In this document: piece after piece, positions 1 to 64,000 of the stretch
Layout of the letters: every line of letters begins with the position of its first letter
Numbering within the stretch: position 1 is the stretch's first letter
IMG/VR virus record: IMGVR_UViG_3300045988_109352
Reading direction: 5' to 3' (one strand)
Length of the DNA: 64,000 nucleotides
Source of the DNA: a virus
The notes under the pieces: model-generated
Databases searched by the model: none
What the model saw: only the letters and a program-made list of their open reading frames with translations
Told to the model about the DNA's origin: nothing
Made by a program: the position numbers and the translations under genes

Positions 1-57
1 GACTTGATTATATCCAACTTGAATAATATCTCCAATTTTTAACTCCCTACGCTTCAT
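1..57 (-). CDS. partial CDS (N-terminus only, continues past left edge), hypothetical
   Basis: ATG at 57-55 on minus strand opens MKRRELKIGDIIQVGYNQV and runs off the window; only 19 codons visible. Confidence 0.3.
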   Translation of the reverse strand, partial: MKRRELKIGDIIQVGYNQV

Positions 58-80
58 AATACTCTTTATTTAATGTTATA

Positions 81-902
81 TCATTTGTATTTTTCGATTT
101 TCTCGTCCAACTCCTGCAATCTCTTAGCTATATAGGAAGAATTGGAATTTTCGCTCCTATAAGGGCTTTTATCCGATAAGAAAAAATCTTTCTGTTTGTC
201 GGATAAAGAATAAAATCCGTCCCAGCTATGGCAGATGGCTTCGTTAACAATGGCATTGGCAAGAATTGAATTGCCATCAGAATACTTTTCTAACTTGGAA
301 TACATCATCTTTGCACCTCGTTCCGTCTTGTACTGCTTCTTGATTTCGTCCTTGTAGTCAAGCCAAATGTTCCAAGAATCTTTCAGTTCCTCACTGACAT
401 AGGACAAGTCGGCACGGACATCAAATTTAACCTTATTACTCTTTTTAGAACATTTTTTAACGCCATCATTATATTCTAATAAGGGATTGACATTGGCATG
501 CTCTGCATTGTCTTCCGCTTTCTTAGATAATATGATAATATTATCTTCTTTAATTGTATTATTACTTGTATTAAGTATGTTGTCGTAAAGTGCAAGGCAG
601 GGTTGCTCTAAAGTGCAAGGCTGAATTGTTTTTAACTGCAAGGCTGATTTGACATACCTTCTTCTGCCATCAAATGCTGTTTTAATGACATATCCTTTTT
701 TAATCAATGATGAAAGGATTTTATTTGCTGTTGTTTCACTAACATTCAAAAGATTGGCAATATATTCATTGTTAATAAAACAGTCTTTATCCTTGGTAGT
801 AAAGCTGTCTATCTCCAACAACAATATACGTTCATTCCAAGAAAGATTTTTATCTTCCCAAATTTCAATTGGAATCCAAATTCCTTTAGTTTGTCTTTCC
901 AT
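81..902 (-). CDS. DNA-binding protein with N-terminal winged-helix/HTH (replication-organizer/DnaD-like class, tentative)
   Basis: 273-aa ORF. N-terminus GIWIPIEIWEDKNLSWNERILLLEIDSF...NEYIANLLNVSETTANKILSSLIKKGYV resembles the HTH module of phage/plasmid replication organizers. Own -7 box at 1008-1015. Confidence 0.45.
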   Translation of the reverse strand: MERQTKGIWIPIEIWEDKNLSWNERILLLEIDSFTTKDKDCFINNEYIANLLNVSETTANKILSSLIKKGYVIKTAFDGRRRYVKSALQLKTIQPCTLEQPCLALYDNILNTSNNTIKEDNIIILSKKAEDNAEHANVNPLLEYNDGVKKCSKKSNKVKFDVRADLSYVSEELKDSWNIWLDYKDEIKKQYKTERGAKMMYSKLEKYSDGNSILANAIVNEAICHSWDGFYSLSDKQKDFFLSDKSPYRSENSNSSYIAKRLQELDEKIEKYK

Positions 903-939
903 AACTTCAATGTTTAATGATATACCTTCTAAATGAAAT

Positions 940-1006
940 GGTGGCGAAGTCCGAAGGTATGGGAAAGAGACTTGTCAACTGGTAGCTACTCCAGCCTATC
1001 GCCACC
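940..1006 (-). promoter_or_regulatory. long hairpin / three-way structured leader immediately downstream of promoter box
   Basis: 8-bp closing stem GGTGGCGA (940-947) with TCGCCACC (999-1006) encloses two internal hairpins. Lies between the -7 box and the ATG at 902. Confidence 0.4.
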
Positions 1007-1007
1007 A

Positions 1008-1015
1008 CAAATATA
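1008..1015 (-). promoter_or_regulatory. Bacteroidota-type -7 promoter box (TATATTTG on minus strand)
   Basis: Exact TAnnTTTG match about 105 nt upstream of ATG 902. Confidence 0.5.
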
Positions 1016-1026
1016 AGAATGTTTTT

Positions 1027-1064
1027 CAATAAATACAAAAAGCACCGAGAAAACTCCCAGTGCT
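1027..1064 (-). terminator. intrinsic terminator (minus strand)
   Basis: Minus-strand 9-bp stem AGCACUGGG/CUCGGUGCU (1041-1064) followed by UUUUUGUAUUUAUU. Confidence 0.6.
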
Positions 1065-1189
1065 TTTAGATTTGCTATACACTGGCAGGCTGCACGATTG
1101 CAGGTAGAATGTGCCAATGTAAGCTATATGTTGAATTGCTATTGAATCCTAAATATCGTTTATCACCGAGCATTCTACCTCCCGATTGC
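1036..1189 (-). ncRNA. candidate ~150-nt small RNA (promoter-to-terminator unit without ORF)
   Basis: Bounded by promoter 1194-1228 and terminator 1027-1064. A 10-bp inverted repeat AGGTAGAATG (1102-1111) / CATTCTACCT (1171-1180) is flanked by direct CGATTGCA repeats. No ORF longer than 5 codons. Confidence 0.4.
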
Positions 1190-1193
1190 AATG

Positions 1194-1228
1194 CAAAGAA
1201 CGCTGTTATTTTTGAAAGTTCCAAAAAA
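1194..1228 (-). promoter_or_regulatory. phage promoter, class TTTTTTGGAAC-N-TTC / N12 / -7 box
   Basis: Minus strand TTTTTTGGAACTTTC (1214-1228), 12-nt gap, GTTCTTTG (1194-1201). Same architecture and spacing as 56953-56987 and 59953-59987. Confidence 0.5.
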
Positions 1229-1250
1229 CAAGTCAAACTATTAACAATTA

Positions 1251-1676
1251 TTAATCATCTATCTCAAATAGGTTCTTCTTTATCTGCCAATACTCTTTGA
1301 CTTCCGGCACGCTGATAACTCCCTTGTTGCTATTAATGTCGTACACTTGAAAGTACAGAATTGTCTTCTTGCTTTTGTTGGCATATACTTGCACGAAAAG
1401 TCCAGTAAACAACTCAAACTCACCTTGCATGAATTGTTCCGCTTTGAATGTGCCTTGTATCTTATGTCCGTCTTGGATTATAGTACAAGTCATATCCCGG
1501 TTGAACTTCATTCTAACCAAGTTTGGCGGTGTACTTACATTGTCGTTGTGGTCTTGTACATACTGTACAGTCCATGTACCATACAAATAGTTAAGCTGGC
1601 TCTTCCAATCTGTTTGCGCCTGCATACTTGCCATCAGTGAAAGCAAGCCAATCAATGTCATTACTAACTTCTTCAT
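1251..1676 (-). CDS. secreted protein with N-terminal signal peptide
   Basis: Internal start MKKLVMTLIGLLSLMASMQAQ is a signal-peptide-like N-terminus. ATGA overlap with the upstream stop; the longer ORF start at 1760 is rejected. Confidence 0.6.
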   Translation of the reverse strand: MKKLVMTLIGLLSLMASMQAQTDWKSQLNYLYGTWTVQYVQDHNDNVSTPPNLVRMKFNRDMTCTIIQDGHKIQGTFKAEQFMQGEFELFTGLFVQVYANKSKKTILYFQVYDINSNKGVISVPEVKEYWQIKKNLFEIDD

Positions 1677-1933
1677 TGTTTTATCAGTTTTTCGATTATT
1701 GTTCTTAGTTCCTTCTCCCAATCCTTGTTCCCGTGCATAGGATAACTTAGCTGATGCCAATTATGGTAGTCAAATAGCTTCATCCGGCATGGGTAGTAAT
1801 CAAACAGCTTCTTCTCATTGTGGAATACTCTGATATGCTTTCCCTCATACTCTCCGATATTACTCGATTTAAGTTTATAGGCTGCCAAAATTTCGTTGAA
1901 CTTCTCCATTGGAGTAAATATACTCTTCGCCAT
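1673..1933 (-). CDS. hypothetical protein
   Basis: 86-aa ORF in tightly packed co-directional block, translationally coupled to the next gene. Confidence 0.6.
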   Translation of the reverse strand: MAKSIFTPMEKFNEILAAYKLKSSNIGEYEGKHIRVFHNEKKLFDYYPCRMKLFDYHNWHQLSYPMHGNKDWEKELRTIIEKLIKQ

Positions 1934-1936
1934 AAT

Positions 1937-2245
1937 TCAGTCCTCCTTTTCGGGAGTATAACCTCCCATGAGTCTATAGTTAGGTATCAGCTTGTCGATG
2001 CTCTTAATCTCAAATCGTGTATAAGTCACACAATTCGGATATATCTTACAAAGTCCGTTGATTATATACTTGTCATTGAAGTACATTTCAAGCTTCATGT
2101 GTACCTCGGATGCGGAATATTGCCTTTTGTCAATAAAGAATATCCCGTCTATTTCACTTGAAAATCCTCTGTTTGTAACTCTGAACAAGTCGCGAAGTTC
2201 TTGTATCACGTCTTGTATGCTAATCGGTTGTTTTTCCATTTTCAA
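1937..2245 (-). CDS. hypothetical protein
   Basis: 102-aa ORF, 3-nt gap to downstream gene. Confidence 0.6.
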   Translation of the reverse strand: MKMEKQPISIQDVIQELRDLFRVTNRGFSSEIDGIFFIDKRQYSASEVHMKLEMYFNDKYIINGLCKIYPNCVTYTRFEIKSIDKLIPNYRLMGGYTPEKED

Positions 2246-2246
2246 A

Positions 2247-2381
2247 TCAAATATTTATTATTGCTACTGTTAATGCTATGAAGATTATTGCTATTATTGC
2301 AGCACTTGTCAAGCATCCTTTTTCGTATTCATCCTCATTTTGAGGAGTATTTTCATTATACCAATCCAATATATGTTTCAT
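2247..2381 (-). CDS. small tail-anchored membrane protein (44 aa)
   Basis: Hand-translated MKHILDWYNENTPQNEDEYEKGCLTSAAIIAIIFIALTVAIINI. Fills the gap between two genes and has a C-terminal TM helix. Confidence 0.35.
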   Translation of the reverse strand: MKHILDWYNENTPQNEDEYEKGCLTSAAIIAIIFIALTVAIINI

Positions 2382-2399
2382 ACCTCAACTTTTACATAG

Positions 2400-2702
2400 C
2401 TATTCTCCTTTCAGCTTTTTAACCAATACATCAGCCATACTTACGCTCATGTCAGCTATGGCTATTATTGATTTGTTCTCATATTGTGGATTATTTAAAA
2501 GTGTTTGCATTGTTGCTATTGCAGCATTTATCCTAACCTCTTCCCAATCCCGTTCTTTTGCTTCTTCCTTCACTTCATCAAGAAGAATAAGTTCACCACC
2601 TAAGAAGGACTGACTGCCATCCTCTGTTACGTAAATGTTGGTATATTCCTCAGCCTTTATTACGTCAATTGTTTCTTTGGTTGCTATTAATATTGCTTTC
2701 AT
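2400..2702 (-). CDS. hypothetical protein
   Basis: 100-aa acidic ORF in block. Confidence 0.6.
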   Translation of the reverse strand: MKAILIATKETIDVIKAEEYTNIYVTEDGSQSFLGGELILLDEVKEEAKERDWEEVRINAAIATMQTLLNNPQYENKSIIAIADMSVSMADVLVKKLKGE

Positions 2703-2719
2703 CTCTTTATAGTTTTAGT

Positions 2720-3304
2720 TTACAATTCACTGCCTGCTATTACTGTTTCATTTGACAAGTCAGCCCGTTCTATTACTGATACAATTTTAGAATCTCTATA
2801 GGAACGAAAATGACTTTTTACTACACGATACCTTAATTTGACCCTATCCCCAACTTTTGGTGCAGTTGTCATATTGAAAGCACCGCTTATCATTTCAAAA
2901 CCATGCCATTTATTCAGATACGAAAAATTTTCATTTGCCGCCAGTTCTTCGGAATCTATTTTAAATTTCCAATAGGCAAACCTATTATATCGCTTCATAA
3001 CCTCAACTACAGTACCTTCCCAATAATAATATTTCGGCTTTTCTCTAATCGCTTTCATACGCGCGATATTTACCCTTCTTTTTAGTTCAGCTTTAAGTTG
3101 TTCATTGGAGTAGTCGGAAAGCCCTAATTCGTCTTGCATGGAATGGATTACAACGTCTACTATAGCATCCTTCCTATTGGCAAATACAGAAAGTAGTTTT
3201 TCCCTTACTTCTTCTTTACTCTCAAAGACAATTTCGTCTATTTGCATCTTTACATTAAAGACGTTACCCTTTTGTGTTATTAGGGCAATTTGAAGTATTC
3301 TCAT
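2720..3304 (-). CDS. hypothetical protein
   Basis: 194-aa ORF in block. Confidence 0.65.
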   Translation of the reverse strand: MRILQIALITQKGNVFNVKMQIDEIVFESKEEVREKLLSVFANRKDAIVDVVIHSMQDELGLSDYSNEQLKAELKRRVNIARMKAIREKPKYYYWEGTVVEVMKRYNRFAYWKFKIDSEELAANENFSYLNKWHGFEMISGAFNMTTAPKVGDRVKLRYRVVKSHFRSYRDSKIVSVIERADLSNETVIAGSEL

Positions 3305-3315
3305 ATTATTTTAGT

Positions 3316-4131
3316 TTATAGGTTATTATATTCTTTGTATTTAGAAATTGAATTGAACGTAGCTTGTACGCGGCTACTAATATACTGATAAAAATTAGCA
3401 TTCGTAAAGTCAATGCCGATAAACAATTTGTTGTTGTTTCTATTGGCTTCCTGCATGAGTTCCTTTATTTCCGCTTTGTGACACTGGGTGAGAACAAAAC
3501 TTGTACGGTATTTAGTCCAATTCAAAAAGAACAGTTCTTCATCTGTAGAATTTTCATTCAGCATAGGTATTACTTTTCGTAGTATTCTACAAAAACAAGC
3601 GAACTCAGCACTTTCTACTACTTTTCTGTTTCGCGTTCTTGCACTTGCTCTACTTGCTTGCTTCTTACTTTCTTCGTCAATTCGATAATTGCTATTAGCT
3701 GTGCCGGATAATATGCCGCGTGCCTTGTTTGCTGCTAACGCATCTTTTGTACGTTTGCTAATTAGTTCGCGTTCGTATTGTGCAACGGATGCAAAGATAC
3801 CTAATACCATAGTATTTACTACTGGAAGGTCACAAAAATATATATCTATGCCCGTATTTACTACATGAAAAACAAACTCAGCATCTCTTGAAAGCCTATC
3901 CAATTTAGCCACTACAAGGGTGCAACTATTAGCTTTGCAATACTCTATAGCTTTCCACAACTCCACACGGGAACAGTCTTTTCCCGAAGCCACATCTACA
4001 AACTTACCACAAATAATTCCACCTTTGCTATTAATATAGTCTATACAAGTCTTTTCTTGGGCTGACAACCCTAAACCGCTATCACCTTGTTTATTCGTTG
4101 ATACACGAAGGTAGTAAACATATTTATCCAT
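3316..4131 (-). CDS. serine recombinase (resolvase/invertase catalytic domain) with atypical ~130-aa C-terminal region
   Basis: N-terminus YVYYLRVSTNKQ (catalytic Ser), LVVAKLDRLSRD, FASVAQYERELISKRTKDAL are the canonical small-serine-recombinase motifs. The C-terminus has no obvious short HTH. Confidence 0.8.
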   Translation of the reverse strand: MDKYVYYLRVSTNKQGDSGLGLSAQEKTCIDYINSKGGIICGKFVDVASGKDCSRVELWKAIEYCKANSCTLVVAKLDRLSRDAEFVFHVVNTGIDIYFCDLPVVNTMVLGIFASVAQYERELISKRTKDALAANKARGILSGTANSNYRIDEESKKQASRASARTRNRKVVESAEFACFCRILRKVIPMLNENSTDEELFFLNWTKYRTSFVLTQCHKAEIKELMQEANRNNNKLFIGIDFTNANFYQYISSRVQATFNSISKYKEYNNL

Positions 4132-4138
4132 CTTATTA

Positions 4139-4285
4139 CTAACTGATTATTATTATTACAGACAAAGCTATTCCGGCTATAAGCCAACTGATAACATCAC
4201 TACTATATTTGAAGTTAGGACGTAGTATGATGGCAAATAAAGCCACAATATCCCACACCAATAGTAGAAGCATGAACTTTCCCAT
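4139..4285 (-). CDS. small membrane protein (48 aa)
   Basis: Hand-translated MGKFMLLLLVWDIVALFAIILRPNFKYSSDVISWLIAGIALSVIIIIS, two hydrophobic helices. Confidence 0.35.
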   Translation of the reverse strand: MGKFMLLLLVWDIVALFAIILRPNFKYSSDVISWLIAGIALSVIIIIS

Positions 4286-4375
4286 TATCTGCCTAATTTA
4301 ATGAGTTCTCCAGACAACAAACAGCCAATAAATCCGATAATTATTATTAATGCCATAGTTTTTAATATTTAGAAG

Positions 4376-4837
4376 TTATACAAATTGTTTTTCTATGTAA
4401 ACACACCCTATTCCCTTGCTCTTGTTAAACTGGCTGTTTTTAAGGTCAATATTAGGCTTTATAAAGTCTTTTATGTTATCCACTAAAGAAATATATTTAG
4501 ATGCGTTCGCCTCTATTGCAAGGGCTTTATACATTTCTTCGCACATAGCCATATACTTTTTAAATTCTCCTTTGTTGAAGCGGACAACTATTTTTCCGTG
4601 TGTTTCAATAAATTTGTTGTGCCCTACATAAAACTTTCTTTCATCATTGCAATGCACCAATTTATCACCTACGTATAGATACGTTCTTTGTCCCATGCTG
4701 TACTTACTATCTACTGATATGCTATTAAAGTAAACCGCTTGTTTCTTTGGAATGCCTACAGACACAATGTTTTCCAGTAGTTCCATGTTTGCTTTTGCCT
4801 TCTCAAAGTCTTCTTCAAAATTTTTATAAGTTTTCAT
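4376..4837 (-). CDS. hypothetical protein
   Basis: 153-aa ORF. Confidence 0.65.
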   Translation of the reverse strand: MKTYKNFEEDFEKAKANMELLENIVSVGIPKKQAVYFNSISVDSKYSMGQRTYLYVGDKLVHCNDERKFYVGHNKFIETHGKIVVRFNKGEFKKYMAMCEEMYKALAIEANASKYISLVDNIKDFIKPNIDLKNSQFNKSKGIGCVYIEKQFV

Positions 4838-4844
4838 ACACTAC

Positions 4845-4879
4845 TTTATTGTTATATTATATATATTATATATATTATA
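4845..4879. repeat. AT-only tandem repeat (ATATTATAT x ~4)
   Basis: Read directly in the intergenic gap upstream of ATG 4837. Confidence 0.7.
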
Positions 4880-4908
4880 TATATTACCAAAACAGTTATA
4901 ACTTTTTG

Positions 4909-5109
4909 TTATAATGGAAGCTTATGCTCTGATAATATATACGGGTGCTTTAAATTAGTAATACCATGATACAATATTTCGCGCTTTGTTTCTGCCTTAT
5001 AAATAAACAGATTTCCGTTTCTCATTGCCTTCATTGTATCATTGATATTCAACCCTTGCAGGCTTATAAACTCTTTTAGTTCGGGCTTAAATTTCGTTAT
5101 TAACTTCAT
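4909..5109 (-). CDS. hypothetical protein
   Basis: 66-aa ORF. Confidence 0.5.
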   Translation of the reverse strand: MKLITKFKPELKEFISLQGLNINDTMKAMRNGNLFIYKAETKREILYHGITNLKHPYILSEHKLPL

Positions 5110-5113
5110 GCTA

Positions 5114-5323
5114 TTACCTAAAAACGTAGTTACACAAATTAGATAACCAACACATTAACTGAATAGCCATCATAAAAATGAACATTCCACACAAAGCGGC
5201 TGTAGCTATTACAATTCGTTGCCATATAATGCGATAATCACGCTTTAATATTTTACCGCTAACAAAGCGTCCGTTATAAAAATCTGTTATACTCATAGTT
5301 CTATTATTATTATTTGAATTCAA
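5114..5323 (-). CDS. small membrane protein
   Basis: 69 aa with one hydrophobic helix (VIATAALCGMFIFMMAIQLMCWL). Confidence 0.55.
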   Translation of the reverse strand: MNSNNNNRTMSITDFYNGRFVSGKILKRDYRIIWQRIVIATAALCGMFIFMMAIQLMCWLSNLCNYVFR

Positions 5324-6197
5324 ATTTAATTCCTTCCGGCAATAGAGAATAGTCTATATTTTTAAGCATGTTATTATATTCTTCTTCTGTTACTTTGTCG
5401 TGATATCTATAATAATTGAAAACTACATTATTATCTTCAACAGAGTAAAGATAATTATCTGATAATAAGCCAGCCCCTAATATAGCTAATTTTACATCTT
5501 TTTCTTTTGTTGCTTTGTTTGTTCTTTTTTCAAAGGTTTTAATCACTTCGTTTTTTCTTTTCTCTATTTTGGCGATTCTTTCAGCTTCTTTACGTTCTTG
5601 TATCGCACTTTCCGTATAATATCCAGATAATATTTTCCCCTCCATTTCTTCGCGTTCTTCATCGCTTAAAACAAATCTATGGCGTTCTTCGCTTTCCTTA
5701 TATGGATTAATCCAAACATCACCCGTTAATTCTTCCAGTACTTGTATAGCTTTCTTGCTTTCTGCTTGCCATCTTTCCACAATACCAAGTGCAAACAATT
5801 GATATTTAAAATATTGTTTGTTGTCACATTTTGACAAAATTTCCATTTCTTCATCAGTTACGCGCAAATATTCCTTTGCTTGCTTTTTATCTTTTTGTAA
5901 AAAGTAATATCCATTTTCAACTGGATATAATGGTGTACCACGCCAATCGCATAGATGAAGGTCTACAAACATTTTCAACTTTGGAGAAGCTTTTAATATT
6001 TCCTCATGGATGCAACCGTGCCCAATATCGTAAAAACGTCCGTTTCCTTTCTTTTGCTGGAGTATGCCCGTTATACTCCATGAACACGTACCGTTCTTAC
6101 ATTCATCATGCAATTTAATGGTTGTTATTACTTTATAGGTGATACCTTTTTCACGGAAAGATTTTACTACTGTATATTTTAATGTATTCGTTTCCAT
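5310..6197 (-). CDS. hypothetical protein
   Basis: 295-aa ORF, Cys/His-rich N-terminal half and charged coiled C-terminal half. Confidence 0.7.
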   Translation of the reverse strand: METNTLKYTVVKSFREKGITYKVITTIKLHDECKNGTCSWSITGILQQKKGNGRFYDIGHGCIHEEILKASPKLKMFVDLHLCDWRGTPLYPVENGYYFLQKDKKQAKEYLRVTDEEMEILSKCDNKQYFKYQLFALGIVERWQAESKKAIQVLEELTGDVWINPYKESEERHRFVLSDEEREEMEGKILSGYYTESAIQERKEAERIAKIEKRKNEVIKTFEKRTNKATKEKDVKLAILGAGLLSDNYLYSVEDNNVVFNYYRYHDKVTEEEYNNMLKNIDYSLLPEGIKFEFK

Positions 6198-6198
6198 A

Positions 6199-6480
6199 TT
6201 ATTGTATTTTAATGTTTAAAATTGTGTTACGGTCTGTTTTTACTCTTTTGTTATTTCCCCAAAAGTTAAAAGCTAATTTATGAAGCATATTGTAAGTTAA
6301 ATAATTAGTTCCTACTGTAATAGGTTTAGCACAACACGAATATGTGTGCCCACTATTGATATATTGCTTTACAACTTCCTTCATGCTTATAAATTCCTTT
6401 TCTGAACAAATAACATTTATAGTTTGACTATATGTATTTGTATAATTATATTTTCTTAAATAGTTTACTTTCGTTTTCAT
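6199..6480 (-). CDS. hypothetical protein
   Basis: 93-aa ORF, 1-nt gap to the next gene. Confidence 0.55.
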   Translation of the reverse strand: MKTKVNYLRKYNYTNTYSQTINVICSEKEFISMKEVVKQYINSGHTYSCCAKPITVGTNYLTYNMLHKLAFNFWGNNKRVKTDRNTILNIKIQ

Positions 6481-6580
6481 ATCATTTTGCCATTTTAGTT
6501 ATACACTGAAAAAATACACTTTATTTTGATATGCCCTACAAATAAGTAGAGCACATCTATTAATCCGTTTTCGTGTCATA

Positions 6581-6985
6581 TTATCCAATTATTTGAATGC
6601 CTTCACTATTTACATAATACTCCATACCACATAAAGAATATATGGGAATATAATAATCGCGTAATATATTACCGTTATTATAGAAGCCTACAAACTGAAA
6701 GCGTTCACCCTTGTAATTATCAAGTATATTCATTTCCCGATAACCGAACGGATTGTTTTTTCGTTCCTTTCCCGTGGGTGTCTTATACAAGTTCATGAGC
6801 CACTTATACCCCTTCGCGCTTTGTTCCTCTGTTACTTCTATTTCGATATCACAACCGGGATAAAAGTTTGCAGCTTCATTATCACCATTATTCGCACGCT
6901 TTTTCAAAAGTAATACTTCGCGTTCTGTTATTACTCCATTTGACAATACGTTCTCTATTATCTGACTTGTTTCTAACTTTTTCAT
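6581..6985 (-). CDS. hypothetical protein
   Basis: 134-aa ORF. Confidence 0.65.
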   Translation of the reverse strand: MKKLETSQIIENVLSNGVITEREVLLLKKRANNGDNEAANFYPGCDIEIEVTEEQSAKGYKWLMNLYKTPTGKERKNNPFGYREMNILDNYKGERFQFVGFYNNGNILRDYYIPIYSLCGMEYYVNSEGIQIIG

Positions 6986-7146
6986 ATCATTTTAATTTTT
7001 AATTATTTACTTTTAAGTTCTACTATTTCGGTTAACTTTTCATTCGTATTTAGGTAGCATCTAATTTCTTCAACAAATTATATTATTTATTTGTTATGCT
7101 TACTATAAATATAGTAATTAAAAAAGTGATTAAAATTATCATAGCT

Positions 7147-7356
7147 TTACTTTATTTCTGATGGATATAAGAAGGTTAAACACTCATACATATTTCCTTT
7201 TCTCATTTCTCCATCATTATTGAAAACCTCCCAAACATCCGGTACATCTAAATTAGGAAAGCGCATTATCTTTCCCTGTTCGGTTGTTATCACTTCCGCT
7301 TGCAGTAATTCTTCTTTGAAAATTTCATCTAATTGCTTATTGATATCTAAAATCAT
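7147..7356 (-). CDS. hypothetical protein
   Basis: 69-aa ORF. Confidence 0.5.
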   Translation of the reverse strand: MILDINKQLDEIFKEELLQAEVITTEQGKIMRFPNLDVPDVWEVFNNDGEMRKGNMYECLTFLYPSEIK

Positions 7357-7376
7357 ATCTTTGTCCTCCCGTGACT

Positions 7377-7592
7377 TTAATATTTAACAGTTCTACCATA
7401 ACTAACTTTTCCGTTCTTATTTACTCTGATAGCGGTTAAAGAATGCACTTCGCCATCTTTCCAGCCAACTATACAAGTGCCTGTTAGTTCCTTAATACAT
7501 TCCTTTGGCGTATAAGCCAACCATATATGTTTCTTTGCTTCTTGCAACGTTAAAAACATTTCGTTGCATCCATCTATAGTATAAGTTCCCAT
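7377..7592 (-). CDS. hypothetical protein
   Basis: 71-aa ORF. Confidence 0.55.
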   Translation of the reverse strand: MGTYTIDGCNEMFLTLQEAKKHIWLAYTPKECIKELTGTCIVGWKDGEVHSLTAIRVNKNGKVSYGRTVKY

Positions 7593-7595
7593 AGT

Positions 7596-7964
7596 TTACT
7601 CCTCCGTTTCGTTTTCTATTTCTATTTCGTCCAATACCCCCGAAATTGCCTGCCCAAGAAGATAACAACGTATTGTAACGTCGCAAGCCTCTGCACCTTT
7701 TTCAAGGTAGGATAAATCACAGCCAAATTCAGTTAGTGCTTCTGTTAACAATTCAAAGTTGTGGCAAAGATTTTCTTCTGCTTGCCACGCTGAAAATGTG
7801 TATGAGCCAGAAGCGTTTCCCGTTACGCTATCATTTACAAACAACGTATCGTTCAATTCTTGCTCCACTTCTTCTCGGTTGCTGCTTGTTACTACGATTT
7901 TATTTTCTTCAATGTAGTTTCTAACGTCTTCTTTCACGTTCTCCAGGTAATCGTAAGTTTTCAT
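7596..7964 (-). CDS. strongly acidic small protein (function unknown)
   Basis: 122 aa, about 30 D/E versus about 8 K/R, ends LDEIEIENETEE. Confidence 0.65.
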   Translation of the reverse strand: MKTYDYLENVKEDVRNYIEENKIVVTSSNREEVEQELNDTLFVNDSVTGNASGSYTFSAWQAEENLCHNFELLTEALTEFGCDLSYLEKGAEACDVTIRCYLLGQAISGVLDEIEIENETEE

Positions 7965-7977
7965 ATCATTGCATTTT

Positions 7978-8316
7978 TTAATTATTAATATTTAATCCGT
8001 TAAACACTGATTTATATTTTGTTTCAATACAAGCTGTATGCCCTTGATAAGAGCCGTTTGCACTTATCTCGATATAACAATACTGCAAACCGTCGCTCTT
8101 ATCTGTGAATTCCTTATATTCCAGTTCATAAGGCGGCAAACCTTTTTTAATACGTTTGTTATTGTGTTTATCTAACCATTTCCGGGCGTTCATTGCAGAC
8201 TGCCAGCATGTAAGTTGCCTTTCATATTCCCAATAGTTTTCATTTGAAAAATAGATAGTTTTGTTTAACAGCTTATTTACACATGTCAAACCTACTATAT
8301 ACTCCTTGTTATCCAT
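7978..8316 (-). CDS. hypothetical protein
   Basis: 112-aa ORF. Confidence 0.65.
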   Translation of the reverse strand: MDNKEYIVGLTCVNKLLNKTIYFSNENYWEYERQLTCWQSAMNARKWLDKHNNKRIKKGLPPYELEYKEFTDKSDGLQYCYIEISANGSYQGHTACIETKYKSVFNGLNINN

Positions 8317-8440
8317 CTCTCCTTTGATTATTGCAAGTGCGTCCGCAATCTGAACAACTGTAGGCTATTCCGTTTTCAACTCCCTGCATACACATGCTGA
8401 TAAGCTTGTATTCTTGTTTTGGTAAATTCCCTTGTTTCAT
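8309..8440 (-). CDS. small Cys-containing protein (43 aa)
   Basis: Hand-translated MKQGNLPKQEYKLISMCMQGVENGIAYSCSDCGRTCNNQRRDG. Its stop overlaps the ATG of 7978-8316 (ATGGATAA coupling). Confidence 0.4.
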   Translation of the reverse strand: MKQGNLPKQEYKLISMCMQGVENGIAYSCSDCGRTCNNQRRDG

Positions 8441-8848
8441 AACTCTATTTTTTAAGTGATTGATTTTCAATTTTCTGTACTCTGCATTTCCACGGGCTTG
8501 TAACCGTCTTAGGCTGCATTACAGATGAAGTACGGGAAAATCAGATGGCTATCAGATAACAGCTATATATTATAGCCATATATCCATAGGCTTATATCCT
8601 ATTTCCCGTTCCTTCTTCATATCATTATCTTAGATATAGTTAAGTAGTGTATAGGTAACGACTTCCTAAATACTTGCTGCAATTACGTTTATTGCACTTG
8701 CTTAATACCATATCAATATCTCACAGCGTCTACCCTCGCATGTAATGTTATCCAGTGTAACTATTCATGCGTCAACGCTTATTCAGTATGTAAGTCTTTC
8801 AAATATCGCTTTGTCTTCGTTGAACTCCTTTGTTCCCTTTCGACATTA

Positions 8849-8856
8849 CAAAGATA
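8849..8856 (-). promoter_or_regulatory. -7 promoter box (TATCTTTG on minus strand) for the leftward gene block
   Basis: Exact TAnnTTTG. It would give a ~400-nt leader before the first leftward ORF. Confidence 0.4.
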
Positions 8857-8992
8857 CAGCTTTATTTTGATATATATGTTAATTGAACGTTAAAAATATA
8901 TCAAACTATCGTATTTTAACTCTCATTTACAAATAAAGTGTGTAATTACATAAATATTTACACAAAACAAGCGATAATAAAGGAAAACAACG

Positions 8993-9031
8993 CCAAAAAA
9001 AACAAGTAGTTACTAAAACAAAAAAACTACT
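8993..9031 (-). terminator. intrinsic terminator (minus strand)
   Basis: Stem AGTAGTT/AACTACT (9005-9011 / 9025-9031) followed on the minus strand by a U-rich tract (A-rich 8994-9004 on plus, two non-A bases). Confidence 0.4.
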
Positions 9032-9059
9032 GTTCCAGTTCCTATCCTTTCCGACTTCA

Positions 9060-9410
9060 TGCAAACACGTACAGACACACACATAATATATTATATATAT
9101 TAATTATATATATATAGTGCTTCGCACACTGGCAGCGTTAATAACCATTCGTTTAAAAACAAGTTTTTAAACATTATTCTAAAGTATATCAATTAATAAT
9201 ATCTATATTAATATTATATATATAATATAATTATAATAATATATTATTTAGTTTATATATATATATAATTATATCTATGTTATATTGTATATTATTGTTT
9301 TTATGTGTTATATTGATTTATATAATTATATCTGATTTGTGTTATATTGAATTATATAAAGCCTAATTATTTAAATAATCACGCATGAGCACACACGCAC
9401 ATGCACGTAA
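9060..9410. other. candidate replication origin / control region (AT-rich iterons and palindrome)
   Basis: Near-pure AT segment flanked by CA-rich tracts. Perfect palindrome GTTTAAAAAC-aa-GTTTTTAAAC (9151-9172). 22-nt iterons TGTGTTATATTGAWTTATATAA at 9304-9325 and 9338-9359, partial copy at 9276-9297. Sits at the divergence point of the two gene blocks. Confidence 0.4.
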
Positions 9411-9810
9411 AGCAAAAACATCATGCAATATTCTTTGCAAACGGATGTTTGGTTTAAATATTCAGCCCGTTTAAGCCTTCGTAATTGTTTGAGGCATGCA
9501 ACACTTCATCCGTGCTTCGTTCGTTCTTCAGTCCCCCTACAAACAAGCAATAAGGGCAAATAATCCCTCATAGGGGTATGGGGGGGGGTAAACCGTAGCC
9601 GGAAACGGTGGGGTACACATAGCCTAACTCCGAAAAAAATAAAAAAAATAAATTTAGTCCGTGGCTAAACAATTGATTATCATCCGCTATGTAAATTGCC
9701 GTATTGGGGATAAATGTTGTAAGTGTCTGATATTCAGCCGTTGTCGTGATTCCGACTTCGGGAAGTATTGTCCGTGGGTGTAGTGTATTTGCCTACTGAT
9801 GATTTTAATT

Positions 9811-9830
9811 CCCCCGAAATCGGGGGTTTT
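9811..9830 (+). terminator. intrinsic terminator-like hairpin (plus strand)
   Basis: CCCCCG-AAAT-CGGGGG followed by TTTT. Confidence 0.45.
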
Positions 9831-9987
9831 AGAAACCTTGTATGTTGGTTTGGCTGGTAGTATGCTTGATTTGTATTTATGCAACGTTTATTTGCGTATT
9901 TTACCCACGAACCTAAGTATTTTATCATCTTACCCAAATAAAATTAAAATTTTCGCTTCTATAATTTGGATTTTAGAATTTAGTTAG

Positions 9988-9995
9988 TACATTTG
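9988..9995 (+). promoter_or_regulatory. -7 promoter box TACATTTG for the rightward block
   Basis: Exact TAnnTTTG 50 nt upstream of ATG 10045. Confidence 0.5.
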
Positions 9996-10044
9996 CGGTG
10001 TTGTTTAACTAAAAACTTGAATGATATGAAAGGAGATTTTATTT

Positions 10045-10854
10045 ATGAAGCGTAGTGAGCATTTCAACGTTGCTGCTGGCAAGTGGTTGAATGGTTATCC
10101 CTTGTCGGTTAATGGGCATAAGTACGTTATATCTGGCGTTGATTCGGATAATAGCCTTGTCTTGCATTGTTTAGATGCTAAGGATATTGTTTGTGAATAT
10201 TCGGATTTGATGATAGGCTCTTCCCACATCTTTGTGAACCATTGCGACCATGTGATTTGTGAGGCGAGGCGGGTGTTTGTTGACGAGCAATCCCATCATG
10301 AGCTTTATGTTGTGAACAAAGGTGACGAATGGCGTTCTTATTGGGTTGAAGATTCCTATGTCATAGGTGCTAATTGCTGTACTATTCGTTCTATTTCAGA
10401 CTTTCTCCGCGAGAAGAATAAGTTTTTCTGTGGTGACATTGTGGTTAAGTACGATTGCGGTGTTCCCACTTACTACTTTGTGGATGCTTTTACAGATGTT
10501 TCGGGTGTTTTCACGGTTGTGTTCAGCTACTTGGACGGTGATGGTAAAATTGCTTATTGCTATTCCGACAAGGGAATGTATCGTGTTCTTGAGGATGTTG
10601 CGTTTGAGCATTGGGCTTCTCGTGGATTCAAGTACGACGAGGAGAACAATACGTTGTGTCCCATCTCTTATGAGTTAACTGATAATTCCTATGTTTTTTA
10701 CTGTAGTGACGAGCCAGTTTCGGTTCTTGCTAACTGGAAGATAGGTACTTATGGCTTTGCTAAGGATAAATTTCCCTTCATTGTACCTTTCCACAAGTTT
10801 AATCCCGACAATATTGGTGAAAGTTTGCAGCACAATGTTGTAAAACAGCAATAA
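10045..10854 (+). CDS. hypothetical protein (Cys/His-rich)
   Basis: 269-aa ORF, first gene of the rightward block. Confidence 0.7.
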   Translation: MKRSEHFNVAAGKWLNGYPLSVNGHKYVISGVDSDNSLVLHCLDAKDIVCEYSDLMIGSSHIFVNHCDHVICEARRVFVDEQSHHELYVVNKGDEWRSYWVEDSYVIGANCCTIRSISDFLREKNKFFCGDIVVKYDCGVPTYYFVDAFTDVSGVFTVVFSYLDGDGKIAYCYSDKGMYRVLEDVAFEHWASRGFKYDEENNTLCPISYELTDNSYVFYCSDEPVSVLANWKIGTYGFAKDKFPFIVPFHKFNPDNIGESLQHNVVKQQ

Positions 10855-10881
10855 AAGTTTACATTTTAGAGAAATTTTTCC

Positions 10882-10889
10882 TATATTTG
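10882..10889 (+). promoter_or_regulatory. -7 promoter box TATATTTG
   Basis: Exact TAnnTTTG 30 nt upstream of ATG 10919. Confidence 0.5.
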
Positions 10890-10918
10890 CATTGAGATAA
10901 TATTAAAATCGTTAACAA

Positions 10919-11407
10919 ATGACATATTTATATCTGTTATCTTTATTAACACTTGTTGCATACATTGGTTATGCTTTGAAGGTATGCGAACTGCCTGCAT
11001 CGCTTTCAGATACCTACTACATTTTGAAGGAGAAGAGCCGTCCTTCTTGGCTGTTTCAGCTTGCTATGGTTGTCTGTCCTATGCTTCTTGTTCCCGTATG
11101 GCTTGAATTGTCTTCTGACAGTGTTCAGTTTCTTTCTTTCTTGGCTTGTGGCGGTCTGATGTTTGTCGGTACAGCGCCTTTGTTCAAGGAGGAGTTTCAG
11201 AGGAAGGTTCACTTCGGTGGGACTATAGTAGCTGGATTGGGCACTACCTTGTGGCTGTTGTTCTCTGGTATGTGGTATATCCCTTCCGCTTTCTTCTTTG
11301 TGTCGGGCATTGTCATGCTGTTCAAGAAAAAGTGGCTGTTCTGGCTGGAAATGGCGTTGTTTGCGAGTGCTTATACTGGATTGTTAGTTAAAATGATGTT
11401 TGGATGA
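10919..11407 (+). CDS. integral membrane protein (4-5 TM helices)
   Basis: 162 aa, repeated hydrophobic stretches (LLSLLTLVAYIGYAL, LFQLAMVVCPMLLVPVWL, and others). Confidence 0.7.
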   Translation: MTYLYLLSLLTLVAYIGYALKVCELPASLSDTYYILKEKSRPSWLFQLAMVVCPMLLVPVWLELSSDSVQFLSFLACGGLMFVGTAPLFKEEFQRKVHFGGTIVAGLGTTLWLLFSGMWYIPSAFFFVSGIVMLFKKKWLFWLEMALFASAYTGLLVKMMFG

Positions 11408-11679
11408 TGGAAAGAAAACTGTTTGATGGATGGGGTCTGTTTATAACCAAAGACTTGTCCTATGTAGGCTTTTTCACGGATGATAGAGTTTGCTTGATAG
11501 ATATAGAGGCTGATGGAATACAAATCATTGAGAAATCCGATTTCAAGGAGGACTATTTACTTTCCCCTACCGAGGAGGATATGGTTAAGTTCCGTGCTAC
11601 TTTAGAAAAAGCTGGAAGTGGGTTTAGAGATAAGATTTTGGAAATAATGAAAAAAAATAGTTATGAATTTGAGTTTTAA
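11404..11679 (+). CDS. hypothetical protein
   Basis: 91-aa ORF, ATGA overlap with the upstream gene. Confidence 0.6.
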   Translation: MMERKLFDGWGLFITKDLSYVGFFTDDRVCLIDIEADGIQIIEKSDFKEDYLLSPTEEDMVKFRATLEKAGSGFRDKILEIMKKNSYEFEF

Positions 11680-11908
11680 ACAAGCTATAGACCTTCACCA
11701 GTGCCTTCGCTACATTGAAGCTTGCCAAAAGGCTATATACGGTAACGACAATACGAGTGACAACATAGAGGTCGGGGACGTATCTGTGACGTTTCACTTT
11801 GACGATGGCGAAATCTTTTTGGATAGCTTGATTGTTTCCGGTTCGGAGTGCAAGAAGGGGCGCATTGATGTTGAAGACTATTTAGTTGAAGACTATTTAA
11901 GAGAATGA
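11663..11908 (+). CDS. hypothetical protein
   Basis: 81-aa ORF. Confidence 0.55.
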   Translation: MNLSFKQAIDLHQCLRYIEACQKAIYGNDNTSDNIEVGDVSVTFHFDDGEIFLDSLIVSGSECKKGRIDVEDYLVEDYLRE

Positions 11909-11909
11909 G

Positions 11910-12275
11910 ATGGAGTTATATTTAGAACCTATTTACCGTGACCGGAATTGCAAGGGGCAGTTCAACAAGGGTCACAGATTGAGATTTGGAGGGCGACCTT
12001 GTTCCGAGGAAACTAAGAAGAAGCTGTCGGAGATTATGAAAAAGAGGATAGCTGACGGTTCTACCAAGATGCCTCATTTTCAGAAGGCTGTAATAGTCAT
12101 TAAGGACGGTCGGATTGTGGGTCACTACCCTTCCGCTACGGAGATGGCTCGCAGGCTGGGAATTACCAAGTCGATTATTATCCGTGTTTGCTTGGGTATT
12201 CGGAAAAGCTATCGTGGATGCAATCTTTTTTACGAGTGTGATTCAGATAAATGGATGAAACTAATTAAAGAATGA
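11910..12275 (+). CDS. NUMOD-type DNA-binding protein (homing-endonuclease DNA-binding module without a nuclease domain)
   Basis: GHRLRFGGRPCSEETKKKLSE resembles NUMOD3. SATEMARRLGITKSIIIRVCLGIRKSYRGCNLFYE resembles the NUMOD1/IENR1 HTH of GIY-YIG/HNH homing endonucleases. No GIY-YIG or HNH motif. Confidence 0.5.
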   Translation: MELYLEPIYRDRNCKGQFNKGHRLRFGGRPCSEETKKKLSEIMKKRIADGSTKMPHFQKAVIVIKDGRIVGHYPSATEMARRLGITKSIIIRVCLGIRKSYRGCNLFYECDSDKWMKLIKE

Positions 12276-12341
12276 GGGTAACTATATAGCACTTTGCACT
12301 AAAAATTATATAAATAAATAGGAAATTTAAAATATTCTATT

Positions 12342-12349
12342 TATATTTG
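12342..12349 (+). promoter_or_regulatory. -7 promoter box TATATTTG directly in front of tnpB
   Basis: Exact TAnnTTTG ending 4 nt before ATG 12354, implying a leaderless or near-leaderless mRNA. Confidence 0.45.
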
Positions 12350-12353
12350 CGAC

Positions 12354-13568
12354 ATGTATTTAACGGAGCAACATATAATAACAGTTAATGACAAGAGGTA
12401 CAAGGATTTAGACCGGATTTGTTTCTTATCCAAGAACTTGTATAATGCGGCTTTATATATCATAAAGCAGGAGTTTCTTGTTTCCGGGAAATGGATAAGG
12501 TCTACAGAACTTAACAAAAAGATGGTTGCAGAAAACAACGTTGATTTTAGGGCTATGAGTGGTTCTTCTTCCCAGCAAATTTTAATGGCTTTGGATAAGA
12601 ATTTGAAATCCTATTTTTCTGCCATTAAAGCATGGAAAAGGGATAACAAGAAATTTACTGGATGCCCTAAATTCCCGAAATACAAGCATAAAACAAAAGG
12701 AAGAAATATATTTACTTATTCTTATGTACAATTTAAACATAGAGGGGAGTACATTTATTTCCCGAAGAAAGAAGGTCTGCAACCGTTGAAAACAAGATGC
12801 AAGGAAGGAACAGTTAAGCAAATAAGGTTTGTACCGAAAGCAGATTGTTATGTAATAGAACTGGTATATGAATCAGAAGTAAAGGAAAAGCTACCGGATA
12901 ACAATAAGTATATGTCTATTGATTTGGGAGTTAACAACCTTGCTTCTATTGTAACTAATACGAGTAACAAGGCTGTTTTGGTAGACGGAAAGAAATTGAA
13001 GTCCATCAACCAGTATTACAATAAGAAAAAGGCTAAAGTTCAATCACAATTAAAGAAAACAAATGGAAAGGAAAATTCGAGACGGTTAATGAACCTTACA
13101 AGAAAAAGAAACAATAAGGTCAAGGATTATTTGCATAAGGCAAGCAAGGAAATTGTAAGCATGTGTTTGAAAGACAATATAACTACATTGATAGTAGGAC
13201 ATAATGACGGATGGAAACAGGAAGTGGATATGGGTAAAAGAAACAATCAGAACTTTGTTTCAATTCCGTTTGAAACGTTCATATCAATGTTAAGGTACAA
13301 ATCTGAAAGACAAGGACTAAGATTTGTTGAAATAAACGAATCTCACACGTCAAAATGCAGTTCTTTAGATTTAGAAGAAGTAAAACATCATGATAGTTAT
13401 ATTGGAAAGAGAGTAAAAAGAGGTCTTTTCAGAACAAAGAACGGGATTTTACTCAATGCAGATATAAACGGAGCCTACAACATCATGAGAAAAGTAAAGG
13501 GGGATGCAGCAATGCCACCCTATAGAGGGTTTGGGTATAACCCAGTTAAGAAATTTATTAACAAATAG
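12354..13568 (+). CDS. tnpB: TnpB-like RNA-guided nuclease family protein (divergent lineage)
   Basis: 404 aa. RuvC-I SIDLGVNNLASIV; NQNFVSIPF...ESHTSKCSSLD; RuvC-III NADINGAYNIMRK. The canonical RuvC-II xxEDL motif is replaced by IVGHNDGWKQEVD, and the CxxC zinc-finger pairs are absent. Confidence 0.85.
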   Translation: MYLTEQHIITVNDKRYKDLDRICFLSKNLYNAALYIIKQEFLVSGKWIRSTELNKKMVAENNVDFRAMSGSSSQQILMALDKNLKSYFSAIKAWKRDNKKFTGCPKFPKYKHKTKGRNIFTYSYVQFKHRGEYIYFPKKEGLQPLKTRCKEGTVKQIRFVPKADCYVIELVYESEVKEKLPDNNKYMSIDLGVNNLASIVTNTSNKAVLVDGKKLKSINQYYNKKKAKVQSQLKKTNGKENSRRLMNLTRKRNNKVKDYLHKASKEIVSMCLKDNITTLIVGHNDGWKQEVDMGKRNNQNFVSIPFETFISMLRYKSERQGLRFVEINESHTSKCSSLDLEEVKHHDSYIGKRVKRGLFRTKNGILLNADINGAYNIMRKVKGDAAMPPYRGFGYNPVKKFINK

Positions 13569-13597
13569 ATACAAGTGTAAACTTGTATATAATTACC
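13440..13597 (+). ncRNA. predicted omega-RNA (reRNA) scaffold of the solo tnpB; 5' limit uncertain
   Basis: By analogy with characterised TnpB systems the guide RNA spans the tnpB 3' end and right end. Hairpins GCA-GCAA-UGC, ACCCU-AUAG-AGGGU, UGGGU-AUA-ACCCA and the terminal ACAAGU-GUAA-ACUUGU are read here. Confidence 0.45.
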
Positions 13598-13608
13598 AGA
13601 ATGAGATT

Positions 13609-13992
13609 ATGAACATGTTCAATACAAACTCTACTACCGTCATGCAGTCCAAGTTGTTGCTTGGCTTGGGTATTGACCCTCGGACGGCAGATTTGACCTT
13701 GCACGACGAGGAACGCGACATACCTCTTTGGAGTATGATGCGTCTGATAGACATGATTCCCGGCTTTATTGTGGATGATGATGGTTATACATACTCATTT
13801 ACCATAAGTAAGGGGACATACGTGTATAATCTGTCCTATACCCGTAAGACCAAGCATGGGGAGAAGACTTTAATCTCCTTTCACAATCCGGTAGACAGCT
13901 TTGGCGAAACGGTCATTCTGATTATCAAATGGCTGTTTGATATGAAGCTGTTTCCGACCAAATACATGGCGAAATACGTTAAAAAGAAATGA
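13609..13992 (+). CDS. hypothetical protein
   Basis: Start moved to MNMFNTNST (13609) so it does not overlap tnpB or the IS right end. Confidence 0.6.
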   Translation: MNMFNTNSTTVMQSKLLLGLGIDPRTADLTLHDEERDIPLWSMMRLIDMIPGFIVDDDGYTYSFTISKGTYVYNLSYTRKTKHGEKTLISFHNPVDSFGETVILIIKWLFDMKLFPTKYMAKYVKKK

Positions 13993-14195
13993 GGTTGACT
14001 ATTTACTGGACTAAGGAGGCTATGCACAAGCCTTCCGATGGTTCACCAAGAATGTATGACCGTATTGTCAAACGCTTCGGATTCTCTGATTATATCAGCA
14101 TCAATGGTGAAACACCCGTTGATGTTAAGGAGATTGACCTTCCGGATTTGAAGGTTGCCGAGGAGCGTGGCTACATACAGATAAGAAACAAGTGA
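13989..14195 (+). CDS. hypothetical protein
   Basis: 68-aa ORF, ATGA coupling. Confidence 0.55.
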   Translation: MRLTIYWTKEAMHKPSDGSPRMYDRIVKRFGFSDYISINGETPVDVKEIDLPDLKVAEERGYIQIRNK

Positions 14196-14196
14196 T

Positions 14197-14829
14197 ATGA
14201 ATGAATATGAAGATACACATGTAGTTGTTTCCGAACGGGAAGCACTAATATCCACTGTCAGCTATAATATTATGGCTACTAACGACCTTGCTTGTGCTAC
14301 AGTGATATTTGCACTGTTTAGGTTAAGGAAAAGTCCCTTTTACCGCTTTCGTGTAAAGCAGTTGGCGAATAAGGTTGAGCTTGAAAGAAGAAAGTATGAA
14401 AAGGTAATAAATACCCTCATGGCTGATTCCTCTGCTAAGTTTGCCGATTCCAATGATATTTTCATGGACGCTATTCAAGATGAAGTTGATGCTCTGTTTA
14501 ATTCTATTAAAGGTGAGTATGACAAGTCTTGTGTCGAGGATTCAGAGCTTTTCAGTTGGCTGGAAATGGCAAGGACTATGTGTGATTATAGTTGTTGCCA
14601 GTTGAAGTACCGCAGGCAGGAGATGATTGCCAAATACCCTTCGTTCAAGAGGCTTAAATTTGCCCATTTAGACTTGAATAGGATGTCACAGCTAATGAAT
14701 GAGCTTATGAAGGCTTTAGTTCCCGATGTGGATTTGAATACTGATGCGTGCAACAAGGCTATTCGGGAATTAGGAAAAAAGCTGATTGACCCGGATATTA
14801 TTGCTAAGGCATTGTTAAGACAAGAATAA
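14197..14829 (+). CDS. hypothetical protein
   Basis: 210-aa ORF. Confidence 0.65.
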   Translation: MNEYEDTHVVVSEREALISTVSYNIMATNDLACATVIFALFRLRKSPFYRFRVKQLANKVELERRKYEKVINTLMADSSAKFADSNDIFMDAIQDEVDALFNSIKGEYDKSCVEDSELFSWLEMARTMCDYSCCQLKYRRQEMIAKYPSFKRLKFAHLDLNRMSQLMNELMKALVPDVDLNTDACNKAIRELGKKLIDPDIIAKALLRQE

Positions 14830-14871
14830 CTAACCATTATAACTAAAAGTTATAGTATAAAAAATGTAAAA

Positions 14872-15117
14872 ATGAAAGAAGTAACTAAATTGGTTCTACA
14901 CCATGATTTGGAGGATTTGGTAAAATTTCAGACCTCAGAGATAAAGTCTATGTTTGAGATGTACTCACAAGCAGTTAAGGATGGATGTGAAGAAGACTTT
15001 GACTGTGCCATATCTATAAAGAAGGATATTCTGATATGTTTGAGTATGCTTAATGAAATATCTATGAGTGAAGATGATTTAGAAAAGAAGTTTGAAACTG
15101 ACATAAATTTGAATTAA
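14872..15117 (+). CDS. hypothetical protein
   Basis: 81-aa acidic ORF. Confidence 0.55.
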   Translation: MKEVTKLVLHHDLEDLVKFQTSEIKSMFEMYSQAVKDGCEEDFDCAISIKKDILICLSMLNEISMSEDDLEKKFETDINLN

Positions 15118-15118
15118 A

Positions 15119-16024
15119 ATGGATAATCTTTTTGCAGATGAAATAGAACAAACTGCAATACTTCGCATTCAGAAATTCGCTAAAATAGCCGAAACATTAG
15201 GATTTGAAGTTAGATTGGGATTTTCGGGAGGCAAGGACAGTCAAGTCGTTTATGACTTATGTCTTCGTTCCGGAATAAATTTTAGAGCATTCTTTAATCA
15301 CGCATTGGAAAGCTCCACTACTTTAAAATTTATTAGAGAAAAATATCCCGATGTGATTTGGCGAAGAAACCATAAGTTTGGTTTTATTGAAAATATATGG
15401 AGAAATCATGGTGGACTTTTGCCGACTGTTCAAATGGCTTATTGTTGCAATGATTATAAGCATAATCCTAAATATGTAGATGAATGTAGTATTGTAGGTG
15501 TTAGAAAAGCTGAAAGTGCTTCAAGGTCTAAAAGGACAACTTTTGAAGCTAAGAATAAGACTTTTCTTAAAAAGAATAAGGCATTAGTGGATGATTATTT
15601 TGAGGAGCATTGTCAATCAACGGGTACGGCTGGTATTATTCAGTTAAAGCCTATTATAGATTGGAGTGACAATGATGTTTGGTCGTACATAAACAAACAT
15701 AACTTGCCAGTTAATCCCGAATATTTGAATGGGTCTAAAAGAGTTGGTTGTATTGTTTGTCCTAAAGCCAACTTAAATTCCAATGCTCAGTATTTGATAG
15801 AGCATCCCAGCTTGATTGATGCTTTTATAAAAGCAAGAGAAAAAGGCTCATTAGATATTGACTGGATAATAACATCAGATAATAAGGATTATTCAGATGA
15901 TAAATGTTATTATATTTGTAGATGGTTAAACCATTCCTTTTCACCATTTACAAAGAGGCAAGAAAAATGGTATGAGTTAATTAAACAATCGTATTTAAAA
16001 TATAAAGAAAATGGACGTAAATAG
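15119..16024 (+). CDS. PP-loop ATP pyrophosphatase, PAPS-reductase-like family
   Basis: LGFSGGKDSQVVYDLC is the SGGKDS PP-loop. Size and the C-terminal VGCIVCPKA Cys pair fit phage PAPS-reductase-like enzymes. Confidence 0.7.
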   Translation: MDNLFADEIEQTAILRIQKFAKIAETLGFEVRLGFSGGKDSQVVYDLCLRSGINFRAFFNHALESSTTLKFIREKYPDVIWRRNHKFGFIENIWRNHGGLLPTVQMAYCCNDYKHNPKYVDECSIVGVRKAESASRSKRTTFEAKNKTFLKKNKALVDDYFEEHCQSTGTAGIIQLKPIIDWSDNDVWSYINKHNLPVNPEYLNGSKRVGCIVCPKANLNSNAQYLIEHPSLIDAFIKAREKGSLDIDWIITSDNKDYSDDKCYYICRWLNHSFSPFTKRQEKWYELIKQSYLKYKENGRK

Positions 16025-16460
16025 AATTGAAGTAGAGGGAAATCTTACTAAAGACCCGGAATTGAAGACAAGTAAGAACGGTCAAAGTTTTGCATTTATT
16101 ACAGTATGCGCAAGCTATCCTAAAGGCAAAGCTCCTAATGTGGAATGGATTCCAGAGTTTTTCGATGTTACATTGTTTGGTGCGGATGCTGAGGAGATAT
16201 GCCAATATGCTAAGAAAGGTAGTCGTATTTGGGTATCGGGTATGATGCGTTCTACTATAAACCAAGATACAAAGGTGAAATATTGGAGTATCATTGCCAA
16301 CAATGCTCATGTTTTGATAAAACGTGGAAAGAAGGAAGCTTCTACTACTGGGCAGCAGCCAGCCCCAGCCGTACAGCAGCAGATTAAGCAAGCTCAACAA
16401 GTAGCAGCACAAGCCTTTAATCAGCCTTCCCCAAATGACCCAGATGGATTACCCTTTTAA
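16011..16460 (+). CDS. ssb: single-stranded DNA-binding protein
   Basis: N-terminus [29 protein letters not shown] (OB fold), Q/P-rich linker, acidic tip DPDGLPF. Confidence 0.85.
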
Positions 16461-16462
16461 TT

Positions 16463-16993
16463 ATGGAAGAAAAAGAAAAGAAATGCTTTAAATGCAATAA
16501 AATAAAGCCACTATCCGATTTTTATAAGCATTCTCAAATGGCTGACGGTCATTTAAATAAATGTAAGGAGTGTACAAAAAAAGATTCTATTAGACGATAC
16601 AATGTAAAATCTATAGATGATGAATGGGTAGAAAAGGAAAGGCTTAGAGGAAGAGAGAAATATAAAAGACTTAATTATAAAGGTAAATATATTAAGTTTT
16701 ATCATAAAAATGTAACTTATCGAAATATTAATCGTAGATTAAAGAATTTAGGATATGATATGAAAGATAAGGAAGCCCATCATTGGAATTATAATTTAAT
16801 GAAGTCTGTTTTTATTTTATCAAGAAAAGCTCATAAGTTATTACATAAATATATATATGTAAATTCTAATGATTTATTTTGCTATACTAATGAAGGAGTT
16901 AAAATTGAAACATTAGAACAAGCCACTGATATATTTACTAAAATATTATTAGAACATAACTGTAATGATAAAATTGAACATATATTATTATGA
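16463..16993 (+). CDS. HNH endonuclease with N-terminal zinc finger
   Basis: [15 protein letters not shown]...CKEC zinc motif. HNH-like [26 protein letters not shown]. Confidence 0.6.
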
Positions 16994-17304
16994 GGGAGTT
17001 GGAATTAAAATTTAACGGTAAGGGCAGTATGAAGCCTTTCCGTTTCCAGCAGATTAACAAAGGTAACAATGCGTACATTTACATGGTTGAGATTATTGAG
17101 AATCCGAGTGTACGATGGTATGAGGTATTCAGACGTAGGGAATGTAGCGACACTGATGTAGTTCTTAACGGTCAGACAGTTCATTACGAGGCAAGAGTTC
17201 TATATCCCACAGCTAACGATTTTGGTGTCAGTGCTTTTTGTTGTCAGACACTTAGCAGGGCATTGGAACATTTTAACCGATGGGAGAATGGAAGAGAAGA
17301 TTGA
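16990..17304 (+). CDS. hypothetical protein
   Basis: 104-aa ORF, ATGA coupling. Confidence 0.6.
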
Positions 17305-17524
17305 TAGAGTTTTGGCTTTGCTGGAAGAGAACAATGAAATTCTTAAAGAAATCAAGTCTAAGATTGAGATGTCTGAATCGGAGGAGTGCGTGACTAAGCG
17401 TACACTTCACGATTTCATCAACAATGTTGTTGCAGACCTCTTTGCGGATATGCTGTTGCAGCCTAAAGGCAGAGGTCACGTAAGTAGGGAAGATATTATG
17501 CAATTTATTAACAAAATGAAGTGA
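17288..17524 (+). CDS. hypothetical protein
   Basis: Start set at [14 protein letters not shown]; the upstream part of the ORF overlaps the previous gene. Confidence 0.5.
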   Translation: MEEKIDRVLALLEENNEILKEIKSKIEMSESEECVTKRTLHDFINNVVADLFADMLLQPKGRGHVSREDIMQFINKMK

Positions 17525-17525
17525 T

Positions 17526-18509
17526 ATGGAGAACAATTATGATTACAAGGACGAGATTATATCGTCCAGAGTTGGAGCATTAGGTGGCTCAGATGGAAAA
17601 GTACTTGCCGCCATAGCCAATAACGGTTGTGTTCAAAGAGGGCAAGTAGAGCGTCTTGCCATTGCCAAAGGTCTGTATGAAAGACCAAACATTACTAATC
17701 TTGCCATGCAGTACGGTGATTTCATAGAAAATATGATTTATGACAGCTTGGTGCAAGTAGATGAGCGTTGGGAGAGCAATAAATGCTTTAGAAGTCAGAA
17801 ATACGGGCGTGAAGGACTTGGTTTGCTCGTGCATATTGATTTCTCTCTTTTTGACGAGAGTAGGGATAAGCCATTGCTCTTATGGGTCGAATGTAAGGCT
17901 ACTACTACTGACATCGAGCAGACTTATAAAGATTATAAGGAACAACTTTATGTTGAGTATGTGCTTGGTAAGGAATTGGCAGAGCAGTTAGGTGCTGATT
18001 TTAAACTTGAACTTTGTCATTATGATGCTTCTGTCATGTTTGAGGACGAATCGCAGCTACAGTTTGCTTTTGACCCCGATAAGATAAGCAGAAAGAAGGT
18101 GATATTCAAGAAGCCAGTATTTGATATTGCTTCTGGAATGGATATTGCCGCCCAGTACGTGTCCGAAATGACTGAATACAAACGTGAGGAAATAGATTGG
18201 GATTATTTGCCTGCCGAGGTTCAAGAACAGATGAAGCAAGTAAACAACATTCTTGTTTCAATAAAGGAGAAGCAAGACAGCATAGAAGAGTTTAAATCCC
18301 GTTTCTATGATTTCTTGTGCAAGAATGAAATTAAGAGTGTAAAGACCCCCTATTTTACTATTAGTAGAGTAGATGAAGCCATATCTATGCAATTCGATAA
18401 GGTAAAGTTTGCGTCTGAGCATCCCGAACTGGTTGCTGAATACCAGAAGGAAGTCAAGAAGAAAGGTTATGTACTGATTAAGACTAAGGAGGTGAAGGAT
18501 GAAAAGTAA
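17526..18509 (+). CDS. YqaJ/lambda-Exo-like recombination exonuclease (PD-(D/E)xK)
   Basis: GALGGSDGKVLA N-terminal motif. HIDFSLFDE...LLWVECKATT gives the D..E.K signature. Close to recT (one membrane-protein ORF between). Confidence 0.7.
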   Translation: MENNYDYKDEIISSRVGALGGSDGKVLAAIANNGCVQRGQVERLAIAKGLYERPNITNLAMQYGDFIENMIYDSLVQVDERWESNKCFRSQKYGREGLGLLVHIDFSLFDESRDKPLLLWVECKATTTDIEQTYKDYKEQLYVEYVLGKELAEQLGADFKLELCHYDASVMFEDESQLQFAFDPDKISRKKVIFKKPVFDIASGMDIAAQYVSEMTEYKREEIDWDYLPAEVQEQMKQVNNILVSIKEKQDSIEEFKSRFYDFLCKNEIKSVKTPYFTISRVDEAISMQFDKVKFASEHPELVAEYQKEVKKKGYVLIKTKEVKDEK

Positions 18510-18921
18510 GATTATAAAGGCTGTGGGGAAAGAGATAGTTTCTCTCCTCTTTATCATATTGTCTATAATTGGTGTGCTTTGCATAGGACATTTTCTTTAC
18601 TCCATCAGTAATATGTTAGTATGGATAGTCTTAGGTATTCTTTTTTTAGGTTATATTGGCAGTGTAGTATATTCATGTATTGATGCTCCTGCCGTTTCCT
18701 ATTGGTACATTGTCTATTATCATAGTAGAGGTCAAGCTTCTTTATTTCTACCTAAAGAAGATGATTTTTTCAATGTGGAGTATTACCGTAATCTTATAGA
18801 GAAGGAAGCTGGGTATAGGGTTATGATTTTAGATTGGAAAGAATTTACAGAAGAACAATATCAATTAATTTTAAAAGAATATGAGCGAGAACAAAGTAAC
18901 GGGATTGCAAAGGCTGAATAG
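18499..18921 (+). CDS. membrane protein
   Basis: 140 aa with three N-terminal hydrophobic helices. Confidence 0.6.
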   Translation: MKSKIIKAVGKEIVSLLFIILSIIGVLCIGHFLYSISNMLVWIVLGILFLGYIGSVVYSCIDAPAVSYWYIVYYHSRGQASLFLPKEDDFFNVEYYRNLIEKEAGYRVMILDWKEFTEEQYQLILKEYEREQSNGIAKAE

Positions 18922-19729
18922 CTACATATCCCACAATGCAACCCAAGAGTATTTGAAAAAGGTATTGAGTGATAAAAAGGATGCTTTTGTAAGCAACTTG
19001 GTATCTTTAGTAGCTAACAATGCAAAATTGCAGGAATGTGAGCCAGCAACGCTTATGTATGGTGCTATTCGTGCTACTGCATCCGATTTGCCGCTTGACC
19101 CTGCTTTTGGTTGTGCTTATCTGATACCTTATAAGAACAATAAATTAGGTATTACAGAAGCGCAATTCCAGATTGGGTATAGAGCTTATGGGCAGTTGGC
19201 ATTACGGAGTGGACTGTTTAAGTGTATTAATGATACAGACGTAAGGGAAGGCGAGCTTGTAAATCGTAACCGATTGACGGGTCAAATAGATTTTAATTTT
19301 GAACAAGACGATAAAAGGCGTTCTGAACTTCCCATTATCGGTTATGTATCTTACTTCCAGCTTTTGAACGGATTTGAGAGCACATTATATATGTCAGTAG
19401 AGGAACTGAAAGCTCACGGTCTGCGCTATTCGCAGACATATAGAAGTCAGTATGCTAATGTGCGTGATAGTTCAAAATGGGTAACTGATTTCCATGAAAT
19501 GTGCCGGAAGACTGTAATTAAGTTGCACTTATCTCGAAAAGCTCCATTGTCAGTCGAAATGCAGAATGCCATACGGGACGACCAAGCTGTATTCCGTAGT
19601 GCAGATACTCCGGAATATGTAGATACCACTGGTGACGAGCCTTTGATTGACAAGGATAAAGCTTCAAAGGTAGCAGCAATGTTTGATGATGCTAAAATAG
19701 TTGATGAAAACGTTGGTAGCAAGAAGTAA
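18881..19729 (+). CDS. recT: RecT-family single-strand annealing protein
   Basis: LPLDPAFGCAYLIPYKNNKLGITEAQFQIGYRAYGQLALRSG matches the RecT core. Paired with an exonuclease. Confidence 0.8.
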   Translation: MSENKVTGLQRLNSYISHNATQEYLKKVLSDKKDAFVSNLVSLVANNAKLQECEPATLMYGAIRATASDLPLDPAFGCAYLIPYKNNKLGITEAQFQIGYRAYGQLALRSGLFKCINDTDVREGELVNRNRLTGQIDFNFEQDDKRRSELPIIGYVSYFQLLNGFESTLYMSVEELKAHGLRYSQTYRSQYANVRDSSKWVTDFHEMCRKTVIKLHLSRKAPLSVEMQNAIRDDQAVFRSADTPEYVDTTGDEPLIDKDKASKVAAMFDDAKIVDENVGSKK

Positions 19730-19793
19730 TATGCTTATATTTGCACAGTAATACGTGACGTGCGTGTTGCGACCAACTTCATATCATTTGGGG

Positions 19794-19824
19794 AAGCCTC
19801 GGTTAATCCGAGGCTTTTTCTTTT
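19794..19824 (+). terminator. intrinsic terminator
   Basis: AAGCCTCGG-TTAAT-CCGAGGCTT followed by TTTCTTTT. Confidence 0.7.
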
Positions 19825-19843
19825 GAAGTTAAAAAAAAGTTTG

Positions 19844-19851
19844 TATCTTTG
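19844..19851 (+). promoter_or_regulatory. -7 promoter box TATCTTTG
   Basis: Exact TAnnTTTG 23 nt upstream of ATG 19874. Confidence 0.5.
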
Positions 19852-19873
19852 TGGAAATTTAAAATCTAATGAT

Positions 19874-20362
19874 ATGAGCAAGATTTACGTTGGTTTGGAT
19901 AATGGCGTTTCCGGCAGCATCGGTATTGTCGGAGATGATATTGAATCCGTTTTTGTCAAGACACCCGTCAAAAAAGTACAAGATTATACAAAGGCAAAGA
20001 AAGAAGTGTCCCGGTTGGATTACAGCAAATTTATGGAACTGTTTTCCAAATACAACAAGAATGACATTACGCTTCTGATGGAGCGTCCTCTTGTAAATCC
20101 AAGCCGCTTTGCATCTACTGCATCAGCGTTACGTTGCCATGAGGCAGAACTTATTATGATTGAAGTAATGGGTATTCGCCACATGTTTGTAGATTCTAAG
20201 GAATGGCAAAAAGAACTTCTTCCAAAGGGCTGTAGTGGGGAAGAGCTTAAAAAAGCTTCTTTAGATATAGGGAACCGCTTGTTTCCACAGTTTGATAATA
20301 TTAAACACCCAGATAGAGATGGCATTCTAATTGCAGAATATGCCCGACGCAACCACTTTTAG
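19874..20362 (+). CDS. RuvC-like Holliday-junction resolvase
   Basis: Start at MSKIYVGLDNGVSGSIG (catalytic Asp). C-terminal HPDRDGILIAEYARR. The longer ORF start lies inside the terminator and is rejected. Confidence 0.6.
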   Translation: MSKIYVGLDNGVSGSIGIVGDDIESVFVKTPVKKVQDYTKAKKEVSRLDYSKFMELFSKYNKNDITLLMERPLVNPSRFASTASALRCHEAELIMIEVMGIRHMFVDSKEWQKELLPKGCSGEELKKASLDIGNRLFPQFDNIKHPDRDGILIAEYARRNHF

Positions 20363-20393
20363 TTTTTTTACTTCATAAATTAGTTATTCGTGT

Positions 20394-20430
20394 AAGCCGT
20401 AGTGTTCCAATACATTACGGCTTTTTATTT
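20394..20430 (+). terminator. intrinsic terminator
   Basis: AAGCCGTA-N14-TACGGCTT followed by TTTTATTT. Confidence 0.6.
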
Positions 20431-20501
20431 GGACTTCGTAAAGTTCATTCGGTTCTCCGCGTGAATAGGGCTTACTTTGCACAAACCAAAACAATACTTG
20501 T

Positions 20502-20654
20502 ATGGGAAAACCGAAGAAAGAAACAGTTAGGAAATTGAGGGGTCTTATGATATTAGACCAAATGGAAGATTATACTCCTTTACATAAGCTACACAATCTT
20601 TCCAACGAATTGATAGAAACAGTTTCAAAAACTAAAAAGAAGAAGTCCTTATGA
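20502..20654 (+). CDS. small basic protein (50 aa)
   Basis: Hand-translated MGKPKKETVRKLRGLMILDQMEDYTPLHKLHNLSNELIETVSKTKKKKSL. ATGA overlap with the next gene. Confidence 0.4.
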   Translation: MGKPKKETVRKLRGLMILDQMEDYTPLHKLHNLSNELIETVSKTKKKKSL

Positions 20655-20950
20655 GAATTATCAATCTTTATCAAGAAACACTCGGCATTGTAAGTGATTG
20701 TTGCAAGGTCAGCAAAGAAAAAATCATATCCTCAAAGAAGGAGGAATGTGTGAATGCTCGTTATATTCTTGTCAGCATCTTGGGAGAATGGTACACAGAC
20801 AATGAGATAGCCGAGCTTACTGGCTTATCTCGTCCTTGTACAAATAAGATTAGGAACAAGTTCAAATCTCGTCTTAAACGTTACAATGTCAACTGCCAGT
20901 ATCAAGAAGCTAAAGAAAGAGCGTTTACGGTGTTCCGAAATGGCGATTAG
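20651..20950 (+). CDS. small HTH protein (DnaA C-terminal-like / sigma region-4-like)
   Basis: ECVNARYILVSILGEWYTDNEIAELTGLSRPCTNKIRNKF resembles the DnaA domain IV HTH. Confidence 0.45.
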   Translation: MRIINLYQETLGIVSDCCKVSKEKIISSKKEECVNARYILVSILGEWYTDNEIAELTGLSRPCTNKIRNKFKSRLKRYNVNCQYQEAKERAFTVFRNGD

Positions 20951-21048
20951 TTCCGAACTTGATACAAACTATTCTTTTAGTAACAAACTTCACCGTTAAT
21001 TTGTCAAGCCCTAATATTGGGGCAATTAACAATTAAAAGTAAAGATAT

Positions 21049-21957
21049 ATGGAATCAAAAACAGTTGTGTACACCCCCGAAGCTGGTGGTGGTAACAGTG
21101 GAATGATGGCTATGCTTGCCCCTCTGTTGCAGCAGAAAGGTATTGACCCTAACTTGTTGGTTGCTATGAACGGTAAGAATGGCAATAACGGTTTTGGTGG
21201 AGATGGTTCATGGTTTATGTGGATAATCTTCTTGTTCTTCTTGTTCCCGTTGTTCGGACGTAACGGATGGGGTGGCAATGATGGCGGCTGTGGCGGTGGT
21301 GCTGGTGCTCCCGGATTGGCTGGTCTTATCAACAACGATAATGGTCGTGAGTTACTTATGAGCGCAATTCAAGGCAACGGTCAAGCTATCAACAATCTGG
21401 CTACTAACTTGAACTGTTCAGTAGGTCAGATTCAGCAAGCTATCAACGGTGTAAGTGCTAAAGTTGCAGAAGTTGGCTGTCAAGTAGGTATGTCCTCACA
21501 ACAGATTATCAACTCAATCCAAGCTGGTAACTGTCAGATAGCTAACCAAATGGCACAGTGCTGCTGCGATGTGAAGGGAGCAATCCAACAGCAGGGTTAC
21601 GAAAACCGCATTGCTACAATCAACCAGACAGATGATTTGAAGTCTAATGCTAATACTCAGTTCAATATTCTGGGTGCTAAGATTGACGCTCAAACTCAGA
21701 TTATCAATGATAAGTTCTGTCAGCTTGAAATGCGCGAAATGCAGAATAAGATTGATACATTACGTGCTGAGAAATCGGCATTGGAGCTTAGTGCATCACA
21801 GCAAGCACAAACAGCTAATATCGTAAATCAGCTTCGCACTCCTGCGCCCATTCCAGCTTATTGTGTGCCGAACCCTAACTGTTGCTATGGCTATCCGTTT
21901 GTGAACGCCTATGCTACTGGTTATGCGGCAGGCGAAGGCTGTGGCTGCGGTTGCTAA
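21049..21957 (+). CDS. Gly/Cys/Gln-rich membrane-anchored protein of unknown function
   Basis: 302 aa. Gly-rich N-terminus, one TM helix (WFMWIIFLFFLFPLF), GWGGNDGGCGGGAGAPG, Q/N-rich coiled region with spaced Cys and a CCC triplet, ends GEGCGCGC. Confidence 0.7.
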   Translation: MESKTVVYTPEAGGGNSGMMAMLAPLLQQKGIDPNLLVAMNGKNGNNGFGGDGSWFMWIIFLFFLFPLFGRNGWGGNDGGCGGGAGAPGLAGLINNDNGRELLMSAIQGNGQAINNLATNLNCSVGQIQQAINGVSAKVAEVGCQVGMSSQQIINSIQAGNCQIANQMAQCCCDVKGAIQQQGYENRIATINQTDDLKSNANTQFNILGAKIDAQTQIINDKFCQLEMREMQNKIDTLRAEKSALELSASQQAQTANIVNQLRTPAPIPAYCVPNPNCCYGYPFVNAYATGYAAGEGCGCGC

Positions 21958-22012
21958 TAATCCATAGGGGGCTTTGTGTCCCCTATAATATTAACTCTTA
22001 AAATAAAGGAAT

Positions 22013-22555
22013 ATGACTACCTATTTTAACAATGGTGTTTCCGTAGCGAGAAGGGTAATTGTACCCAAAATAGACGTTGCAGGCATTCCCGTAATTGAAA
22101 CTTCGGGATATGTAGAAACTACAGATGAAGCTACTCCTACAGTAGATTATGGAATTAACCCATGTATCTGGCGTGCCCTTCCAAACCGTACAGTAGTTCT
22201 TTGGAAAGTTCGTCACCCGGTTAGTACAGCAGGAGCTACATTACCCGTTAATGTAGTTGTTCCGATGGCAAACCGAAACAGTACAGTAGTTTCAGAGAAT
22301 AGCAATGTGGGAACGACTAAAATTCCAGTTATTGACAATAAGTCTACGCAAGTTCAAGGTCACGATGTAACTGTTCCACAAGGTACAGCCGCACCAGCAC
22401 CACAAGTTCAAGCAGGATATACTACCGAACATTGGGTCTATATTGACAAATGCTGTGGAATATTCAGACTTATGGGAGTAACCGCAATCAACAGTCCGGC
22501 AGAAGCGGCAGTACCTAATCAGTCTGCATCTGCTTCATCCGCAAAGAGTAAGTAA
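22013..22555 (+). CDS. hypothetical protein
   Basis: 180-aa ORF. Confidence 0.65.
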   Translation: MTTYFNNGVSVARRVIVPKIDVAGIPVIETSGYVETTDEATPTVDYGINPCIWRALPNRTVVLWKVRHPVSTAGATLPVNVVVPMANRNSTVVSENSNVGTTKIPVIDNKSTQVQGHDVTVPQGTAAPAPQVQAGYTTEHWVYIDKCCGIFRLMGVTAINSPAEAAVPNQSASASSAKSK

Positions 22556-22573
22556 CAATTAAAAGTTTAGACT

Positions 22574-23107
22574 ATGTTTGGTTCATTAAAGCAAGGGAAT
22601 ATTTGCTATATTCTTATCAAAGGTGAGAAACCAATATTGAAGATAGGAACGGTTGAATCCGTATCTAATCCTATGCCTAAATATCCTACCTATAATCCTT
22701 CTGTGCCTTTTGGAGCACAGCAGGAAACAGTTATAGATGCGAAGATAAAGGCTGGTGAAGAGGTTATGGAATTTCAGAAACTTCCTACAAATGTGGAGGT
22801 ATTTACCTATTCTAATGCTATTGTGTCGGACAAGAAGGAAGCAATTCTTTCAGAGGTTGAGAATATGATTCAGACCAGCCGTCAGATAGTGGAAAGCAGA
22901 GATTACCATCAATCTGTAATAGAAAGCTGCGATGATATATTGAAACAACTCAATCCTCAGTTTGCCAAAGAGAAACAGCAGGAAGAGAAAATCGGTTCTT
23001 TAGAATCAGAAGTTAAATCTTTAAAAGGTGATTTGAATGACATCAAGTCCCTGCTTCAAGAACTGAATAGTTCTAACAGAAACAGTAAAACAACATCTAA
23101 AACGTAA
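22574..23107 (+). CDS. hypothetical protein with C-terminal coiled coil
   Basis: 177 aa. Shares the 13-nt leader AACAATTAAAAGT with 21049. Confidence 0.65.
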   Translation: MFGSLKQGNICYILIKGEKPILKIGTVESVSNPMPKYPTYNPSVPFGAQQETVIDAKIKAGEEVMEFQKLPTNVEVFTYSNAIVSDKKEAILSEVENMIQTSRQIVESRDYHQSVIESCDDILKQLNPQFAKEKQQEEKIGSLESEVKSLKGDLNDIKSLLQELNSSNRNSKTTSKT

Positions 23108-23112
23108 ATAGT

Positions 23113-23346
23113 ATGGGAATGATAGAAATTTCTCAAAGAGGTCGTGGTGGTGTCAAAGATGCCTACGATAACTTCAAAGAGAGCATGAAGTGCTTGAAGG
23201 AAGACTTTGAAACCCTTTTGGACGAAATGGAAGAAATGGGTGAACGTCGTGAAGATTACGGACGCGAGTACGATAGAGACTACGACCGTGATTATGACCG
23301 GGAAGACCGTATGAGCGAGCGTAGAGGTCGCCGTCGCCGTCGTTGA
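23113..23346 (+). CDS. highly charged small protein with Arg-rich tail
   Basis: 77 aa, DYDRDYDRDYDRED repeat and C-terminal RRGRRRRR. Confidence 0.6.
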   Translation: MGMIEISQRGRGGVKDAYDNFKESMKCLKEDFETLLDEMEEMGERREDYGREYDRDYDRDYDREDRMSERRGRRRRR

Positions 23347-23357
23347 TAATGTAGTAG

Positions 23358-23387
23358 AGGGGAGGAGATTATTCTCCCCTTTTGTTT
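23358..23387 (+). terminator. intrinsic terminator
   Basis: AGGGGAG-N9-CTCCCCT followed by TTTGTTT. Confidence 0.6.
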
Positions 23388-23408
23388 AACTAATAAATAT
23401 TCAGTAAA

Positions 23409-23816
23409 ATGGGAAATACTTCATTTGATGTATATGACAATATACCAGAAGAAATGCGGACGTATCTTCAAAACTATGGCTTTAATTTCAGTGAAAAAAT
23501 GTGTGATTGGGCAGTTTCAATGATGAAGACTAAAGAGGGTAAGATAACTCCTATTACTAAAGACCAAGTTACAGCCATGCTTAAAAAGTATAACATTACT
23601 CTTGAAAAGGATAATGGCTATAATAGTGTGTATGTTGCGAATATGGCAAAAGCTCATTATTTGGGCAAAAGCATTCCCAACGAACAATACCATGCAACAT
23701 TCATTCGCGATTATATTGACGACCCGGATTACCCTACAACGGAGAAAGCTTTCCGTCATTTCTTCGCAGACATGATGGGCATGGGAAAAGTAATTAATTG
23801 GAAGGATATGCTCTAA
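23409..23816 (+). CDS. hypothetical protein
   Basis: 135-aa ORF. Confidence 0.65.
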   Translation: MGNTSFDVYDNIPEEMRTYLQNYGFNFSEKMCDWAVSMMKTKEGKITPITKDQVTAMLKKYNITLEKDNGYNSVYVANMAKAHYLGKSIPNEQYHATFIRDYIDDPDYPTTEKAFRHFFADMMGMGKVINWKDML

Positions 23817-23827
23817 ATATTCCTTTT

Positions 23828-24292
23828 ATGAAACGACAAGAGCTTTATATCGAAAAATATGATTGGCATATATTGCTGTTCTTGGACTACAGTTGTGATT
23901 ATTTGGATGAAGTCTTGGATGCAATGGATAAGTTGAAATGTGGCAGTAAAAGTTATGATATTGCTTATGACAACTTGTCCTCTTGCAGCATAAATACTGG
24001 GCTTACATTCAGTGACTACATCAGTAGGACATCTGTCATTGTAATTAGTATAACCAACTCTGAAAAAGAGTTTCTTAAATCATATCACCATGAATTGGGA
24101 CATTGTGCCGTTCATATCTGCCAATTCTACGGTATTCCATTAGAAGGGGAAGAAGTACAGTATTTAGGTCAAGATTTGGTAGATAGGACATGGGACATAG
24201 CTAAGATTTTCTTATGTGATTGTGACTGTTGTAAAAATAAAAGAAATGAAAAGAAAAGAGATTTTGAAGGCAATGAAAGCCATGAAAAGTGA
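23828..24292 (+). CDS. putative zinc metallopeptidase-like protein (HExxH)
   Basis: YHHELGHCAVH contains HExxH. Start set at MKRQELY to avoid overlap. Confidence 0.4.
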   Translation: MKRQELYIEKYDWHILLFLDYSCDYLDEVLDAMDKLKCGSKSYDIAYDNLSSCSINTGLTFSDYISRTSVIVISITNSEKEFLKSYHHELGHCAVHICQFYGIPLEGEEVQYLGQDLVDRTWDIAKIFLCDCDCCKNKRNEKKRDFEGNESHEK

Positions 24293-24431
24293 GAAACCGA
24301 TTAATTCCATGTATAGAATGATACCTAAGTCACGCATGGACGAGTTTAAACGCTTCGCAGCTATCTTTGGATTTACTGAGGAGAATATAGAGAATATCTT
24401 GTCGAAGGAAAAAGAAATGGTGGGCAAGTAA
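24246..24431 (+). CDS. hypothetical small protein
   Basis: ORF overlaps the previous gene; start uncertain. Confidence 0.4.
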   Translation: MKRKEILKAMKAMKSEKPINSMYRMIPKSRMDEFKRFAAIFGFTEENIENILSKEKEMVGK

Positions 24432-24456
24432 CCCACCACAACTTTGCATTTGAGAG

Positions 24457-24855
24457 CTAAGTAGGCTTCTTCAAGCTTACCATACTTTTAACTATCATCC
24501 ATTTATCTCGGTAAAAGCTGTTGGATGATATAAGTTCCTGCATGTTTGATATTCCTTGGTATATACTACTTGTAACAAATATAGCATCATCAATAGATAC
24601 TTCTTGTGCTATTGTTTCATAGTCTTTTTTACAGACTTCTCTTAATACATACCAATAGAACCATCTTGCATAAACTATATCTTTACTTCTGTCTTTAGAA
24701 AGCATATCAGCCCTATCTACACCGAATAGGCTGGCGACAAAATATGACAATGAAATTTCCCAATTCATATCATATTTCCTAAGAATGTCACACACTTCTT
24801 TGAGTGTCTTGTCTTTCATATTGATAAAATCGTTTTTAAGTTTTTGGCAATTCAT
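24457..24855 (-). CDS. small HTH protein (DnaA C-terminal-like)
   Basis: DMLSKDRSKDIVYARWFYWYVLREVCKKDYETIAQEV resembles the DnaA domain IV pattern. Confidence 0.45.
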   Translation of the reverse strand: MNCQKLKNDFINMKDKTLKEVCDILRKYDMNWEISLSYFVASLFGVDRADMLSKDRSKDIVYARWFYWYVLREVCKKDYETIAQEVSIDDAIFVTSSIYQGISNMQELISSNSFYRDKWMIVKSMVSLKKPT

Positions 24856-25273
24856 GGTTTTTCTCTTTCATTATTTGGTTAATTCTCTTTATCAAGGGTT
24901 GTTCAGTAGTTCTGCTTACAATCATACATAAGGATTTCATCTCTTTTGTTTCCCAGCTTGCAAGTAGTTCAAACCGAAAGGATGCAAGGTAAAAATATCC
25001 CTTATATGAAACGTTTGGAAAAGGTTTTCCCGTATAAAAAGCATTGCATTCTATAAATGGTCGAGGTTTAATGTCATTAAATGTACAAGTCTTTTCATCA
25101 AACACCTTCTCTATGGCTCTTTGCACACAGATAAATGGTTTTCCCTTATCATCTTTCCAAAAAGTAGCATTTACATCAAAGTGAATACCTTCTACATTCA
25201 GCCAGCCAGCTAATCCTTTCGTAGTATTCTTGACATAACCTTTATTTCTCTGATTTCTCCACTCCATAGCCAT
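24836..25273 (-). CDS. hypothetical protein
   Basis: 145-aa ORF co-oriented in a three-gene minus-strand island. Confidence 0.6.
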   Translation of the reverse strand: MAMEWRNQRNKGYVKNTTKGLAGWLNVEGIHFDVNATFWKDDKGKPFICVQRAIEKVFDEKTCTFNDIKPRPFIECNAFYTGKPFPNVSYKGYFYLASFRFELLASWETKEMKSLCMIVSRTTEQPLIKRINQIMKEKNHELPKT

Positions 25274-25982
25274 ACAAACTAAAATCTAACCTTGCAGGGT
25301 CAGAAGGAAATATTTTTTTTGCAAATTCAGTCACTTTTATGCAAGTCTTTCTTGATTCATCTACTTTAGGAATAATCCCAAATTCGACTGCCGACTGCAA
25401 AGAATGTGTATCACAAGGAACAAGAAGTCGAGAAGGTGATAGAGTTTTCCATAATCCAATATCAACTACACTATCCTTCCTTATCATCCATCTAAGCATC
25501 ATATTTACTCTTTTATTTGCACAATTACTGTTTGGACTGGGTATCATTGTTTCACCATGCAATAAATGGCACAGTCCTTGGCAATAGTATGTGCATTTCT
25601 GAGAATAAGTAACACGTCCAAGAGCGTCTTCAAGATTAGGGTACTTCATATAAATGGAATGAAGTTTATCACAAAGGGAAGCAAAGCAATGCCAAGAAGT
25701 CATACGGTATAAGCTCGTATAATTATCCTTGTATTTATTCCATTCCACGCCATATATATACTGAAAAGGCTTATTCCCCATTATCTCTGTAAGAATATAG
25801 TCTATTTTTGGAATGAATACCGAGCGCCTGCCATAAGCAAGCCAAGCTGCTATGACTGCCGCTACTTCGATGTCTTTTCTATCCTTAAATCTTCGTGGAA
25901 ATTGTATAGGGTCAGACTTGATAAAACTCTCTACCTCATACTTTTCTGCAAGGTCAATGTAATCTCTAAACTTCATATTCAT
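25242..25982 (-). CDS. TIGR02757/DUF2400-like family protein (function unknown)
   Basis: N-terminus FIKSDPIQFPRRFKDRKDIEVAAVIAAWLAYGRR and overall size recall this family; recognition is from memory only. Confidence 0.45.
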   Translation of the reverse strand: MNMKFRDYIDLAEKYEVESFIKSDPIQFPRRFKDRKDIEVAAVIAAWLAYGRRSVFIPKIDYILTEIMGNKPFQYIYGVEWNKYKDNYTSLYRMTSWHCFASLCDKLHSIYMKYPNLEDALGRVTYSQKCTYYCQGLCHLLHGETMIPSPNSNCANKRVNMMLRWMIRKDSVVDIGLWKTLSPSRLLVPCDTHSLQSAVEFGIIPKVDESRKTCIKVTEFAKKIFPSDPARLDFSLYGYGVEKSEK

Positions 25983-25994
25983 ATCAATTTGTTA

Positions 25995-26200
25995 TGTGCA
26001 AAAGTGAACTACCCACGAACTAAAGATTCGTGGGCTTCCGACTTCACAGAGGAATGCCCTTTCAAAAGATTAGGTCTTCTATCCTCTCCATCGGTGTAAT
26101 CGGCAGTCCCTGCCGATATATTATTTAATCCTAATTTTAGGATATTGATAGCAGCATTTACATCTCTATTATGATGTGTACCGCAAGATGGGCAACCCCA
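25995..26200 (-). ncRNA. predicted omega-RNA scaffold of tnpB (3' end of ORF plus RE hairpin); limits approximate
   Basis: The tnpB ORF tail ...[17 protein letters not shown] is encoded by the RE hairpin region, a typical signature of the guide-RNA segment. Confidence 0.45.
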
Positions 26201-27214
26201 TTCTCTTACTTTCAAGTCTTTTATTTCGCTATTACGATAGCCACAAACATTACAAAGCTGAGAGGATGGAAAAAACCTATCAATCTTAACTACATTTCTA
26301 CCATTCCAATTAGCCTTATATGTTAGCATAGTGACGAATGTCCCCCAACTTGCATCAGTAATTGATTTAGCAAGTTTATGGTTTCGTACCATACCTTTTA
26401 CATTAAGGTCTTCAATACAAATGGTATCGTAGTTAGAGATTAGAGAATGAGAACACTTATGCAAGTAGTCCATACGGCAAGCAGAAATCTTCTCGTGAAG
26501 TTTGGCGACTTTGAGCCTTTGGTTTTCGTACTCATTACTGCCTTTCTTTTTTCTTGAGAGGTGTTTCTGTGCTACTGCAAGTTTCTTCTCATATCTCTTT
26601 GTGTATCTATTATTCTTGAATACTTCACCATCAGATGTTATCAGTAGGTCTTTCAAACCTAAATCTACACCAACTGCTTTATTAGCAGGTGCAAGTTCTT
26701 GATACTCCTCTATTGTGAATACTGATACAAAATACTTTCCTGTTGGAGTTTTAGTTAGACTAACTTTGCCCATCTTACCTTTGATTTCTCTATGCAGACG
26801 GATAGTTATACCACTCTTGAATTTAGGTAGCCACAACTTACTATCTTCAATAGTTGCAAATTGGGGTACGGTAAATGTATTCTTACCTTTCTTTGAGTGA
26901 TAGTTAGGGAACTTCGCTCTCTTTTGGAAGAAATTAGTGTATGCAGTTTCAAGATTACGCAAAGCAAATTGAAGTGTTTGAGAGTTTACTTCTTTAAGCC
27001 AAGCGGTTTCTTCTTTTTTCTTTAATTCAGTTAAAGCCTTTGCCTGAGCATAGTAGTTATCACTCTCTCCTTCCTCTTTATATTGCTCTTGCCTTTGATT
27101 AAGGAAATAGTTATAGACAAAGCGAGTACAGCCGAAGTGCTTCGCCAACAATTCCATTTGGGAAGCATTTGGATATATCCTAAATCTGTATGTTCTATTT
27201 ATCGTCTTAATCAT
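26009..27214 (-). CDS. tnpB: TnpB RNA-guided endonuclease (canonical motifs)
   Basis: Start at [16 protein letters not shown]. Ruv[11 protein letters not shown], Ruv[14 protein letters not shown], zinc finger CNVCGY...[18 protein letters not shown] (RuvC-III). The 44-aa N-terminal ORF extension is rejected. Confidence 0.9.
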
Positions 27215-27292
27215 AGTGCAAATATACATATAAGTATTTACAAAAACAAGAAATGTTTTGTAAAAGTGAAATATTTTCGTTAATTTTGTAGT

Positions 27293-27697
27293 ATGAGGAG
27301 TGATTATGAGCATAGTAACCGACACAAATATTACTTGAAGTGTCATTTGATATTCTGTATTAAGTACAGAAAGAAGTTGCTCGTAGGCAAATTCAATGAT
27401 ACTATCAAATGTATTTTAAAGGGTATCGCAGAAAAGTCTGATTTTGATATTGAAATAATGGAGTCAGACAAAGACCACATCCATTTTCTCATCAACTATC
27501 CACCGAACATATCAGTAACATCTATTGTTAGAAAACTCAAGCAAGAGAGTACGATATTCGCTTGGAAACTATTTGAGAGTAAGTTGAGAAAAGAGTTTTG
27601 GGTTGAACGCACATTATGGAGTGATGGATATTTCTGTTGCTCAATAGGAGAAGCAAGTCCAGAAACAATTAGGAAATATATTGAACAACAAGGTTAG
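27293..27697 (+). CDS. tnpA: IS200/IS605 TnpA Y1 (HUH) transposase
   Basis: 134 aa. [14 protein letters not shown]-like core, HUH motif DHIHFLI, catalytic Tyr context [11 protein letters not shown]. Confidence 0.9.
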
Positions 27698-27725
27698 TGC
27701 CTTACATCCCATAGGCTAAAGACCT

Positions 27726-27932
27726 ATGGGTTTTCGGCACTTAAATATAAATGGATATAGTCAATGGGTAAGTAACTGTTTTAAAGATTATTATGTAATA
27801 CAATACGAACGTTTAATACCCGTATTATGGCGAGGTATTCAGCAAGTAGATAATGAGGTAGCTACCCTCAAAAAGAAGATAGCTACCTTAGAAAAAGAAC
27901 TTAGTTCTGTAAAGAGGCAACTAAGCCTTTAA
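27726..27932 (+). pseudogene. orphan C-terminal remnant of an S74-type tail-fiber chaperone domain
   Basis: YERLIPVLWRGIQQVDNEVATLKKKIATLEKEL follows the pattern of the last helix and coiled coil of intramolecular chaperone domains. No upstream coding partner. The first codons lie in the IS left-end hairpin. Converges on and overlaps the tail-fiber stop by 32 nt. Confidence 0.4.
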
Positions 27933-30900
27933 GCCTATTAATCTCTGATTTAGCATGTTCCAATTCCTTTCTCATTCGTTCTTGCTCTGATTCAACAAGA
28001 CGGATAGAAAGGATATTGGCTTGCACAGAACCAATGATTGTTGCGATAAGGTCGGGAGATAAATAATTCAAGCTACCATATCCATATTCATCCTTTTCGT
28101 GACAGAAATTTGTGATACCAGCTTTCACCGCATTTTGATATACAAGTCCGGTATGACGTTTATTGTCTATCCTATCTTGGTATAAATCCAATGCTTTTTT
28201 GTTATAATTATAGTCATAAACTCTGCCAAGTTTTAGTAGTCTTTCTCGGTAATCTATAAGCCCATCGTAATTCTCTTTTAATCTAAAGTCAGAAGTAGCT
28301 TTAGCGGTGATTGCAGCCGTAGCAGTAATACTTCCAGTAAAAGCCCATGTGATACCATCATATTGCATAACATACGATTTATTTGTAGCACTTGTCGGAT
28401 TAGCAGTACCTCTCCACCAATACCAAGACCCGTTTGAATGACAGCCAAGTCCCATTGTATAATTACCTCCAACGATTTCAATACTATCATCGCTCGTATT
28501 TGAGAACCTTGCTCCTACATTAAAAGAATTAGCACCACTTCCAGTTATTCCCGTACTATTTATCCAACCATGCAGGGTGCAATCTCCAAATTCCATATTT
28601 GCCCAAGATGAACCGCTTCCTGCCCGCCAATGCCATTTTTTAGGAACAGACCTACCGCCATAACTTGCACCTCTATAATTAACATGAAAATCAGTGCCTC
28701 CAGCTATAATAATCTCATTTCCACCGCTTGAAAGTTCCAAATAAGAACCATTTTGGGTTATAGTAGATGGATTCATATAAAGACCAGAATCAGCATAGAC
28801 CCAAGATTGAATATACGCATCTATAAATCTATTGTTAAATGAACCTATTCTGTAATTATTATTGCTTAACGGAAAGATATTACCAGAATACATTCCACCA
28901 TTAAAAGTTGCAGCCCCTCCAAAAGTACTTGTAGAACTTATGTCGAGATTATAACTATAAACACACTTCCATCTTAAATCAGTAGTTCCCGAAGTTATTG
29001 AATTACTAAGATGGGGCTTTATATTTTGATAATATGTATCTTCAATAAAAGATACATATGTAATTCCTCCTTGTGTTAGTGTTGTACTAAGACTACTATT
29101 AATCTCAGAGTTATTAATAACTTCTGCATTATTTCCATTTGCCTTAGTTTTATATTTTATACGGTATGGCAAAGTGATAGTTGATAATCCTCCTGCAATA
29201 GTTGAACGAATAACCCCTCTAAAATAATAACTATCCATTCTATTATCCCGATATGGGATTTCAATACAATAATACCAAATGTCATTATACTTACATTTTT
29301 TTAATACATATTGATTAGATAAAAAAGAGCTTATTGATTTTATATTCCAAAGAGTAGTATTATAAATAGTCGAAATCTTCACATCAACCCAAAAGCATTG
29401 ATTACCTCCATTTGTATATCCAGATATAGTACCATCTATAGTATTAAGACCGCCTAAATTAGTTGTAGCAGGAATAGGTAACAACAGCAATACTTCATAG
29501 CTATAACTTCCTACACCACCCCAAACTCTATGTTGAAAATGTTCATCTCCACATAGAAGCGAAAACTCTCCATTTAATCCAATTATATTTTTATTTACTA
29601 CTAATTCGGTTGATATAGTAGATGTATTGTTGTCCCATTTTTGCCACGGATTTGAATAAAGTCCAGCATAAGCATAAGAAATAGATTGTCCAGAACCATA
29701 AAAACCAAATTTTACTGGGGTAGAAGTCTTATTTATATTAGCACCAAATCCTCTCTCCCATCCTCCGGTTATAGAGCTACTAATATCTATATAAAATTCT
29801 CCCCATTGAGAAGATATACGTGCAGTTGTTTGCCCAGTACCTACGACTAAGTTTCCCGTCATAGTATCACCAGCCTTTTTGACGTAGGTAGAATTTAGGA
29901 TGCTACTGTAGTTCTCTGAATCAATGAGTTGTTTCCACGAACCAAAACTATATATATTATAGTCTTTATTGCGGTAATAAATATGTCCTTCTTTACCAGA
30001 AGAAAAATAAAGTTGAGGTTGCCAATGACTTGAAAGAGTACTACATATTTCCATGATATTACCATAAGTCGTAGGCATCGTACTCCCTAAGCTATAAATA
30101 TCAAAGAAGTTGACCCTACTACTTCCTGCTCTATTCGTATTATTTATATTATCTGCACTCGTATTTGCGACTTTGACACTTCCAGAAGCATAATTAGTGC
30201 TATTATTTGAATGTAGGATAGTCCAAGTATTATAGGTTAAGAAGTTATTCCCTATAATAAAACTATATTTCCCAGCAGCATCATTCCAAACTTCTGTGCT
30301 TCCCAATGGATTTAAGAATATACGTTGTACAGTATTTTGATACCCAATTTCGGCAATTCTTGTATCTGATGCGGTATTATTCCAAATGATACCTCTTCTA
30401 TAATTAGAAGTATCTGTTGCCATTCTAATAGAAAATTCAGCCGGATTTTTCAACTGTAATCTGCCAGTCATTTCATCGCCTGCCTTCTTCACATATACGC
30501 TGGATAAAGCGTTTATGTCTTTTTGAAGGGCATATGGGCTTCCATTTACACTTCGTACACTAATACTATCCCCTTTGCTTGCAATTGAACTGTTTACTTC
30601 TGAATTTACAACTGTACCAGTATTGGAAGTATAGTAATGCACTTTACTGAAATTAATGTTTAATTCTGAACCCATAAAGTACATACTAACAGCTTGTGTA
30701 TTTGTATGTCTTAAAGCCCACCATTTTTCACCATTATATGTACAAGTTACTAAAGACCAATCACTTCCTATTCCTGCTGTATCAAAATTGCCATAAAACT
30801 CATAATCAGAAGTAGACCATCTTGAAAAAAACAAGTCAATTTCTGCATATTGATAACGGGCAAGACCATTACTTTCGGTATATAATTTACCATTGATTCT

Positions 30901-33900
30901 ATGTAACATATTTATTTGCGCATCTCTCCATAATAAAATAACAACCCATTGGAAATCCGATTTATAACCTAAATATGTTATTTTAGATGGATTCAAATTT
31001 CCTGCGTGCCATATTTTATACCAAGTTCTGAAAGAACTTGCACCAACACCTCTAAAGTAAAAATCATCAGAATTATAGGCTGCTCTTAATTGGAATAACC
31101 TATTTGCCGCAGAACCAATGTTTAATACAGTATCATTAGCACCAGTAGTTCCATATGCAGTACCATTTGCCTCCCATACAGATGTCTTAGATGCTGTAAA
31201 TGTAGATACAGTATCTATCGCAGTAGAGGTTATTTGAGCATATCTCTCTAAATGGTTGGCGGTAGTAGCAATATTGCCTTTAGTTAATGTCAGTACTCGC
31301 GTACTATTGTCATAAGTAGCGTTGGTAAGGACATTTCCCGTTCCAGTAATAGTAGTGGAAGGGTAGTTTGGGAGCGTAATATACTTGCTTGTGTCTGGCG
31401 CATAAGTTTGGCTGTTAACTTTGATACCAGCAATGCCAGTACCTCCACCACCATTCTTTTCAAGTTCAGTAATTCTACTTGCCAACTTGTTGATAGTGTA
31501 TGCATTGAAAGTATCTGATAATGTTGAATCAGCGAATGTGCCACCTAAACTTGAATATCCATAAACGGTTTGGATAAGCCCACCGCCTCCTCCACCTCCA
31601 CTACCAGAACTGATACCTTTTGCAGATACAGCACCGCTTGCGTAGAAGTTAACAGCCGAGCCATCTTCTTTGTAGACTTTAATAGCATTATTGGCACTAT
31701 CCACTCCAATGCGATACCCAGTTGTTCCTATTTCGATGTAGTCGGAAACTGTCAATTTCTGCATTGGATATTGTGGTATCATGTAGCTAATAGTCTTCGG
31801 AGTTCCAGAACGATATACAATCTGGAATAGAGAAACATAGTCGCCAAGCTGATTTTCTTTGATGATGAATGATTGTGGGTCAGCATGGAAAACACCATCA
31901 GTCCCCCACCATACAGCACCACTTGCAAGGTAGCCAGAGCCATCCATACGAATGATAGCCTTTGCTACATCTGATGGCATGTTTGCTTCTGTATAATCTG
32001 CTCTATCCTTCATAGAACCTCCATACCAAGAAGCAATACCTCCACCGACCTTAGTAGCATCATAGACACCATTCATACCGGACATTACTTTAAATCCAGC
32101 TACCGGGTCAGTATATCCCAGCATGTTTAACGCATTCTGAATAACGCCACCTTCGATTGTGGTACTCTCTTTCCACGCTTTCTTTAGATATTCATAACCA
32201 GCCAAATCTTTTTTAACGGTATCTACTGCTGCCTTAGCTGCGTCACTGATGGCATTCAAAGCTGCCGTTCTTTGATTGTAGTATGCAGATTGCTTTGAAG
32301 CGAAGTCAGAAGGTATAGTTATATTTTCGGGAGTAGAAGCAGATAATGTAACCAACACTGCACGATAATTGCTATGAGCATTCAGATAACCCGTAGGGCT
32401 ACCCAATGAATACAAAGTATATCCTGCTGTAATATTTGTCTTGTCAGCGTCTATACGAACTATTTCATCTTTGATTGATTGCTTTTCAGTAGGAGATATA
32501 ACCCCATCTTCTGCCCACTTATCCAATCTTTGTTTAGCTGCTTCCGCTTCTGCTTTAGCTGCATCTGCCGCCTTTTGAGCCTCTTCCGCAGCTTTCTTCG
32601 CATCTTCTGCGGAAGTGTTTATTTTGTCTTGGATAAAGTTGTTGGCTGCATTCAAATAAGCTATAAAATCTCCATATTTGGTATTGAAGGTGTCGTACCT
32701 ACCATCTACCAAAGCGACTTCCGTTGAGGTAGCTACTCCGTCAGCTATGGCATCATCAATAGCAGTAATAAGCTCGGTAGTTGCCACATTAAATCCATCA
32801 TAAGCGGTTTTTAGTTCTACCTTAGCAGTACCGGACAATAAAGGATTAGCATAAACCTTAGAATAAGATTCCGCTACGCTCTTCTGTATTGATTTGATTG
32901 AGTTCAAATATTTCTCAATTGCGGCAGCTTCTTGTCTGTCAACAATACCGTCTTTAAAGGCTTCGTCTGTGAAGTCTTTCATATTGGTTACAGTCTGCTT
33001 TGCGTCATTGGCTTCTTTCTTAGCTTCTTCTGCTGCCTTTTGCGCTTTAGCTGCTTCAAGATAAGCCTTTGAAGTGTCATTGTCTGCAATCTGCGTCCAT
33101 CCCCATGTATCTCCCGTCTTTACCCATCTCCATGATTTTCCTGCATCGGGAGTAGTTTCATCATCGACATATTCTTGGATATTGGTAAATACATCACCTT
33201 CATGCCGTTTTTTCAAAGCTTCTGTGTTCCAATCAACTGCTGGCTGATTAGTAAGAGTTGGTGTATATTCTCCGTACCAAGTTTCCTTTACTCCATCTAT
33301 CTGGTCTTGAAAGCTGTTGAATGTTTCCTCAACGTCTTTGCCGGATTTAGTTACAAGTTTACCTTTTATCTCAACACCAGTTACCGTATCAAACTTCATA
33401 TAGCTGCTCTTATCTCTTGCTCCGATATAAGAGTTGCCATAGACGTTCATATAAGCGAGATTTGTGGTCTTATCAACACCATAGGACACATACTCTTTGT
33501 TGAGGTATGAATAGCTGTTTATGCCAGCATATAAAGTCATACTTGGCGAGAAAGTGTCAACTGCACTAAAGATAATTGCATTCTGTCTTGTCTTGTCCTC
33601 TACATGAGTAACACCATTTGCATCAACAAAGGTCTTATTACCTAATTGGCAAATGGTATCTCCTACTCGTGGTGCATCACTGGCTGCATCAGCATCAGTT
33701 TTTGAGATGTCAATGTAATTAGTTCCTACGTTTACGACTAAACGCCAGAAGTAATGATTTGACACATTCTCATAAACTCCCTCCTTAATATTGAAGTCTT
33801 GTGCTAAAGCCATATCCCCAGCGCGGAAACGATTATCTAACGCTTCTGTACCATCATCTTGATAGAAGTAACATCTCCAATAGTCCCAAACATTCTCGCC

Positions 33901-36027
33901 AGTCTTGTTACCTTCTTCGTCAAGTATATCATTTCTATCTTCTATCTTGATACATTCGATTGCACCACCGGGAGTAATCATTTGGCGACCTCCGATAACT
34001 CCGGTCTTGATAATCTCCAAAGCATAGAACATGGCTTTCATTCTTACTGTCAGATAATCAAGCTCTGCATGTGATTTTCCGTCTGTATCTGCATAGAATA
34101 TACCGCCCGTACTTCCGGTCACATAGCTACCGACTTTCAATCCACGCAAGAAAGTTATCATTCCTTGTGCGGTATCATCTTTAACTCTGCTGAGTTTTTT
34201 GTTCAGTTCGCCTACAATGTCAAGTCCATAAATAGCTTGTAACTGTGCTACTTGGCTTCCTAACTTGCTAAGTCCATCAGCTATCTGTCCTATCTGATTC
34301 AGTACAATAGACACTTCGTCCGTTAAGGTAATATTATAAGTAGGAAGGGGATTTGTACCATATTGGATTGACATTTCCTTTACGGATAATTCCATAGCGT
34401 CCTCATTGTCTTTATACAAGAATCTGACAATCGTATTAGGCTTAATCTGCGCAAGAATTGCTTGGTTTGTTTCCAAGAAGTGTTCGTCGAAGCTCAAAGG
34501 ATAGTCATACAAAGGCATATTATTTTCAAGCATATATCTTTTCATGGCAACGTCCAAACGTTCTTGTGCCTTGTCTATATATGCTTGTGGCATTTCAATG
34601 TGCAATATGACAAACTTGTCGCCAGTTTTAACTTGCTGGAACTTGCTTGGCATTATCGTACCAAATGTATCTAAGTCCTTTGTCAGTTTAATAGTAATAG
34701 CTTGGTCTGTACTGTCTGGATATTTAGCATAGTCCCTCTGTTCTCCATTTGGTTTGAATACAATGTTTCCAGCTTCATCAGTTACATAGAAGTTCTTTTT
34801 TACATCTTCCCAATCTACTGCTACCTCGTAGTTAGCTCCTAATGTGTCACCGGACTTCATGGAGAAGGTCATTCCACTTGTAACTGCTGCTTGTGCATAT
34901 AAGTCAAAGCCAAGAGGATAAAGCGTCACATCAAAATACGACTGTCTAACCTCTCCCGTTTCGGGGTCAATATAATCATCCCAGCCACCTTCCGGTACTA
35001 TTACTTCTTTGAACAAGTCAATAGCTTGTCCCTTGTATGTCATACCTTTAATAGTAGGTTGTATGCTGGAAAATTCTTGGATATGGAATACTGGTGCAAG
35101 AGGATTGATAGGAGTAGGATAGCTGCTATCTGCGTCATAGTAGTCAATAAGAGGGTCTTTAGAACCAAACAAGACTTTATTTCTAACAGCCTCTACATAT
35201 ACTGATGGCATTAACGTGTCACGAGTATATGGGTGCTCAATGCGATTTCCGTCTGCATCTGTAATTATAGGATAGCCATACGGAATATTAATGTTGCTAC
35301 CATATCCAGCAATACGAGTAATGACCTTATTATTCTTTGGTGTGCAATCATTGTTTTTCAGTCCTACACCTTGTCCGAATTTGAATATGTATGGCTTGTT
35401 TTCATTGTCAAGTATTTCCTTAGATGGCTTGCCAAACCAAATAGTATATCCATCAACTACAAATGGAACTTTCCATGTTTCGTATGCAGTCTTGCAAACG
35501 TCTGAAATAAATTGATTACTGAATGATAACACATCACTCATTGTCCCATCATCTACAAATGTTGGCTGTAACTTGCAAGTCCATTTAGTTCCGACAAGAC
35601 ATGAGTTGATTTTTTGAACGAACATGCTTAATGTACCAATCCACGAGAAAGTCCGTTTTTCGCTGCGATAACTTTCCTCACTGCTACTAATAGCAATGTC
35701 AGTAAAGGGAATGTTGTACAATTCAATCATTTCATGGTAGAAAGTACAACTATATTTAGTCATTCCCTTTGCCTCGCTGTTTTCCGAAGTCATTCCTTTT
35801 CTAACAACTACGGGAGGATTTTTAAGAATGTACTTTATTCCTTTATACTCTACATATTCTTGCAGAGTAAACGAAAGTGAATTGTCTTTATAATAAAACT
35901 CTCCTTCTATCTTGTCATTTAACGACATAACAATAGTTGAGAAAGTGTGTTTTCTCAAACTGATGTCGTGGAAGGGAGTGCCATCTTCATTGTATATATT
36001 CAGTATAGGGTTTACTTCGTTCGCCAT
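27901..36027 (-). CDS. giant tail protein/tail fiber (Tal-like N-terminus, repeated fiber modules, C-terminal S74 intramolecular chaperone)
   Basis: 2708 aa. Coiled Ala/Lys/Glu segments, poly-Gly linkers (SGSGGGGGGG), two YVKKAGD(E/T)MTG fiber motifs (about 30455-30500 and 29840-29890). C-terminal TSDFRLKEN motif (Ser codon 28291-28293) typical of Peptidase_S74. Confidence 0.85.
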   Translation of the reverse strand: MANEVNPILNIYNEDGTPFHDISLRKHTFSTIVMSLNDKIEGEFYYKDNSLSFTLQEYVEYKGIKYILKNPPVVVRKGMTSENSEAKGMTKYSCTFYHEMIELYNIPFTDIAISSSEESYRSEKRTFSWIGTLSMFVQKINSCLVGTKWTCKLQPTFVDDGTMSDVLSFSNQFISDVCKTAYETWKVPFVVDGYTIWFGKPSKEILDNENKPYIFKFGQGVGLKNNDCTPKNNKVITRIAGYGSNINIPYGYPIITDADGNRIEHPYTRDTLMPSVYVEAVRNKVLFGSKDPLIDYYDADSSYPTPINPLAPVFHIQEFSSIQPTIKGMTYKGQAIDLFKEVIVPEGGWDDYIDPETGEVRQSYFDVTLYPLGFDLYAQAAVTSGMTFSMKSGDTLGANYEVAVDWEDVKKNFYVTDEAGNIVFKPNGEQRDYAKYPDSTDQAITIKLTKDLDTFGTIMPSKFQQVKTGDKFVILHIEMPQAYIDKAQERLDVAMKRYMLENNMPLYDYPLSFDEHFLETNQAILAQIKPNTIVRFLYKDNEDAMELSVKEMSIQYGTNPLPTYNITLTDEVSIVLNQIGQIADGLSKLGSQVAQLQAIYGLDIVGELNKKLSRVKDDTAQGMITFLRGLKVGSYVTGSTGGIFYADTDGKSHAELDYLTVRMKAMFYALEIIKTGVIGGRQMITPGGAIECIKIEDRNDILDEEGNKTGENVWDYWRCYFYQDDGTEALDNRFRAGDMALAQDFNIKEGVYENVSNHYFWRLVVNVGTNYIDISKTDADAASDAPRVGDTICQLGNKTFVDANGVTHVEDKTRQNAIIFSAVDTFSPSMTLYAGINSYSYLNKEYVSYGVDKTTNLAYMNVYGNSYIGARDKSSYMKFDTVTGVEIKGKLVTKSGKDVEETFNSFQDQIDGVKETWYGEYTPTLTNQPAVDWNTEALKKRHEGDVFTNIQEYVDDETTPDAGKSWRWVKTGDTWGWTQIADNDTSKAYLEAAKAQKAAEEAKKEANDAKQTVTNMKDFTDEAFKDGIVDRQEAAAIEKYLNSIKSIQKSVAESYSKVYANPLLSGTAKVELKTAYDGFNVATTELITAIDDAIADGVATSTEVALVDGRYDTFNTKYGDFIAYLNAANNFIQDKINTSAEDAKKAAEEAQKAADAAKAEAEAAKQRLDKWAEDGVISPTEKQSIKDEIVRIDADKTNITAGYTLYSLGSPTGYLNAHSNYRAVLVTLSASTPENITIPSDFASKQSAYYNQRTAALNAISDAAKAAVDTVKKDLAGYEYLKKAWKESTTIEGGVIQNALNMLGYTDPVAGFKVMSGMNGVYDATKVGGGIASWYGGSMKDRADYTEANMPSDVAKAIIRMDGSGYLASGAVWWGTDGVFHADPQSFIIKENQLGDYVSLFQIVYRSGTPKTISYMIPQYPMQKLTVSDYIEIGTTGYRIGVDSANNAIKVYKEDGSAVNFYASGAVSAKGISSGSGGGGGGGLIQTVYGYSSLGGTFADSTLSDTFNAYTINKLASRITELEKNGGGGTGIAGIKVNSQTYAPDTSKYITLPNYPSTTITGTGNVLTNATYDNSTRVLTLTKGNIATTANHLERYAQITSTAIDTVSTFTASKTSVWEANGTAYGTTGANDTVLNIGSAANRLFQLRAAYNSDDFYFRGVGASSFRTWYKIWHAGNLNPSKITYLGYKSDFQWVVILLWRDAQINMLHRINGKLYTESNGLARYQYAEIDLFFSRWSTSDYEFYGNFDTAGIGSDWSLVTCTYNGEKWWALRHTNTQAVSMYFMGSELNINFSKVHYYTSNTGTVVNSEVNSSIASKGDSISVRSVNGSPYALQKDINALSSVYVKKAGDEMTGRLQLKNPAEFSIRMATDTSNYRRGIIWNNTASDTRIAEIGYQNTVQRIFLNPLGSTEVWNDAAGKYSFIIGNNFLTYNTWTILHSNNSTNYASGSVKVANTSADNINNTNRAGSSRVNFFDIYSLGSTMPTTYGNIMEICSTLSSHWQPQLYFSSGKEGHIYYRNKDYNIYSFGSWKQLIDSENYSSILNSTYVKKAGDTMTGNLVVGTGQTTARISSQWGEFYIDISSSITGGWERGFGANINKTSTPVKFGFYGSGQSISYAYAGLYSNPWQKWDNNTSTISTELVVNKNIIGLNGEFSLLCGDEHFQHRVWGGVGSYSYEVLLLLPIPATTNLGGLNTIDGTISGYTNGGNQCFWVDVKISTIYNTTLWNIKSISSFLSNQYVLKKCKYNDIWYYCIEIPYRDNRMDSYYFRGVIRSTIAGGLSTITLPYRIKYKTKANGNNAEVINNSEINSSLSTTLTQGGITYVSFIEDTYYQNIKPHLSNSITSGTTDLRWKCVYSYNLDISSTSTFGGAATFNGGMYSGNIFPLSNNNYRIGSFNNRFIDAYIQSWVYADSGLYMNPSTITQNGSYLELSSGGNEIIIAGGTDFHVNYRGASYGGRSVPKKWHWRAGSGSSWANMEFGDCTLHGWINSTGITGSGANSFNVGARFSNTSDDSIEIVGGNYTMGLGCHSNGSWYWWRGTANPTSATNKSYVMQYDGITWAFTGSITATAAITAKATSDFRLKENYDGLIDYRERLLKLGRVYDYNYNKKALDLYQDRIDNKRHTGLVYQNAVKAGITNFCHEKDEYGYGSLNYLSPDLIATIIGSVQANILSIRLVESEQERMRKELEHAKSEINRLKGLVASLQN

Positions 36028-36395
36028 TTTACGTAGTATTTAATTCCGATTATTCCTATGATTGCTGCATTAATTAGTAAAAGCCACCAGCACCATGATG
36101 GAACATGCTTCTTAATGACTTCTTTCTCCTTAATGACTTCTTTCTCTTGATATATAGTATCATTCTGTATGACTGTTCTGTCTATGTACTTGATTTTTTC
36201 AATATACTTAGTATTAAAAACAGTATCTCCTTTTTGAATAACAGAAAAATAGATACTATCTCTTGTGTGTACTGTTAAAGTGTCATGCCGTTCTTTGATA
36301 ATCTCTTTTATTTCCGTATTTTTCTCCAAGTCCTTTGCAGTTCGGCATGAAAACAAAAGAGGCAAAAGGATTATTAGGAGAAGAGCCTTTTTCAT
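36012..36395 (-). CDS. unimolecular spanin candidate (lipoprotein signal plus C-terminal TM)
   Basis: MKKALLLIILLPLLFSC lipobox and C-terminal WCWWLLLINAAIIGIIGIKYYV. Directly downstream of the endolysin. Confidence 0.5.
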   Translation of the reverse strand: MKKALLLIILLPLLFSCRTAKDLEKNTEIKEIIKERHDTLTVHTRDSIYFSVIQKGDTVFNTKYIEKIKYIDRTVIQNDTIYQEKEVIKEKEVIKKHVPSWCWWLLLINAAIIGIIGIKYYVKWRTK

Positions 36396-36832
36396 CCTTT
36401 GAAATAGGTTACTTTACCATTACTCCCATCAGTGCGGACATCCAAATGTACCCAAGTGACATCTTGTTCCAATCGTACCGGATAAGGGAGAAGTATCTGA
36501 TTTGCCTTAATCCAATTACGAACTTCCAAAGCGGTCATTCCCTTCACATCAAAGTCCAGCGCAGTTCCTTGTAGATGTGCAGACACATACACCTTTTCCA
36601 ATCGTGTCTTTTCAGCTACTAATTGGCACACATTACAGCGCAGTCCTCTTTGTGTCAGACTTCCTCCCGAATGCCAAGTATTGACAGTTATAGGCTTGCC
36701 AAGCTTTTCTCGTATGACACACATTGTTTCAAGCAGCCGTGGGTCAAAAAACGTCCACGCCATTTCTCCAAACTTGTTATATACATGCTTGCAAACAAGC
36801 TCTTTGATATTGAAATAGTTCTTTATATTCAT
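36392..36832 (-). CDS. endolysin, Peptidase M15 (zinc D-Ala-D-Ala carboxypeptidase/L-Ala-D-Glu peptidase fold)
   Basis: SAHLQGTALDFDV (SxHxxGxAxD) and VTWVHLDVR supply the His/Asp/His zinc ligands. Confidence 0.8.
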   Translation of the reverse strand: MNIKNYFNIKELVCKHVYNKFGEMAWTFFDPRLLETMCVIREKLGKPITVNTWHSGGSLTQRGLRCNVCQLVAEKTRLEKVYVSAHLQGTALDFDVKGMTALEVRNWIKANQILLPYPVRLEQDVTWVHLDVRTDGSNGKVTYFKG

Positions 36833-36834
36833 AA

Positions 36835-37227
36835 TCAGTCCTCCTTCTTTTCATTCTTTTCACAGCCTCTACATTCTTCACATTCATGTGCCATATCAAA
36901 CTTTGCTTGCTTTAACAGCACCGGACATTCTTCGCTTGGTACTTTGCAAATGTATGCTTGCCGTATAGAGATAACTTTTTCTTCATACTTCTTTTTCAGT
37001 TCTGAAAGGTCGTTTTCAATACGGGTTACTTCCTTGTTCACATACGTCTGTATGTTACTGTAGCTTTTCTCCATTATTGATATTGACTTTTCAAGGTTCG
37101 TAATCTCAACTGTCCGAGCCTCTGCCATCGCTTTCTTGCGAGAAGGTTTCATATTTACAAGTGAAACTATTCCACCTAAGAAACCTCCTCCTCCAAGTAT
37201 TGATACTAAAATCTGCGTCCAATCCAT
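36835..37227 (-). CDS. holin candidate / membrane-anchored coiled-coil protein
   Basis: One N-terminal TM (ILVSILGGGGFLGGIVSLV), coiled coil, Cys-rich tail. Immediately upstream of the endolysin. Confidence 0.35.
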   Translation of the reverse strand: MDWTQILVSILGGGGFLGGIVSLVNMKPSRKKAMAEARTVEITNLEKSISIMEKSYSNIQTYVNKEVTRIENDLSELKKKYEEKVISIRQAYICKVPSEECPVLLKQAKFDMAHECEECRGCEKNEKKED

Positions 37228-37239
37228 GATATTATTATT

Positions 37240-38769
37240 TTAAACGTTGCTACTGTAAGTAGTTTTATTAGGAGTTTCGATAATCTCTGTATTGTTGTTC
37301 TTGCTTATCCGTTCAGCTTTTTCAGCTTGCTTGATAGCATCTTCTTCCTCTTGCTTCTTCTCTCTTTCTACTCGGTCAAGTTCATCCGGTGCAGAAGACG
37401 GAGATTCTTCAATCAATGTTTGTCGGGAAATCCATTTAGATTCCATAGCTAAGTTGGTAATCTTAGTATTGTTGGTTTCCATGCTCCAAATATTCAGCTT
37501 GGCTTTAATCTTCAAATCTGTATAAGCATTAGTCTGGTCTTCTTCCAATCCTAACATCTCTTGGAAGAGATAGGTTATCTCATTGATAGAATCAGACCAA
37601 TCAGCAACACTTTGAGTAGCCAACGCAATATCATTACGCATAGACAATGCAATACCGTTGCCACCGCTTCCAGTATTAGTGATATCCTTTGGAGTGATAA
37701 AGCTGACAGATGAAGCAATTGAAACTTGTTCCAGCAAATATTCCAGATAAGCAATCATACTTTCCGGCTCTGGGAACTCCAAAGTCTTTGCTTCTGTCTT
37801 GTAGCTTGAACCTTCGTCTGCCGGGAGATTGATAACCAATGTGCCGTTATCTCGCTTGAAACTGTCTTCATTCATTTCCCCTTTTAAGACTAATCCCCAA
37901 GTACCAAACCGCTTTAATGTCACAGCATGTATATTTGTAAGCAATTCAATTATCTCAATTATACTTTGAGAATATTCCCAAGCTACTTTGCCTCTATGGT
38001 AGACAAGAGGATTACGGCTAAACCCATGAAGAATCCTTTCAGTAACCCATCCATTATTGGTAGGTTCTCCTTCTTTGCTTCGTATTGAACGATAAAGGTA
38101 CTTATCATCGAATGTATCAATGACTTCTGTCAAATCATCTATCTTATAAAATAAGGAGCGTGAAATTTCTTCTCCATATTCATTGTAGTTGGGTATGACA
38201 GAATATCCATCATCATAGGAATAGACTTTAACTGTTCCCTTTTTCTTTATAGGGTCAAATTTGAATAGTACGCCAGCATCGCCAACCTTCTTCTGCTTGG
38301 ATATTAGTTCGTACTTGATTTGCTCCATATTCCTCATGTTCCATTCCAGCTTGAAGTTCTGAAACTTCTTACTGATGGTATCGTTCTTCTCTATATTACA
38401 GAGATTAAAAGAAATAGGATTAGCAGTAAGATGAAGCACATGTGCCGCATGAATATTCTTTTGCAAAGAAACTGTCAGCACAAGTTCATCTATGACTATA
38501 TCAGTATCTCCAACTCTGACTGCAATCTTAGGAATTGAATTATTATACTTTATATTGTGTAGAGAAGGGTCGTACTCTCTCAGATAGAGGTCTTGTGAAA
38601 CCTCTTGCAATGTCAAGTCGCTCAACTGGGCAGTTGATTTTTGGTTAAGTGTAACATCACCAATATAAGTTTTACACGACTGAAATTTTCCACCTCTTGT
38701 AAAAGGCTTCTTCAATAACAGCCGCGTTGGTTCTGACAAATACCAATCAATGTTTTTTCTCGTTATCAT
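37240..38769 (-). CDS. portal protein
   Basis: 509 aa directly downstream of TerL. YDPSLHNI-type motif and an acidic C-terminal tail fit SPP1-like portals. Confidence 0.7.
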   Translation of the reverse strand: MITRKNIDWYLSEPTRLLLKKPFTRGGKFQSCKTYIGDVTLNQKSTAQLSDLTLQEVSQDLYLREYDPSLHNIKYNNSIPKIAVRVGDTDIVIDELVLTVSLQKNIHAAHVLHLTANPISFNLCNIEKNDTISKKFQNFKLEWNMRNMEQIKYELISKQKKVGDAGVLFKFDPIKKKGTVKVYSYDDGYSVIPNYNEYGEEISRSLFYKIDDLTEVIDTFDDKYLYRSIRSKEGEPTNNGWVTERILHGFSRNPLVYHRGKVAWEYSQSIIEIIELLTNIHAVTLKRFGTWGLVLKGEMNEDSFKRDNGTLVINLPADEGSSYKTEAKTLEFPEPESMIAYLEYLLEQVSIASSVSFITPKDITNTGSGGNGIALSMRNDIALATQSVADWSDSINEITYLFQEMLGLEEDQTNAYTDLKIKAKLNIWSMETNNTKITNLAMESKWISRQTLIEESPSSAPDELDRVEREKKQEEEDAIKQAEKAERISKNNNTEIIETPNKTTYSSNV

Positions 38770-38771
38770 TT

Positions 38772-40526
38772 TTATATGCTGCTTAAAATTTTCAATATCT
38801 TATCTGAATTAGTAATCTTTCCTCTCTCCCTTGTTGGTTGTGCAGTACCATTTACTTGGTTCATTATATCTTCAAGAGATAATTTCCTTCTCAATTCTCC
38901 ACCAGTAGCACCAGCCAATTCCCTATAACAGTCATAACACAATCCCCCACAAAGCATAATGATATTGTCTGTAAGGTCGGGAGAAAAGCCTTTTATCAGA
39001 GCATGTTGTTCCTTCTTTCCTTCAAACTGTATTCTTCCCGAAGGCAAGCGTTTAAATTTGAATATTCTACTCTCAAATTGCATTTGCTTTAAGACAGTAG
39101 TGGAGCCTTCACGCTTTAGCTTCTGATGTGTATATCTCATTTTAGCAAGCTGTCTGTCATAGGTTATCAATCCAGCCTTTATCATTTGGGTAGCAAGGTG
39201 TGCAGCTTCATCTTTAAACCTTTCATACAGTTTCTTTCCCTTAGCAGTTGCGGCAATCGCTCCGGAGAATGCGACACCTCCACCATTTGCTGGTACAAGA
39301 TTGAAAATCTCTTTTAAGAAACCGTTACCTTGCACATCAATGATTAGCTCTTTATCAGTCAATCCATGCTTAACCATAAACTGCTTAATCATCTTTACAG
39401 CTTCAAGATTAGAGTTTTTCATGGAATATTGCATATCGTCACAATGGAAACCTACCCAATGCTTCATTACAAAGTTATCCTCCCCAGTAGTTGCCATATC
39501 CACGGTAATACGTTCCTTCTTACACTTACATGGAGAAACATGAGTAAACATGTTGAGAATATCATCCTCTGTCACTTCGGAAAGATTATCCTCCTCTTCT
39601 TCTTTTTCGTCTTGTATAGAGAAATTCCAATTAGGTTCATACATTGAATCTGCAAGCACAGATGTTGCAGCCATAGCACGATACCCCTTGTTTGCTTTAA
39701 GCATGGCTTGGTTATCTCTTACATCAAAAGTAAAGAATACCATGCTCATAATAAAGTCCTCATAAGACATATCCGGGTCAATCTGCAAAAGGTTATCTAT
39801 AATGTCTTTGCATTTAGAATAAACCTCTTCCTTAGTATTTCCCCAATAGACTTCATCCAAGTTACCCTTTACAATGTGGAAGAACCGAACAACTCCATTC
39901 ATTTCTTTAATGGGTTTTCCATCATCTCCAATCCATCCACCACCATTCTTGCCACAGCCACATAGCTTACGTATGAAGCATTCACGTTCCGGATTTTGAG
40001 CAAGATATATTTGAGCTTTACCCTTAGTGTTTGCACGCAGACGGGTTTGACAAGTAGAAATAGTCCTCCATTCAAATTTATTGCATTCCTCAAAGATAGC
40101 CTTCTTGAATTGTAATCCTTTGAATATCTTATCTATTACAGTAGGACTTTCATTATTTAACTGCTGGAATTTAATTTCAGAGCTATTGAAAAACTTCACA
40201 CCCATATCATCTTGAACCTTAATGACTTCTCCAATAGGTTCTCTTGGTTGTATTCTGAAACGTCTATCAATAAGCGGATATATTTCTTTAAGACCATCCA
40301 CTACTTTACCAGCGTCAAAAAAGTCACCAACATTACGCATGAACCATACAGCTTTTGCCCCTTGGTTTTCATATAGATATGAAATTGGAGCATAACCTAA
40401 TGTAAATGATTTTCCTCCACCACCACTACCAGTAAGCACAACATAGTCAGCATTGCTTCGGATGGCTTCATATTGGCAACCCGGCAATGGACTAACAATT
40501 TTGTCTTTCTGTATTTTCTCGCTCAT
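38772..40526 (-). CDS. terL: terminase large subunit
   Basis: 584 aa. Walker A VVLTGSGGGGKSFTLG. Size and position next to the portal. Confidence 0.85.
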   Translation of the reverse strand: MSEKIQKDKIVSPLPGCQYEAIRSNADYVVLTGSGGGGKSFTLGYAPISYLYENQGAKAVWFMRNVGDFFDAGKVVDGLKEIYPLIDRRFRIQPREPIGEVIKVQDDMGVKFFNSSEIKFQQLNNESPTVIDKIFKGLQFKKAIFEECNKFEWRTISTCQTRLRANTKGKAQIYLAQNPERECFIRKLCGCGKNGGGWIGDDGKPIKEMNGVVRFFHIVKGNLDEVYWGNTKEEVYSKCKDIIDNLLQIDPDMSYEDFIMSMVFFTFDVRDNQAMLKANKGYRAMAATSVLADSMYEPNWNFSIQDEKEEEEDNLSEVTEDDILNMFTHVSPCKCKKERITVDMATTGEDNFVMKHWVGFHCDDMQYSMKNSNLEAVKMIKQFMVKHGLTDKELIIDVQGNGFLKEIFNLVPANGGGVAFSGAIAATAKGKKLYERFKDEAAHLATQMIKAGLITYDRQLAKMRYTHQKLKREGSTTVLKQMQFESRIFKFKRLPSGRIQFEGKKEQHALIKGFSPDLTDNIIMLCGGLCYDCYRELAGATGGELRRKLSLEDIMNQVNGTAQPTRERGKITNSDKILKILSSI

Positions 40527-40546
40527 AATGGTTCTTTATTTTTCTA

Positions 40547-40554
40547 CAAAAATA
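40547..40554 (-). promoter_or_regulatory. -7 promoter box (TATTTTTG on minus strand) upstream of terL
   Basis: Exact TAnnTTTG 21 nt upstream of ATG 40526. Confidence 0.45.
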
Positions 40555-40662
40555 CGCAATCTAAGCTTCGATATATGCCACTTATCGAAAAACAAGCTAC
40601 ATACCTTAAAATAAATATGCTACTTTTTCGATAACCACAGTATGAGTAATGAAAAAGCTATT

Positions 40663-40670
40663 TATTTTTG
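40663..40670 (+). promoter_or_regulatory. -7 promoter box TATTTTTG for the head/tail operon
   Basis: Exact TAnnTTTG 29 nt upstream of ATG 40699. Confidence 0.5.
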
Positions 40671-40698
40671 TTCAAAATAATAAAATCATTGACGAACA

Positions 40699-41343
40699 AT
40701 GGCACAAAAAAAAGAAGTTTTATCTAAAGTTAATCAGATTTGCGAAGAACGTAATTTTGATTTGAGTGAAACATTCAGAGATAAGTTCTCTGAGAAATTT
40801 GCAGAAGCTTACAAGGATGCTCCGATTGAAGATGCTGGCTTAGTAGCCGCATTGAATATTTCAGTTGAAAGTAGCGGACATGCAAGAAAGAACGCATTCT
40901 CAGAAGCGACTAAGGGATTTGAAGCTAAGGAAGCTGAATATAAATCTCAGATTGAAGAATGGAAGAAAAAGGCTGAAAAAGGTAATGATGATGAAGAAGG
41001 CAATCAAGAGCCTCCGAAATTTGAGTTGCCTGCCGAGTACAAAGAGAAACTTGATAGGCTGGAAAAGTTTGAATTGCAAGAGAAAACGAAGTCTGTTCGC
41101 AATCAGATATACGATACAGCCAAGTCTAAGGTGAGGGAAGATTTACATGAATCTTTTCGTAACTATCTTGGTAAGCAGAATATCGCAATTGATGCTGATG
41201 TTAATGCCGAGGCAGAAAGACTGCTGAAAGATTATCAAGATATATTCAGAAGCTCTATTGGTGATATTACACCATTATCTCCCGACGGAAAGAAAACAAC
41301 GATGGAAGATTACCTTGCTGCCATAAAACCCGTCAAACTTTAA
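40699..41343 (+). CDS. scaffolding protein
   Basis: 214 aa, highly charged coiled coil, first gene of the head module upstream of the capsid gene. Confidence 0.6.
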   Translation: MAQKKEVLSKVNQICEERNFDLSETFRDKFSEKFAEAYKDAPIEDAGLVAALNISVESSGHARKNAFSEATKGFEAKEAEYKSQIEEWKKKAEKGNDDEEGNQEPPKFELPAEYKEKLDRLEKFELQEKTKSVRNQIYDTAKSKVREDLHESFRNYLGKQNIAIDADVNAEAERLLKDYQDIFRSSIGDITPLSPDGKKTTMEDYLAAIKPVKL

Positions 41344-41356
41344 ATAACAAAAGAAA

Positions 41357-42055
41357 ATGGCACAATTTAATTTAGAAACCTTCTTTGCTTCCGCTAAACA
41401 ATTTAGAGGTGGCAAGTTCGTATGGTGGAAGGACGCCAATCACGAGGAACGTTCTAACGTCCTCTATGGCTCTACCATTGCAAACCCGTATAAGGGTTTT
41501 GGCTATGCTTTTGCGGCTGACTTGTACGAATACAGATTGTGGAAACCGGGTTTCCTTCTGAAAACGTTTAAGGTGGCAAAGGCTACGACTGCTGGTACAG
41601 ACACTACTTTACATGTAGATGGTTCTGGCTATTCTCACATTCCCGAAGTAGGCAATGTACTTATGAAAGCTCCCGATACAGTTGAAACTACGGGACAGTC
41701 TGGTAAGGTTACATCTGTTGAGTTCGATGAAGAGAATAAGCAGTTTATTCTTACTGTTGACACTGCAATCGGTGCTCTGACTACTGATGATATTTTGGTT
41801 GAAGCTGCTAATAGCAATGGTGACGTTGCAACTGCTGCTGCTGCCGACGCTACTGTGTTGGTTAAAAACCCGAATACCTTCATCGAAGCAGATACACAGT
41901 TCGCTCCGACTGATGGTCGCTGGGGAGTTACTGATGTTCAGCACAACATCAACACTGTTTATGGAAAGCGTGCATTTGTTGACCGTATGCAACCGCTTCC
42001 GAAGTATGTATTGGCTAAGAACCGCAACTACATCGAAGGTGTATTTGAAATCTAA
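41357..42055 (+). CDS. head-associated protein (decoration/auxiliary capsid protein, tentative)
   Basis: 232 aa between scaffold and major capsid gene. Call rests on position only. Confidence 0.35.
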   Translation: MAQFNLETFFASAKQFRGGKFVWWKDANHEERSNVLYGSTIANPYKGFGYAFAADLYEYRLWKPGFLLKTFKVAKATTAGTDTTLHVDGSGYSHIPEVGNVLMKAPDTVETTGQSGKVTSVEFDEENKQFILTVDTAIGALTTDDILVEAANSNGDVATAAAADATVLVKNPNTFIEADTQFAPTDGRWGVTDVQHNINTVYGKRAFVDRMQPLPKYVLAKNRNYIEGVFEI

Positions 42056-42072
42056 AGGAAAGGAGTAGAATT

Positions 42073-43320
42073 ATGGCAAACGCATATAAATATCAATTTA
42101 ATCCCGACGAGTTAGTAAACCAACTCTATCAAAGAGGATTGGTAAACCCTGACGGTACGAGCGCATTTATTCAGACGCTCGTTGACGAGAAAATCGTCAT
42201 GGATGCAAACCAGTTCTTTTGGCAGGAACACTTCACTGTTGATGGTGGTAAGTACCCTATTGACATGAGCCGCCCGAAGCTTGACCCTGCTTATACTATC
42301 TATAATGTTACTCGCCGCCCCGTTCCGATGGCTGATGCAATGACACCGTTGAGTGAAGTTGCTCAGATGGATAACGAAGGCTGGGAACAGAGAACTGGTA
42401 CTATCCCTCAGTTCGGTAAAGGCTTGTTTGAAACTTCTCTTTCAAAAGAGGAATTGAAAGCACGCTTGAATGAACTTGGTGAAGCTAATGCTACTTTGTT
42501 GGAAGGTTATGTACGTGGTGTTGCTGACTTGATTAAGACACACAACTACCGTCTTTCTAACATTGCCGCACAAGCTTTGTCTAAGGGAGGTCAGTACAGC
42601 AATGCTGATTCTCGTGGTATGTCCGGTGTCGTACATGAGTTCCCGAAGTATGTGCCTACTGAAAACTTTGTTAAGGCTGGTAAGGAAGTATGGACGAACG
42701 CAGAAGCTAACATTCCGGAACAAATGGCAAAGATTGAGAAAGATTTCCGTGACCGTACTGGATTTACTGGTACAATGGAATGGGATTTGCCGTATGACAT
42801 GGTTATCACTCACTTGCTGAACAACAAATACTTCAAGGAAGAAGTTAACCGTTGGATTCGCTTGTATGCGCCCGATAAGGTTATTGTTGTTACTAATGGT
42901 GCTTCTGGCATTGATACTAACATCATTTCTTGGGAGCAGCTTATTCAGTATTCTCGTTCTTCTGTATCTAAGATTTCTCCTATCCGCATTGTGAAAGAGG
43001 AACAAGTGGTACAAGACATCAAAACGATTAAGACTGTACAAGGATGGAAGGCTGGCGTAGCAGTTCTGCGTCCTATTGGCTTTGCTGGTCGTGTTGTTCA
43101 CTCTGATGTTGCCGATGTTATCTTGTTGCAGCGTGAAGCAAACAAGACGATTGACTATTCAATCGCTTCTGCACAGAATGACTTGTTTTATATTATCAAC
43201 AAGGTAGTTCCTAACGGTATCTACAAGGCATATCATACTGATGCTATCGGTCGTTATATGCCAGTGTTGACCGAGTTTATGGAACACATTGTTGTTGATA
43301 CTTTGACTGCTGATTCTTAA
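42073..43320 (+). CDS. major capsid protein
   Basis: 415 aa. Position after the scaffold and before the connector genes. Confidence 0.6.
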   Translation: MANAYKYQFNPDELVNQLYQRGLVNPDGTSAFIQTLVDEKIVMDANQFFWQEHFTVDGGKYPIDMSRPKLDPAYTIYNVTRRPVPMADAMTPLSEVAQMDNEGWEQRTGTIPQFGKGLFETSLSKEELKARLNELGEANATLLEGYVRGVADLIKTHNYRLSNIAAQALSKGGQYSNADSRGMSGVVHEFPKYVPTENFVKAGKEVWTNAEANIPEQMAKIEKDFRDRTGFTGTMEWDLPYDMVITHLLNNKYFKEEVNRWIRLYAPDKVIVVTNGASGIDTNIISWEQLIQYSRSSVSKISPIRIVKEEQVVQDIKTIKTVQGWKAGVAVLRPIGFAGRVVHSDVADVILLQREANKTIDYSIASAQNDLFYIINKVVPNGIYKAYHTDAIGRYMPVLTEFMEHIVVDTLTADS

Positions 43321-43336
43321 ACTTGGAGGGTTATAT

Positions 43337-43708
43337 ATGACTATACTTGAATGGCTTTCTTCATCTTGTCGGTATTCGTTTGAGGAGAATACATTTATGA
43401 GAATTGCTCTTGACCGCGGCATCACAGATGTAAACGAGGATGCTATGACGTTGACCCAAGAGCAAAAGGATTTAATGACTGCCGATATAATATTTACCGC
43501 AGTGTTGTTAAGCCCTTCAAGTACAGCATCTCAATCTGCCTCTCATAATAACTTCCAGCGTACAGTTGGGTCAGAGACGGACATCTATCAGAGTAATAAA
43601 ATAAGTTATGCTTTGGGCATATATAAGAGATACAATGACCCTAATTACGAGGTTCTTATCTCTGCTCGTCCAAAGATTAAACTCTTGAAAATTATAGATG
43701 TGATATGA
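43337..43708 (+). CDS. head-tail connector/adaptor (tentative)
   Basis: 123 aa. Position only. Confidence 0.4.
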   Translation: MTILEWLSSSCRYSFEENTFMRIALDRGITDVNEDAMTLTQEQKDLMTADIIFTAVLLSPSSTASQSASHNNFQRTVGSETDIYQSNKISYALGIYKRYNDPNYEVLISARPKIKLLKIIDVI

Positions 43709-44049
43709 TTTCATTCAGTGACATAGAAGAATTTCCTTTTTCGGGACGTATATACAGAATCATCGAAAGTTCTATGGGCGACGATGAAGAAGATACCGTC
43801 TACGAAGGAGTAATGGACGTGAATCTTTCTGTTGCTGAATCCGGTTCGACCGCTCAAACAAGCGACTACGTTGTTTCTATTCCTTTGATAAAAGGAGAGG
43901 ACGGGAAGTACATCAATCCAGTACGTAATGAGGATTGGATAGAATGTGATGTTATGGGAGAGCAAATTAAGATGCAAGTTGATAACAGCATACCTTCGAT
44001 GTTAGGTGCTATAACTATATATGCAAATAGAAAAGGCGGATGGCGATAA
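43705..44049 (+). CDS. head-tail joining protein (tentative)
   Basis: 114 aa, ATGA coupling. Position only. Confidence 0.4.
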   Translation: MISFSDIEEFPFSGRIYRIIESSMGDDEEDTVYEGVMDVNLSVAESGSTAQTSDYVVSIPLIKGEDGKYINPVRNEDWIECDVMGEQIKMQVDNSIPSMLGAITIYANRKGGWR

Positions 44050-44534
44050 AAGTAAAAGTTGATTTGAGTGGTTTGAAAAGGGTTCGGCAAGAACTGTTTG
44101 ACAGACTTGCTGGCGAGCAAACCCAGCGACTAATAGCCTATGCACCCGAATTGTTGAAGAAAGCATATTCTGAAAGCGGATTTACCGACCAGACTTACAA
44201 CTTGGCTGATAGTTATATTTGGGCTGTGTTCTATCAAGGCAATTTGAAGGGGAGTGGCTACTTGTATCCGTATCAGATGGCAACTAAAAACTCAAAGTAT
44301 CATGGCAAGCTGATAGATGGAAGAAAGCTTGCTGACGAGTTCTTGGCAAACTATACTCCTGCCACTTATATAGGATGGGATTTGGTGCTGGCAGCAACAG
44401 TGCCTTATGCTCCTATATTGGAAGGAGGAAATACTGGAAATCCAAGACGAAGGTTTGAGGTGTTATCAACCATATATGACGATATTAAGGAAGATTTTGC
44501 AGGGAAGGCAACTGTTAAAACAATAGGGATATGA
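44040..44534 (+). CDS. head-tail joining protein (tentative)
   Basis: 164 aa. Position only. Confidence 0.4.
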   Translation: MAIKVKVDLSGLKRVRQELFDRLAGEQTQRLIAYAPELLKKAYSESGFTDQTYNLADSYIWAVFYQGNLKGSGYLYPYQMATKNSKYHGKLIDGRKLADEFLANYTPATYIGWDLVLAATVPYAPILEGGNTGNPRRRFEVLSTIYDDIKEDFAGKATVKTIGI

Positions 44535-44647
44535 GCGTTCCGTTTCAAGAAAAAGTAATTGGTGAAAGATTATATCAAGTAATCAATAGAGGTGTAGTGG
44601 GGACACCATCAAGAATATATGAATATCCTTGTAAACAAATCACATGA
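44531..44647 (+). CDS. tiny ORF (38 aa) coupled at both ends
   Basis: Hand-translated MSVPFQEKVIGERLYQVINRGVVGTPSRIYEYPCKQIT. ATGA overlaps with both neighbours. Confidence 0.4.
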   Translation: MSVPFQEKVIGERLYQVINRGVVGTPSRIYEYPCKQIT

Positions 44648-45075
44648 GCGTGATTGATGCAAGGCGAATGCCGATATACCAATATGTTTATTCTCTCTTC
44701 ATAGATAAGGTTACAAAGTACATCTATCCGATGGAAATGCCTACCAAGTTGGAGGAGGAGATAAATGCTGGCGGTTTCATGGTTATCCGTCTGGGAGAAA
44801 TTAAGGATAAGAGCCAGTTCAACTTGAATGCTCTTGCGAGCGTTCGCGTGACAGTTGAGATGTATATTCCTCCCAAGACAAGAGGTCGGCTTGATACCAC
44901 CTTGCTGGAAAAGTATGAAACAAGTATATCCGACATTGTAAATGCAGAAGTTGAGAAAGCCGGAGAAAAATACGACATCTCAACTGACGGTATATTGTCA
45001 ACTGATGATATATATAATGAGAGCGACAATCTGTTCTTCATGTATATTAAATCATTTATAATCAACATAAAATAA
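44644..45075 (+). CDS. tail completion/terminator protein (tentative)
   Basis: 143 aa immediately upstream of the tube gene. Position only. Confidence 0.4.
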   Translation: MSVIDARRMPIYQYVYSLFIDKVTKYIYPMEMPTKLEEEINAGGFMVIRLGEIKDKSQFNLNALASVRVTVEMYIPPKTRGRLDTTLLEKYETSISDIVNAEVEKAGEKYDISTDGILSTDDIYNESDNLFFMYIKSFIINIK

Positions 45076-45095
45076 CTATTAAAAAATTAGACGAG

Positions 45096-45602
45096 ATGGC
45101 TACACAAGATTTGTTGACTTACAAATGTAAGTCTTTAGGCTATGCGGATGTCGGGGCTGGTGCAGAAGCTTCTTATACTCCTCTTATGGGTGTATTGGAA
45201 GGTCTGCAAATTTCCCAAGAAGCTGCGAGTGAAAGTGCTATTAACGGTGAGTTCTATGATACTCCGCTTGATAGCGTGGGTACACTTGGTTCTTACAAGA
45301 TTGAATTTGACTTGGTTAAGTACAAACCGGAAGAGATTGCCGCTATGGAAGGCGGTAAGTTTACCTCTTCTACTGGCATGTACACAATGCCTTCTTCATT
45401 CACCAACGTTTACAAGCAGTTCAAGTTAGAGTTCTACAATGGTATTGACTACATTGTTATTTACAAAGGTAAGATTGCTACCAATTGGGACGGTACTGAT
45501 TTGAAAACTGCTCCGTTGAAACTGCACATTGCTATCACTGCTTTGGTTGATAATGATGGCAAGACGGTCGAGATGAAGATGGCTGAACCTGGTGGAGGCT
45601 AA
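45096..45602 (+). CDS. major tail (tube) protein
   Basis: 168 aa. Precedes the chaperone pair and tape measure and is followed by a strong terminator. Confidence 0.55.
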   Translation: MATQDLLTYKCKSLGYADVGAGAEASYTPLMGVLEGLQISQEAASESAINGEFYDTPLDSVGTLGSYKIEFDLVKYKPEEIAAMEGGKFTSSTGMYTMPSSFTNVYKQFKLEFYNGIDYIVIYKGKIATNWDGTDLKTAPLKLHIAITALVDNDGKTVEMKMAEPGGG

Positions 45603-45623
45603 GACCCATTATAAATCAAGAGA

Positions 45624-45660
45624 AAGGGCAGTGGCTTGTTTGCTGCTGCCCTTTTTTCTT
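45624..45660 (+). terminator. intrinsic terminator after the tube gene
   Basis: GGGCAG (45626-45631) / CTGCCC (45646-45651) followed by TTTTTTCTTT. Confidence 0.65.
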
Positions 45661-45670
45661 TAATGCACAA

Positions 45671-46219
45671 ATGACAATGGAAGAAAAGGATTTGATTATA
45701 CCGGACGAGCTAAAGAGGGAAATATCAGAGATTATGACTGACAATCCTACGCTTGTCAAGTTAGGAGATAAGCAGTATAAGGTGCATCGGTTGAGGGCAT
45801 ACTCATACCAGCGTATTTTCCAATTAGCGTTGAAATTACAAAAGGAAGAGGATATTAAGGATGATAAGAGCATGATGTACGCTCTATGTACAGACTTGGA
45901 CGTAAGTTCCGAGATTGTAGCAATCATTCTTGTTAATCACCTCTTCTCACCAGATGATATAACCGATTATGCGAGTGCGATAGAAGTTATGAGCAGAAAT
46001 GACAAACTGATAGCTTTTATGAAGGCTCGTATTCTCAACTCCGTATTTGAGCCTGCTCAATGGGCGGCAATCATTATTGAGGCAATTAACAGCATCGACT
46101 TATCACCGGTTTTTACGGTGCTCATATCGGGGAAGGCTCTTATGGTTTCGCAGACGAATATGAGGAAGAAGGTAGCGGAACAATTAACATTATGGCGGCA
46201 AGCCAAATCGGAGATTTAG
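45671..46219 (+). CDS. tail assembly chaperone
   Basis: 182 aa directly upstream of the tape measure. Overlaps a -1 frame ORF, as in G/GT pairs. Confidence 0.55.
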   Translation: MTMEEKDLIIPDELKREISEIMTDNPTLVKLGDKQYKVHRLRAYSYQRIFQLALKLQKEEDIKDDKSMMYALCTDLDVSSEIVAIILVNHLFSPDDITDYASAIEVMSRNDKLIAFMKARILNSVFEPAQWAAIIIEAINSIDLSPVFTVLISGKALMVSQTNMRKKVAEQLTLWRQAKSEI

Positions 46220-46443
46220 GTGATTTCATACGTAGCTTTCCGCAGTTTACGTATGACGATTATCTTTATAGATTGTCTATGGCACAAGTTCTTTTCTTGA
46301 CAGTAGACAGCACCCATATCAAGTATTTGCGTGGCAAAGATAAAGAGATATGGGAGAAGTTTTGGAAACGACGTAAAAGTGATAGAAGTGAGTTGCAAGC
46401 ACCTAAACGTAGTGTGTTAGATACCATACCAAGAATAAAATAA
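46192..46443 (+). CDS. tail assembly chaperone extension (possible -1 frameshift product) or separate small gene
   Basis: The -1 frame is open from 46090 to 46443. No canonical slippery heptamer found. Confidence 0.4.
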   Translation: MAASQIGDLGDFIRSFPQFTYDDYLYRLSMAQVLFLTVDSTHIKYLRGKDKEIWEKFWKRRKSDRSELQAPKRSVLDTIPRIK

Positions 46444-46455
46444 AAAGTAGCAGCG

Positions 46456-49400
46456 ATGGCAGACAATAAAGATGTAGTTATTAGTGCTTCAATGTCTGAT
46501 AAGGACTTGTTATCAAGCATTGATGAAACTCTAAAGAAGACGGAAAAGCGTCTGGAAGATTTCACCAACAAGTTGGAAGGTAAGTTGGCGAGTGTGGAGG
46601 GCTTTGCCGACCAATTGGGTAAGAATATTGGTAAGGGCTTAGTTGATGGCTTTAACCAACAAATCCGTCCTTTGGAAACAAAGATTTCCGAGTTGGAAGC
46701 CAAGCTTAAAAGTTTGGGGGCAACTAATATTGCACAAGGTAATACTGCTGCCACGCAAGCTACTACTACGAATGTATCTGTAGACGTTAATTCCATGAAC
46801 CAAGCCTTGCAAGTTGCCAATAATTTGCGAGAAGTATTCTCTAAGATACAAGGGAACACAACCCGTATTAAGAATAATATGGAGCAATTGGCTACTGTAA
46901 AAACTGATGTGCAAGAGGCAAGGATTAATGTTCATGTTGCTCAAAGGGAGAAGCTGCTTCAAAGAGAAATATTGCTCCGTCAGCAGACTGCCAACTTAGC
47001 AGCAAGAATAGCAAGAGAGGAGGAGAAGAGTAGAATATCACAAGGAGGTCAAAGCTACGAAAAGGCTATGGCTATGGGCAATAAGTCAATCCAAGAAAGA
47101 ATTGAAAAGCTGAAAGCCTTGCAGATTGTACAACGTAATCTCTCCACAGATGATGCTAATTATGCTGCAAAACTTGCTACTGTAAATAAGGAAATGGCAA
47201 GTTTGAAAAAAGCAAATGCTGATGCTATCTCCTCTGGTGTTCAGCTTCAAAAGGTAAATAGCGGATTGATGGAATCCTTCAAGAACTTAGGTAAAAGAGT
47301 TCTCTTCTATGCTGGTTTAGGAGCTATCACGGGATTTGTAAAAAGTCTTATGGACGTTAGAGGTCAGTATGAATTGCTTGAACGTTCAATCGGTGCTGTA
47401 CTTAATGACTTTGAAAAAGGTTCTCAGATATTCCGGGAACAACAGACTTTAGCTCTTAAATCTCCATTTACCGTAATAGACTTGGCAAGTACAACAAAAA
47501 TGCTTGCTGCCTATAACTTTGAAGCAGAAGAACTTGTAGATGTTTCAAAACGTATTGCAGATATTAGTGCCGCTCTTGGTGTACCAATGGAACGTCTGAC
47601 CTACAACTTAGGACAGATTAGAGCACAGACTGTTCTTACAGCAAGGGATGCTCGTGACTTTGCTAATGCTGGTCTTTCTATAACTACAGAGCTTGCTAAG
47701 ATGTACACTGAACAAGAAGAAAGAATTGTTTCAGTAGGTGATGTCATGGATAGAATGTCTAATAAGATGGTTTCCTTTACTGATGTAATGAAAGTTTTAA
47801 ATCGTTATACAGATGAAGGCGGTATGTTCTATGACTTCCAAGCAAAGCAAGCTGAAACTTTAGCAGGACAGTTATCTAACTTAACCGATGCTTATGACTT
47901 CATGCTAAATGAGATTGGTAAGGAGAATCAAGGCATGTTAACCGGAAGCATATCTCTTGTAAGAAGTCTGTTTGAGAATTGGCGAAGTGTAGCTAATATA
48001 TTGACAGTTGTTGCTACTGCTTTGGGTGTATATAAGACAGCTCAAATAGCAGTTGCTACTGTACAACTTGCTGCTAATATGAATTTACGCAAGTATTCAG
48101 AATATTTGGTAATAGCAAGAAAGGCATTGAGAGATAAGGCTGCTGCGACAAAGCTTGCAGAAGCTTCAACTCAAAACTTGAATAAAACTCTTCTTGCCGT
48201 TGCAAAGAATCCTTATGCGGTAATAATTGCTGGATTAGCTGCTTTGGGAGTTGCTATTTATCAAGCATACACAAATGCCACTAAGTTTAGGAAAGAACTG
48301 GAAAGCATTACTGCTGGCGGTCTTATAAATGCACAGCAAATGACTTCTGACTTTGACGCTTTAGTAAAGAAGTTAAATGAATCGGAAAAAGGAAGTAGAA
48401 ATTTCAGCGATGCTTTGAAGGAGATAAACAATACTTATGGCTCATATCTCCCCAATATGTTGACTGAAATCAACTATGCTTCTGAACTTGCTAAAAATTA
48501 CAATAAAGTTGTAGATGCTATTTATAATAAAGCAAAGTCACAAGCTCTTGAAAAGAGTTATCAAGTAATAACAGAAAAGTACTCTGAACAACAACAAGAT
48601 GCTATTGCCAATATTATAGAGAAAATGACAGAAGGAGGTATCTCTAAAGTAAATGCACAAGAGATTACCCGAAACTTTGTTGCAAGTTTGGATAAAGGAC
48701 TTTCCAAAGGTGAAACTTATATGGCAAGATTCTACTCTATCTCTAAGAAGTATCTTGGCGGTTCTACTGCTGAAATGGAAAAGCTTAATCCAGTTGTTCA
48801 GTCTTTATTTGGTTCATCCGGAAGCATTGACAAGTTAGGTAAGGCGATTACAGAGCAAAAGAAGGCTATTCAAGAAGTTCGTGAAGCCAGTGATATTATC
48901 AGCAATAGACCAACTTATTCCAGTGTAATAGAAGGTCAAGCAATAGATAATATCAATGAGAAATATAAGAAGCTGGAACAAAATCAGAAGAACGAGAAGC
49001 TAAGACTTATCGAACTTCAAGCTGCATATAAGAAACTTGGCAATACTTATATGTACGACCAGATAACCGAACAACTTCAAAAGTACAATGTAGAGTTAAA
49101 GGATTGGCAGAAGAATGTTAATTCTATTGTTCAGAAAGCTGGAGGTGGTGCTGGTGCAGGCTTTGCCATTAAGCAGGATGAAGATATTTGGAGTTATATT
49201 GACCGATTGAAAAAGGAATATAGGTCGCTTACTGCACAACAAGAAGAAATATCTAAAGGTCTTACTGCAAGTCCCGAAGAAAAAGAATATGTTGCCAATC
49301 GTTTGAAAGTTGCAAGACAAATTGCCTCTGCATTAAATCTTGACCTTAGCACTCAAAAAGAGATGAATAAGGCAAAGAAGGAGGAAATGGATTTATTGAA

Positions 49401-51792
49401 GCAACAGATTAAGTTGGTAGATGATATTCAAAAGAAGTTCTTGCAGCTTGTGAAAGACACTGGCAATATAACCTATGCTACCGAAAAAGTGAAGGAAGCT
49501 TACCAAGACTTATTCGACAATGCGTTTAAGGGTGTCAGTGTTGATATTAACGACTTGATTACCTTTGATAAAGGTAGTGCTCCAAAGTTCTATAATAAGA
49601 TAGCTGAAACCCTCAAATCGCCAGAAGCTAAACAGTTGGTTGCCGGGAAGAAGGCACAGAGCGAGATTGAATATTCCATCTCTATTAATTCTGCAAGTGT
49701 TGCTTTGGCAAAACGTAAGATTGAGGGAATGTTCCAAGGCTATGAATTAGAATTGGATATTGAAGGCGCTGGGCAGTTCGGTTCACTGTTTGCTGGTTTG
49801 TTTGAGTATGACCCCGTTTCACTTGAACAGTTGGAAGCTGATGTCAACGCTACATTGAATAATCTGAAAAGTAATGTTTCATCTTTCCAAGAAGAACAAA
49901 AGAGATTACAAGACTTAATCAATCAGAATCCTAACGACACAAGGGTTGACAGTTGGAAAAGTTCTCTTGACACACTTGTTAAGAATGAGAGTGACGCTTC
50001 AAAGGCTATTGAAGATATTCAGAAAAGGTTAAGCGATACTATCAAGAAAGCTGCATTGGATGATTTTAAGAACTTCCAATCTATAGCAGACAAGTACGCT
50101 GAAATGGAGGATAAGATAGCGGAGGTCGAAAGAAAACGTTTAGAAGACCAAGCTTCTATCTCCAATAGAGTTACTGATGCAACTTCTGATTTGGCGAAGC
50201 TGGAATTGCAGTTGTCTGTGACCGAAAGCCCCAATGTAAGAGCAGAGATAGAAAGTGAGATTGAAGAAATACAAAACTTTATAAACGAGAAAGCCCCAAA
50301 GCTCTCTCTTGCTGTTGATACTGGTGCGGAACAAGAAAAGACTAAGATAGCTTTTGAGGAATGGAAGAATACTTCCAATGCTTGGGAGAAGTCGTTTCAA
50401 GACTTAAGTATTATAGGTACTATCTCTTTAAATCAAATGATTGACGAGATAACTAAGTTTGCAGAGGCTAATAAAGCTAATATGCCAATAGACCAATACA
50501 AAGAACTATTAGCACGGATTAAGGCTTTAAAGACCGAAGTAAATTCTCGTAACCCATTTGCTGCTCTTGCCAACCAAGTTAAAAACTTAAAAGATAAGCT
50601 GAAAGAAAGCGAAAATCCTTTTAAAGACTTATTAGCTAATATAGAAGAACTTGGAATGATGGTAAGTTCTGTAGGGAATATATTTGAGCAGATGGGATTT
50701 TCGGAAGGTGTCACTGATACTATCTCAACAGTAGGAGAAACTATACAAGGAGTTGCCCAAGCTGCTGATGGAGTTAAAGATATAATGTCGGGCAATTTTA
50801 TTAGCGGTGGTATAAAGGCTGTTGGTGGTATCTGGAAAGGAGTATCAGCCATATTCAATGCCGGGAACAAGAAAATTACAAGAGAGGTTGAAAAGAGTGA
50901 GAGAAGAGTTAAGCAATTAGAGAACGCTTATAAGAATCTTGAACGTGCTGTTGATAAGTCGATGGGTAAAGCTGAAATTTCAGCGCAGAAGGCAGCTATT
51001 GCAAATCAGAAGGCACAGCTTGCAGAAGTTCAACGTCAGCTTCAACTTGAAAAGAGCCGGAAGAAGAAAAACCGCGACCAAGACAAAATCATAGAATTAG
51101 AGGGTCAAGTTACCGACTTACAGAATGCCATTGATGATGCTACTACTAATATAGTAAACACTTTGCTCGGTACAGATGTAAAATCTGCCGCAGAAAGCTT
51201 TGCCGATTCTTGGATTTCAGCTTGGAAAGAAGGTGCTGATACAATGGAAAATTTAGAGGAGAGCTTCGATGATTTAATAACAAATATGATTGTCAAGTCG
51301 CTTGCTTCTACGATTGTCGGAGAACGGTTAAAGAGCATGTTTGCTATGGTTAAGAGATTTACCGAAGAAAACTCTGCTGGCGGTGTAGGTATCACTACCG
51401 AAGAAGCCAAACAGATAGCTGACTTAGGTAAAGAGTTAATTCCTTTGATAAACGAGGACTTAAAGAACTTGATGGGTCAGCTTGGTATAGAGTTCGGTAG
51501 TGGAGTGAAAGACGCAGCCCTTTCTTCCTTACAGAAAGGAATCTCTTCGGTGACCGAAGAAACTGCTGGGGCTATTGAAGCTTATTTAAATATGGTTAGT
51601 GGGCAAGTGTTCCAACAAACTACTATTCTGCAAGGTATATGGGATATGACTAATGTCAATGCAGGAACGATGTCGCAGATGTTACTTCAAATGAGAAGTA
51701 GTTATCAGATACTTCAAGCCATTCAAGTTTGGACGGTAAATATTTCTACTGCCGCAGGAAATGGTGTAAATGTTAGGATATTACCCGATTAA
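46456..51792 (+). CDS. tape measure protein
   Basis: 1778 aa, long coiled-coil composition with central hydrophobic segments, after the chaperone pair. Confidence 0.85.
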   Translation: MADNKDVVISASMSDKDLLSSIDETLKKTEKRLEDFTNKLEGKLASVEGFADQLGKNIGKGLVDGFNQQIRPLETKISELEAKLKSLGATNIAQGNTAATQATTTNVSVDVNSMNQALQVANNLREVFSKIQGNTTRIKNNMEQLATVKTDVQEARINVHVAQREKLLQREILLRQQTANLAARIAREEEKSRISQGGQSYEKAMAMGNKSIQERIEKLKALQIVQRNLSTDDANYAAKLATVNKEMASLKKANADAISSGVQLQKVNSGLMESFKNLGKRVLFYAGLGAITGFVKSLMDVRGQYELLERSIGAVLNDFEKGSQIFREQQTLALKSPFTVIDLASTTKMLAAYNFEAEELVDVSKRIADISAALGVPMERLTYNLGQIRAQTVLTARDARDFANAGLSITTELAKMYTEQEERIVSVGDVMDRMSNKMVSFTDVMKVLNRYTDEGGMFYDFQAKQAETLAGQLSNLTDAYDFMLNEIGKENQGMLTGSISLVRSLFENWRSVANILTVVATALGVYKTAQIAVATVQLAANMNLRKYSEYLVIARKALRDKAAATKLAEASTQNLNKTLLAVAKNPYAVIIAGLAALGVAIYQAYTNATKFRKELESITAGGLINAQQMTSDFDALVKKLNESEKGSRNFSDALKEINNTYGSYLPNMLTEINYASELAKNYNKVVDAIYNKAKSQALEKSYQVITEKYSEQQQDAIANIIEKMTEGGISKVNAQEITRNFVASLDKGLSKGETYMARFYSISKKYLGGSTAEMEKLNPVVQSLFGSSGSIDKLGKAITEQKKAIQEVREASDIISNRPTYSSVIEGQAIDNINEKYKKLEQNQKNEKLRLIELQAAYKKLGNTYMYDQITEQLQKYNVELKDWQKNVNSIVQKAGGGAGAGFAIKQDEDIWSYIDRLKKEYRSLTAQQEEISKGLTASPEEKEYVANRLKVARQIASALNLDLSTQKEMNKAKKEEMDLLKQQIKLVDDIQKKFLQLVKDTGNITYATEKVKEAYQDLFDNAFKGVSVDINDLITFDKGSAPKFYNKIAETLKSPEAKQLVAGKKAQSEIEYSISINSASVALAKRKIEGMFQGYELELDIEGAGQFGSLFAGLFEYDPVSLEQLEADVNATLNNLKSNVSSFQEEQKRLQDLINQNPNDTRVDSWKSSLDTLVKNESDASKAIEDIQKRLSDTIKKAALDDFKNFQSIADKYAEMEDKIAEVERKRLEDQASISNRVTDATSDLAKLELQLSVTESPNVRAEIESEIEEIQNFINEKAPKLSLAVDTGAEQEKTKIAFEEWKNTSNAWEKSFQDLSIIGTISLNQMIDEITKFAEANKANMPIDQYKELLARIKALKTEVNSRNPFAALANQVKNLKDKLKESENPFKDLLANIEELGMMVSSVGNIFEQMGFSEGVTDTISTVGETIQGVAQAADGVKDIMSGNFISGGIKAVGGIWKGVSAIFNAGNKKITREVEKSERRVKQLENAYKNLERAVDKSMGKAEISAQKAAIANQKAQLAEVQRQLQLEKSRKKKNRDQDKIIELEGQVTDLQNAIDDATTNIVNTLLGTDVKSAAESFADSWISAWKEGADTMENLEESFDDLITNMIVKSLASTIVGERLKSMFAMVKRFTEENSAGGVGITTEEAKQIADLGKELIPLINEDLKNLMGQLGIEFGSGVKDAALSSLQKGISSVTEETAGAIEAYLNMVSGQVFQQTTILQGIWDMTNVNAGTMSQMLLQMRSSYQILQAIQVWTVNISTAAGNGVNVRILPD

Positions 51793-51796
51793 TTAA

Positions 51797-51804
51797 TATA
51801 TTTG
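51797..51804 (+). promoter_or_regulatory. -7 promoter box TATATTTG for the antirepressor gene
   Basis: Exact TAnnTTTG 5 nt after the tape-measure stop. Confidence 0.5.
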
Positions 51805-51806
51805 TA

Positions 51807-51869
51807 GTGAGGGAGATAGATAAAGGTCGCTCCTTTGTTGAAAGTGGTTACGGTGCACTTCTCCCTCAC
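51807..51869 (+). promoter_or_regulatory. long hairpin leader
   Basis: 9-bp stem GTGAGGGAG (51807-51815) / CTCCCTCAC (51861-51869) starting 2 nt after the -7 box. Confidence 0.4.
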
Positions 51870-51899
51870 TATTATTAATACCGTATAAACATCGTAAAT

Positions 51900-52652
51900 A
51901 TGAAAGAAAATAATGATTTAGGAATATTGATTCCTATTAAAGAGAACAACGGACAAAAAGCGGTTAACGCACGTGATTTACATGCTTTTCTTGAAAGCAA
52001 GCAACAATTTGCTGATTGGATAAAAGGGAGAATCAGTAGATATGATTTTGAGGAAGGAAAAGATTTTGAAGTACTTTGCTTTGACTATCAAGGTAACTTA
52101 TTGAATATCAGACATCATAATTTTATGAAGACTGATAATCAGCAAGTTAGTAAAATAGAATATGCACTGTCAATTGGAATGGCTAAGGAGTTGTCAATGC
52201 TTGAAAACAATGAACGAGGAAAGCAGGCAAGAAAGTATTTCATTACATGTGAGGAGAAGGCTGTTTCCGGTATCACATTGCCTAACTTCAATAATCCGGC
52301 AGAAGCCGCAAGAGCATGGGCTTTGGAGTATGAAGCAAAACAGCAGGCGTTACTTGAAGCTAAGGAGGCACAAGACAATGTTAAACGCTTGGTGCATGAT
52401 TCTAAAACTTATACTGCTGGCGAGATTGCAAAGGAAGTTGGTTTGAGGTCTGCAATAGAACTTAACAATCGGTTAGCTAAGATGGAAGTTCAGTTTAAGC
52501 AAAACGGTACATGGCTATTATATGCCAAGTATGCCGACTTAGGTTACACTTCTGTTAAGCAAACTGTATTAGATAACGGACGCATTATTTATGATAGAAG
52601 GTGGACGGGTGCTGGACGTGATTTTATAGTTTCCTTATTTAAAGAAGAATGA
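51900..52652 (+). CDS. phage antirepressor (AntA/Bro-N-like N-terminus, KilAC-like C-terminus)
   Basis: GQKAVNARDLHAFLESKQQFADWIKGRI N-terminal motif. C-terminal YTAGEIAKEVGLRSAIELNNRLAKMEVQF...RWTGAGRDFI. Confidence 0.75.
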   Translation: MKENNDLGILIPIKENNGQKAVNARDLHAFLESKQQFADWIKGRISRYDFEEGKDFEVLCFDYQGNLLNIRHHNFMKTDNQQVSKIEYALSIGMAKELSMLENNERGKQARKYFITCEEKAVSGITLPNFNNPAEAARAWALEYEAKQQALLEAKEAQDNVKRLVHDSKTYTAGEIAKEVGLRSAIELNNRLAKMEVQFKQNGTWLLYAKYADLGYTSVKQTVLDNGRIIYDRRWTGAGRDFIVSLFKEE

Positions 52653-53230
52653 TGGAGCATAACTTACTATACTTTTACAAAAACTCTTTGTTACGGGACT
52701 TGTGTAGCGAGTACAATAAGGAGTGGAAAGCCTGCAAGGAGGATAGAGAGAAGCTAATGCAGCTTGCCTTGCAGCAACAGAGTATTCCATATATGGCAAC
52801 TTCAATGTATGAAGGCTGGGGAATGTCCGTAGACTTTTTGAAAAGGGAGTTTGCTGACTATATAAATGGGAAGCACACTTTTAATAATGTTGATGGAGTG
52901 GATGGTTATACTTACTCTATGTGGGTAGATAATCACGATTATATAACCTTAAAAGAGGACGTTTCTCACTTCGTCCAATGTGATAGCCGCATATCGGTAC
53001 AAGAAACTAAATGCCCAACTATATATATATCTAACAAGTCTAATGTTCACTTGGAATTAGACGGATTCAATGCCATACGTATCTATCTGTTTGATGAAAG
53101 TGTTTTGACTATTGACTATGTAGACGTACACAGTAATGTTGTAGTCTATATGTATTCTCCCAAATGTGAAGTGAAGGTTTTAGAGAATGATGGTAAAGTA
53201 AAAATGTTCACTAAAGACTTACGATTATGA
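52649..53230 (+). CDS. hypothetical protein
   Basis: 193-aa ORF, ATGA coupling. Confidence 0.65.
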   Translation: MMEHNLLYFYKNSLLRDLCSEYNKEWKACKEDREKLMQLALQQQSIPYMATSMYEGWGMSVDFLKREFADYINGKHTFNNVDGVDGYTYSMWVDNHDYITLKEDVSHFVQCDSRISVQETKCPTIYISNKSNVHLELDGFNAIRIYLFDESVLTIDYVDVHSNVVVYMYSPKCEVKVLENDGKVKMFTKDLRL

Positions 53231-53622
53231 AACAACCAAGAAACATATTATGCGATAAGAGCGCAGCTACAGTGTTCTATAAAGCAGAAGGTGGAAAGAA
53301 TGTTCAAGAGCCATTGCCCGAAAAGATAATGAATCTGTTCTTATCTTCTTCTCCCTTAGTCCCAACTTTAGCACCATTTACAAAAGAAGACCCGGAATTT
53401 GTTGCATTGTTGGATAATGCTTATGAACACATAGCAAATCAAAAAGATTTTTTGACTTTTTCTTTGACGCATCCGAATAAATATTATAATGTTTATGTGT
53501 CTAAATCAATAGAGAAGGCAGAAGATGCACCAGAGGGAATACCGGATATGGAAAATGATTATTTAGTATTGAATATCTCATTAGGTGCTAATTATATAGA
53601 TTTCTATATAACCAACGCATGA
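53227..53622 (+). CDS. hypothetical protein
   Basis: 131-aa ORF, ATGA coupling. Confidence 0.6.
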   Translation: MKQPRNILCDKSAATVFYKAEGGKNVQEPLPEKIMNLFLSSSPLVPTLAPFTKEDPEFVALLDNAYEHIANQKDFLTFSLTHPNKYYNVYVSKSIEKAEDAPEGIPDMENDYLVLNISLGANYIDFYITNA

Positions 53623-54113
53623 GATGTGTATTATTTATCTTATACGCCATTCTGATTATGTTAGGAGCAAATATATATTTCGTAAAAGCTGGTATTGAAG
53701 ACTATACCGACTTCACAGTTAAATGGAAAGGTCTTCGTATATTGAAGATGGACGGATTTCTTGCACAAGGAGAACCCAAGAATATCTATACGGCTTCTTG
53801 GATTAACAGCAACAAGGAAGATGTCTTCGTACCGGATAAAGTGTGCTACGAAAATCCCGATGTAGAGATTTCGTTTATCATAGATGATTTCCACGATAGT
53901 ACGGTTGATGTCCGTGCGGTTCACAAGAACTTCATTAGTTATATGACGAGCCACCAAGTGACTATCAAATCTGAATATGCTGGTGCAGAAAGTAAGTTTG
54001 TATGTTTAGATTCTTATGAACCTACAACTATAATAGTTAATCGCCCTACTGGTAGGAACTATATTATGGGTACTTTGACTATGCACCGTATAGACGAGAA
54101 TACCTATCTTTAA
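53619..54113 (+). CDS. hypothetical protein with N-terminal signal/TM
   Basis: 164 aa, MRCVLFILYAILIMLGANIYF. Confidence 0.6.
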   Translation: MRCVLFILYAILIMLGANIYFVKAGIEDYTDFTVKWKGLRILKMDGFLAQGEPKNIYTASWINSNKEDVFVPDKVCYENPDVEISFIIDDFHDSTVDVRAVHKNFISYMTSHQVTIKSEYAGAESKFVCLDSYEPTTIIVNRPTGRNYIMGTLTMHRIDENTYL

Positions 54114-54315
54114 CTAATAAAAAAGCACCTACTTCGCAGCAGATGCTTTAAAAATGAAAAAACACAAAGTCGAATAACCTATATAGTTAAGATACAATGT
54201 ATTATGAAGAATGATATGAAAAAGAAAGTGAGAGTTGTTAACGGCTTCAATGCTGCTACGGGTAGCTCAAAGCCATGTTTTTTACCAAGTTCTCTTAGAA
54301 CTAAATAGTTTATTT

Positions 54316-55410
54316 ATGCCAATATCAAGTGGGAAAATCGTAGCACCCGTCAGTATTGATGATGTCCGCACAGCATTGGGTGTATCGAGTTATGATTTAG
54401 GTTATTTGTGCAAGAATACTCATGGTAAAACAAATATGTGGGCAAAGTATAAGCCCGTAATATACCCATCAGAAAATATCAATCTTACAAACTCAAATTG
54501 GTGGAAAAGTAGTAATGGGAATTGTGGTATTGATACAAGCGGTGCGCAGGCTGGTACTTATAAGGATATAGTAAGTAAAATGACTTCTGACGGAGCAAAT
54601 GGATATAAGTATTCACCGCCACAAGGAGGAAGCAATGCACCTTTCCGGCTTCTTGACTTTGAAGGGTATATGCCGGAAGCAATGGCGCCAATTCACTCGT
54701 TTACAGTTCCAAAGCAAGTAGATAATCTAAGTGGCAGCACCTTTTTTGCCACAGTAGCTTATAATCCATCATCTTCAACGGGAGAAAGTCTATCGTTAAG
54801 TGATATAGGTGGATTGGTATGGCAGGGTGTGACTTATACATTAGGGGATATGTACTTTGGTGTATATATGGTTCAGAAAGGAGGAACAAGGTCGCAACGA
54901 CTGACTGCTGACAGTCCAGGGACAATGCTGGTACAAGTACCAGTTGGAGGATTGCCAGTAAACACATATAATGTCTATCCCTTCTTGTCTACTGTAAAGC
55001 TTGGCATACTGGACGCGGATAAGGATGCTGGCTATTTCACTTTGCCTAATACTAAGGTTGCCGAGATACAAGTAGTAAGTACCACATATAATATCATCAT
55101 CAATGCTGGTATTGGAATGATTGCAACTGCATTGACCGTGACTGTTCAAGTCAAGAACCCGACAAGTTCAAGCAAGACCTTTACTAATAATTCGCTGTGG
55201 GTTCGCTTCGCTAAATATGACTTGTTTGACCCACTGATGATTGGTGAAACAAAATTAGAGTTAGGAACATTCACTGTGGCTGCTGGTGAAACATACACAG
55301 TTATCAGAAAGACATTTGATATAGAAGCAGACGAATCCTATAAAGTCTGGGTTACTCTTGATTCATCGAGATATACAGATTCCGTAGTACCTCTACGACC
55401 AATAACGTAA
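54316..55410 (+). CDS. hypothetical protein (possibly virion-associated)
   Basis: Start set at MPISSGKIVAPVSIDDV. 364 aa, beta-rich composition. Confidence 0.6.
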   Translation: MPISSGKIVAPVSIDDVRTALGVSSYDLGYLCKNTHGKTNMWAKYKPVIYPSENINLTNSNWWKSSNGNCGIDTSGAQAGTYKDIVSKMTSDGANGYKYSPPQGGSNAPFRLLDFEGYMPEAMAPIHSFTVPKQVDNLSGSTFFATVAYNPSSSTGESLSLSDIGGLVWQGVTYTLGDMYFGVYMVQKGGTRSQRLTADSPGTMLVQVPVGGLPVNTYNVYPFLSTVKLGILDADKDAGYFTLPNTKVAEIQVVSTTYNIIINAGIGMIATALTVTVQVKNPTSSSKTFTNNSLWVRFAKYDLFDPLMIGETKLELGTFTVAAGETYTVIRKTFDIEADESYKVWVTLDSSRYTDSVVPLRPIT

Positions 55411-55479
55411 CAATAGAAAAGGGGAACTTTCACAAGCTCCCCCTAACCTCTAAATAAACTATGTAATATGCAACAAATA

Positions 55480-55926
55480 CTATTCTCCTACAAGAACTTC
55501 CTGCAAGTCCATGATGGTACTTACATTGAAGTCGTTGGAAGCGATGTACTTTCCGAAAGCGTCCTCACTCAACTTGTCATAGGTGAGTTCGTTCTCCTTG
55601 TCGCCCTCTTCTTTCATCAGCTCCTCAATGGTATTGTTGAAGTTTTGGAAATACTCATTGAGTTCCTTGCGCTCCTCAAAGGAGTATTCAACTTCCTTTC
55701 CTTGTGACTGCATTTCCTGCCAGTGTTGGGCTTTCTTCTGCATCTCTTCCATTTTATCGTCTTTCAGCTTCTCGTGTGTCAGCTTGACAAACTCCTCATA
55801 GCCTTCACTGATTGGCTTAATGGCTCTCAATGCTTTAATAACTTTAAACTTGTCAGCATCCTCCATCTTAGTGAGTTTGCTGTCGTTCATTGTTTTATAA
55901 ACGCTTACAATTTTAGATGTTTTCAT
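55480..55926 (-). CDS. acidic hypothetical protein
   Basis: 148-aa ORF. Confidence 0.65.
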   Translation of the reverse strand: MKTSKIVSVYKTMNDSKLTKMEDADKFKVIKALRAIKPISEGYEEFVKLTHEKLKDDKMEEMQKKAQHWQEMQSQGKEVEYSFEERKELNEYFQNFNNTIEELMKEEGDKENELTYDKLSEDAFGKYIASNDFNVSTIMDLQEVLVGE

Positions 55927-55950
55927 TATTATATTGTTTTTAAAATGTTT

Positions 55951-55984
55951 CTATAAAAAGCATCTATTTTCACAAACCGATGCT
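55951..55984 (-). terminator. intrinsic terminator (minus strand)
   Basis: AGCAUC-N14-GAUGCU followed by UUUUUAU on the minus strand. Confidence 0.5.
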
Positions 55985-56025
55985 CAAAATGAATAACTTA
56001 CAAAGTTTTAATAAATAAAGGCATG

Positions 56026-56637
56026 TTAATAGTATCTTTCCTTTTCCTCACTCCATACAAACTGATGGTCGCAATGCTTGCATTTAGAATTGACGCCACG
56101 AGGGAGGTCAATTTCTTTTCCGCAGTTGGGGCATACAGCATTATATGGAGGATAGACTTGGATAAAGTGTCGGTTGAACTTGGCAACCCCATCCTCTCCG
56201 GAATCTCCGAACTTATCCACGTATATTTTGATGGCGTTGAGCAAGTCCTTTGCATCGGCTGCGTCAATGTCCTTGTATTTCTCTTTCAAGAACTTCGCCA
56301 ATATCTTTCTTAAGTCTTCTGCGTTGAAGTCAATATCTTCAAGCTGCAAGGCAGTATCTTTGATATTCCTATCGTGCTCTGTCCTAAGAAACCTTATAGT
56401 TTCTTTAATATCTGTCCGTTCAAGATAGTCTGTAACCTCCAAGCTACATCTTTCACGGAACTTAGGTATTTGTTCTTCGGTTTTCTTTTCGTACTCTTTC
56501 CCTCTGATAGTAACCATATAAGATTGTATCTCATTGATACCAATAGCTACCATCAGTGAAAAAGAGAAGTCAAGAGGAGAGAGGTTATCTACCCCTCTTG
56601 ATTTCATCAAGCTCTTTGTCTGCTCGTAATTAACCAT
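56026..56637 (-). CDS. hypothetical protein with C-terminal zinc ribbon
   Basis: CPNCGKEIDLPRGVNSKCKHCDHQF. Confidence 0.65.
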   Translation of the reverse strand: MVNYEQTKSLMKSRGVDNLSPLDFSFSLMVAIGINEIQSYMVTIRGKEYEKKTEEQIPKFRERCSLEVTDYLERTDIKETIRFLRTEHDRNIKDTALQLEDIDFNAEDLRKILAKFLKEKYKDIDAADAKDLLNAIKIYVDKFGDSGEDGVAKFNRHFIQVYPPYNAVCPNCGKEIDLPRGVNSKCKHCDHQFVWSEEKERYY

Positions 56638-56921
56638 TATTTCAATGCTTCTGCTTTGATGTCTTCAATTACAGAATCAATAAGGTCACAAGCCTCTACT
56701 TCGATTTCCTTTGAGCCGTTGTAGCTTCTGTTTACTTGTCCCCCATCGGATTCAGAGTAAGAGAAGTTGCCGTACTGTCCGGTAGTAGAGTTTACACTAC
56801 CATTGAATGAATCAATCAATGATTGTGAGTTGATTGTAGCGTCACCTTCCAATGTGATAGTGCCAGTTGTGTTAGACACATGATAGGAAAGTCGCTTGTT
56901 GGTAAAAGTTGTTCCAGCCAT
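56637..56921 (-). CDS. hypothetical protein
   Basis: 94-aa ORF. Confidence 0.6.
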   Translation of the reverse strand: MAGTTFTNKRLSYHVSNTTGTITLEGDATINSQSLIDSFNGSVNSTTGQYGNFSYSESDGGQVNRSYNGSKEIEVEACDLIDSVIEDIKAEALK

Positions 56922-56952
56922 TTCGTTAAATATTTAAGTTTAGACTTCGCTA

Positions 56953-56987
56953 CAAATGTAGCTTAAATCTGTGAAAGTTCCAAAAAA
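56953..56987 (-). promoter_or_regulatory. phage promoter, class TTTTTTGGAAC-N-TTC / N12 / TACATTTG
   Basis: Minus strand TTTTTTGGAACTTTC (56973-56987), 12-nt gap, TACATTTG (56953-56960). Confidence 0.55.
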
Positions 56988-57013
56988 CCTTCCTACTTTC
57001 ACAAGCAAGAAGG
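56981..57013 (-). terminator. intrinsic terminator whose U-tract doubles as the -33 T-run of the next promoter
   Basis: CCUUC (57013-57009) / GAAGG (56992-56988) followed by UUUUUUGG on the minus strand. Confidence 0.45.
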
Positions 57014-57108
57014 GTATAAGAATATTAAAATCACTCTTAATGAAAAATTGAAAATCAATCTAAACTATCTTCACAGACGGTATTTTTAAGTAGCCAAATT
57101 CGACCACT

Positions 57109-57657
57109 TTAGAATTTTATTGTACAAAATATATCATCGGCAATTTCTTTGAACCTATTAGCTAAAGACTTTAATATCTTTTCTTTGATTATATCTGAAT
57201 CTTCAAAAGGTTCTTTAAAGATTCTCTCTGTTTCTTCTAAATCTGCCAATATCTGGCGCAAAGCTTTATTTATTTCCTCTGCTCCGTCCTCTGACAGACT
57301 TTTGTGTGGGCAAGTCATGATTTTACCGACAAGAGATGATAGGTCTGCATCTACCTTACATTCAAATTGAGTAGCCTTTTGAGTAGTACCTTCTTTACCT
57401 TCAAGTTCGATACGCATCATAATGGCGTAGTTTGCAAGGTCAGTCAGCGTATCAGACACCGATTCATAATTAGGCTTCTCATTACTATTAAGCAATGACT
57501 TCAATCGGTTAAACTTATCTTCCATGCGAACAATGCCAGCTATATTGCCATGTTCTTTGATTGACTTGCCGAATGAATCGCCATAATCTTTGTTCTTGTT
57601 TTCGTAGAGCGTTGCCATTTCAGCAACTATCTCTTTAAATCTTTCTATCTTATTCAT
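57109..57657 (-). CDS. DUF1599-like (nucleotide-modification-associated domain) protein
   Basis: YENKNKDYGDSF...GIVRMEDKFNRLKSLL...ESVSDTLTDLANYAIMM matches my recollection of the DUF1599 signature. Confidence 0.5.
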   Translation of the reverse strand: MNKIERFKEIVAEMATLYENKNKDYGDSFGKSIKEHGNIAGIVRMEDKFNRLKSLLNSNEKPNYESVSDTLTDLANYAIMMRIELEGKEGTTQKATQFECKVDADLSSLVGKIMTCPHKSLSEDGAEEINKALRQILADLEETERIFKEPFEDSDIIKEKILKSLANRFKEIADDIFCTIKF

Positions 57658-58039
57658 CTTTAAACTTATTTCGTTTAACTTGTTCTAAGCAATCATAAAT
57701 ATATCCGAGTAAATAGCAAAAGGGTTCTTGGTCTTGGGAATTAGCATACGAGCCTATTTCATCAAATAACGATATAGCTATATGTCCTGCATCGTGAGCC
57801 AAATCTTTGTTTGGTGCATTTGGCGTCATTAATGCGAGTATTCCAAACATCTCTGTATCTTTGTATTGAACTCTTGGTGTAACTCTTATACTAAAAGGAC
57901 TATCGCTATCATCCAATTCCCAATCTATTTCGTCACCATTGTATCTACAAAAAGCTTCTTTTAGTTCCTTCTCCGTCCATTTCTTAATTACCCATAATTT
58001 TCTTGGATAAGGAGTTAGATTAAATTCATGTATTTTCAT
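57650..58039 (-). CDS. hypothetical protein
   Basis: 129-aa ORF. Confidence 0.6.
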   Translation of the reverse strand: MKIHEFNLTPYPRKLWVIKKWTEKELKEAFCRYNGDEIDWELDDSDSPFSIRVTPRVQYKDTEMFGILALMTPNAPNKDLAHDAGHIAISLFDEIGSYANSQDQEPFCYLLGYIYDCLEQVKRNKFKDE

Positions 58040-58040
58040 G

Positions 58041-58211
58041 CTACCACCAAAATATTCCTCCCCAAATCGCGTAGAATATGATTAGGGAGAATAACCATAA
58101 AACGCTCATAAAGCCAGCTATAAAAGGATTTCCATAATCGCTAATTTTGTATAGCCAGTATATAAATGCCATGCCTATTACGACCGCAACAATGTTACTC
58201 CACGTTATCAT
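58041..58211 (-). CDS. small membrane protein (56 aa)
   Basis: Hand-translated MITWSNIVAVVIGMAFIYWLYKISDYGNPFIAGFMSVLWLFSLIIFYAIWGGIFWW, two TM helices. Below the ORF-track cutoff. Confidence 0.45.
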   Translation of the reverse strand: MITWSNIVAVVIGMAFIYWLYKISDYGNPFIAGFMSVLWLFSLIIFYAIWGGIFWW

Positions 58212-58222
58212 TCTTCATTTCG

Positions 58223-58402
58223 GGCGTTTATATCCAAGCTTACACTTGGACAACTTGACGTTTCATCGAGCCACTACTTCTTAGGGAGCTTGCGCTCCGG
58301 TCGTCCATAGTTGGGTTCTCACCGTCCAATCCCCGATGCGCCATCGGTTGGGTTAATACTATTTTAAATCACTCTGCGTAGCTTGGTTTTCGCTACATTG
58401 GC
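58223..58402 (-). ncRNA. structured repeat R1: tnpB-less omega-RNA-like / IS605 right-end-like module
   Basis: 180 nt, 176/180 identical to 59182-59361. Minus-strand hairpins with GNRA loops (58285-58298 GCAA; 58233-58250 GUAA). The 3' hairpin is homologous to 13571-13586. Confidence 0.55.
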
Positions 58403-58417
58403 TTTTTTTATAAAAAG

Positions 58418-59167
58418 CTAAGTGTCACTCCTCATTTCGTTTAAGGCTTCTCCTTCATCAACCTCTCTTTTAGGAATGGCAATTGATTGTTTAAATTCAC
58501 CACCGTTATCCCTTATCAGAATCTCAATCTTGTTCATTGCCTCACGTTCGATGTTGCAGATTTGTTCCTTCAAATCTTTTACCTTTTCTTCATCAAGCGT
58601 TGTTTCAAGAGAAAGATAGCGGATAGTTTCGATATACTTCTGATAAAATTCGTTGCGAGAAATATCGGAAGGTGCTGGCATGAGCATGGTATTACTTTTT
58701 GCCAAGTATGAGAAGTACATACACATTACATTGGTGACTTGCAATGTATCTCCTCCAACGGCAAAGGCTGGCTCGGAAAGCGTATAAATCCATCGCTCTG
58801 TATGCTGCAATACCTTAACAATCTCTTCCGGCATTTCGTCAGCATGTTCCATCAGTTGAGAGAAGCTGAAACCTTGTACATTCCCATTCTTGTCCTTAAC
58901 TTCTCCAAATTCTTTGTTTGCTTCGATGCACTCACAGAATGTTCTAAGCCACAGATAAGGATTAGAATAACCGCCACTCACTACATTGGTAAATACGTTT
59001 CTATGGAAGTTTGTAGACACAACTGAGTAATCGTCGGTAACTGCAATAGAAATTCCTCTATCGTCCAGTCTGCAATACATGTGTCCTTTGGTCTTTGGCA
59101 CGAATACATAGGAAGTACCTATGAGTTTTACAAGCTGTGCCTTGCTCATTTTACTAATATCCATCAT
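58418..59167 (-). CDS. hypothetical protein flanked by the R1/R2 repeats
   Basis: 249-aa ORF. Confidence 0.7.
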   Translation of the reverse strand: MMDISKMSKAQLVKLIGTSYVFVPKTKGHMYCRLDDRGISIAVTDDYSVVSTNFHRNVFTNVVSGGYSNPYLWLRTFCECIEANKEFGEVKDKNGNVQGFSFSQLMEHADEMPEEIVKVLQHTERWIYTLSEPAFAVGGDTLQVTNVMCMYFSYLAKSNTMLMPAPSDISRNEFYQKYIETIRYLSLETTLDEEKVKDLKEQICNIEREAMNKIEILIRDNGGEFKQSIAIPKREVDEGEALNEMRSDT

Positions 59168-59181
59168 ATCACTTTTGGTTA

Positions 59182-59361
59182 GGCGTTTATATCCAAGCTT
59201 ACACTTGAATAACTTGACGTTTCATCGAGCCACTACTTCTTAGGGAGCTTGCGCTCCGGTCGTCCATAGTTGGGTTCTCACCGTCCAATCCCCGATACGC
59301 CATCGGTTGGGTTAATACTATTTTAAATCTCTCTGCGTAGCTTGGTTTTCGCTACATTGGC
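59182..59361 (-). ncRNA. structured repeat R2: tnpB-less omega-RNA-like / IS605 right-end-like module
   Basis: Second copy. Three of its four differences from R1 preserve pairing on the minus strand only. Confidence 0.55.
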
Positions 59362-59406
59362 ATTAGGTTATATACTAAGTATCACTTTGTATATAAGTGC
59401 CTTTGG

Positions 59407-59928
59407 TTATTTATTTTTCTTTTTTTCGTCCTCGTAAACTAAATACAATTTAGCTTTGACAGCCTCGTCAGATTTCAGAGAGTGGGCATTTCTTATTCTC
59501 TTACTTTTAAGGAATGCAAGAGCCTCTTCCCGGTTGCTGATGAATGGGTATATCCACTCCGGCAATTTCTCCTCTTCAACTTCGACGTCTTCCATGATAG
59601 CTTCTTGACGTTCTTCCAGCAACTCTTCCATTGCCATTTTATTGGCTTCGTCCAAGTCCATGCTTTCAATGTCAGCTTCCACAAAGTCGGGAACTGGATA
59701 GCATTCAAGAATTTCTGTAAATGTCGCCAAGCAGAAATCTTTAACGACTTTGACAGCTTCGTCCTTCTCTTTATTGTACCGACAAATTGCATAGTTTTCT
59801 GTTCCGTCAATCCGTCTTACAAGGCAAACTCCTTTGTTGAATTCGGAAACCTTGTCCCAAGTTTTTTTAGGAAGTGACGGAATTTGAAGCGTTGCGAGGC
59901 AATCGTCTAAGTAGTTCTTTTTCTCCAT
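59407..59928 (-). CDS. hypothetical protein
   Basis: Start moved to MEKKNYLDD because the first ATG (59955) lies inside the -7 box. Confidence 0.6.
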   Translation of the reverse strand: MEKKNYLDDCLATLQIPSLPKKTWDKVSEFNKGVCLVRRIDGTENYAICRYNKEKDEAVKVVKDFCLATFTEILECYPVPDFVEADIESMDLDEANKMAMEELLEERQEAIMEDVEVEEEKLPEWIYPFISNREEALAFLKSKRIRNAHSLKSDEAVKAKLYLVYEDEKKKNK

Positions 59929-59952
59929 TGATTTTCTTTTTTTAAGATAAGG

Positions 59953-59987
59953 CAAAGGTATGCTAAATTTTGGAACTTTCCAAAAAA
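59953..59987 (-). promoter_or_regulatory. phage promoter, class TTTTTTGGAAAGTTC / N12 / TACCTTTG
   Basis: Same architecture and spacing as 1194-1228 and 56953-56987. Confidence 0.55.
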
Positions 59988-60014
59988 TAAGGGAGAGAAT
60001 TTAATCCCCCTCCC
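59981..60014 (-). terminator. intrinsic terminator fused to the promoter T-run
   Basis: GGGAG (60014-60010) / CUCCC (59995-59991) followed by UUAUUUUUUGG on the minus strand. Confidence 0.45.
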
Positions 60015-60119
60015 CACAAGAAAATTAGAAATGTCACTTTCGCAAGCTAAAGAATAGGGTTTAAAATGCTGTTATTATGAACCAAAAGTTTGTAGCACAA
60101 ATGTAGAAATAAACTTTGG

Positions 60120-60503
60120 TTATTCAAAATATAAATCGGGATTTTCTACAGATTTTGTATCACCATTGCTTTTTGAAACCGGAGATATGTTGTTCAGAGA
60201 ATACAGATTGATTGTCTGTATGTGGATATTGGTTAACTGAACCTTATCGCCATGTTTGGTTTCTTCCAGCTTGTTGTATATCTTCCCAGTAAGTTCAACT
60301 AAGTTGCCTACATTGAAGTTGTCGAGAATGTATCGTGTCATTGTTCCTTTTGCAAGGCATACATGATAATCTATCCTATCAGCTACCTTATAGCCTTTTT
60401 GGGTAGTAAAACCCTTTTCGCAAGTTTTGAGTTTCACCATTACCCCATAACTACCGACTTCTCTAATGTCAGTAATCCATCCTACAAGTATAGCCTTATT
60501 CAT
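60120..60503 (-). CDS. OB-fold SSB-like protein (second, divergent)
   Basis: MNKAILVGWITDIREVGSYGVMVKL resembles an SSB N-terminus. No acidic C-terminal tip. Confidence 0.4.
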   Translation of the reverse strand: MNKAILVGWITDIREVGSYGVMVKLKTCEKGFTTQKGYKVADRIDYHVCLAKGTMTRYILDNFNVGNLVELTGKIYNKLEETKHGDKVQLTNIHIQTINLYSLNNISPVSKSNGDTKSVENPDLYFE

Positions 60504-60738
60504 TTATATTAGACCATTCAGAAGTTTCCAACAGAGCTTCAACCATTTGATTGTCAAGAAGTGGATAGGGATAGACTATCGGTTCTCCTTCTTCTGATAA
60601 TGGTTCAACTTGTGGTACAAGTTCATTATATATTTTCTCATGCAAAAGAGCTTTTGTTTCGTCTACATTCTTTCTTCTGACTTCCCAATCCTTGTCGAAT
60701 TGTTTCAAGTCTTCTACGGGTATTTCAAGCCAATTCAT
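60496..60738 (-). CDS. hypothetical protein
   Basis: Start set at MNWLEIPVEDL, preceded by GGAGGT. The longer start is also possible. Confidence 0.5.
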   Translation of the reverse strand: MNWLEIPVEDLKQFDKDWEVRRKNVDETKALLHEKIYNELVPQVEPLSEEGEPIVYPYPLLDNQMVEALLETSEWSNINE

Positions 60739-61744
60739 TTTTACCTCCTTCCCAATAATTTTCAAGCTTTACTTTCTCCTCTTCAACCTCTTCGGGTGTC
60801 AGCGACTTGTCATAGAGGGCAAAATAGTAGATGGCAGCTTTAGTAAATGAAGCAGAAAACCTACATAAATATAATTGGTTCACATCACTTAAATTTCCAG
60901 TTTCAAGTTCTATACCATTATAACTATTCTTAGTCATCCACGATACTTCACTTTCCTCAAGTTTTACACGGTTACCAGTTCCATAACTCCATACTCCAGT
61001 AGTACTATTAGAATCAATGGTTTGAATAGAACTTTCGAAATGGAACGCACCTGCATTACCCAGTCCTTTGTTAGCCACATACCCTTTAGCTGTATTTAAA
61101 ATTTTCCTTTTACATATAAGTGTAAAATCATCCATAATAGGAAGCCCAACACATATACCGTAATCATCCACTCCGTCGAATACCAGCGCGCCTTCATAGG
61201 CAGATGGCAGTTGAGTAATAGTGATATTACAAGTACCAACTACAGATGCAGCAAACCCGGTATATTTCTTGTAGGATATTGGCAGGTTATTGATACCATT
61301 CTTAAGATAGGTGTATGTTCCGGTACCGTCTTCGGCATAAGATACATATCTTAACTTGATATCATCCGTTATGCCTTCCACCTTTATTTGACACGCTTCT
61401 ATTGTTCCGTCTGCATTTGTTTGCAAAAACTTTCCGTCTGCCACCAATATTTCCGTCAGATGAATAACAGAATCAGAATTTGTGAAATTGGCATTTACTC
61501 CGTTTGAACCGTAAAAACTATCCCAATTAACTGTATACTTCCCGAACCCACTGTCTAAAGCATAGGCGAAGTTCTTTAGTTGGAGTTCATTCTTCTTTAC
61601 TCCAACTATTTGAGTAGGCTTGTCGCTATTGGGAAGCCCACTCATAAACCACGCATCAACTAAAGAAGGATTGAATGGGTGCTTAACTCCTCCCCCTCCC
61701 TTAGTTGATGTATGGCTCATTAGTTTACCAACATTTACTAACAT
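60725..61744 (-). CDS. LamG/concanavalin-like domain protein
   Basis: GALVFDGVDDYGICVG...FTLICKRKIL is the typical LamG-domain signature seen in phage fiber-like proteins. Confidence 0.55.
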   Translation of the reverse strand: MLVNVGKLMSHTSTKGGGGVKHPFNPSLVDAWFMSGLPNSDKPTQIVGVKKNELQLKNFAYALDSGFGKYTVNWDSFYGSNGVNANFTNSDSVIHLTEILVADGKFLQTNADGTIEACQIKVEGITDDIKLRYVSYAEDGTGTYTYLKNGINNLPISYKKYTGFAASVVGTCNITITQLPSAYEGALVFDGVDDYGICVGLPIMDDFTLICKRKILNTAKGYVANKGLGNAGAFHFESSIQTIDSNSTTGVWSYGTGNRVKLEESEVSWMTKNSYNGIELETGNLSDVNQLYLCRFSASFTKAAIYYFALYDKSLTPEEVEEEKVKLENYWEGGKNELA

Positions 61745-61747
61745 AGG

Positions 61748-62044
61748 CTATGAATTTGTTTGAATGTCAGAACCCATGATATTGAGTTTTCCTTCTACAA
61801 CAGAAAGAGTGCCATCGTAGACATAAAAGTATTCGACACTGCCAGCAGGCATATAAATAGCTGCTAAAACTGGTCGTTCGTGATTAGGGTCTAAGAACGG
61901 CATATTGAAGGTAGTATCTTCATAAGCTGCAAATCGGTAAAGTCCCTCTCCTAATTTGAGAGTTTGTCCTTGCTCCACATTATATGCAGTGTCTATAACT
62001 ACTGCTTGCATGTGGTTATTGTTCTTGTCTCTTCCTATTTCCAT
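61748..62044 (-). CDS. hypothetical protein
   Basis: Start moved to MEIGRDKNNN because the upstream ATG lies inside the -7 promoter box. Confidence 0.55.
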   Translation of the reverse strand: MEIGRDKNNNHMQAVVIDTAYNVEQGQTLKLGEGLYRFAAYEDTTFNMPFLDPNHERPVLAAIYMPAGSVEYFYVYDGTLSVVEGKLNIMGSDIQTNS

Positions 62045-62083
62045 ATTGTTGAATATTAATTGATTAAACCTTACGTAAAGATA

Positions 62084-62091
62084 CAAATTTA
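62084..62091 (-). promoter_or_regulatory. -7 promoter box (TAAATTTG on minus strand)
   Basis: Exact TAnnTTTG. Confidence 0.45.
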
Positions 62092-62098
62092 GAAATTA

Positions 62099-62106
62099 CC
62101 CCCCCC
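62099..62106. repeat. C8/G8 homopolymer tract just upstream of the -7 box
   Basis: Read directly: attaCCCCCCCCataa. Confidence 0.8.
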
Positions 62107-62120
62107 ATAATTAACTGAAA

Positions 62121-62558
62121 TTAACTATTGTGTTCAACATATCCATTTTCTACACACCAACATAGCATTTCATAAGATGCTTGAATAAGGCTTTTATTCA
62201 TTACAAAATGAAGTGAAATGTTATCTTTAGGACGCTCATATGTAATTATCCATTTGCCATTAAAGCTTATGCTCATTTCATATACATCTATTTTGTATGG
62301 CATTTTATTGAGTACATCTTGCAAAGTAAACACTCCACAATTCTCTCTACATGAATGGTCGTAGTCGCCAGTTTCAGCATCAAATAAACTAAAATACACT
62401 TCTTGTTCTTTGCTATTTACATATTCTAATGCTTCTTCCCAATCTAAGTCATAACCTTCGTTATCTGTAGCAATTAATACCATACTTGCGTTGCTTGTAT
62501 CTACTCCGAGCTTCTGTAGATGTTGCATTTGTTCAATCGACAATGTTTGATTTTTCAT
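62121..62558 (-). CDS. hypothetical protein
   Basis: 145-aa ORF. Confidence 0.65.
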   Translation of the reverse strand: MKNQTLSIEQMQHLQKLGVDTSNASMVLIATDNEGYDLDWEEALEYVNSKEQEVYFSLFDAETGDYDHSCRENCGVFTLQDVLNKMPYKIDVYEMSISFNGKWIITYERPKDNISLHFVMNKSLIQASYEMLCWCVENGYVEHNS

Positions 62559-62802
62559 GTAATTTATTCTCTTTTAGTAAGTAATTAAAAAGTGCTTCTT
62601 GGGATTGAAATAATGGTCTGTTCCATTTAGGGTAATCGTTTCTTAGAGAAGTAGAGCCATCTGAAAGCTTATATACCATTACAAATCTATCATCTGCATA
62701 CGACCATTCAACACTTATACTACTAATAGTAGTTATACATATTGTATATCCTTGTAGGTAGAACACTGTATCTCCTACATTAAATTCGGTGTCTATTATC
62801 AT
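62533..62802 (-). CDS. hypothetical protein
   Basis: 89-aa ORF. Confidence 0.55.
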   Translation of the reverse strand: MIIDTEFNVGDTVFYLQGYTICITTISSISVEWSYADDRFVMVYKLSDGSTSLRNDYPKWNRPLFQSQEALFNYLLKENKLHEKSNIVD

Positions 62803-62806
62803 GTTA

Positions 62807-63139
62807 TTATTCTTTAGCTGTTACCAATTTTAGTCCATAATTAGACCCTTTCTTCGCCCAAGTAAATGTGCCTTTGATTCTACCTTTGACTGCGTTCTGA
62901 ATCATATCAATAGAATCGCTCATAAACACTTGATATTTAATACTCAAATCCCAAAAAGTCTTATTCCTTTCTTGCCACGGACAAAGATAAATTACTGCTG
63001 AGGAGCAACCTCTTCCATAATCCTTTATGTATAAGTCCGCTTCAAAGGTATAGTTTTCTCTTTCTTCGTCATAGGGTTCATGTTCCCATGTACATGGCAC
63101 TCCTTTATTAAAGTGCATTTTCCAAGTTTGTTTTTTCAT
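62807..63139 (-). CDS. hypothetical protein
   Basis: Start set at MKKQTWKMHF to avoid overlap. Confidence 0.55.
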   Translation of the reverse strand: MKKQTWKMHFNKGVPCTWEHEPYDEERENYTFEADLYIKDYGRGCSSAVIYLCPWQERNKTFWDLSIKYQVFMSDSIDMIQNAVKGRIKGTFTWAKKGSNYGLKLVTAKE

Positions 63140-63143
63140 CGTT

Positions 63144-63548
63144 TTACAAATTAGGATTATCAAATTTGTTACCTACTATCTCAAAACATCTTTCAGTGTC
63201 ATATCCTCCAAGAATATCTACCATATCATTTTGAGGATTTACCATTTCTGCCATGAAACACGCCTTTTCTTCCGAATACCAAATTTCATAAATAACTCCT
63301 TCTTCGTCTTGAAGCAAATCATGTTCGTAGATTTCTTTTCTATTCTTGTCGGTTTTTCCAGTAAGCTGCCCAACGGTTTCAGCCAATACGTCGTAGCAGC
63401 GTCCGTCTTCTTGGGAATATATTTGTGCTTTATCCGTAAGGATAAATCCGTTTTTATCCCTTCCGGCAGTATAGAAGAAAGAGAGATATCCATATCTCCA
63501 TTCTCCCGTATCAATGTCCTTTCCTCTAAATTTTATTTTTCTTACCAT
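63144..63548 (-). CDS. YopX-like protein
   Basis: Start at MVRKIKFRGKDIDTGEWRYGY. C-terminal EIVGNKFDNPNL resembles the YopX family end motif. Confidence 0.55.
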   Translation of the reverse strand: MVRKIKFRGKDIDTGEWRYGYLSFFYTAGRDKNGFILTDKAQIYSQEDGRCYDVLAETVGQLTGKTDKNRKEIYEHDLLQDEEGVIYEIWYSEEKACFMAEMVNPQNDMVDILGGYDTERCFEIVGNKFDNPNL

Positions 63549-63552
63549 AACA

Positions 63553-63774
63553 TTATACTTTAACAATTTCAAATTCATCGGCATGTTTTTTACCAATCCA
63601 TTCTCGTTTTTGCTTTTCAGTAGCGGTTTCGTAAATCGCTCCACGCTTAGATAAATGCCTTTTTCTAAAGATACTTTCTTCCCCCAGTTCATTATATTCC
63701 CTTATTGAAGGAGAACGACCTTTTGCCCTACACCAAAACAAGCCAGTTTCTTTATGTCTAAACTTCACTGCCAT
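63553..63774 (-). CDS. hypothetical basic protein
   Basis: 73-aa ORF. Confidence 0.5.
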   Translation of the reverse strand: MAVKFRHKETGLFWCRAKGRSPSIREYNELGEESIFRKRHLSKRGAIYETATEKQKREWIGKKHADEFEIVKV

Positions 63775-63777
63775 CTT

Positions 63778-64000
63778 TTATTTTTTAAGTCTTGCCACAA
63801 AGTCCTCCAAGTACATAGTCTGATTGACACCGTGTACTTCATTAAATATATCTACTATCATTTCCTTTGCCGCTTCAATAGCCTTTTTTTCAGTCACTTC
63901 AACTGCCAGTTCGCAGTCTTGAACGATACTAATATGTTCATTTTTAACCACTCTAAAACATATATCTATTCTGCTATGTGGTAAACAATGTATATCATCA
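63778..64000 (-). CDS. partial CDS (C-terminal part; start beyond right edge), hypothetical
   Basis: Open minus-strand frame ...DDIHCLPHSRIDICFRVVKNEHISIVQDCELAVEVTEKKAIEAAKEMIVDIFNEVHGVNQTMYLEDFVARLKK ending at stop 63778-63780. Confidence 0.5.
   Translation of the reverse strand, partial: DDIHCLPHSRIDICFRVVKNEHISIVQDCELAVEVTEKKAIEAAKEMIVDIFNEVHGVNQTMYLEDFVARLKK

Follow-up and report, generated by a model that had tools for sequence, protein, structure and literature searches.

How does a solitary tnpB gene come to lie between two genes of a Bacteroides phage, and what might its product do there? The gene (12354..13568, plus strand) belongs to a 64,000-nt stretch of viral DNA, here called the window, and encodes a protein of 404 aa that has no zinc finger and was identified by profile matches, alignment, and fold. 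A preliminary description, made by reading the sequence, had placed this ORF without a tnpA exactly between a NUMOD DNA-binding gene and the next phage gene. The insertion itself is confirmed by Bacteroides phage C3_41T2LP, which is 95% identical and has the empty site that the description had suggested looking for in orthologous phages (...AAAGAATGAGATTATGAAC..., with both genes and no insert between them), whereas the NUMOD assignment had a Pfam match below threshold (E 0.0026). C3_41T2LP is an isolated sister phage on Bacteroides uniformis. The absence of tnpA also held, as the sole Y1 tnpA in the window (27293-27697) is part of a separate IS605-type unit.

We found that tnpB is the sole ORF of a 1321-bp element (12277-13597) with terminal inverted repeats of ~23 bp. 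Of the 23 positions of the left repeat, GGTAACTATATAGCACTTTGCAC (12277..12299, plus strand), 18 match the reverse-complemented right end, and the right repeat (13575..13597) reads GGTAATTATATACAAGTTTACAC on the minus strand. The 8-bp sequence AGAATGAG, of which the empty site of C3_41T2LP has a single copy, is perfectly duplicated around the element; its left copy (12269..12276) includes the TGA stop codon of the upstream gene, and the predicted guide begins with the 8 nt of its right copy (13598..13605). The same arrangement of terminal repeats and perfect 8-bp duplications was found at at least 15 other independent phage sites, and the flank, from which the guide would be read, differs at each of at least 17 sites, showing that the element is mobile. 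Neither the terminal inverted repeats nor the duplication had been included in the preliminary description. A repeat-like match at 8941 proved to be a chance match, and exact k-mer searches for inverted repeats in distant loci were uninformative in this A/T-rich DNA.

Longer elements in contigs of related gut phages have the same repeats and 8-bp duplications at their ends, and these elements encode a DDE transposase of the IS1595 family. In L301, L343, L283, and L382, the transposase gene lies between repeats of the GGTAAYTATATANNNNTTTRCA pattern at both ends, with at most three mismatches, and DDE_Tnp_IS1595 genes inside these repeats matched the Pfam profile at 1e-48 and 4e-45. The left repeat of the tnpB element matches that of L301, which is flanked by the duplication TTTTCATA, at 20 of 23 positions. 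An IS1595 transposase shares a contig with a copy of this TnpB (L063) and with a copy of the R1/R2-type miniature element described below (L236). IS1595 elements generate A/T-rich 8-bp duplications (PMC12561309); like the tnpB element, they have repeats beginning with GG, and cargo-carrying and miniature forms of them exist. The tnpB element differs from this family in having no transposase in cis and in carrying an RNA-guided nuclease and its guide RNA as cargo. Because the same repeats and duplications bound elements with an IS1595 transposase, we classify 12277-13597, on sequence grounds, as an IS1595-type transposon whose only gene encodes TnpB, and we term it non-autonomous because the transposase is absent from it. 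No homologue of the IS1595 transposase was detected in the window or in C3_41T2LP, and movement in this genome would therefore need outside help. A search of the literature accessible to us found no paper linking IS1595 functionally with TnpB. Two other candidates, mobilisation by the resolvase-domain protein of the phage itself (3316-4131) and an IS26-like repeat similarity as a clue to the mobiliser, were dropped when IS1595 transposases with identical repeats were found; the resolvase-domain gene lies 8 kb from the tnpB element, and its catalytic domain is N-terminal.

These data bear on two other views of how the element moves. TnpB, which has an RNase-H fold, might itself be the transposase that makes the repeats and the duplication, in keeping with its being the only ORF in more than 50 distinct element copies. 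However, bona fide IS1595 DDE transposases are encoded by elements with the same repeats, which are also used by miniature elements that encode no protein and by two TnpB lineages unrelated to each other, and we regard this possibility as negligible. The element might also belong to IS200/IS605 as an IS1341-type unit that has only TnpB and depends for its movement on the Y1 TnpA of the phage (27293-27697), or it might be a remnant of IS607. The window does hold this Y1 tnpA together with a canonical tnpB (26009-27214), which the preliminary description had used as its canonical comparison and which, with its strand corrected, lies on the minus strand; furthermore, the next relatives of our TnpB, at ~42% identity, adjoin tnpA genes for serine recombinases (IS607 type). 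Inverted repeats and a duplication at many sites nevertheless argue strongly against such an origin, as IS200/IS605 and IS607 have neither (PMC13565253, PMC6188088); typical of IS200/IS605 are sub-terminal hairpins, insertion 3′ of a short motif, and a Y1 TnpA. The repeats match those of IS1595-type elements, the IS605-type unit in the window has different, hairpin-type ends, no Y1 gene adjoins tnpB, and, as to IS607, a duplication is present while tnpA is absent within the element. We therefore consider an IS200/IS605 or IS607 origin extremely unlikely. The preliminary description had favored an RNA-guided system over a simple passenger IS; tnpB is after all a transposon passenger, although its carrier is a DDE transposon of the IS1595 type rather than one of IS200/IS605.

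The protein is a TnpB by sequence and by the fold of the WED/REC/RuvC/TNB architecture: it matches Pfam OrfB_IS605 (6e-26) and Cas12f1-like_TNB (6e-12) as well as NCBIfam guided_TnpB over residues 9-380 (1.5e-57), and an AF2 model (pLDDT 85) resembles structures of Cas12f, TnpB, and Fanzor2, the best Foldseek matches being Cas12f, ISDra2 TnpB, ISFba1 TnpB, and Fanzor2 at a probability of 1.00. In an alignment of TnpB relatives, the aspartates D190 of RuvC-I (codon 12921-12923) and D370 of RuvC-III (13461-13463) are invariant. The canonical RuvC-II Glu position is filled by N284 (13203-13205), which aligns with E278 of ISDra2, and E329 (13338-13340), within the motif NE[SA][HY]TSK, is present in 23 of 23 aligned family members. 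Among the zinc-finger cysteines, only Cys335 is conserved, so that the CxxC...CxxC finger is absent; because loss of the finger is known in some TnpB branches (PMC10711439, PMC10691335), this is compatible with membership in TnpB. On the TnpB-family ORF, both aspartates, the replaced RuvC-II glutamate, and the lost finger, the preliminary description was thus correct. The ORF is intact in 67 of 68 distinct copies, 66 of which have all three motifs, and codon positions 1 and 2 vary far less than position 3, indicative of purifying selection. Based on the conserved set of Asp, alternative Glu, and Asp and on the 67 intact copies, TnpB is predicted to be an active nuclease of the relocated-glutamate type, which was one of the two options raised earlier.

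An alternative Glu shortly upstream of the zinc-finger position has been published for TnpB (PMC10711439, PMC10691335). The TnpBs with a rearranged RuvC-II described as "RIIr" (Altae-Tran et al. 2023, PMC10691335) and "Ealt" (Yoon et al. 2023, PMC10711439) have lost the same canonical Glu, and they share with our protein the conserved Glu in E-x-[YH]-T-S a few residues before the zinc-finger position and the RuvC-III motif NADxN; some of their branches were reported to be virus specific and some to have no zinc finger (PMC10691335, PMC10711439). In contrast to these proteins, which have Gly at the canonical Glu position and are carried by IS607, our TnpB has Asn and an IS1595-type carrier. Its RuvC-I motif reads SIDLG, i.e., D-L-G rather than the D-P-G of the pro-Fanzor group, and its source is a Bacteroides phage rather than a eukaryotic or cyanobacterial host, both of which speak against placing it with Fanzor or pro-Fanzor.

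Immediately upstream of tnpB, a perfect Bacteroidota-type −7 box, TATATTTG (TAnnTTTG; 12342..12349, plus strand), ends 4 nt before the ATG, as described previously; 59 of 68 distinct copies retain it. Based on the known Bacteroides consensus, we infer that it acts as a promoter.

At the other end of the gene, third-codon-position entropy drops from ~0.7 to 0.0-0.3 from 13485 on to the end of the ORF, and synonymous variation collapses over 13485-13565. A second conserved zone lies at 13317-13365. From the synonymous constraint and covariation, we delineated a predicted omega-RNA scaffold core (13485..13597, plus strand) consisting of hairpin A (13499-13520) followed by the linker TATAGAG, hairpin B (13527-13543), hairpin C (13545-13562), and the terminal hairpin D (13569..13588; ATACAAGT-GTAA-ACTTGTAT) followed by the tail ATAATTACC. 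Pairing in hairpin B is complete (100%) across 51 diverse sequences, 14-15 of which have changes on both sides of the stem, whereas hairpin C pairs in only 56% of the cells of an automatic alignment. Hairpin D corresponds to the GNRA-looped hairpin noted earlier after the stop codon, and other element copies have compensatory variants of it. The hairpin B loop GGUA might form a pseudoknot with the terminal UACC, as a sister lineage has GGUG/CACC, but this hint comes from one or two changes in the minority of lineages captured by automatic extraction, and we do not claim the pairing. Single-sequence folds gave weak z-scores (−2.6 for the tnpB 3′ end and −1.6 for the R miniature elements), and Rfam gave no match over the whole window at gathering thresholds or over R1/R2 at E ≤ 1. 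Given the collapsed synonymous variation and the covarying hairpin, the last ~110 nt, comprising the 3′ end of the ORF and the right repeat, fit a predicted omega-RNA whose guide starts with the duplication. This duplication varies in sequence between sites and would therefore belong to the guide and not to the scaffold.

The predicted guide read-out, AGAATGAGATTATGAACATG (13598..13617, plus strand), was positioned according to the architecture of TnpB and omega-RNA. Because the element ends at 13597, the read-out AGAATGAGATTATGAAC spans the ATG of the downstream gene (13609), in agreement with the earlier proposal. The empty allele of C3_41T2LP contains a sequence identical to the guide and preceded by TTAA. 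Directly 5′ of the left duplication is a TAA (12266..12268, plus strand), and when independent insertions are oriented by tnpB, 16 of 17 have TAA just before the left duplication, compared with 1 of 17 at the mirror position after the right one (Fisher p = 2.5e-7). This TAA does not represent the stop codon of the upstream gene, as an in-frame stop is present in just 1 of 16 cases. We conclude that TAA is likely the TAM of this TnpB. Alternatively, it could reflect a target preference of the IS1595 transposase; the comparison with transposase-bearing elements comprises only three copies with perfect duplications.

The element family comprises 259 loci in IMG/VR, at many sites across many phage lineages, while among 185,579 bacterial species genomes, no relative of this TnpB above 47% identity was found. 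As far as these genomes reveal, the TnpB clade is restricted to phages, and a plain IS hop from the host chromosome, which the preliminary description had named as a refuting outcome, is excluded. We consider it likely that the element as a whole is a non-autonomous IS1595-type transposon that spreads by RNA-guided homing. An IS1595-type transposase would act in trans, encoded by a further element either of the same phage or of one that co-infects the cell, and insert the tnpB element after the stop codon that ends the upstream gene. Expression of TnpB would start from the element's own Bacteroides-type promoter, and the last ~110 nt or more of the element would form the omega-RNA, extending into the duplication and the flank with the guide AGAAUGAGAUUAUGAAC... 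The complex would recognise TAA plus the guide sequence, which are joined only in insertion-free genomes such as C3_41T2LP. TnpB would cut this empty allele, and recombinational repair from an occupied genome would copy the element in. The occupied genome would be immune to its own guide, as the right copy of the duplication follows ...TTACC, and at the left copy the match to the guide stops after 8 nt. The TnpB element thus probably homes into empty alleles of co-infecting phages that lack it.

An active TnpB might instead serve the retention of its own transposon, by re-cutting the donor site after IS1595 excision with restoration from a sister genome, or be idle cargo, in either case with no homing between phages. 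Restorative homing is the established role of TnpB in IS605 and IS607 (PMC13565253), and this genome has no transposase. On the other hand, restoration alone would bring a DDE element little gain because DDE excision itself leaves a break (argument in PMC13565253); the phage-only clade, missing from the bacterial genomes searched, and the many sites and lineages occupied do not favor this explanation, and an oriented TAA would be expected if selection after insertion favored elements able to cut empty alleles. We therefore consider retention or idle cargo unlikely.

TnpB biology has been worked out on IS200/IS605 and IS607, with their scarless excision, and an association with DDE cut-and-paste transposons is regarded as uncommon in prokaryotes and as characteristic of eukaryotic Fanzors. 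The tnpB element shares with the IS200/IS605 and IS607 OMEGA systems the protein fold and, as predicted here, an omega-RNA that includes the end of the tnpB gene, a guide read from the right flank, and a left-flank motif; it differs from them in transposition chemistry, ends, and duplication and in having no Y1 or serine TnpA. Its layout is similar to that of Fanzor-only, non-autonomous DNA transposons found in viruses of eukaryotes, such as the element in the Spodoptera frugiperda ascovirus (PMC10711439; PMC3627910), which likewise has a TnpB-family nuclease as its sole gene, terminal inverted repeats, and a duplication, and in which the guide RNA crosses the right repeat into the flank, as predicted here. 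In contrast to them, the tnpB element is prokaryotic, resides in a Bacteroides phage, has an IS1595-type partner, and has an 8-bp duplication of variable sequence. The locus is thus a compact, abundant, and phage-restricted case of a TnpB on a DDE transposon, with a partner transposase, empty allele, candidate TAM, predicted omega-RNA, and derivatives consisting of RNA only that are all recognizable from sequence. It raises the questions of whether TnpB drives super-Mendelian spread between viruses and how a guide RNA coexists with inverted repeats and a variable duplication, and a 404-aa predicted nuclease without a zinc finger and with a short A/T candidate TAM is a candidate for engineering in Bacteroides.

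The preliminary description had proposed that TnpB may form an RNA-guided system together with R1 and R2. R2 (59182..59401, minus strand) is a 220-bp miniature element with the ends GGCACTTATATACAAAG...CTTGGATATAAACGCC and the 8-bp duplication TAACCAAA, and R1 (58223..58428, minus strand) is a second copy of this type with a truncated left repeat. Both (~220 bp) belong to the same repeat family as the tnpB element, and the similarity proposed is real, although limited to the terminal repeat and hairpin. A functional pairing was not borne out, because the tnpB gene that supplied the 3′ 135 nt of R, from its own 3′ end, is another one, canonical and with a zinc finger; this origin was found only once copies of R had been gathered from IMG/VR. 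That tnpB gene is absent from the window, the TnpB matching the R1/R2 scaffold is only ~25% identical to that of 12354-13568, and blastx of R against relatives of the latter gave nothing significant. By these comparisons, R1 and R2 carry the omega-RNA of another TnpB and are relatives, not partners, of the tnpB element; they resemble previously described mobilised stand-alone omega-RNAs.

These findings also concern the second option raised earlier, in which TnpB is a nuclease-dead or domesticated RNA-guided repressor of gene 13609 with R1 and R2 as extra guides. Such a role would suit a TnpB without the canonical RuvC-II Glu and zinc finger whose guide spans the start codon of that gene, and stand-alone omega-RNAs of other systems can work in trans (PMC10691335). 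We nevertheless consider it very unlikely: the set of Asp, alternative Glu, and Asp is kept in all relatives; each insertion site gives this mobile element another flank, which leaves TnpB no fixed regulatory target; the guide target in the occupied genome has no TAA; and the R1/R2 scaffold stems from the distant TnpB. The conserved predicted catalytic residues and variable flanks likewise separate this TnpB from TldR and other nuclease-dead derivatives, which have lost catalytic residues and occupy immobile loci with a fixed guide against a promoter. More broadly, we tentatively suggest, as a proposal that may well prove wrong, that IS1595-type transposons in gut Bacteroidota phages repeatedly swapped their transposase for TnpB and omega-RNA, with at least two deeply different TnpB lineages and with RNA-only derivatives such as R1/R2; that the transposase-less elements persist as RNA-guided gene drives between co-infecting phages; and that the TAM (TAA here, AAA/TTA in others) is set by post-insertion selection and not by the transposase. 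If true, this repeated swap would parallel, in viruses of prokaryotes, the presence of Fanzor in DDE transposons of eukaryotes. At R1, the stop codon of the gene at 58418..59167 falls inside the left-repeat remnant.

The window is ~95% identical to C3_41T2LP, a Bacteroides phage whose isolation host is B. uniformis. C3_41T2LP provides the empty locus that the preliminary description had proposed to look for in a related phage: between both genes that flank the element in the window, it has nothing but ...AAAGAATGAGATTATGAAC.... In the window, an insert of 1321 bp (12277-13597) has AGAATGAG on either side, and its two ends form inverted repeats that match at 18/23 positions; a copy with 81% identity in another phage record aligns over 12277 to 13591. 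IMG/VR contains 259 loci encoding close relatives of the window protein. Examining the junctions in 80 fetched loci, plus some added later, we identified perfect 8-bp duplications, unrelated in sequence (e.g., ATATTTGA, AGGAAATG, AATGATAG, AAACAGTT, and AACAATTG), that flank the same repeats at at least 15 independent sites. In published accounts (PMC13565253; PMC6188088), both inverted repeats and duplications are described as absent from IS200/IS605 and IS607 elements; therefore, the element belongs to neither family. The window does contain a separate, complete IS200/IS605-type unit (25988-27746) with hairpin ends of the ordinary kind, a canonical tnpB on the minus strand (26009-27214; NCBIfam IS200_TnpB, 1e-140), and a divergent Y1 tnpA (27293-27697).

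Scanning IMG/VR for the repeat GGTAAYTATATANNNNTTTRCA, we recovered not only TnpB elements and two miniature forms (246 and 337 bp) but also elements of 2.3-3.7 kb with the same repeat and 8-bp duplications at their ends. The latter encode proteins of 305-309 aa with an ISXO2-like DDE_Tnp_IS1595 domain (E values of 1e-48 and 4e-45); in one of them (contig L301), GGTAACTATATACCAGTTTGCA is found at either end together with the duplication TTTTCATA. In the IS1595 family, repeats begin with GG, and the 8-bp direct repeats are A/T-rich (PMC12561309). Because the repeats and duplication are shared with elements encoding an IS1595-type transposase, the element is very probably a non-autonomous IS1595-type transposon with TnpB as its cargo and sole gene. 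No gene for such a transposase was found in the window or in C3_41T2LP, and the element is presumably mobilized in trans; an IS1595-type transposase occurs together with a TnpB copy on contig L063. The same repeat frame also encloses canonical zinc-finger TnpBs (IIIEDLN...CxxC...NDRD; L303 and L340), which are only ~22-25% identical to the window protein. As extra cargo, the transposase-bearing phage elements encode a membrane protein with a zinc ribbon and a protein with a DnaJ domain (L301, 5808-6677; L343, 3366-3848). In the literature searched, we found no report linking TnpB with IS1595, and in that sense the carrier transposon is new; the DDE partners of TnpB named in census papers are IS630, ISL2, and IS1031 (PMC13565253, citing PMC10691335). 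The closest analogue is a Fanzor-only element of an insect ascovirus, which has inverted repeats and a duplication (PMC10711439).

The 404-aa TnpB (12354..13568, plus strand) has Pfam hits to OrfB_IS605 (6e-26) and to a Cas12f1-like TNB domain (6e-12), and its residues 9-380 match the NCBIfam RNA-guided endonuclease TnpB family (1.5e-57). An AlphaFold2 model built from 24 sequences (mean pLDDT, 85) has Cas12f, ISDra2 TnpB, ISFba1 TnpB, and mimivirus Fanzor2 as its closest structures. In an alignment of 23 relatives with identities down to 52%, D190 (SIDLG) and D370 (NADIN) did not vary, and E329 within NE[SA][HY]TSK was kept in all. Only one cysteine, C335, was conserved, and thus there is no CxxC...CxxC. 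By profile alignment, N284 sits opposite the catalytic E278 of ISDra2 TnpB. The alternative glutamate of published TnpBs lies a few residues ahead of the zinc-finger position (PMC10711439), and RuvC-II-rearranged branches have been reported, some of them virus-specific and some without a zinc finger (PMC10691335). Taken together, these data support the earlier description of the motifs, i.e., intact RuvC-I and RuvC-III aspartates with a replaced RuvC-II glutamate and a lost zinc finger, and, judged by sequence, the protein is a member of the known rearranged type. Also as described, a TAnnTTTG box (TATATTTG) ends 4 nt upstream of the tnpB ATG; it is retained in 59/68 distinct element copies.

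Comparing codons in 40 representatives of these 68 copies, we observed a third-position entropy of ~0.7 across most of tnpB and of 0.0-0.3 from 13485 to the stop codon, while the entropy at positions 1 and 2 was low along the whole gene, which points to purifying selection. The constrained 3' block contains hairpins A (13499-13520), B (13527-13543), and C (13545-13562) and a terminal GNRA hairpin (13569-13588), and we read it as the core of a predicted omega-RNA with putative ends. Among 51 diverse sequences (protein identity down to ~36% for some), hairpin B was paired in 100% of cells, with both sides changed at two pairs in 14-15 sequences, a level of covariation not attained in any shuffle. 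Its two invariant pairs join the GG in the Gly392 codon to the CC in the Pro397 codon (GGN...CCN); because these codons form invariant G-C pairs, conservation of G392/P397 in the protein is probably imposed by the RNA. Hairpin C was paired in 56% of cells, partly because its length varies. Elements that encode the transposase have the terminal hairpin in their inverted repeat as well; it may therefore function with the transposase, in the RNA, or in both roles. Rfam yielded no matching family. Third-position entropy is similarly low (0.0-0.3) in a second zone (codons 322-338; 13317-13365), which begins ~120 nt before the omega-RNA core and could be an internal promoter, a more 5' segment of the RNA, or a region constrained by the alternative glutamate.

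The element had also been proposed to form one RNA-guided system with R1 and R2, two minus-strand miniature elements. The 21-nt match between these and its right end is real. R1 (58223-58428) is a copy, truncated at its left end, of a ~220-bp miniature element, and R2 (59182-59401) is flanked by the 8-bp duplication TAACCAAA; in related phages, elements of this kind (R) are ~213-220 bp with repeats GGCACTTATATACAAAG...CTTGGATATAAACGCC and perfect 8-bp duplications, and one shares contig L236 with an IS1595-type transposase. However, the 3' 135 nt of R correspond to the end of a ~395-aa canonical TnpB gene (...CPKCGTTNDRDLLAARNI...RQVVQV*) plus the right end on other phage contigs. Neither the window nor C3_41T2LP encodes this gene, although four R copies are present in the latter. 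R1 and R2 are thus orphan miniature derivatives of a sister transposon that carry its omega-RNA region; they resemble published stand-alone omega-RNAs (PMC10691335) and have in common with the element the transposition frame but not the nuclease. The truncated left end of R1 holds the stop codon of the gene at 58418..59167. At the locus of the IS200/IS605-type unit, C3_41T2LP has other content, including an R element with the duplication TTGATATG.

In 17 independent insertions, each oriented by tnpB, TAA formed the three bases 5' of the left duplication in 16, while the mirror position beyond the right duplication matched in 1/17 (Fisher p = 2.5e-7). TAA was an in-frame stop codon in just 1/16 cases and is out of frame in the window (TTAA followed by AGAATGAG). 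In the same repeat frame, R/TnpB-R-type elements have AAA at this position, and a 42-44% relative has TTA (two copies). Since a one-sided, cargo-specific motif should not be expected from a symmetric transposase, we read TAA as the candidate TAM of this TnpB lineage; it would be enriched because insertions with a cuttable empty allele are those that spread. In C3_41T2LP, the complete predicted guide sequence stands directly after TTAA in the empty allele, whereas the occupied genome has ...TTACC ahead of the right copy, and its left copy matches the guide for 8 nt only. TnpB with the predicted guide would thus target the TAA-flanked empty allele and spare the occupied genome. The same logic has been published as non-restorative transposon homing (PMC13565253), and by this analogy the element could spread between co-infecting phages; we put the odds of its being a homing drive at about even.

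A plain recent hop from a host chromosome is excluded within the sample scanned: among one genome per species from 185,579 bacterial and archaeal species, there was no relative with >47% identity to the window protein. The next relatives in the isolate-phage collection (~42% identity) were in Helicobacter phages (next to a resolvase gene), Lak megaphages, a crAss-like phage, and C3_41T2LP. The last (49924-51102; L211, 9924-11102) is a TnpB of this family with 44% identity to the window protein, the alternative glutamate, and no cysteines; the locus shows no cleanly definable element ends, and the matching locus in the window (1493-1962) contains ~470 bp of unrelated sequence. In several remoter homologues, tnpB lies directly downstream of an IS607-type tnpA. 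Given these and the resolvase-adjacent relatives, the protein lineage looks IS607-derived and subsequently captured by an IS1595 frame.

Six IMG/VR loci (L005, L006, L007, L012, L020, and L049) have one common left flank with right flanks of four to five kinds, and L004 and L013-L015 also share a left flank with differing right flanks; in L005, the right junction contains an additional TTACCTTACC. Adjacent deletion, a cut-repair scar, or modular recombination may account for flanks that differ on the guide side alone. The 271-aa protein at 3316-4131 (minus strand), which has a resolvase domain at its N-terminus (Pfam, 6e-24) and is annotated as integrase in C3_41T2LP, is a phage serine recombinase with no relation to the mobility of the element. 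Finally, 1.7 kb without long ORFs (8320-10045) separates divergent gene blocks; this region, in which long (AT)n-like repeats occur at ~9080-9370 and the sequence near 9580 is G-rich, may be an origin or have a regulatory role.

What the first reader, a model, noticed from the sequence alone, without database searches (positions are those of the whole stretch)
58223..59361. Two tnpB-less copies of a 180-nt structured RNA-like module whose 3' hairpin is homologous to the right-end hairpin of the phage's solo TnpB
Seen in sequence:
- 58223-58402 (R1) and 59182-59361 (R2) are direct repeats with 4 substitutions in 180 nt. They occupy the two intergenic gaps flanking CDS 58418-59167.
- A further shared 12-mer, AGTGAYACTTAG on the minus strand, lies about 14 nt upstream of each copy.
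- Read on the minus (gene) strand, each copy forms four hairpins: GGAGC-GCAA-GCUCC (58285-58298), UCCAAGU-GUAA-GCUUGGA (58233-58250), CCGAUG-GCG-CAUCGG (58333-58347) and GUAGC-N9-GCUAC (58378-58396). Two of these have GNRA loops.
- Three of the four R1/R2 differences fall in stems and keep pairing only on the minus strand. They are G-C to G-U at 58338, and C-G to U-G and G-U to A-U in the terminal hairpin. On the plus strand two of them create A-C or C-A mismatches. This argues for selection on a minus-strand RNA or ssDNA fold.
- The last 29 nt (GUCCAAGUGUAAGCUUGGAUAUAAACGCC) match the 29 nt that end the solo-tnpB element at 13569-13597 (AUACAAGUGUAAACUUGUAUAUAAUUACC). 22 of 29 positions are identical, and there is an A-U to C-G compensatory pair.
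- R also shares ATTTAAAATA with the tnpB left-end region (12325-12334), which is weak evidence.
- All three elements end 11, 11 and 14 nt before the ATG of the next co-oriented gene.

Inference: R1 and R2 are tnpB-less right-end/omega-RNA-like modules, or PATE/MITE derivatives of that IS lineage. They could supply extra guide RNAs to the phage TnpB in trans, which would be a primitive multi-guide arrangement. Alternatively they act as cis leaders for the downstream genes.
Basis: partly seen in the sequence, partly recalled or inferred. Interest (0 to 1): 0.85.

Follow-up and report, generated by a model that had tools for sequence, protein, structure and literature searches.

The report
Guide-RNA-only mini-transposons in a phage
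The two repeats are copies of a 220-bp miniature transposon that has lost its TnpB nuclease gene but kept that gene's guide-RNA scaffold, and it moves using the end sequences of an unrelated (IS1595-type) cut-and-paste transposon, a pairing rarely reported in bacteria or their viruses.

Summary
R1 and R2 differ at 4 of 180 positions, the hairpins are present, and the 22/29 match to the tnpB right end holds.

They are not local duplicates or gene leaders. R2 (59182-59401, minus strand) is an intact 220-bp MITE. It has terminal inverted repeats GGCACTTATATAC/GGCGTTTATATCC and an 8-bp target-site duplication, TAACCAAA. Its site is empty in the ~97% identical Bacteroides phage C3_41T2LP. R1 (58223-58431) is the same element with a 13-nt left-end deletion.

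The 3' 137 nt of R is identical to the 3' coding end plus right end of a 406-aa TnpB gene found in many related gut-phage contigs. That is where TnpB guide (omega) RNAs are encoded. Its fold is supported by covariation.

The ends and the 8-bp duplication match IS1595-family DDE transposons in Bacteroides ovatus and in a related phage contig. They do not match IS200/IS605.

The parent TnpB lineage is absent from the window. The window holds two other tnpB genes and a Y1 tnpA, so R is an orphan here. In 19 of 48 related contigs, one tnpB coexists with 1-5 R copies.

Verdict: a new variant of a known kind. Use of R as a guide in trans is inferred, not shown.

The parts
59182..59401 (-). R2: an intact 220-bp non-autonomous element (MITE). 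Order on the minus strand is left TIR, ~70-nt spacer, 137-nt omega-RNA scaffold, right TIR.
   Evidence: Filled vs empty site comparison with phage C3_41T2LP. TIR and TSD scan.
59389..59401 (-). R2 left terminal inverted repeat, GGCACTTATATAC.
   Evidence: Identical over 25 nt to the end of the IS1595-transposase element in L077.
59182..59194 (-). R2 right terminal inverted repeat. It reads GGATATAAACGCC on the minus strand; its reverse complement is GGCGTTTATATCC.
59402..59409 (-). Left copy of the 8-bp target-site duplication TAACCAAA. It contains the stop codon of the upstream 182-aa ORF.
59174..59181 (-). Right copy of the 8-bp target-site duplication TAACCAAA. It would be the first 8 nt of the putative guide.
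   Evidence: The empty allele is in C3 at 69405-69414.
59182..59318 (-). R2 omega-RNA scaffold module (137 nt).
   Evidence: Covariance model hit of 168.9 bits, E=1.3e-32. Identical region in tnpB genes.
58223..58431 (-). R1: the same element with a 13-nt deletion that removes most of the left TIR (GG|CACTTATATACAA|AGTGA...). It probably cannot transpose.
   Evidence: Alignment of six copies. Coordinates read. Copy count.
58223..58359 (-). R1 omega-RNA scaffold module (137 nt).
   Evidence: Covariance model hit of 171.5 bits, E=3.8e-33.
58432..58439 (-). Left copy of the R1 target-site duplication CGAAATGA, inside the 3' end of the 249-aa CDS.
   Evidence: Empty alleles CTTAAA|CGAAATGAAGAATGATAACG occur in 4 related loci.
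58215..58222 (-). Right copy of the R1 target-site duplication CGAAATGA.
58418..59167 (-). 249-aa CDS of unknown function between the two copies. Its last four codons and stop (RSDT*) are supplied by R1's left end.
   Evidence: No Pfam, NCBIfam or PHROG hit.
12277..13597 (+). A 1321-bp TIR-bounded element of the same end type, carrying a different TnpB lineage (tnpB 12354-13568). TIRs are GGTAACTATATAG / GGTAATTATATAC. The 8-bp TSD AGAATGAG lies at 12269-12276 and 13598-13605.
   Evidence: Its site is empty in C3 (41133-41147).
26004..27745 (-). A canonical IS605-type unit (boundaries approximate): tnpB 26009-27196 (-) and divergent Y1 tnpA 27293-27697 (+). It is not the mobiliser of R.
25980..25987 (-). 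Empty target site (TTGATATG, preceded by AA) of the R copy that phage C3 carries at 29211-29429.

Best explanation
**What it is.** R1 and R2 are copies of a ~220-bp non-autonomous transposon (MITE). It arose by internal deletion of a ~1.33-kb element that carries a TnpB RNA-guided nuclease gene. The MITE keeps three things:
- the left terminal inverted repeat;
- the whole 137-nt 3' segment that in the parent is both the TnpB C-terminal coding region and the omega (guide) RNA scaffold;
- the right terminal inverted repeat.

**Shown.**
- The ends are of IS1595-family type, and insertion duplicates 8 bp of target.
- Copies are polymorphic between near-identical phages.
- The 137-nt RNA fold is conserved with compensatory changes.

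**Inferred.**
- *Mobilisation:* R is moved in trans by an IS1595-family DDE transposase. Such a transposase is encoded in Bacteroides hosts and in some related phages.
- *Transcription:* R lies in the sense orientation just upstream of gene starts, so it is probably transcribed by read-through.
- *Guide:* the transcript would be an omega RNA whose guide is the 16-20 nt following the right end, that is the TSD plus downstream flank.
- *Homing:* where the cognate 406-aa TnpB is present, that RNA would direct cleavage of the empty allele in co-infecting phages. The empty allele is preceded by a conserved AA. Recombinational repair would then copy R in, which is non-restorative homing.

**In this window.** The cognate TnpB is absent, so both copies are most likely orphan passengers. 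R1 has also lost its left TIR.
For: **Mobility**
- R2 is absent from the ~97%-identical phage C3_41T2LP, which has a single TAACCCAAA site there. C3 carries copies at three other sites, and two of those sites are empty in the window.
- Perfect 8-bp duplications occur at about 10 distinct sites.

**Origin from a tnpB element**
- The 137-nt module is the 3' end of a 406-aa TnpB. That protein scores 446 bits against NCBIfam IS200_TnpB (cut-off 425) and has intact D/E/D motifs.
- Full tnpB elements of 1321-1331 bp have the same TIRs and 8-bp TSDs: window 12277-13597 and L080 9433-10763.
- Short collinear matches link R's spacer to tnpB internal sequence.

**IS1595 link**
- A B. ovatus MAG element (L218 4028-7954) has TIRs starting GGCACTTATATACAAC, the TSD TTCGATTT and an IS1595 transposase (Pfam 1.1e-40, NCBIfam 2.6e-52).
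- The phage contig L077 encodes a 69%-identical transposase next to an end identical to R's left end over 25 nt.
- In L223 an IS1595 transposase gene abuts a tnpB that is 68% identical to R's parent.
- IS1595/Merlin elements make 8-bp TSDs (PMC10045372).

**RNA structure**
- Among 32 variants, 99.2% of pair cells are paired, 4 pairs show double-sided changes and 0/500 shuffles reach the covariation score.
- Among 10 divergent homologues, 16 of 38 pairs show double-sided changes, with a score of 0.343 against 0.161 for shuffles and at most 0.065 for slid controls.
- An independent MAFFT + RNAalifold run recovers four of the helices, with 9 compensatory pairs.

**Context for guide use**
- 32 of 45 distinct right-end flanks have a same-strand ORF start within 40 nt, against 31% for random positions.
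- AA precedes the TSD in about 18 of 20 left flanks, P~1e-5 against the highest local background.
- Empty alleles that match R1's 20-nt flank 20/20 circulate in relatives.
- 19 of 48 contigs carry one tnpB plus 1-5 R copies.
Against: - No expression or cleavage data exist. The omega-RNA role rests on position and structure only.
- The cognate TnpB is absent from the window and from the complete C3 genome, which still has 4 R copies. R therefore persists without it.
- The window's other TnpBs are 25% and 39% identical to the parent. Their own right ends score only 15 and 8.4 bits against the R model, so cross-use is unlikely.
- Most full-length tnpB homologues lack a clean TSD.
- The polymorphisms that preserve structure are shared between R and tnpB copies. 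Selection may therefore act only in the tnpB context.
- The AA motif could be a transposase or site-context preference rather than a TAM.
- No Bacteroides-type promoter motif was seen in R by eye.
- The outer helices of the fold differ between the model-fitted and de novo predictions.
Confidence: 0.75

Rival explanations
1. Inert junk MITE. R is only a transposition-competent deletion derivative. The omega-RNA segment survives because the copies are young, or because subterminal sequence is needed by the transposase. No RNA function exists in any genome.
For: - R persists in genomes without the cognate TnpB: C3 has 4 copies and the window has 2.
- Copies are more than 95% identical, so they may be recent.
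- R1 has already lost its left TIR.
- A solo right-end module without any left end also persists.
Against: - Every R copy keeps the entire 137-nt scaffold, with its boundary exactly at ATTAACCC. A transposase would need only the ~13-25-nt TIR.
- High-frequency polymorphisms are almost all structure-preserving on the sense strand.
- Copies show orientation and AA-motif biases.
- One tnpB with several R copies is the commonest configuration.
Confidence: 0.3
2. Cis-acting leader, terminator or promoter modules for the flanking phage genes.
For: - Copies lie in the sense orientation and end 9-18 nt upstream of start codons.
- They form stable hairpins.
Against: - The same genes lack R in near-identical phages. 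In C3 the gap is 11 nt where the window has R2, and empty R1 alleles exist.
- The same sequence sits upstream of unrelated genes and inside tnpB.
- No hairpin is followed by a U-run.
- TSDs and TIRs show insertion rather than a native regulatory sequence.
Confidence: 0.07
3. Recombination modules. The repeats mainly act as portable homology that shuffles or deletes gene cassettes, like PeSL repeats in T4-type phages.
For: - The same left flank occurs with different right flanks. Some contigs join the 249-aa gene plus R directly to window ~57085, and so lack genes 57109-58211.
- Direct repeats flank the 249-aa CDS in the window.
Against: This is a consequence of any dispersed repeat. It does not explain the TIRs, the TSDs, the retention of the RNA fold or the identity with a tnpB 3' end.
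Confidence: 0.1
4. PATE of the IS200/IS605 family, mobilised by the Y1 TnpA encoded at 27293-27697.
For: - A Y1 transposase and an IS605-type tnpB are present in the window.
- R has a hairpin 10 nt from its right end, as IS608-type right ends do.
Against: - IS200/IS605 elements have no TIRs and make no TSDs (PMC13565253, PMC3119063). R has both.
- R's left end has no hairpin resembling the right-end hairpin.
- The IS605 unit's hairpins (CCCATAGG..., CCCACGAA...) are unrelated to R's.
- The bases just 5' of the left end are not conserved.
Confidence: 0.03

Closest known systems
PATEs / tnpB-less derivatives of IS200/IS605 elements (for example in Haloquadratum, PMC3119063)
   Same: Short non-coding derivatives made by internal deletion of a TnpB-encoding element. 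They keep the element ends and part of the tnpB C-terminal region, and they are multi-copy.
   Different: PATEs have subterminal palindromes, no TIRs and no TSDs, and are moved by a Y1 HUH transposase. R has 13-nt TIRs, 8-bp TSDs and IS1595-type ends.
TnpB omega/reRNA of IS200/IS605 and IS607 elements
   Same: A structured RNA of about 130 nt encoded over the 3' end of tnpB and ending at the transposon right end, with the guide read from the flanking DNA. R's parent TnpB passes the NCBIfam IS200_TnpB cut-off.
   Different: There is no match to any Rfam family. The scaffold ends in a DDE-type TIR, and the guide would begin with a target-site duplication.
Fanzor (eukaryotic TnpB homologues) inside cut-and-paste DDE transposons with TIRs and TSDs (PMC10711439, PMC13565253)
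   Same: An RNA-guided TnpB-type nuclease carried as cargo of a TIR/TSD transposon. The guide-RNA scaffold ends at the transposon boundary, next to the TSD.
   Different: Fanzors are eukaryotic or giant-virus proteins. There the 5' TSD is reported to be part of the TAM and the 3' TSD part of the scaffold. Here the 8-bp TSD is variable, and the conserved AA lies 5' of it.
Prokaryotic TnpB linked to DDE transposases (ISL2, IS630, IS1031), noted as rare in the 2026 review PMC13565253
   Same: A prokaryotic TnpB surrounded by TIRs and associated with a DDE transposase.
   Different: IS1595 is not among the families listed, and a full-text search found no paper linking IS1595 and TnpB. Here most copies are non-autonomous (tnpB-only or RNA-only), and they sit in phage genomes.
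IS1595-family insertion sequences and their MITEs (related to eukaryotic Merlin; 8-bp TSD, PMC10045372)
   Same: The outer 13-25 nt of the TIR is identical to elements that encode an IS1595 transposase, the TSD is 8 bp, and passenger genes are present.
   Different: R encodes no transposase. Its cargo is an RNA-guided-nuclease guide scaffold.

Membership tests
TnpB omega-RNA (right-end-derived guide RNA) | Encoded over the 3' end of a tnpB ORF and ending at the transposon right end. | tested here: met
   The 137-nt module equals the last ~120 nt of a 406-aa tnpB plus its right end in L004 and in 24 or more other contigs.
TnpB omega-RNA (right-end-derived guide RNA) | Conserved secondary structure supported by covariation. 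| tested here: met
   Helices 2, 6 and 8 have multiple compensatory pairs. The outer helices are ambiguous.
TnpB omega-RNA (right-end-derived guide RNA) | Transcribed, bound by TnpB, and directs TAM-dependent DNA cleavage. | not testable with these tools
   No RNA-seq or biochemistry is available. The cognate TnpB is absent from the window.
TnpB omega-RNA (right-end-derived guide RNA) | Match to a curated RNA family. | tested here: not met
   No Rfam 15 hit at the gathering threshold in the window, and none at E<=10 in 58150-59450 apart from chance snoRNA hits.
IS200/IS605 PATE | No terminal inverted repeats and no target-site duplication; insertion 3' of a conserved 4-5-nt target. | tested here: not met
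   TIRs and 8-bp TSDs are present. The bases abutting the left end vary. The definition is taken from PMC13565253 and PMC3119063.
IS1595-family non-autonomous element (MITE) | Terminal inverted repeats matching those of an element that encodes an IS1595 (DDE_Tnp_IS1595) transposase. | tested here: met
   The L077 end GGCACTTATATACAAAGTGACACTT matches R's left end 25/25 and lies next to a 306-aa IS1595 transposase. The L218 TIR starts GGCACTTATATACAAC and the element encodes a transposase (Pfam 1.1e-40).
IS1595-family non-autonomous element (MITE) | 8-bp target-site duplication. | tested here: met
   Perfect 8-bp TSDs at about 10 distinct R sites, at 2 tnpB elements, and at L218 and L175. The family property is from PMC10045372.
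IS1595-family non-autonomous element (MITE) | Mobilised in trans by the transposase. | not testable with these tools
   Only insertion polymorphism between near-identical phages is seen.
MITE (general) | Short, non-coding, multi-copy, bounded by TIRs and TSDs, and derived from a longer element. | tested here: met
   220 bp; 141 copies in 48 contigs; TIRs and TSDs; a 1.33-kb parent.
PeSL-type phage recombination repeats | A promoter plus stem-loop repeat flanking mobile gene cassettes, without transposon ends. | tested here: not met
   Transposon ends and TSDs are present. No promoter consensus was seen by eye. Recombinant flanks do occur.

The most novel reading that the evidence does not exclude
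R elements are guide-only selfish elements. They spread by an IS1595 transposase, and afterwards each copy uses a TnpB supplied in trans to cut the empty allele in co-infecting phages. That allele is marked by an AA TAM directly 5' of the duplicated 8 bp, so cutting it would copy R in or exclude the rival phage. A phage with one tnpB and several R copies would then carry a dispersed multi-guide system. This would be a prokaryotic parallel to Fanzor-in-DDE transposons and a possible step towards guide arrays.
Probability: 0.3. Interest if true: 0.85.

Novelty: new variant of a known kind. Interest (0 to 1): 0.66.

Why it matters
- **An unusual partnership.** TnpB and its guide RNA are thought to be tied, in prokaryotes, to scarless IS200/IS605 and IS607 transposition. 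Links to DDE transposases are described as rare (PMC13565253). Here two different TnpB lineages, and an RNA-only derivative, ride on IS1595-type ends in a widespread group of human-gut Bacteroides phages.
- **A natural test system.** The setting has filled and empty alleles circulating together, and a 1:2-5 ratio of nuclease genes to guide-only copies. This allows tests of how an RNA-guided nuclease works with a TSD-making transposase, and of whether guide-only elements can parasitise TnpB.
- **Homing between phages.** The same system could test whether TnpB drives homing or exclusion between phages.
- **Annotation.** These intergenic 'repeats' in Bacteroides phages are transposon insertions. 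They can rewrite gene ends, as R1 does for the 249-aa protein.

Tried and rejected
- **Rfam.** No family matches, and no tRNA or tmRNA is present.
- **Single-sequence folding.** The z-scores are unremarkable at -1.9 and -2.6, with -1.35 on the plus strand. They could not decide the strand; covariation did.
- **Genome-collection scan.** The 15-mer GGCACTTATATACAA was too short for 596 Gb. Nearly all 120 loci were chance hits. Only L218 and L175 were informative after filtering for inverted TIR pairs plus a TSD.
- **Origin of R's ~60-nt spacer.** Only 9-13-nt collinear matches to tnpB internal sequence were found. This is suggestive, not proof.
- **Clean TSDs around more distant tnpB homologues (L223-L233).** None was found.
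- **The 249-aa CDS as a transposase.** It has no hit in Pfam, NCBIfam or PHROGs, so the idea was rejected.
- **The window's serine recombinase (3316-4131) and Y1 TnpA as mobilisers.** Rejected, because neither chemistry makes 8-bp TSDs.
- **Local tandem duplication of a gene cassette.** Rejected, because copies lie at unrelated sites with their own TSDs.
- **Cross-use of R by the window's own TnpBs.** Their right ends score only 15 and 8.4 bits against the R model.
Full report
**1. Observation**

- The two repeats are real. The repeat finder gives 58223-58405 and 59182-59364 as a 183-nt pair at 97% identity.
- The four hairpins sit at the stated coordinates. They appear in the minus-strand folds.
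- The last 29 nt of R matches the 29 nt that end the tnpB element at 13569-13597 in 22 positions.
- No Rfam family and no tRNA matches.

**2. The repeats are insertions**

- The window is about 97% identical to Bacteroides phage C3_41T2LP (OR296439.1, host B. uniformis) over most of its length.
- Where the window has R2, C3 has only an 11-nt gap between the same two genes and a single TAACCCAAA site.
- Read on the gene (minus) strand, R2 is GGCACTTATATAC...GGATATAAACGCC. These are 13-nt terminal inverted repeats, flanked by an 8-bp direct duplication, TAACCAAA.
- C3 has four copies. One is at the R1 site and three are elsewhere. Two of those three sites are empty in the window, at 25980-25987 and 45059-45062.
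- R1 has its own duplication, CGAAATGA. A 13-nt deletion has removed most of its left repeat.
- R1's left end now supplies the last four codons and the stop of the 249-aa CDS. Empty alleles in relatives read CTTAAA|CGAAATGAAGAATGATAACG.

**3. Family size**

- A scan of IMG/VR with a 23-nt core found 99 loci. These hold 141 copies, 119 of them unique.
- Conservation stops exactly at the right-end ...GCC.
- Perfect 8-bp duplications occur at about ten different sites. Chance cannot produce this.

**4. Origin**

- In many contigs the sequence upstream of the core is coding. It reads ...LKLSDRKWTCPKCG..DRDLLAARNI..., the zinc-finger and RuvC-III region of a TnpB.
- In L004 a 406-aa TnpB (5881-7101) ends inside the R sequence. 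The element starts with the same GGCACTTATATAC.
- This protein has the three TnpB Pfam domains and passes the NCBIfam IS200_TnpB cut-off.
- The 3' 137 nt of R is therefore the region where TnpB omega RNAs are encoded. That placement rests on established knowledge of TnpB systems (PMC13565253, PMC10711439).
- R keeps about 27 nt of the left end, a ~60-nt spacer with only short collinear matches to tnpB, and this 137-nt module.

**5. Which TnpB**

- R's parent ('type B') is only 25% identical to the window's tnpB at 12354-13568 ('type A').
- tblastn finds no type B gene in the window or in the complete C3 genome.
- It does find a second tnpB in the window, at 26009-27196 (minus), 39% identical to type B. 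A Y1 tnpA lies next to it at 27293-27697. Together they form a canonical IS605 unit with its own, unrelated hairpins.
- So the 'solo TnpB' description is wrong, and R is an orphan here.
- Across 48 contigs, 19 have one type B tnpB plus 1-5 R copies, 23 have R only and 6 have tnpB only.

**6. Who moves it**

- IS200/IS605 and IS607 elements have no terminal inverted repeats and make no duplications (PMC13565253, PMC3119063). R is therefore not a PATE.
- The type A element in the window (12277-13597) has the same kind of ends, GGTAACTATATAG / GGTAATTATATAC. It has a perfect 8-bp duplication, AGAATGAG, and its site is empty in C3.
- Filtering a genome scan that was otherwise mostly chance hits gave a Bacteroides ovatus MAG element (L218 4028-7954). 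It has ~54-nt inverted repeats starting GGCACTTATATACAAC, the duplication TTCGATTT and a 300-aa IS1595-family transposase.
- A related phage contig (L077) encodes a 69%-identical transposase. The adjacent element end matches R's left end 25/25.
- In L223 an IS1595 transposase gene directly abuts a tnpB that is 68% identical to type B.
- IS1595/Merlin elements make 8-bp duplications (PMC10045372).
- I conclude that R and the tnpB-only elements are non-autonomous IS1595-type elements. Mobilisation in trans is inferred.

**7. RNA structure**

- *Close variants:* on 32 distinct variants, 99.2% of pair cells are paired and four pairs show changes on both sides. No shuffle reaches the covariation score.
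- *Model search in the window:* a covariance model finds only R1 (171.5 bits) and R2 (168.9 bits) as strong hits. The type A right end is a weak third at 15 bits, E=0.18.
- *Divergent homologues:* on ten homologues fetched through protein relatives, 16 of 38 pairs have double-sided changes. The score is 0.343, against 0.161 for shuffles and at most 0.065 for slid controls. That alignment is fitted to the model.
- *Independent check:* a MAFFT + RNAalifold run recovers four helices with nine compensatory pairs, but pairs the outer region differently.
- *Strand:* frequent G-U to A-U or G-C exchanges fit only the gene strand.

**8. Context and an unexplained bias**

- Right ends lie 9-18 nt upstream of same-strand ORF starts in 32 of 45 distinct flanks, against 31% for random positions.
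- The two bases just 5' of the left copy of the duplication are AA in about 18 of 20 left flanks. The same holds in 4 of 6 further homologue loci.
- The highest AA frequency near start codons is 0.42, which gives P~1e-5.
- There is no mirrored TT on the other side.
- In the empty allele, AA followed by the duplicated 8 bp and the downstream flank is the TAM-plus-target geometry expected for a guide read from the right-end flank. This is a hypothesis only.

**9. Verdict**

- The identity of R1 and R2 as tnpB-less, omega-scaffold-carrying MITEs with IS1595-type ends is well supported.
- Their use as guides in trans is plausible in relatives but unproven. It is unlikely in this window, which lacks the cognate nuclease.
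- Full-text searches found no report linking IS1595 and TnpB. A 2026 review lists only ISL2, IS630 and IS1031 as DDE partners of prokaryotic TnpB, and calls such cases rare.
- I rate this a new variant of a known kind.

Noticed in passing
window 26004-27745: A canonical IS605-type unit. It has tnpB at 26009-27196 (-) and a divergent Y1 tnpA at 27293-27697 (+), with matching left and right hairpins (CCCATAGG-TCTTTAG-CCTATGGG / CCCACGAA-TCTTTAG-TTCGTGGG). Phage C3 has a different 1.27-kb segment at this place.
   Followed up: partly
window 12269-13605: The 'solo' tnpB sits in a 1321-bp element with terminal inverted repeats and a perfect 8-bp duplication, AGAATGAG. Its site is empty in C3. C3 instead carries a 44%-identical tnpB at 49924-51102, where the window has two small ORFs.
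   Followed up: yes
LE flanks of about 20 elements (window, C3, L004-L102) and L224, L226, L229, L231: AA lies directly 5' of the left copy of the 8-bp duplication in about 18 of 20 left-end flanks, with no mirrored motif on the right side. This is odd for a DDE transposase and resembles a TAM.
   Followed up: partly
L223 1516-3744: An IS1595 transposase gene is immediately followed by a tnpB element whose left repeat (GGTAACTATATAC) supplies the transposase's stop codon. This is either a nested insertion or a composite autonomous element.
   Followed up: partly
L036 3268-5182: A type B tnpB element is inserted inside the coding region of an IS605-type tnpB gene, with loss of the intervening part.
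   Followed up: no
C3 (L002) 11100-11234; many IMG/VR loci; window 45059-45062 (empty): A solo 135-nt omega/right-end module with no left end, starting exactly at ATTAACCC, sits between capsid-region genes in many relatives. It is often 571 nt from another copy.
   Followed up: partly
L006, L047, L077 and others, compared with window 57085-58222: Some relatives join the 249-aa gene plus R directly to the sequence at window ~57085. They therefore lack the three genes at 57109-58211. The same left flank also occurs with several different right flanks. Both point to recombination between R copies.
   Followed up: partly
window 3316-4131 (-): A 271-aa serine recombinase with an N-terminal resolvase domain (Pfam 6.1e-24). 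It is also present in C3, where it is annotated as an integrase.
   Followed up: no
window 58158-58170 (-): A TIR-like GGCATTTATATAC lies inside the 56-aa ORF just downstream of R1. It is conserved as coding sequence in 8 loci and is possibly chance.
   Followed up: no
window 12354-13568: The type A TnpB lacks the usual zinc-finger CxxC pairs and the usual position of the RuvC-II glutamate (it reads ...IVGHNDGWKQ... / ...NESHTSK...). From memory, this resembles TnpB clades with a relocated catalytic residue. Not tested.
   Followed up: no
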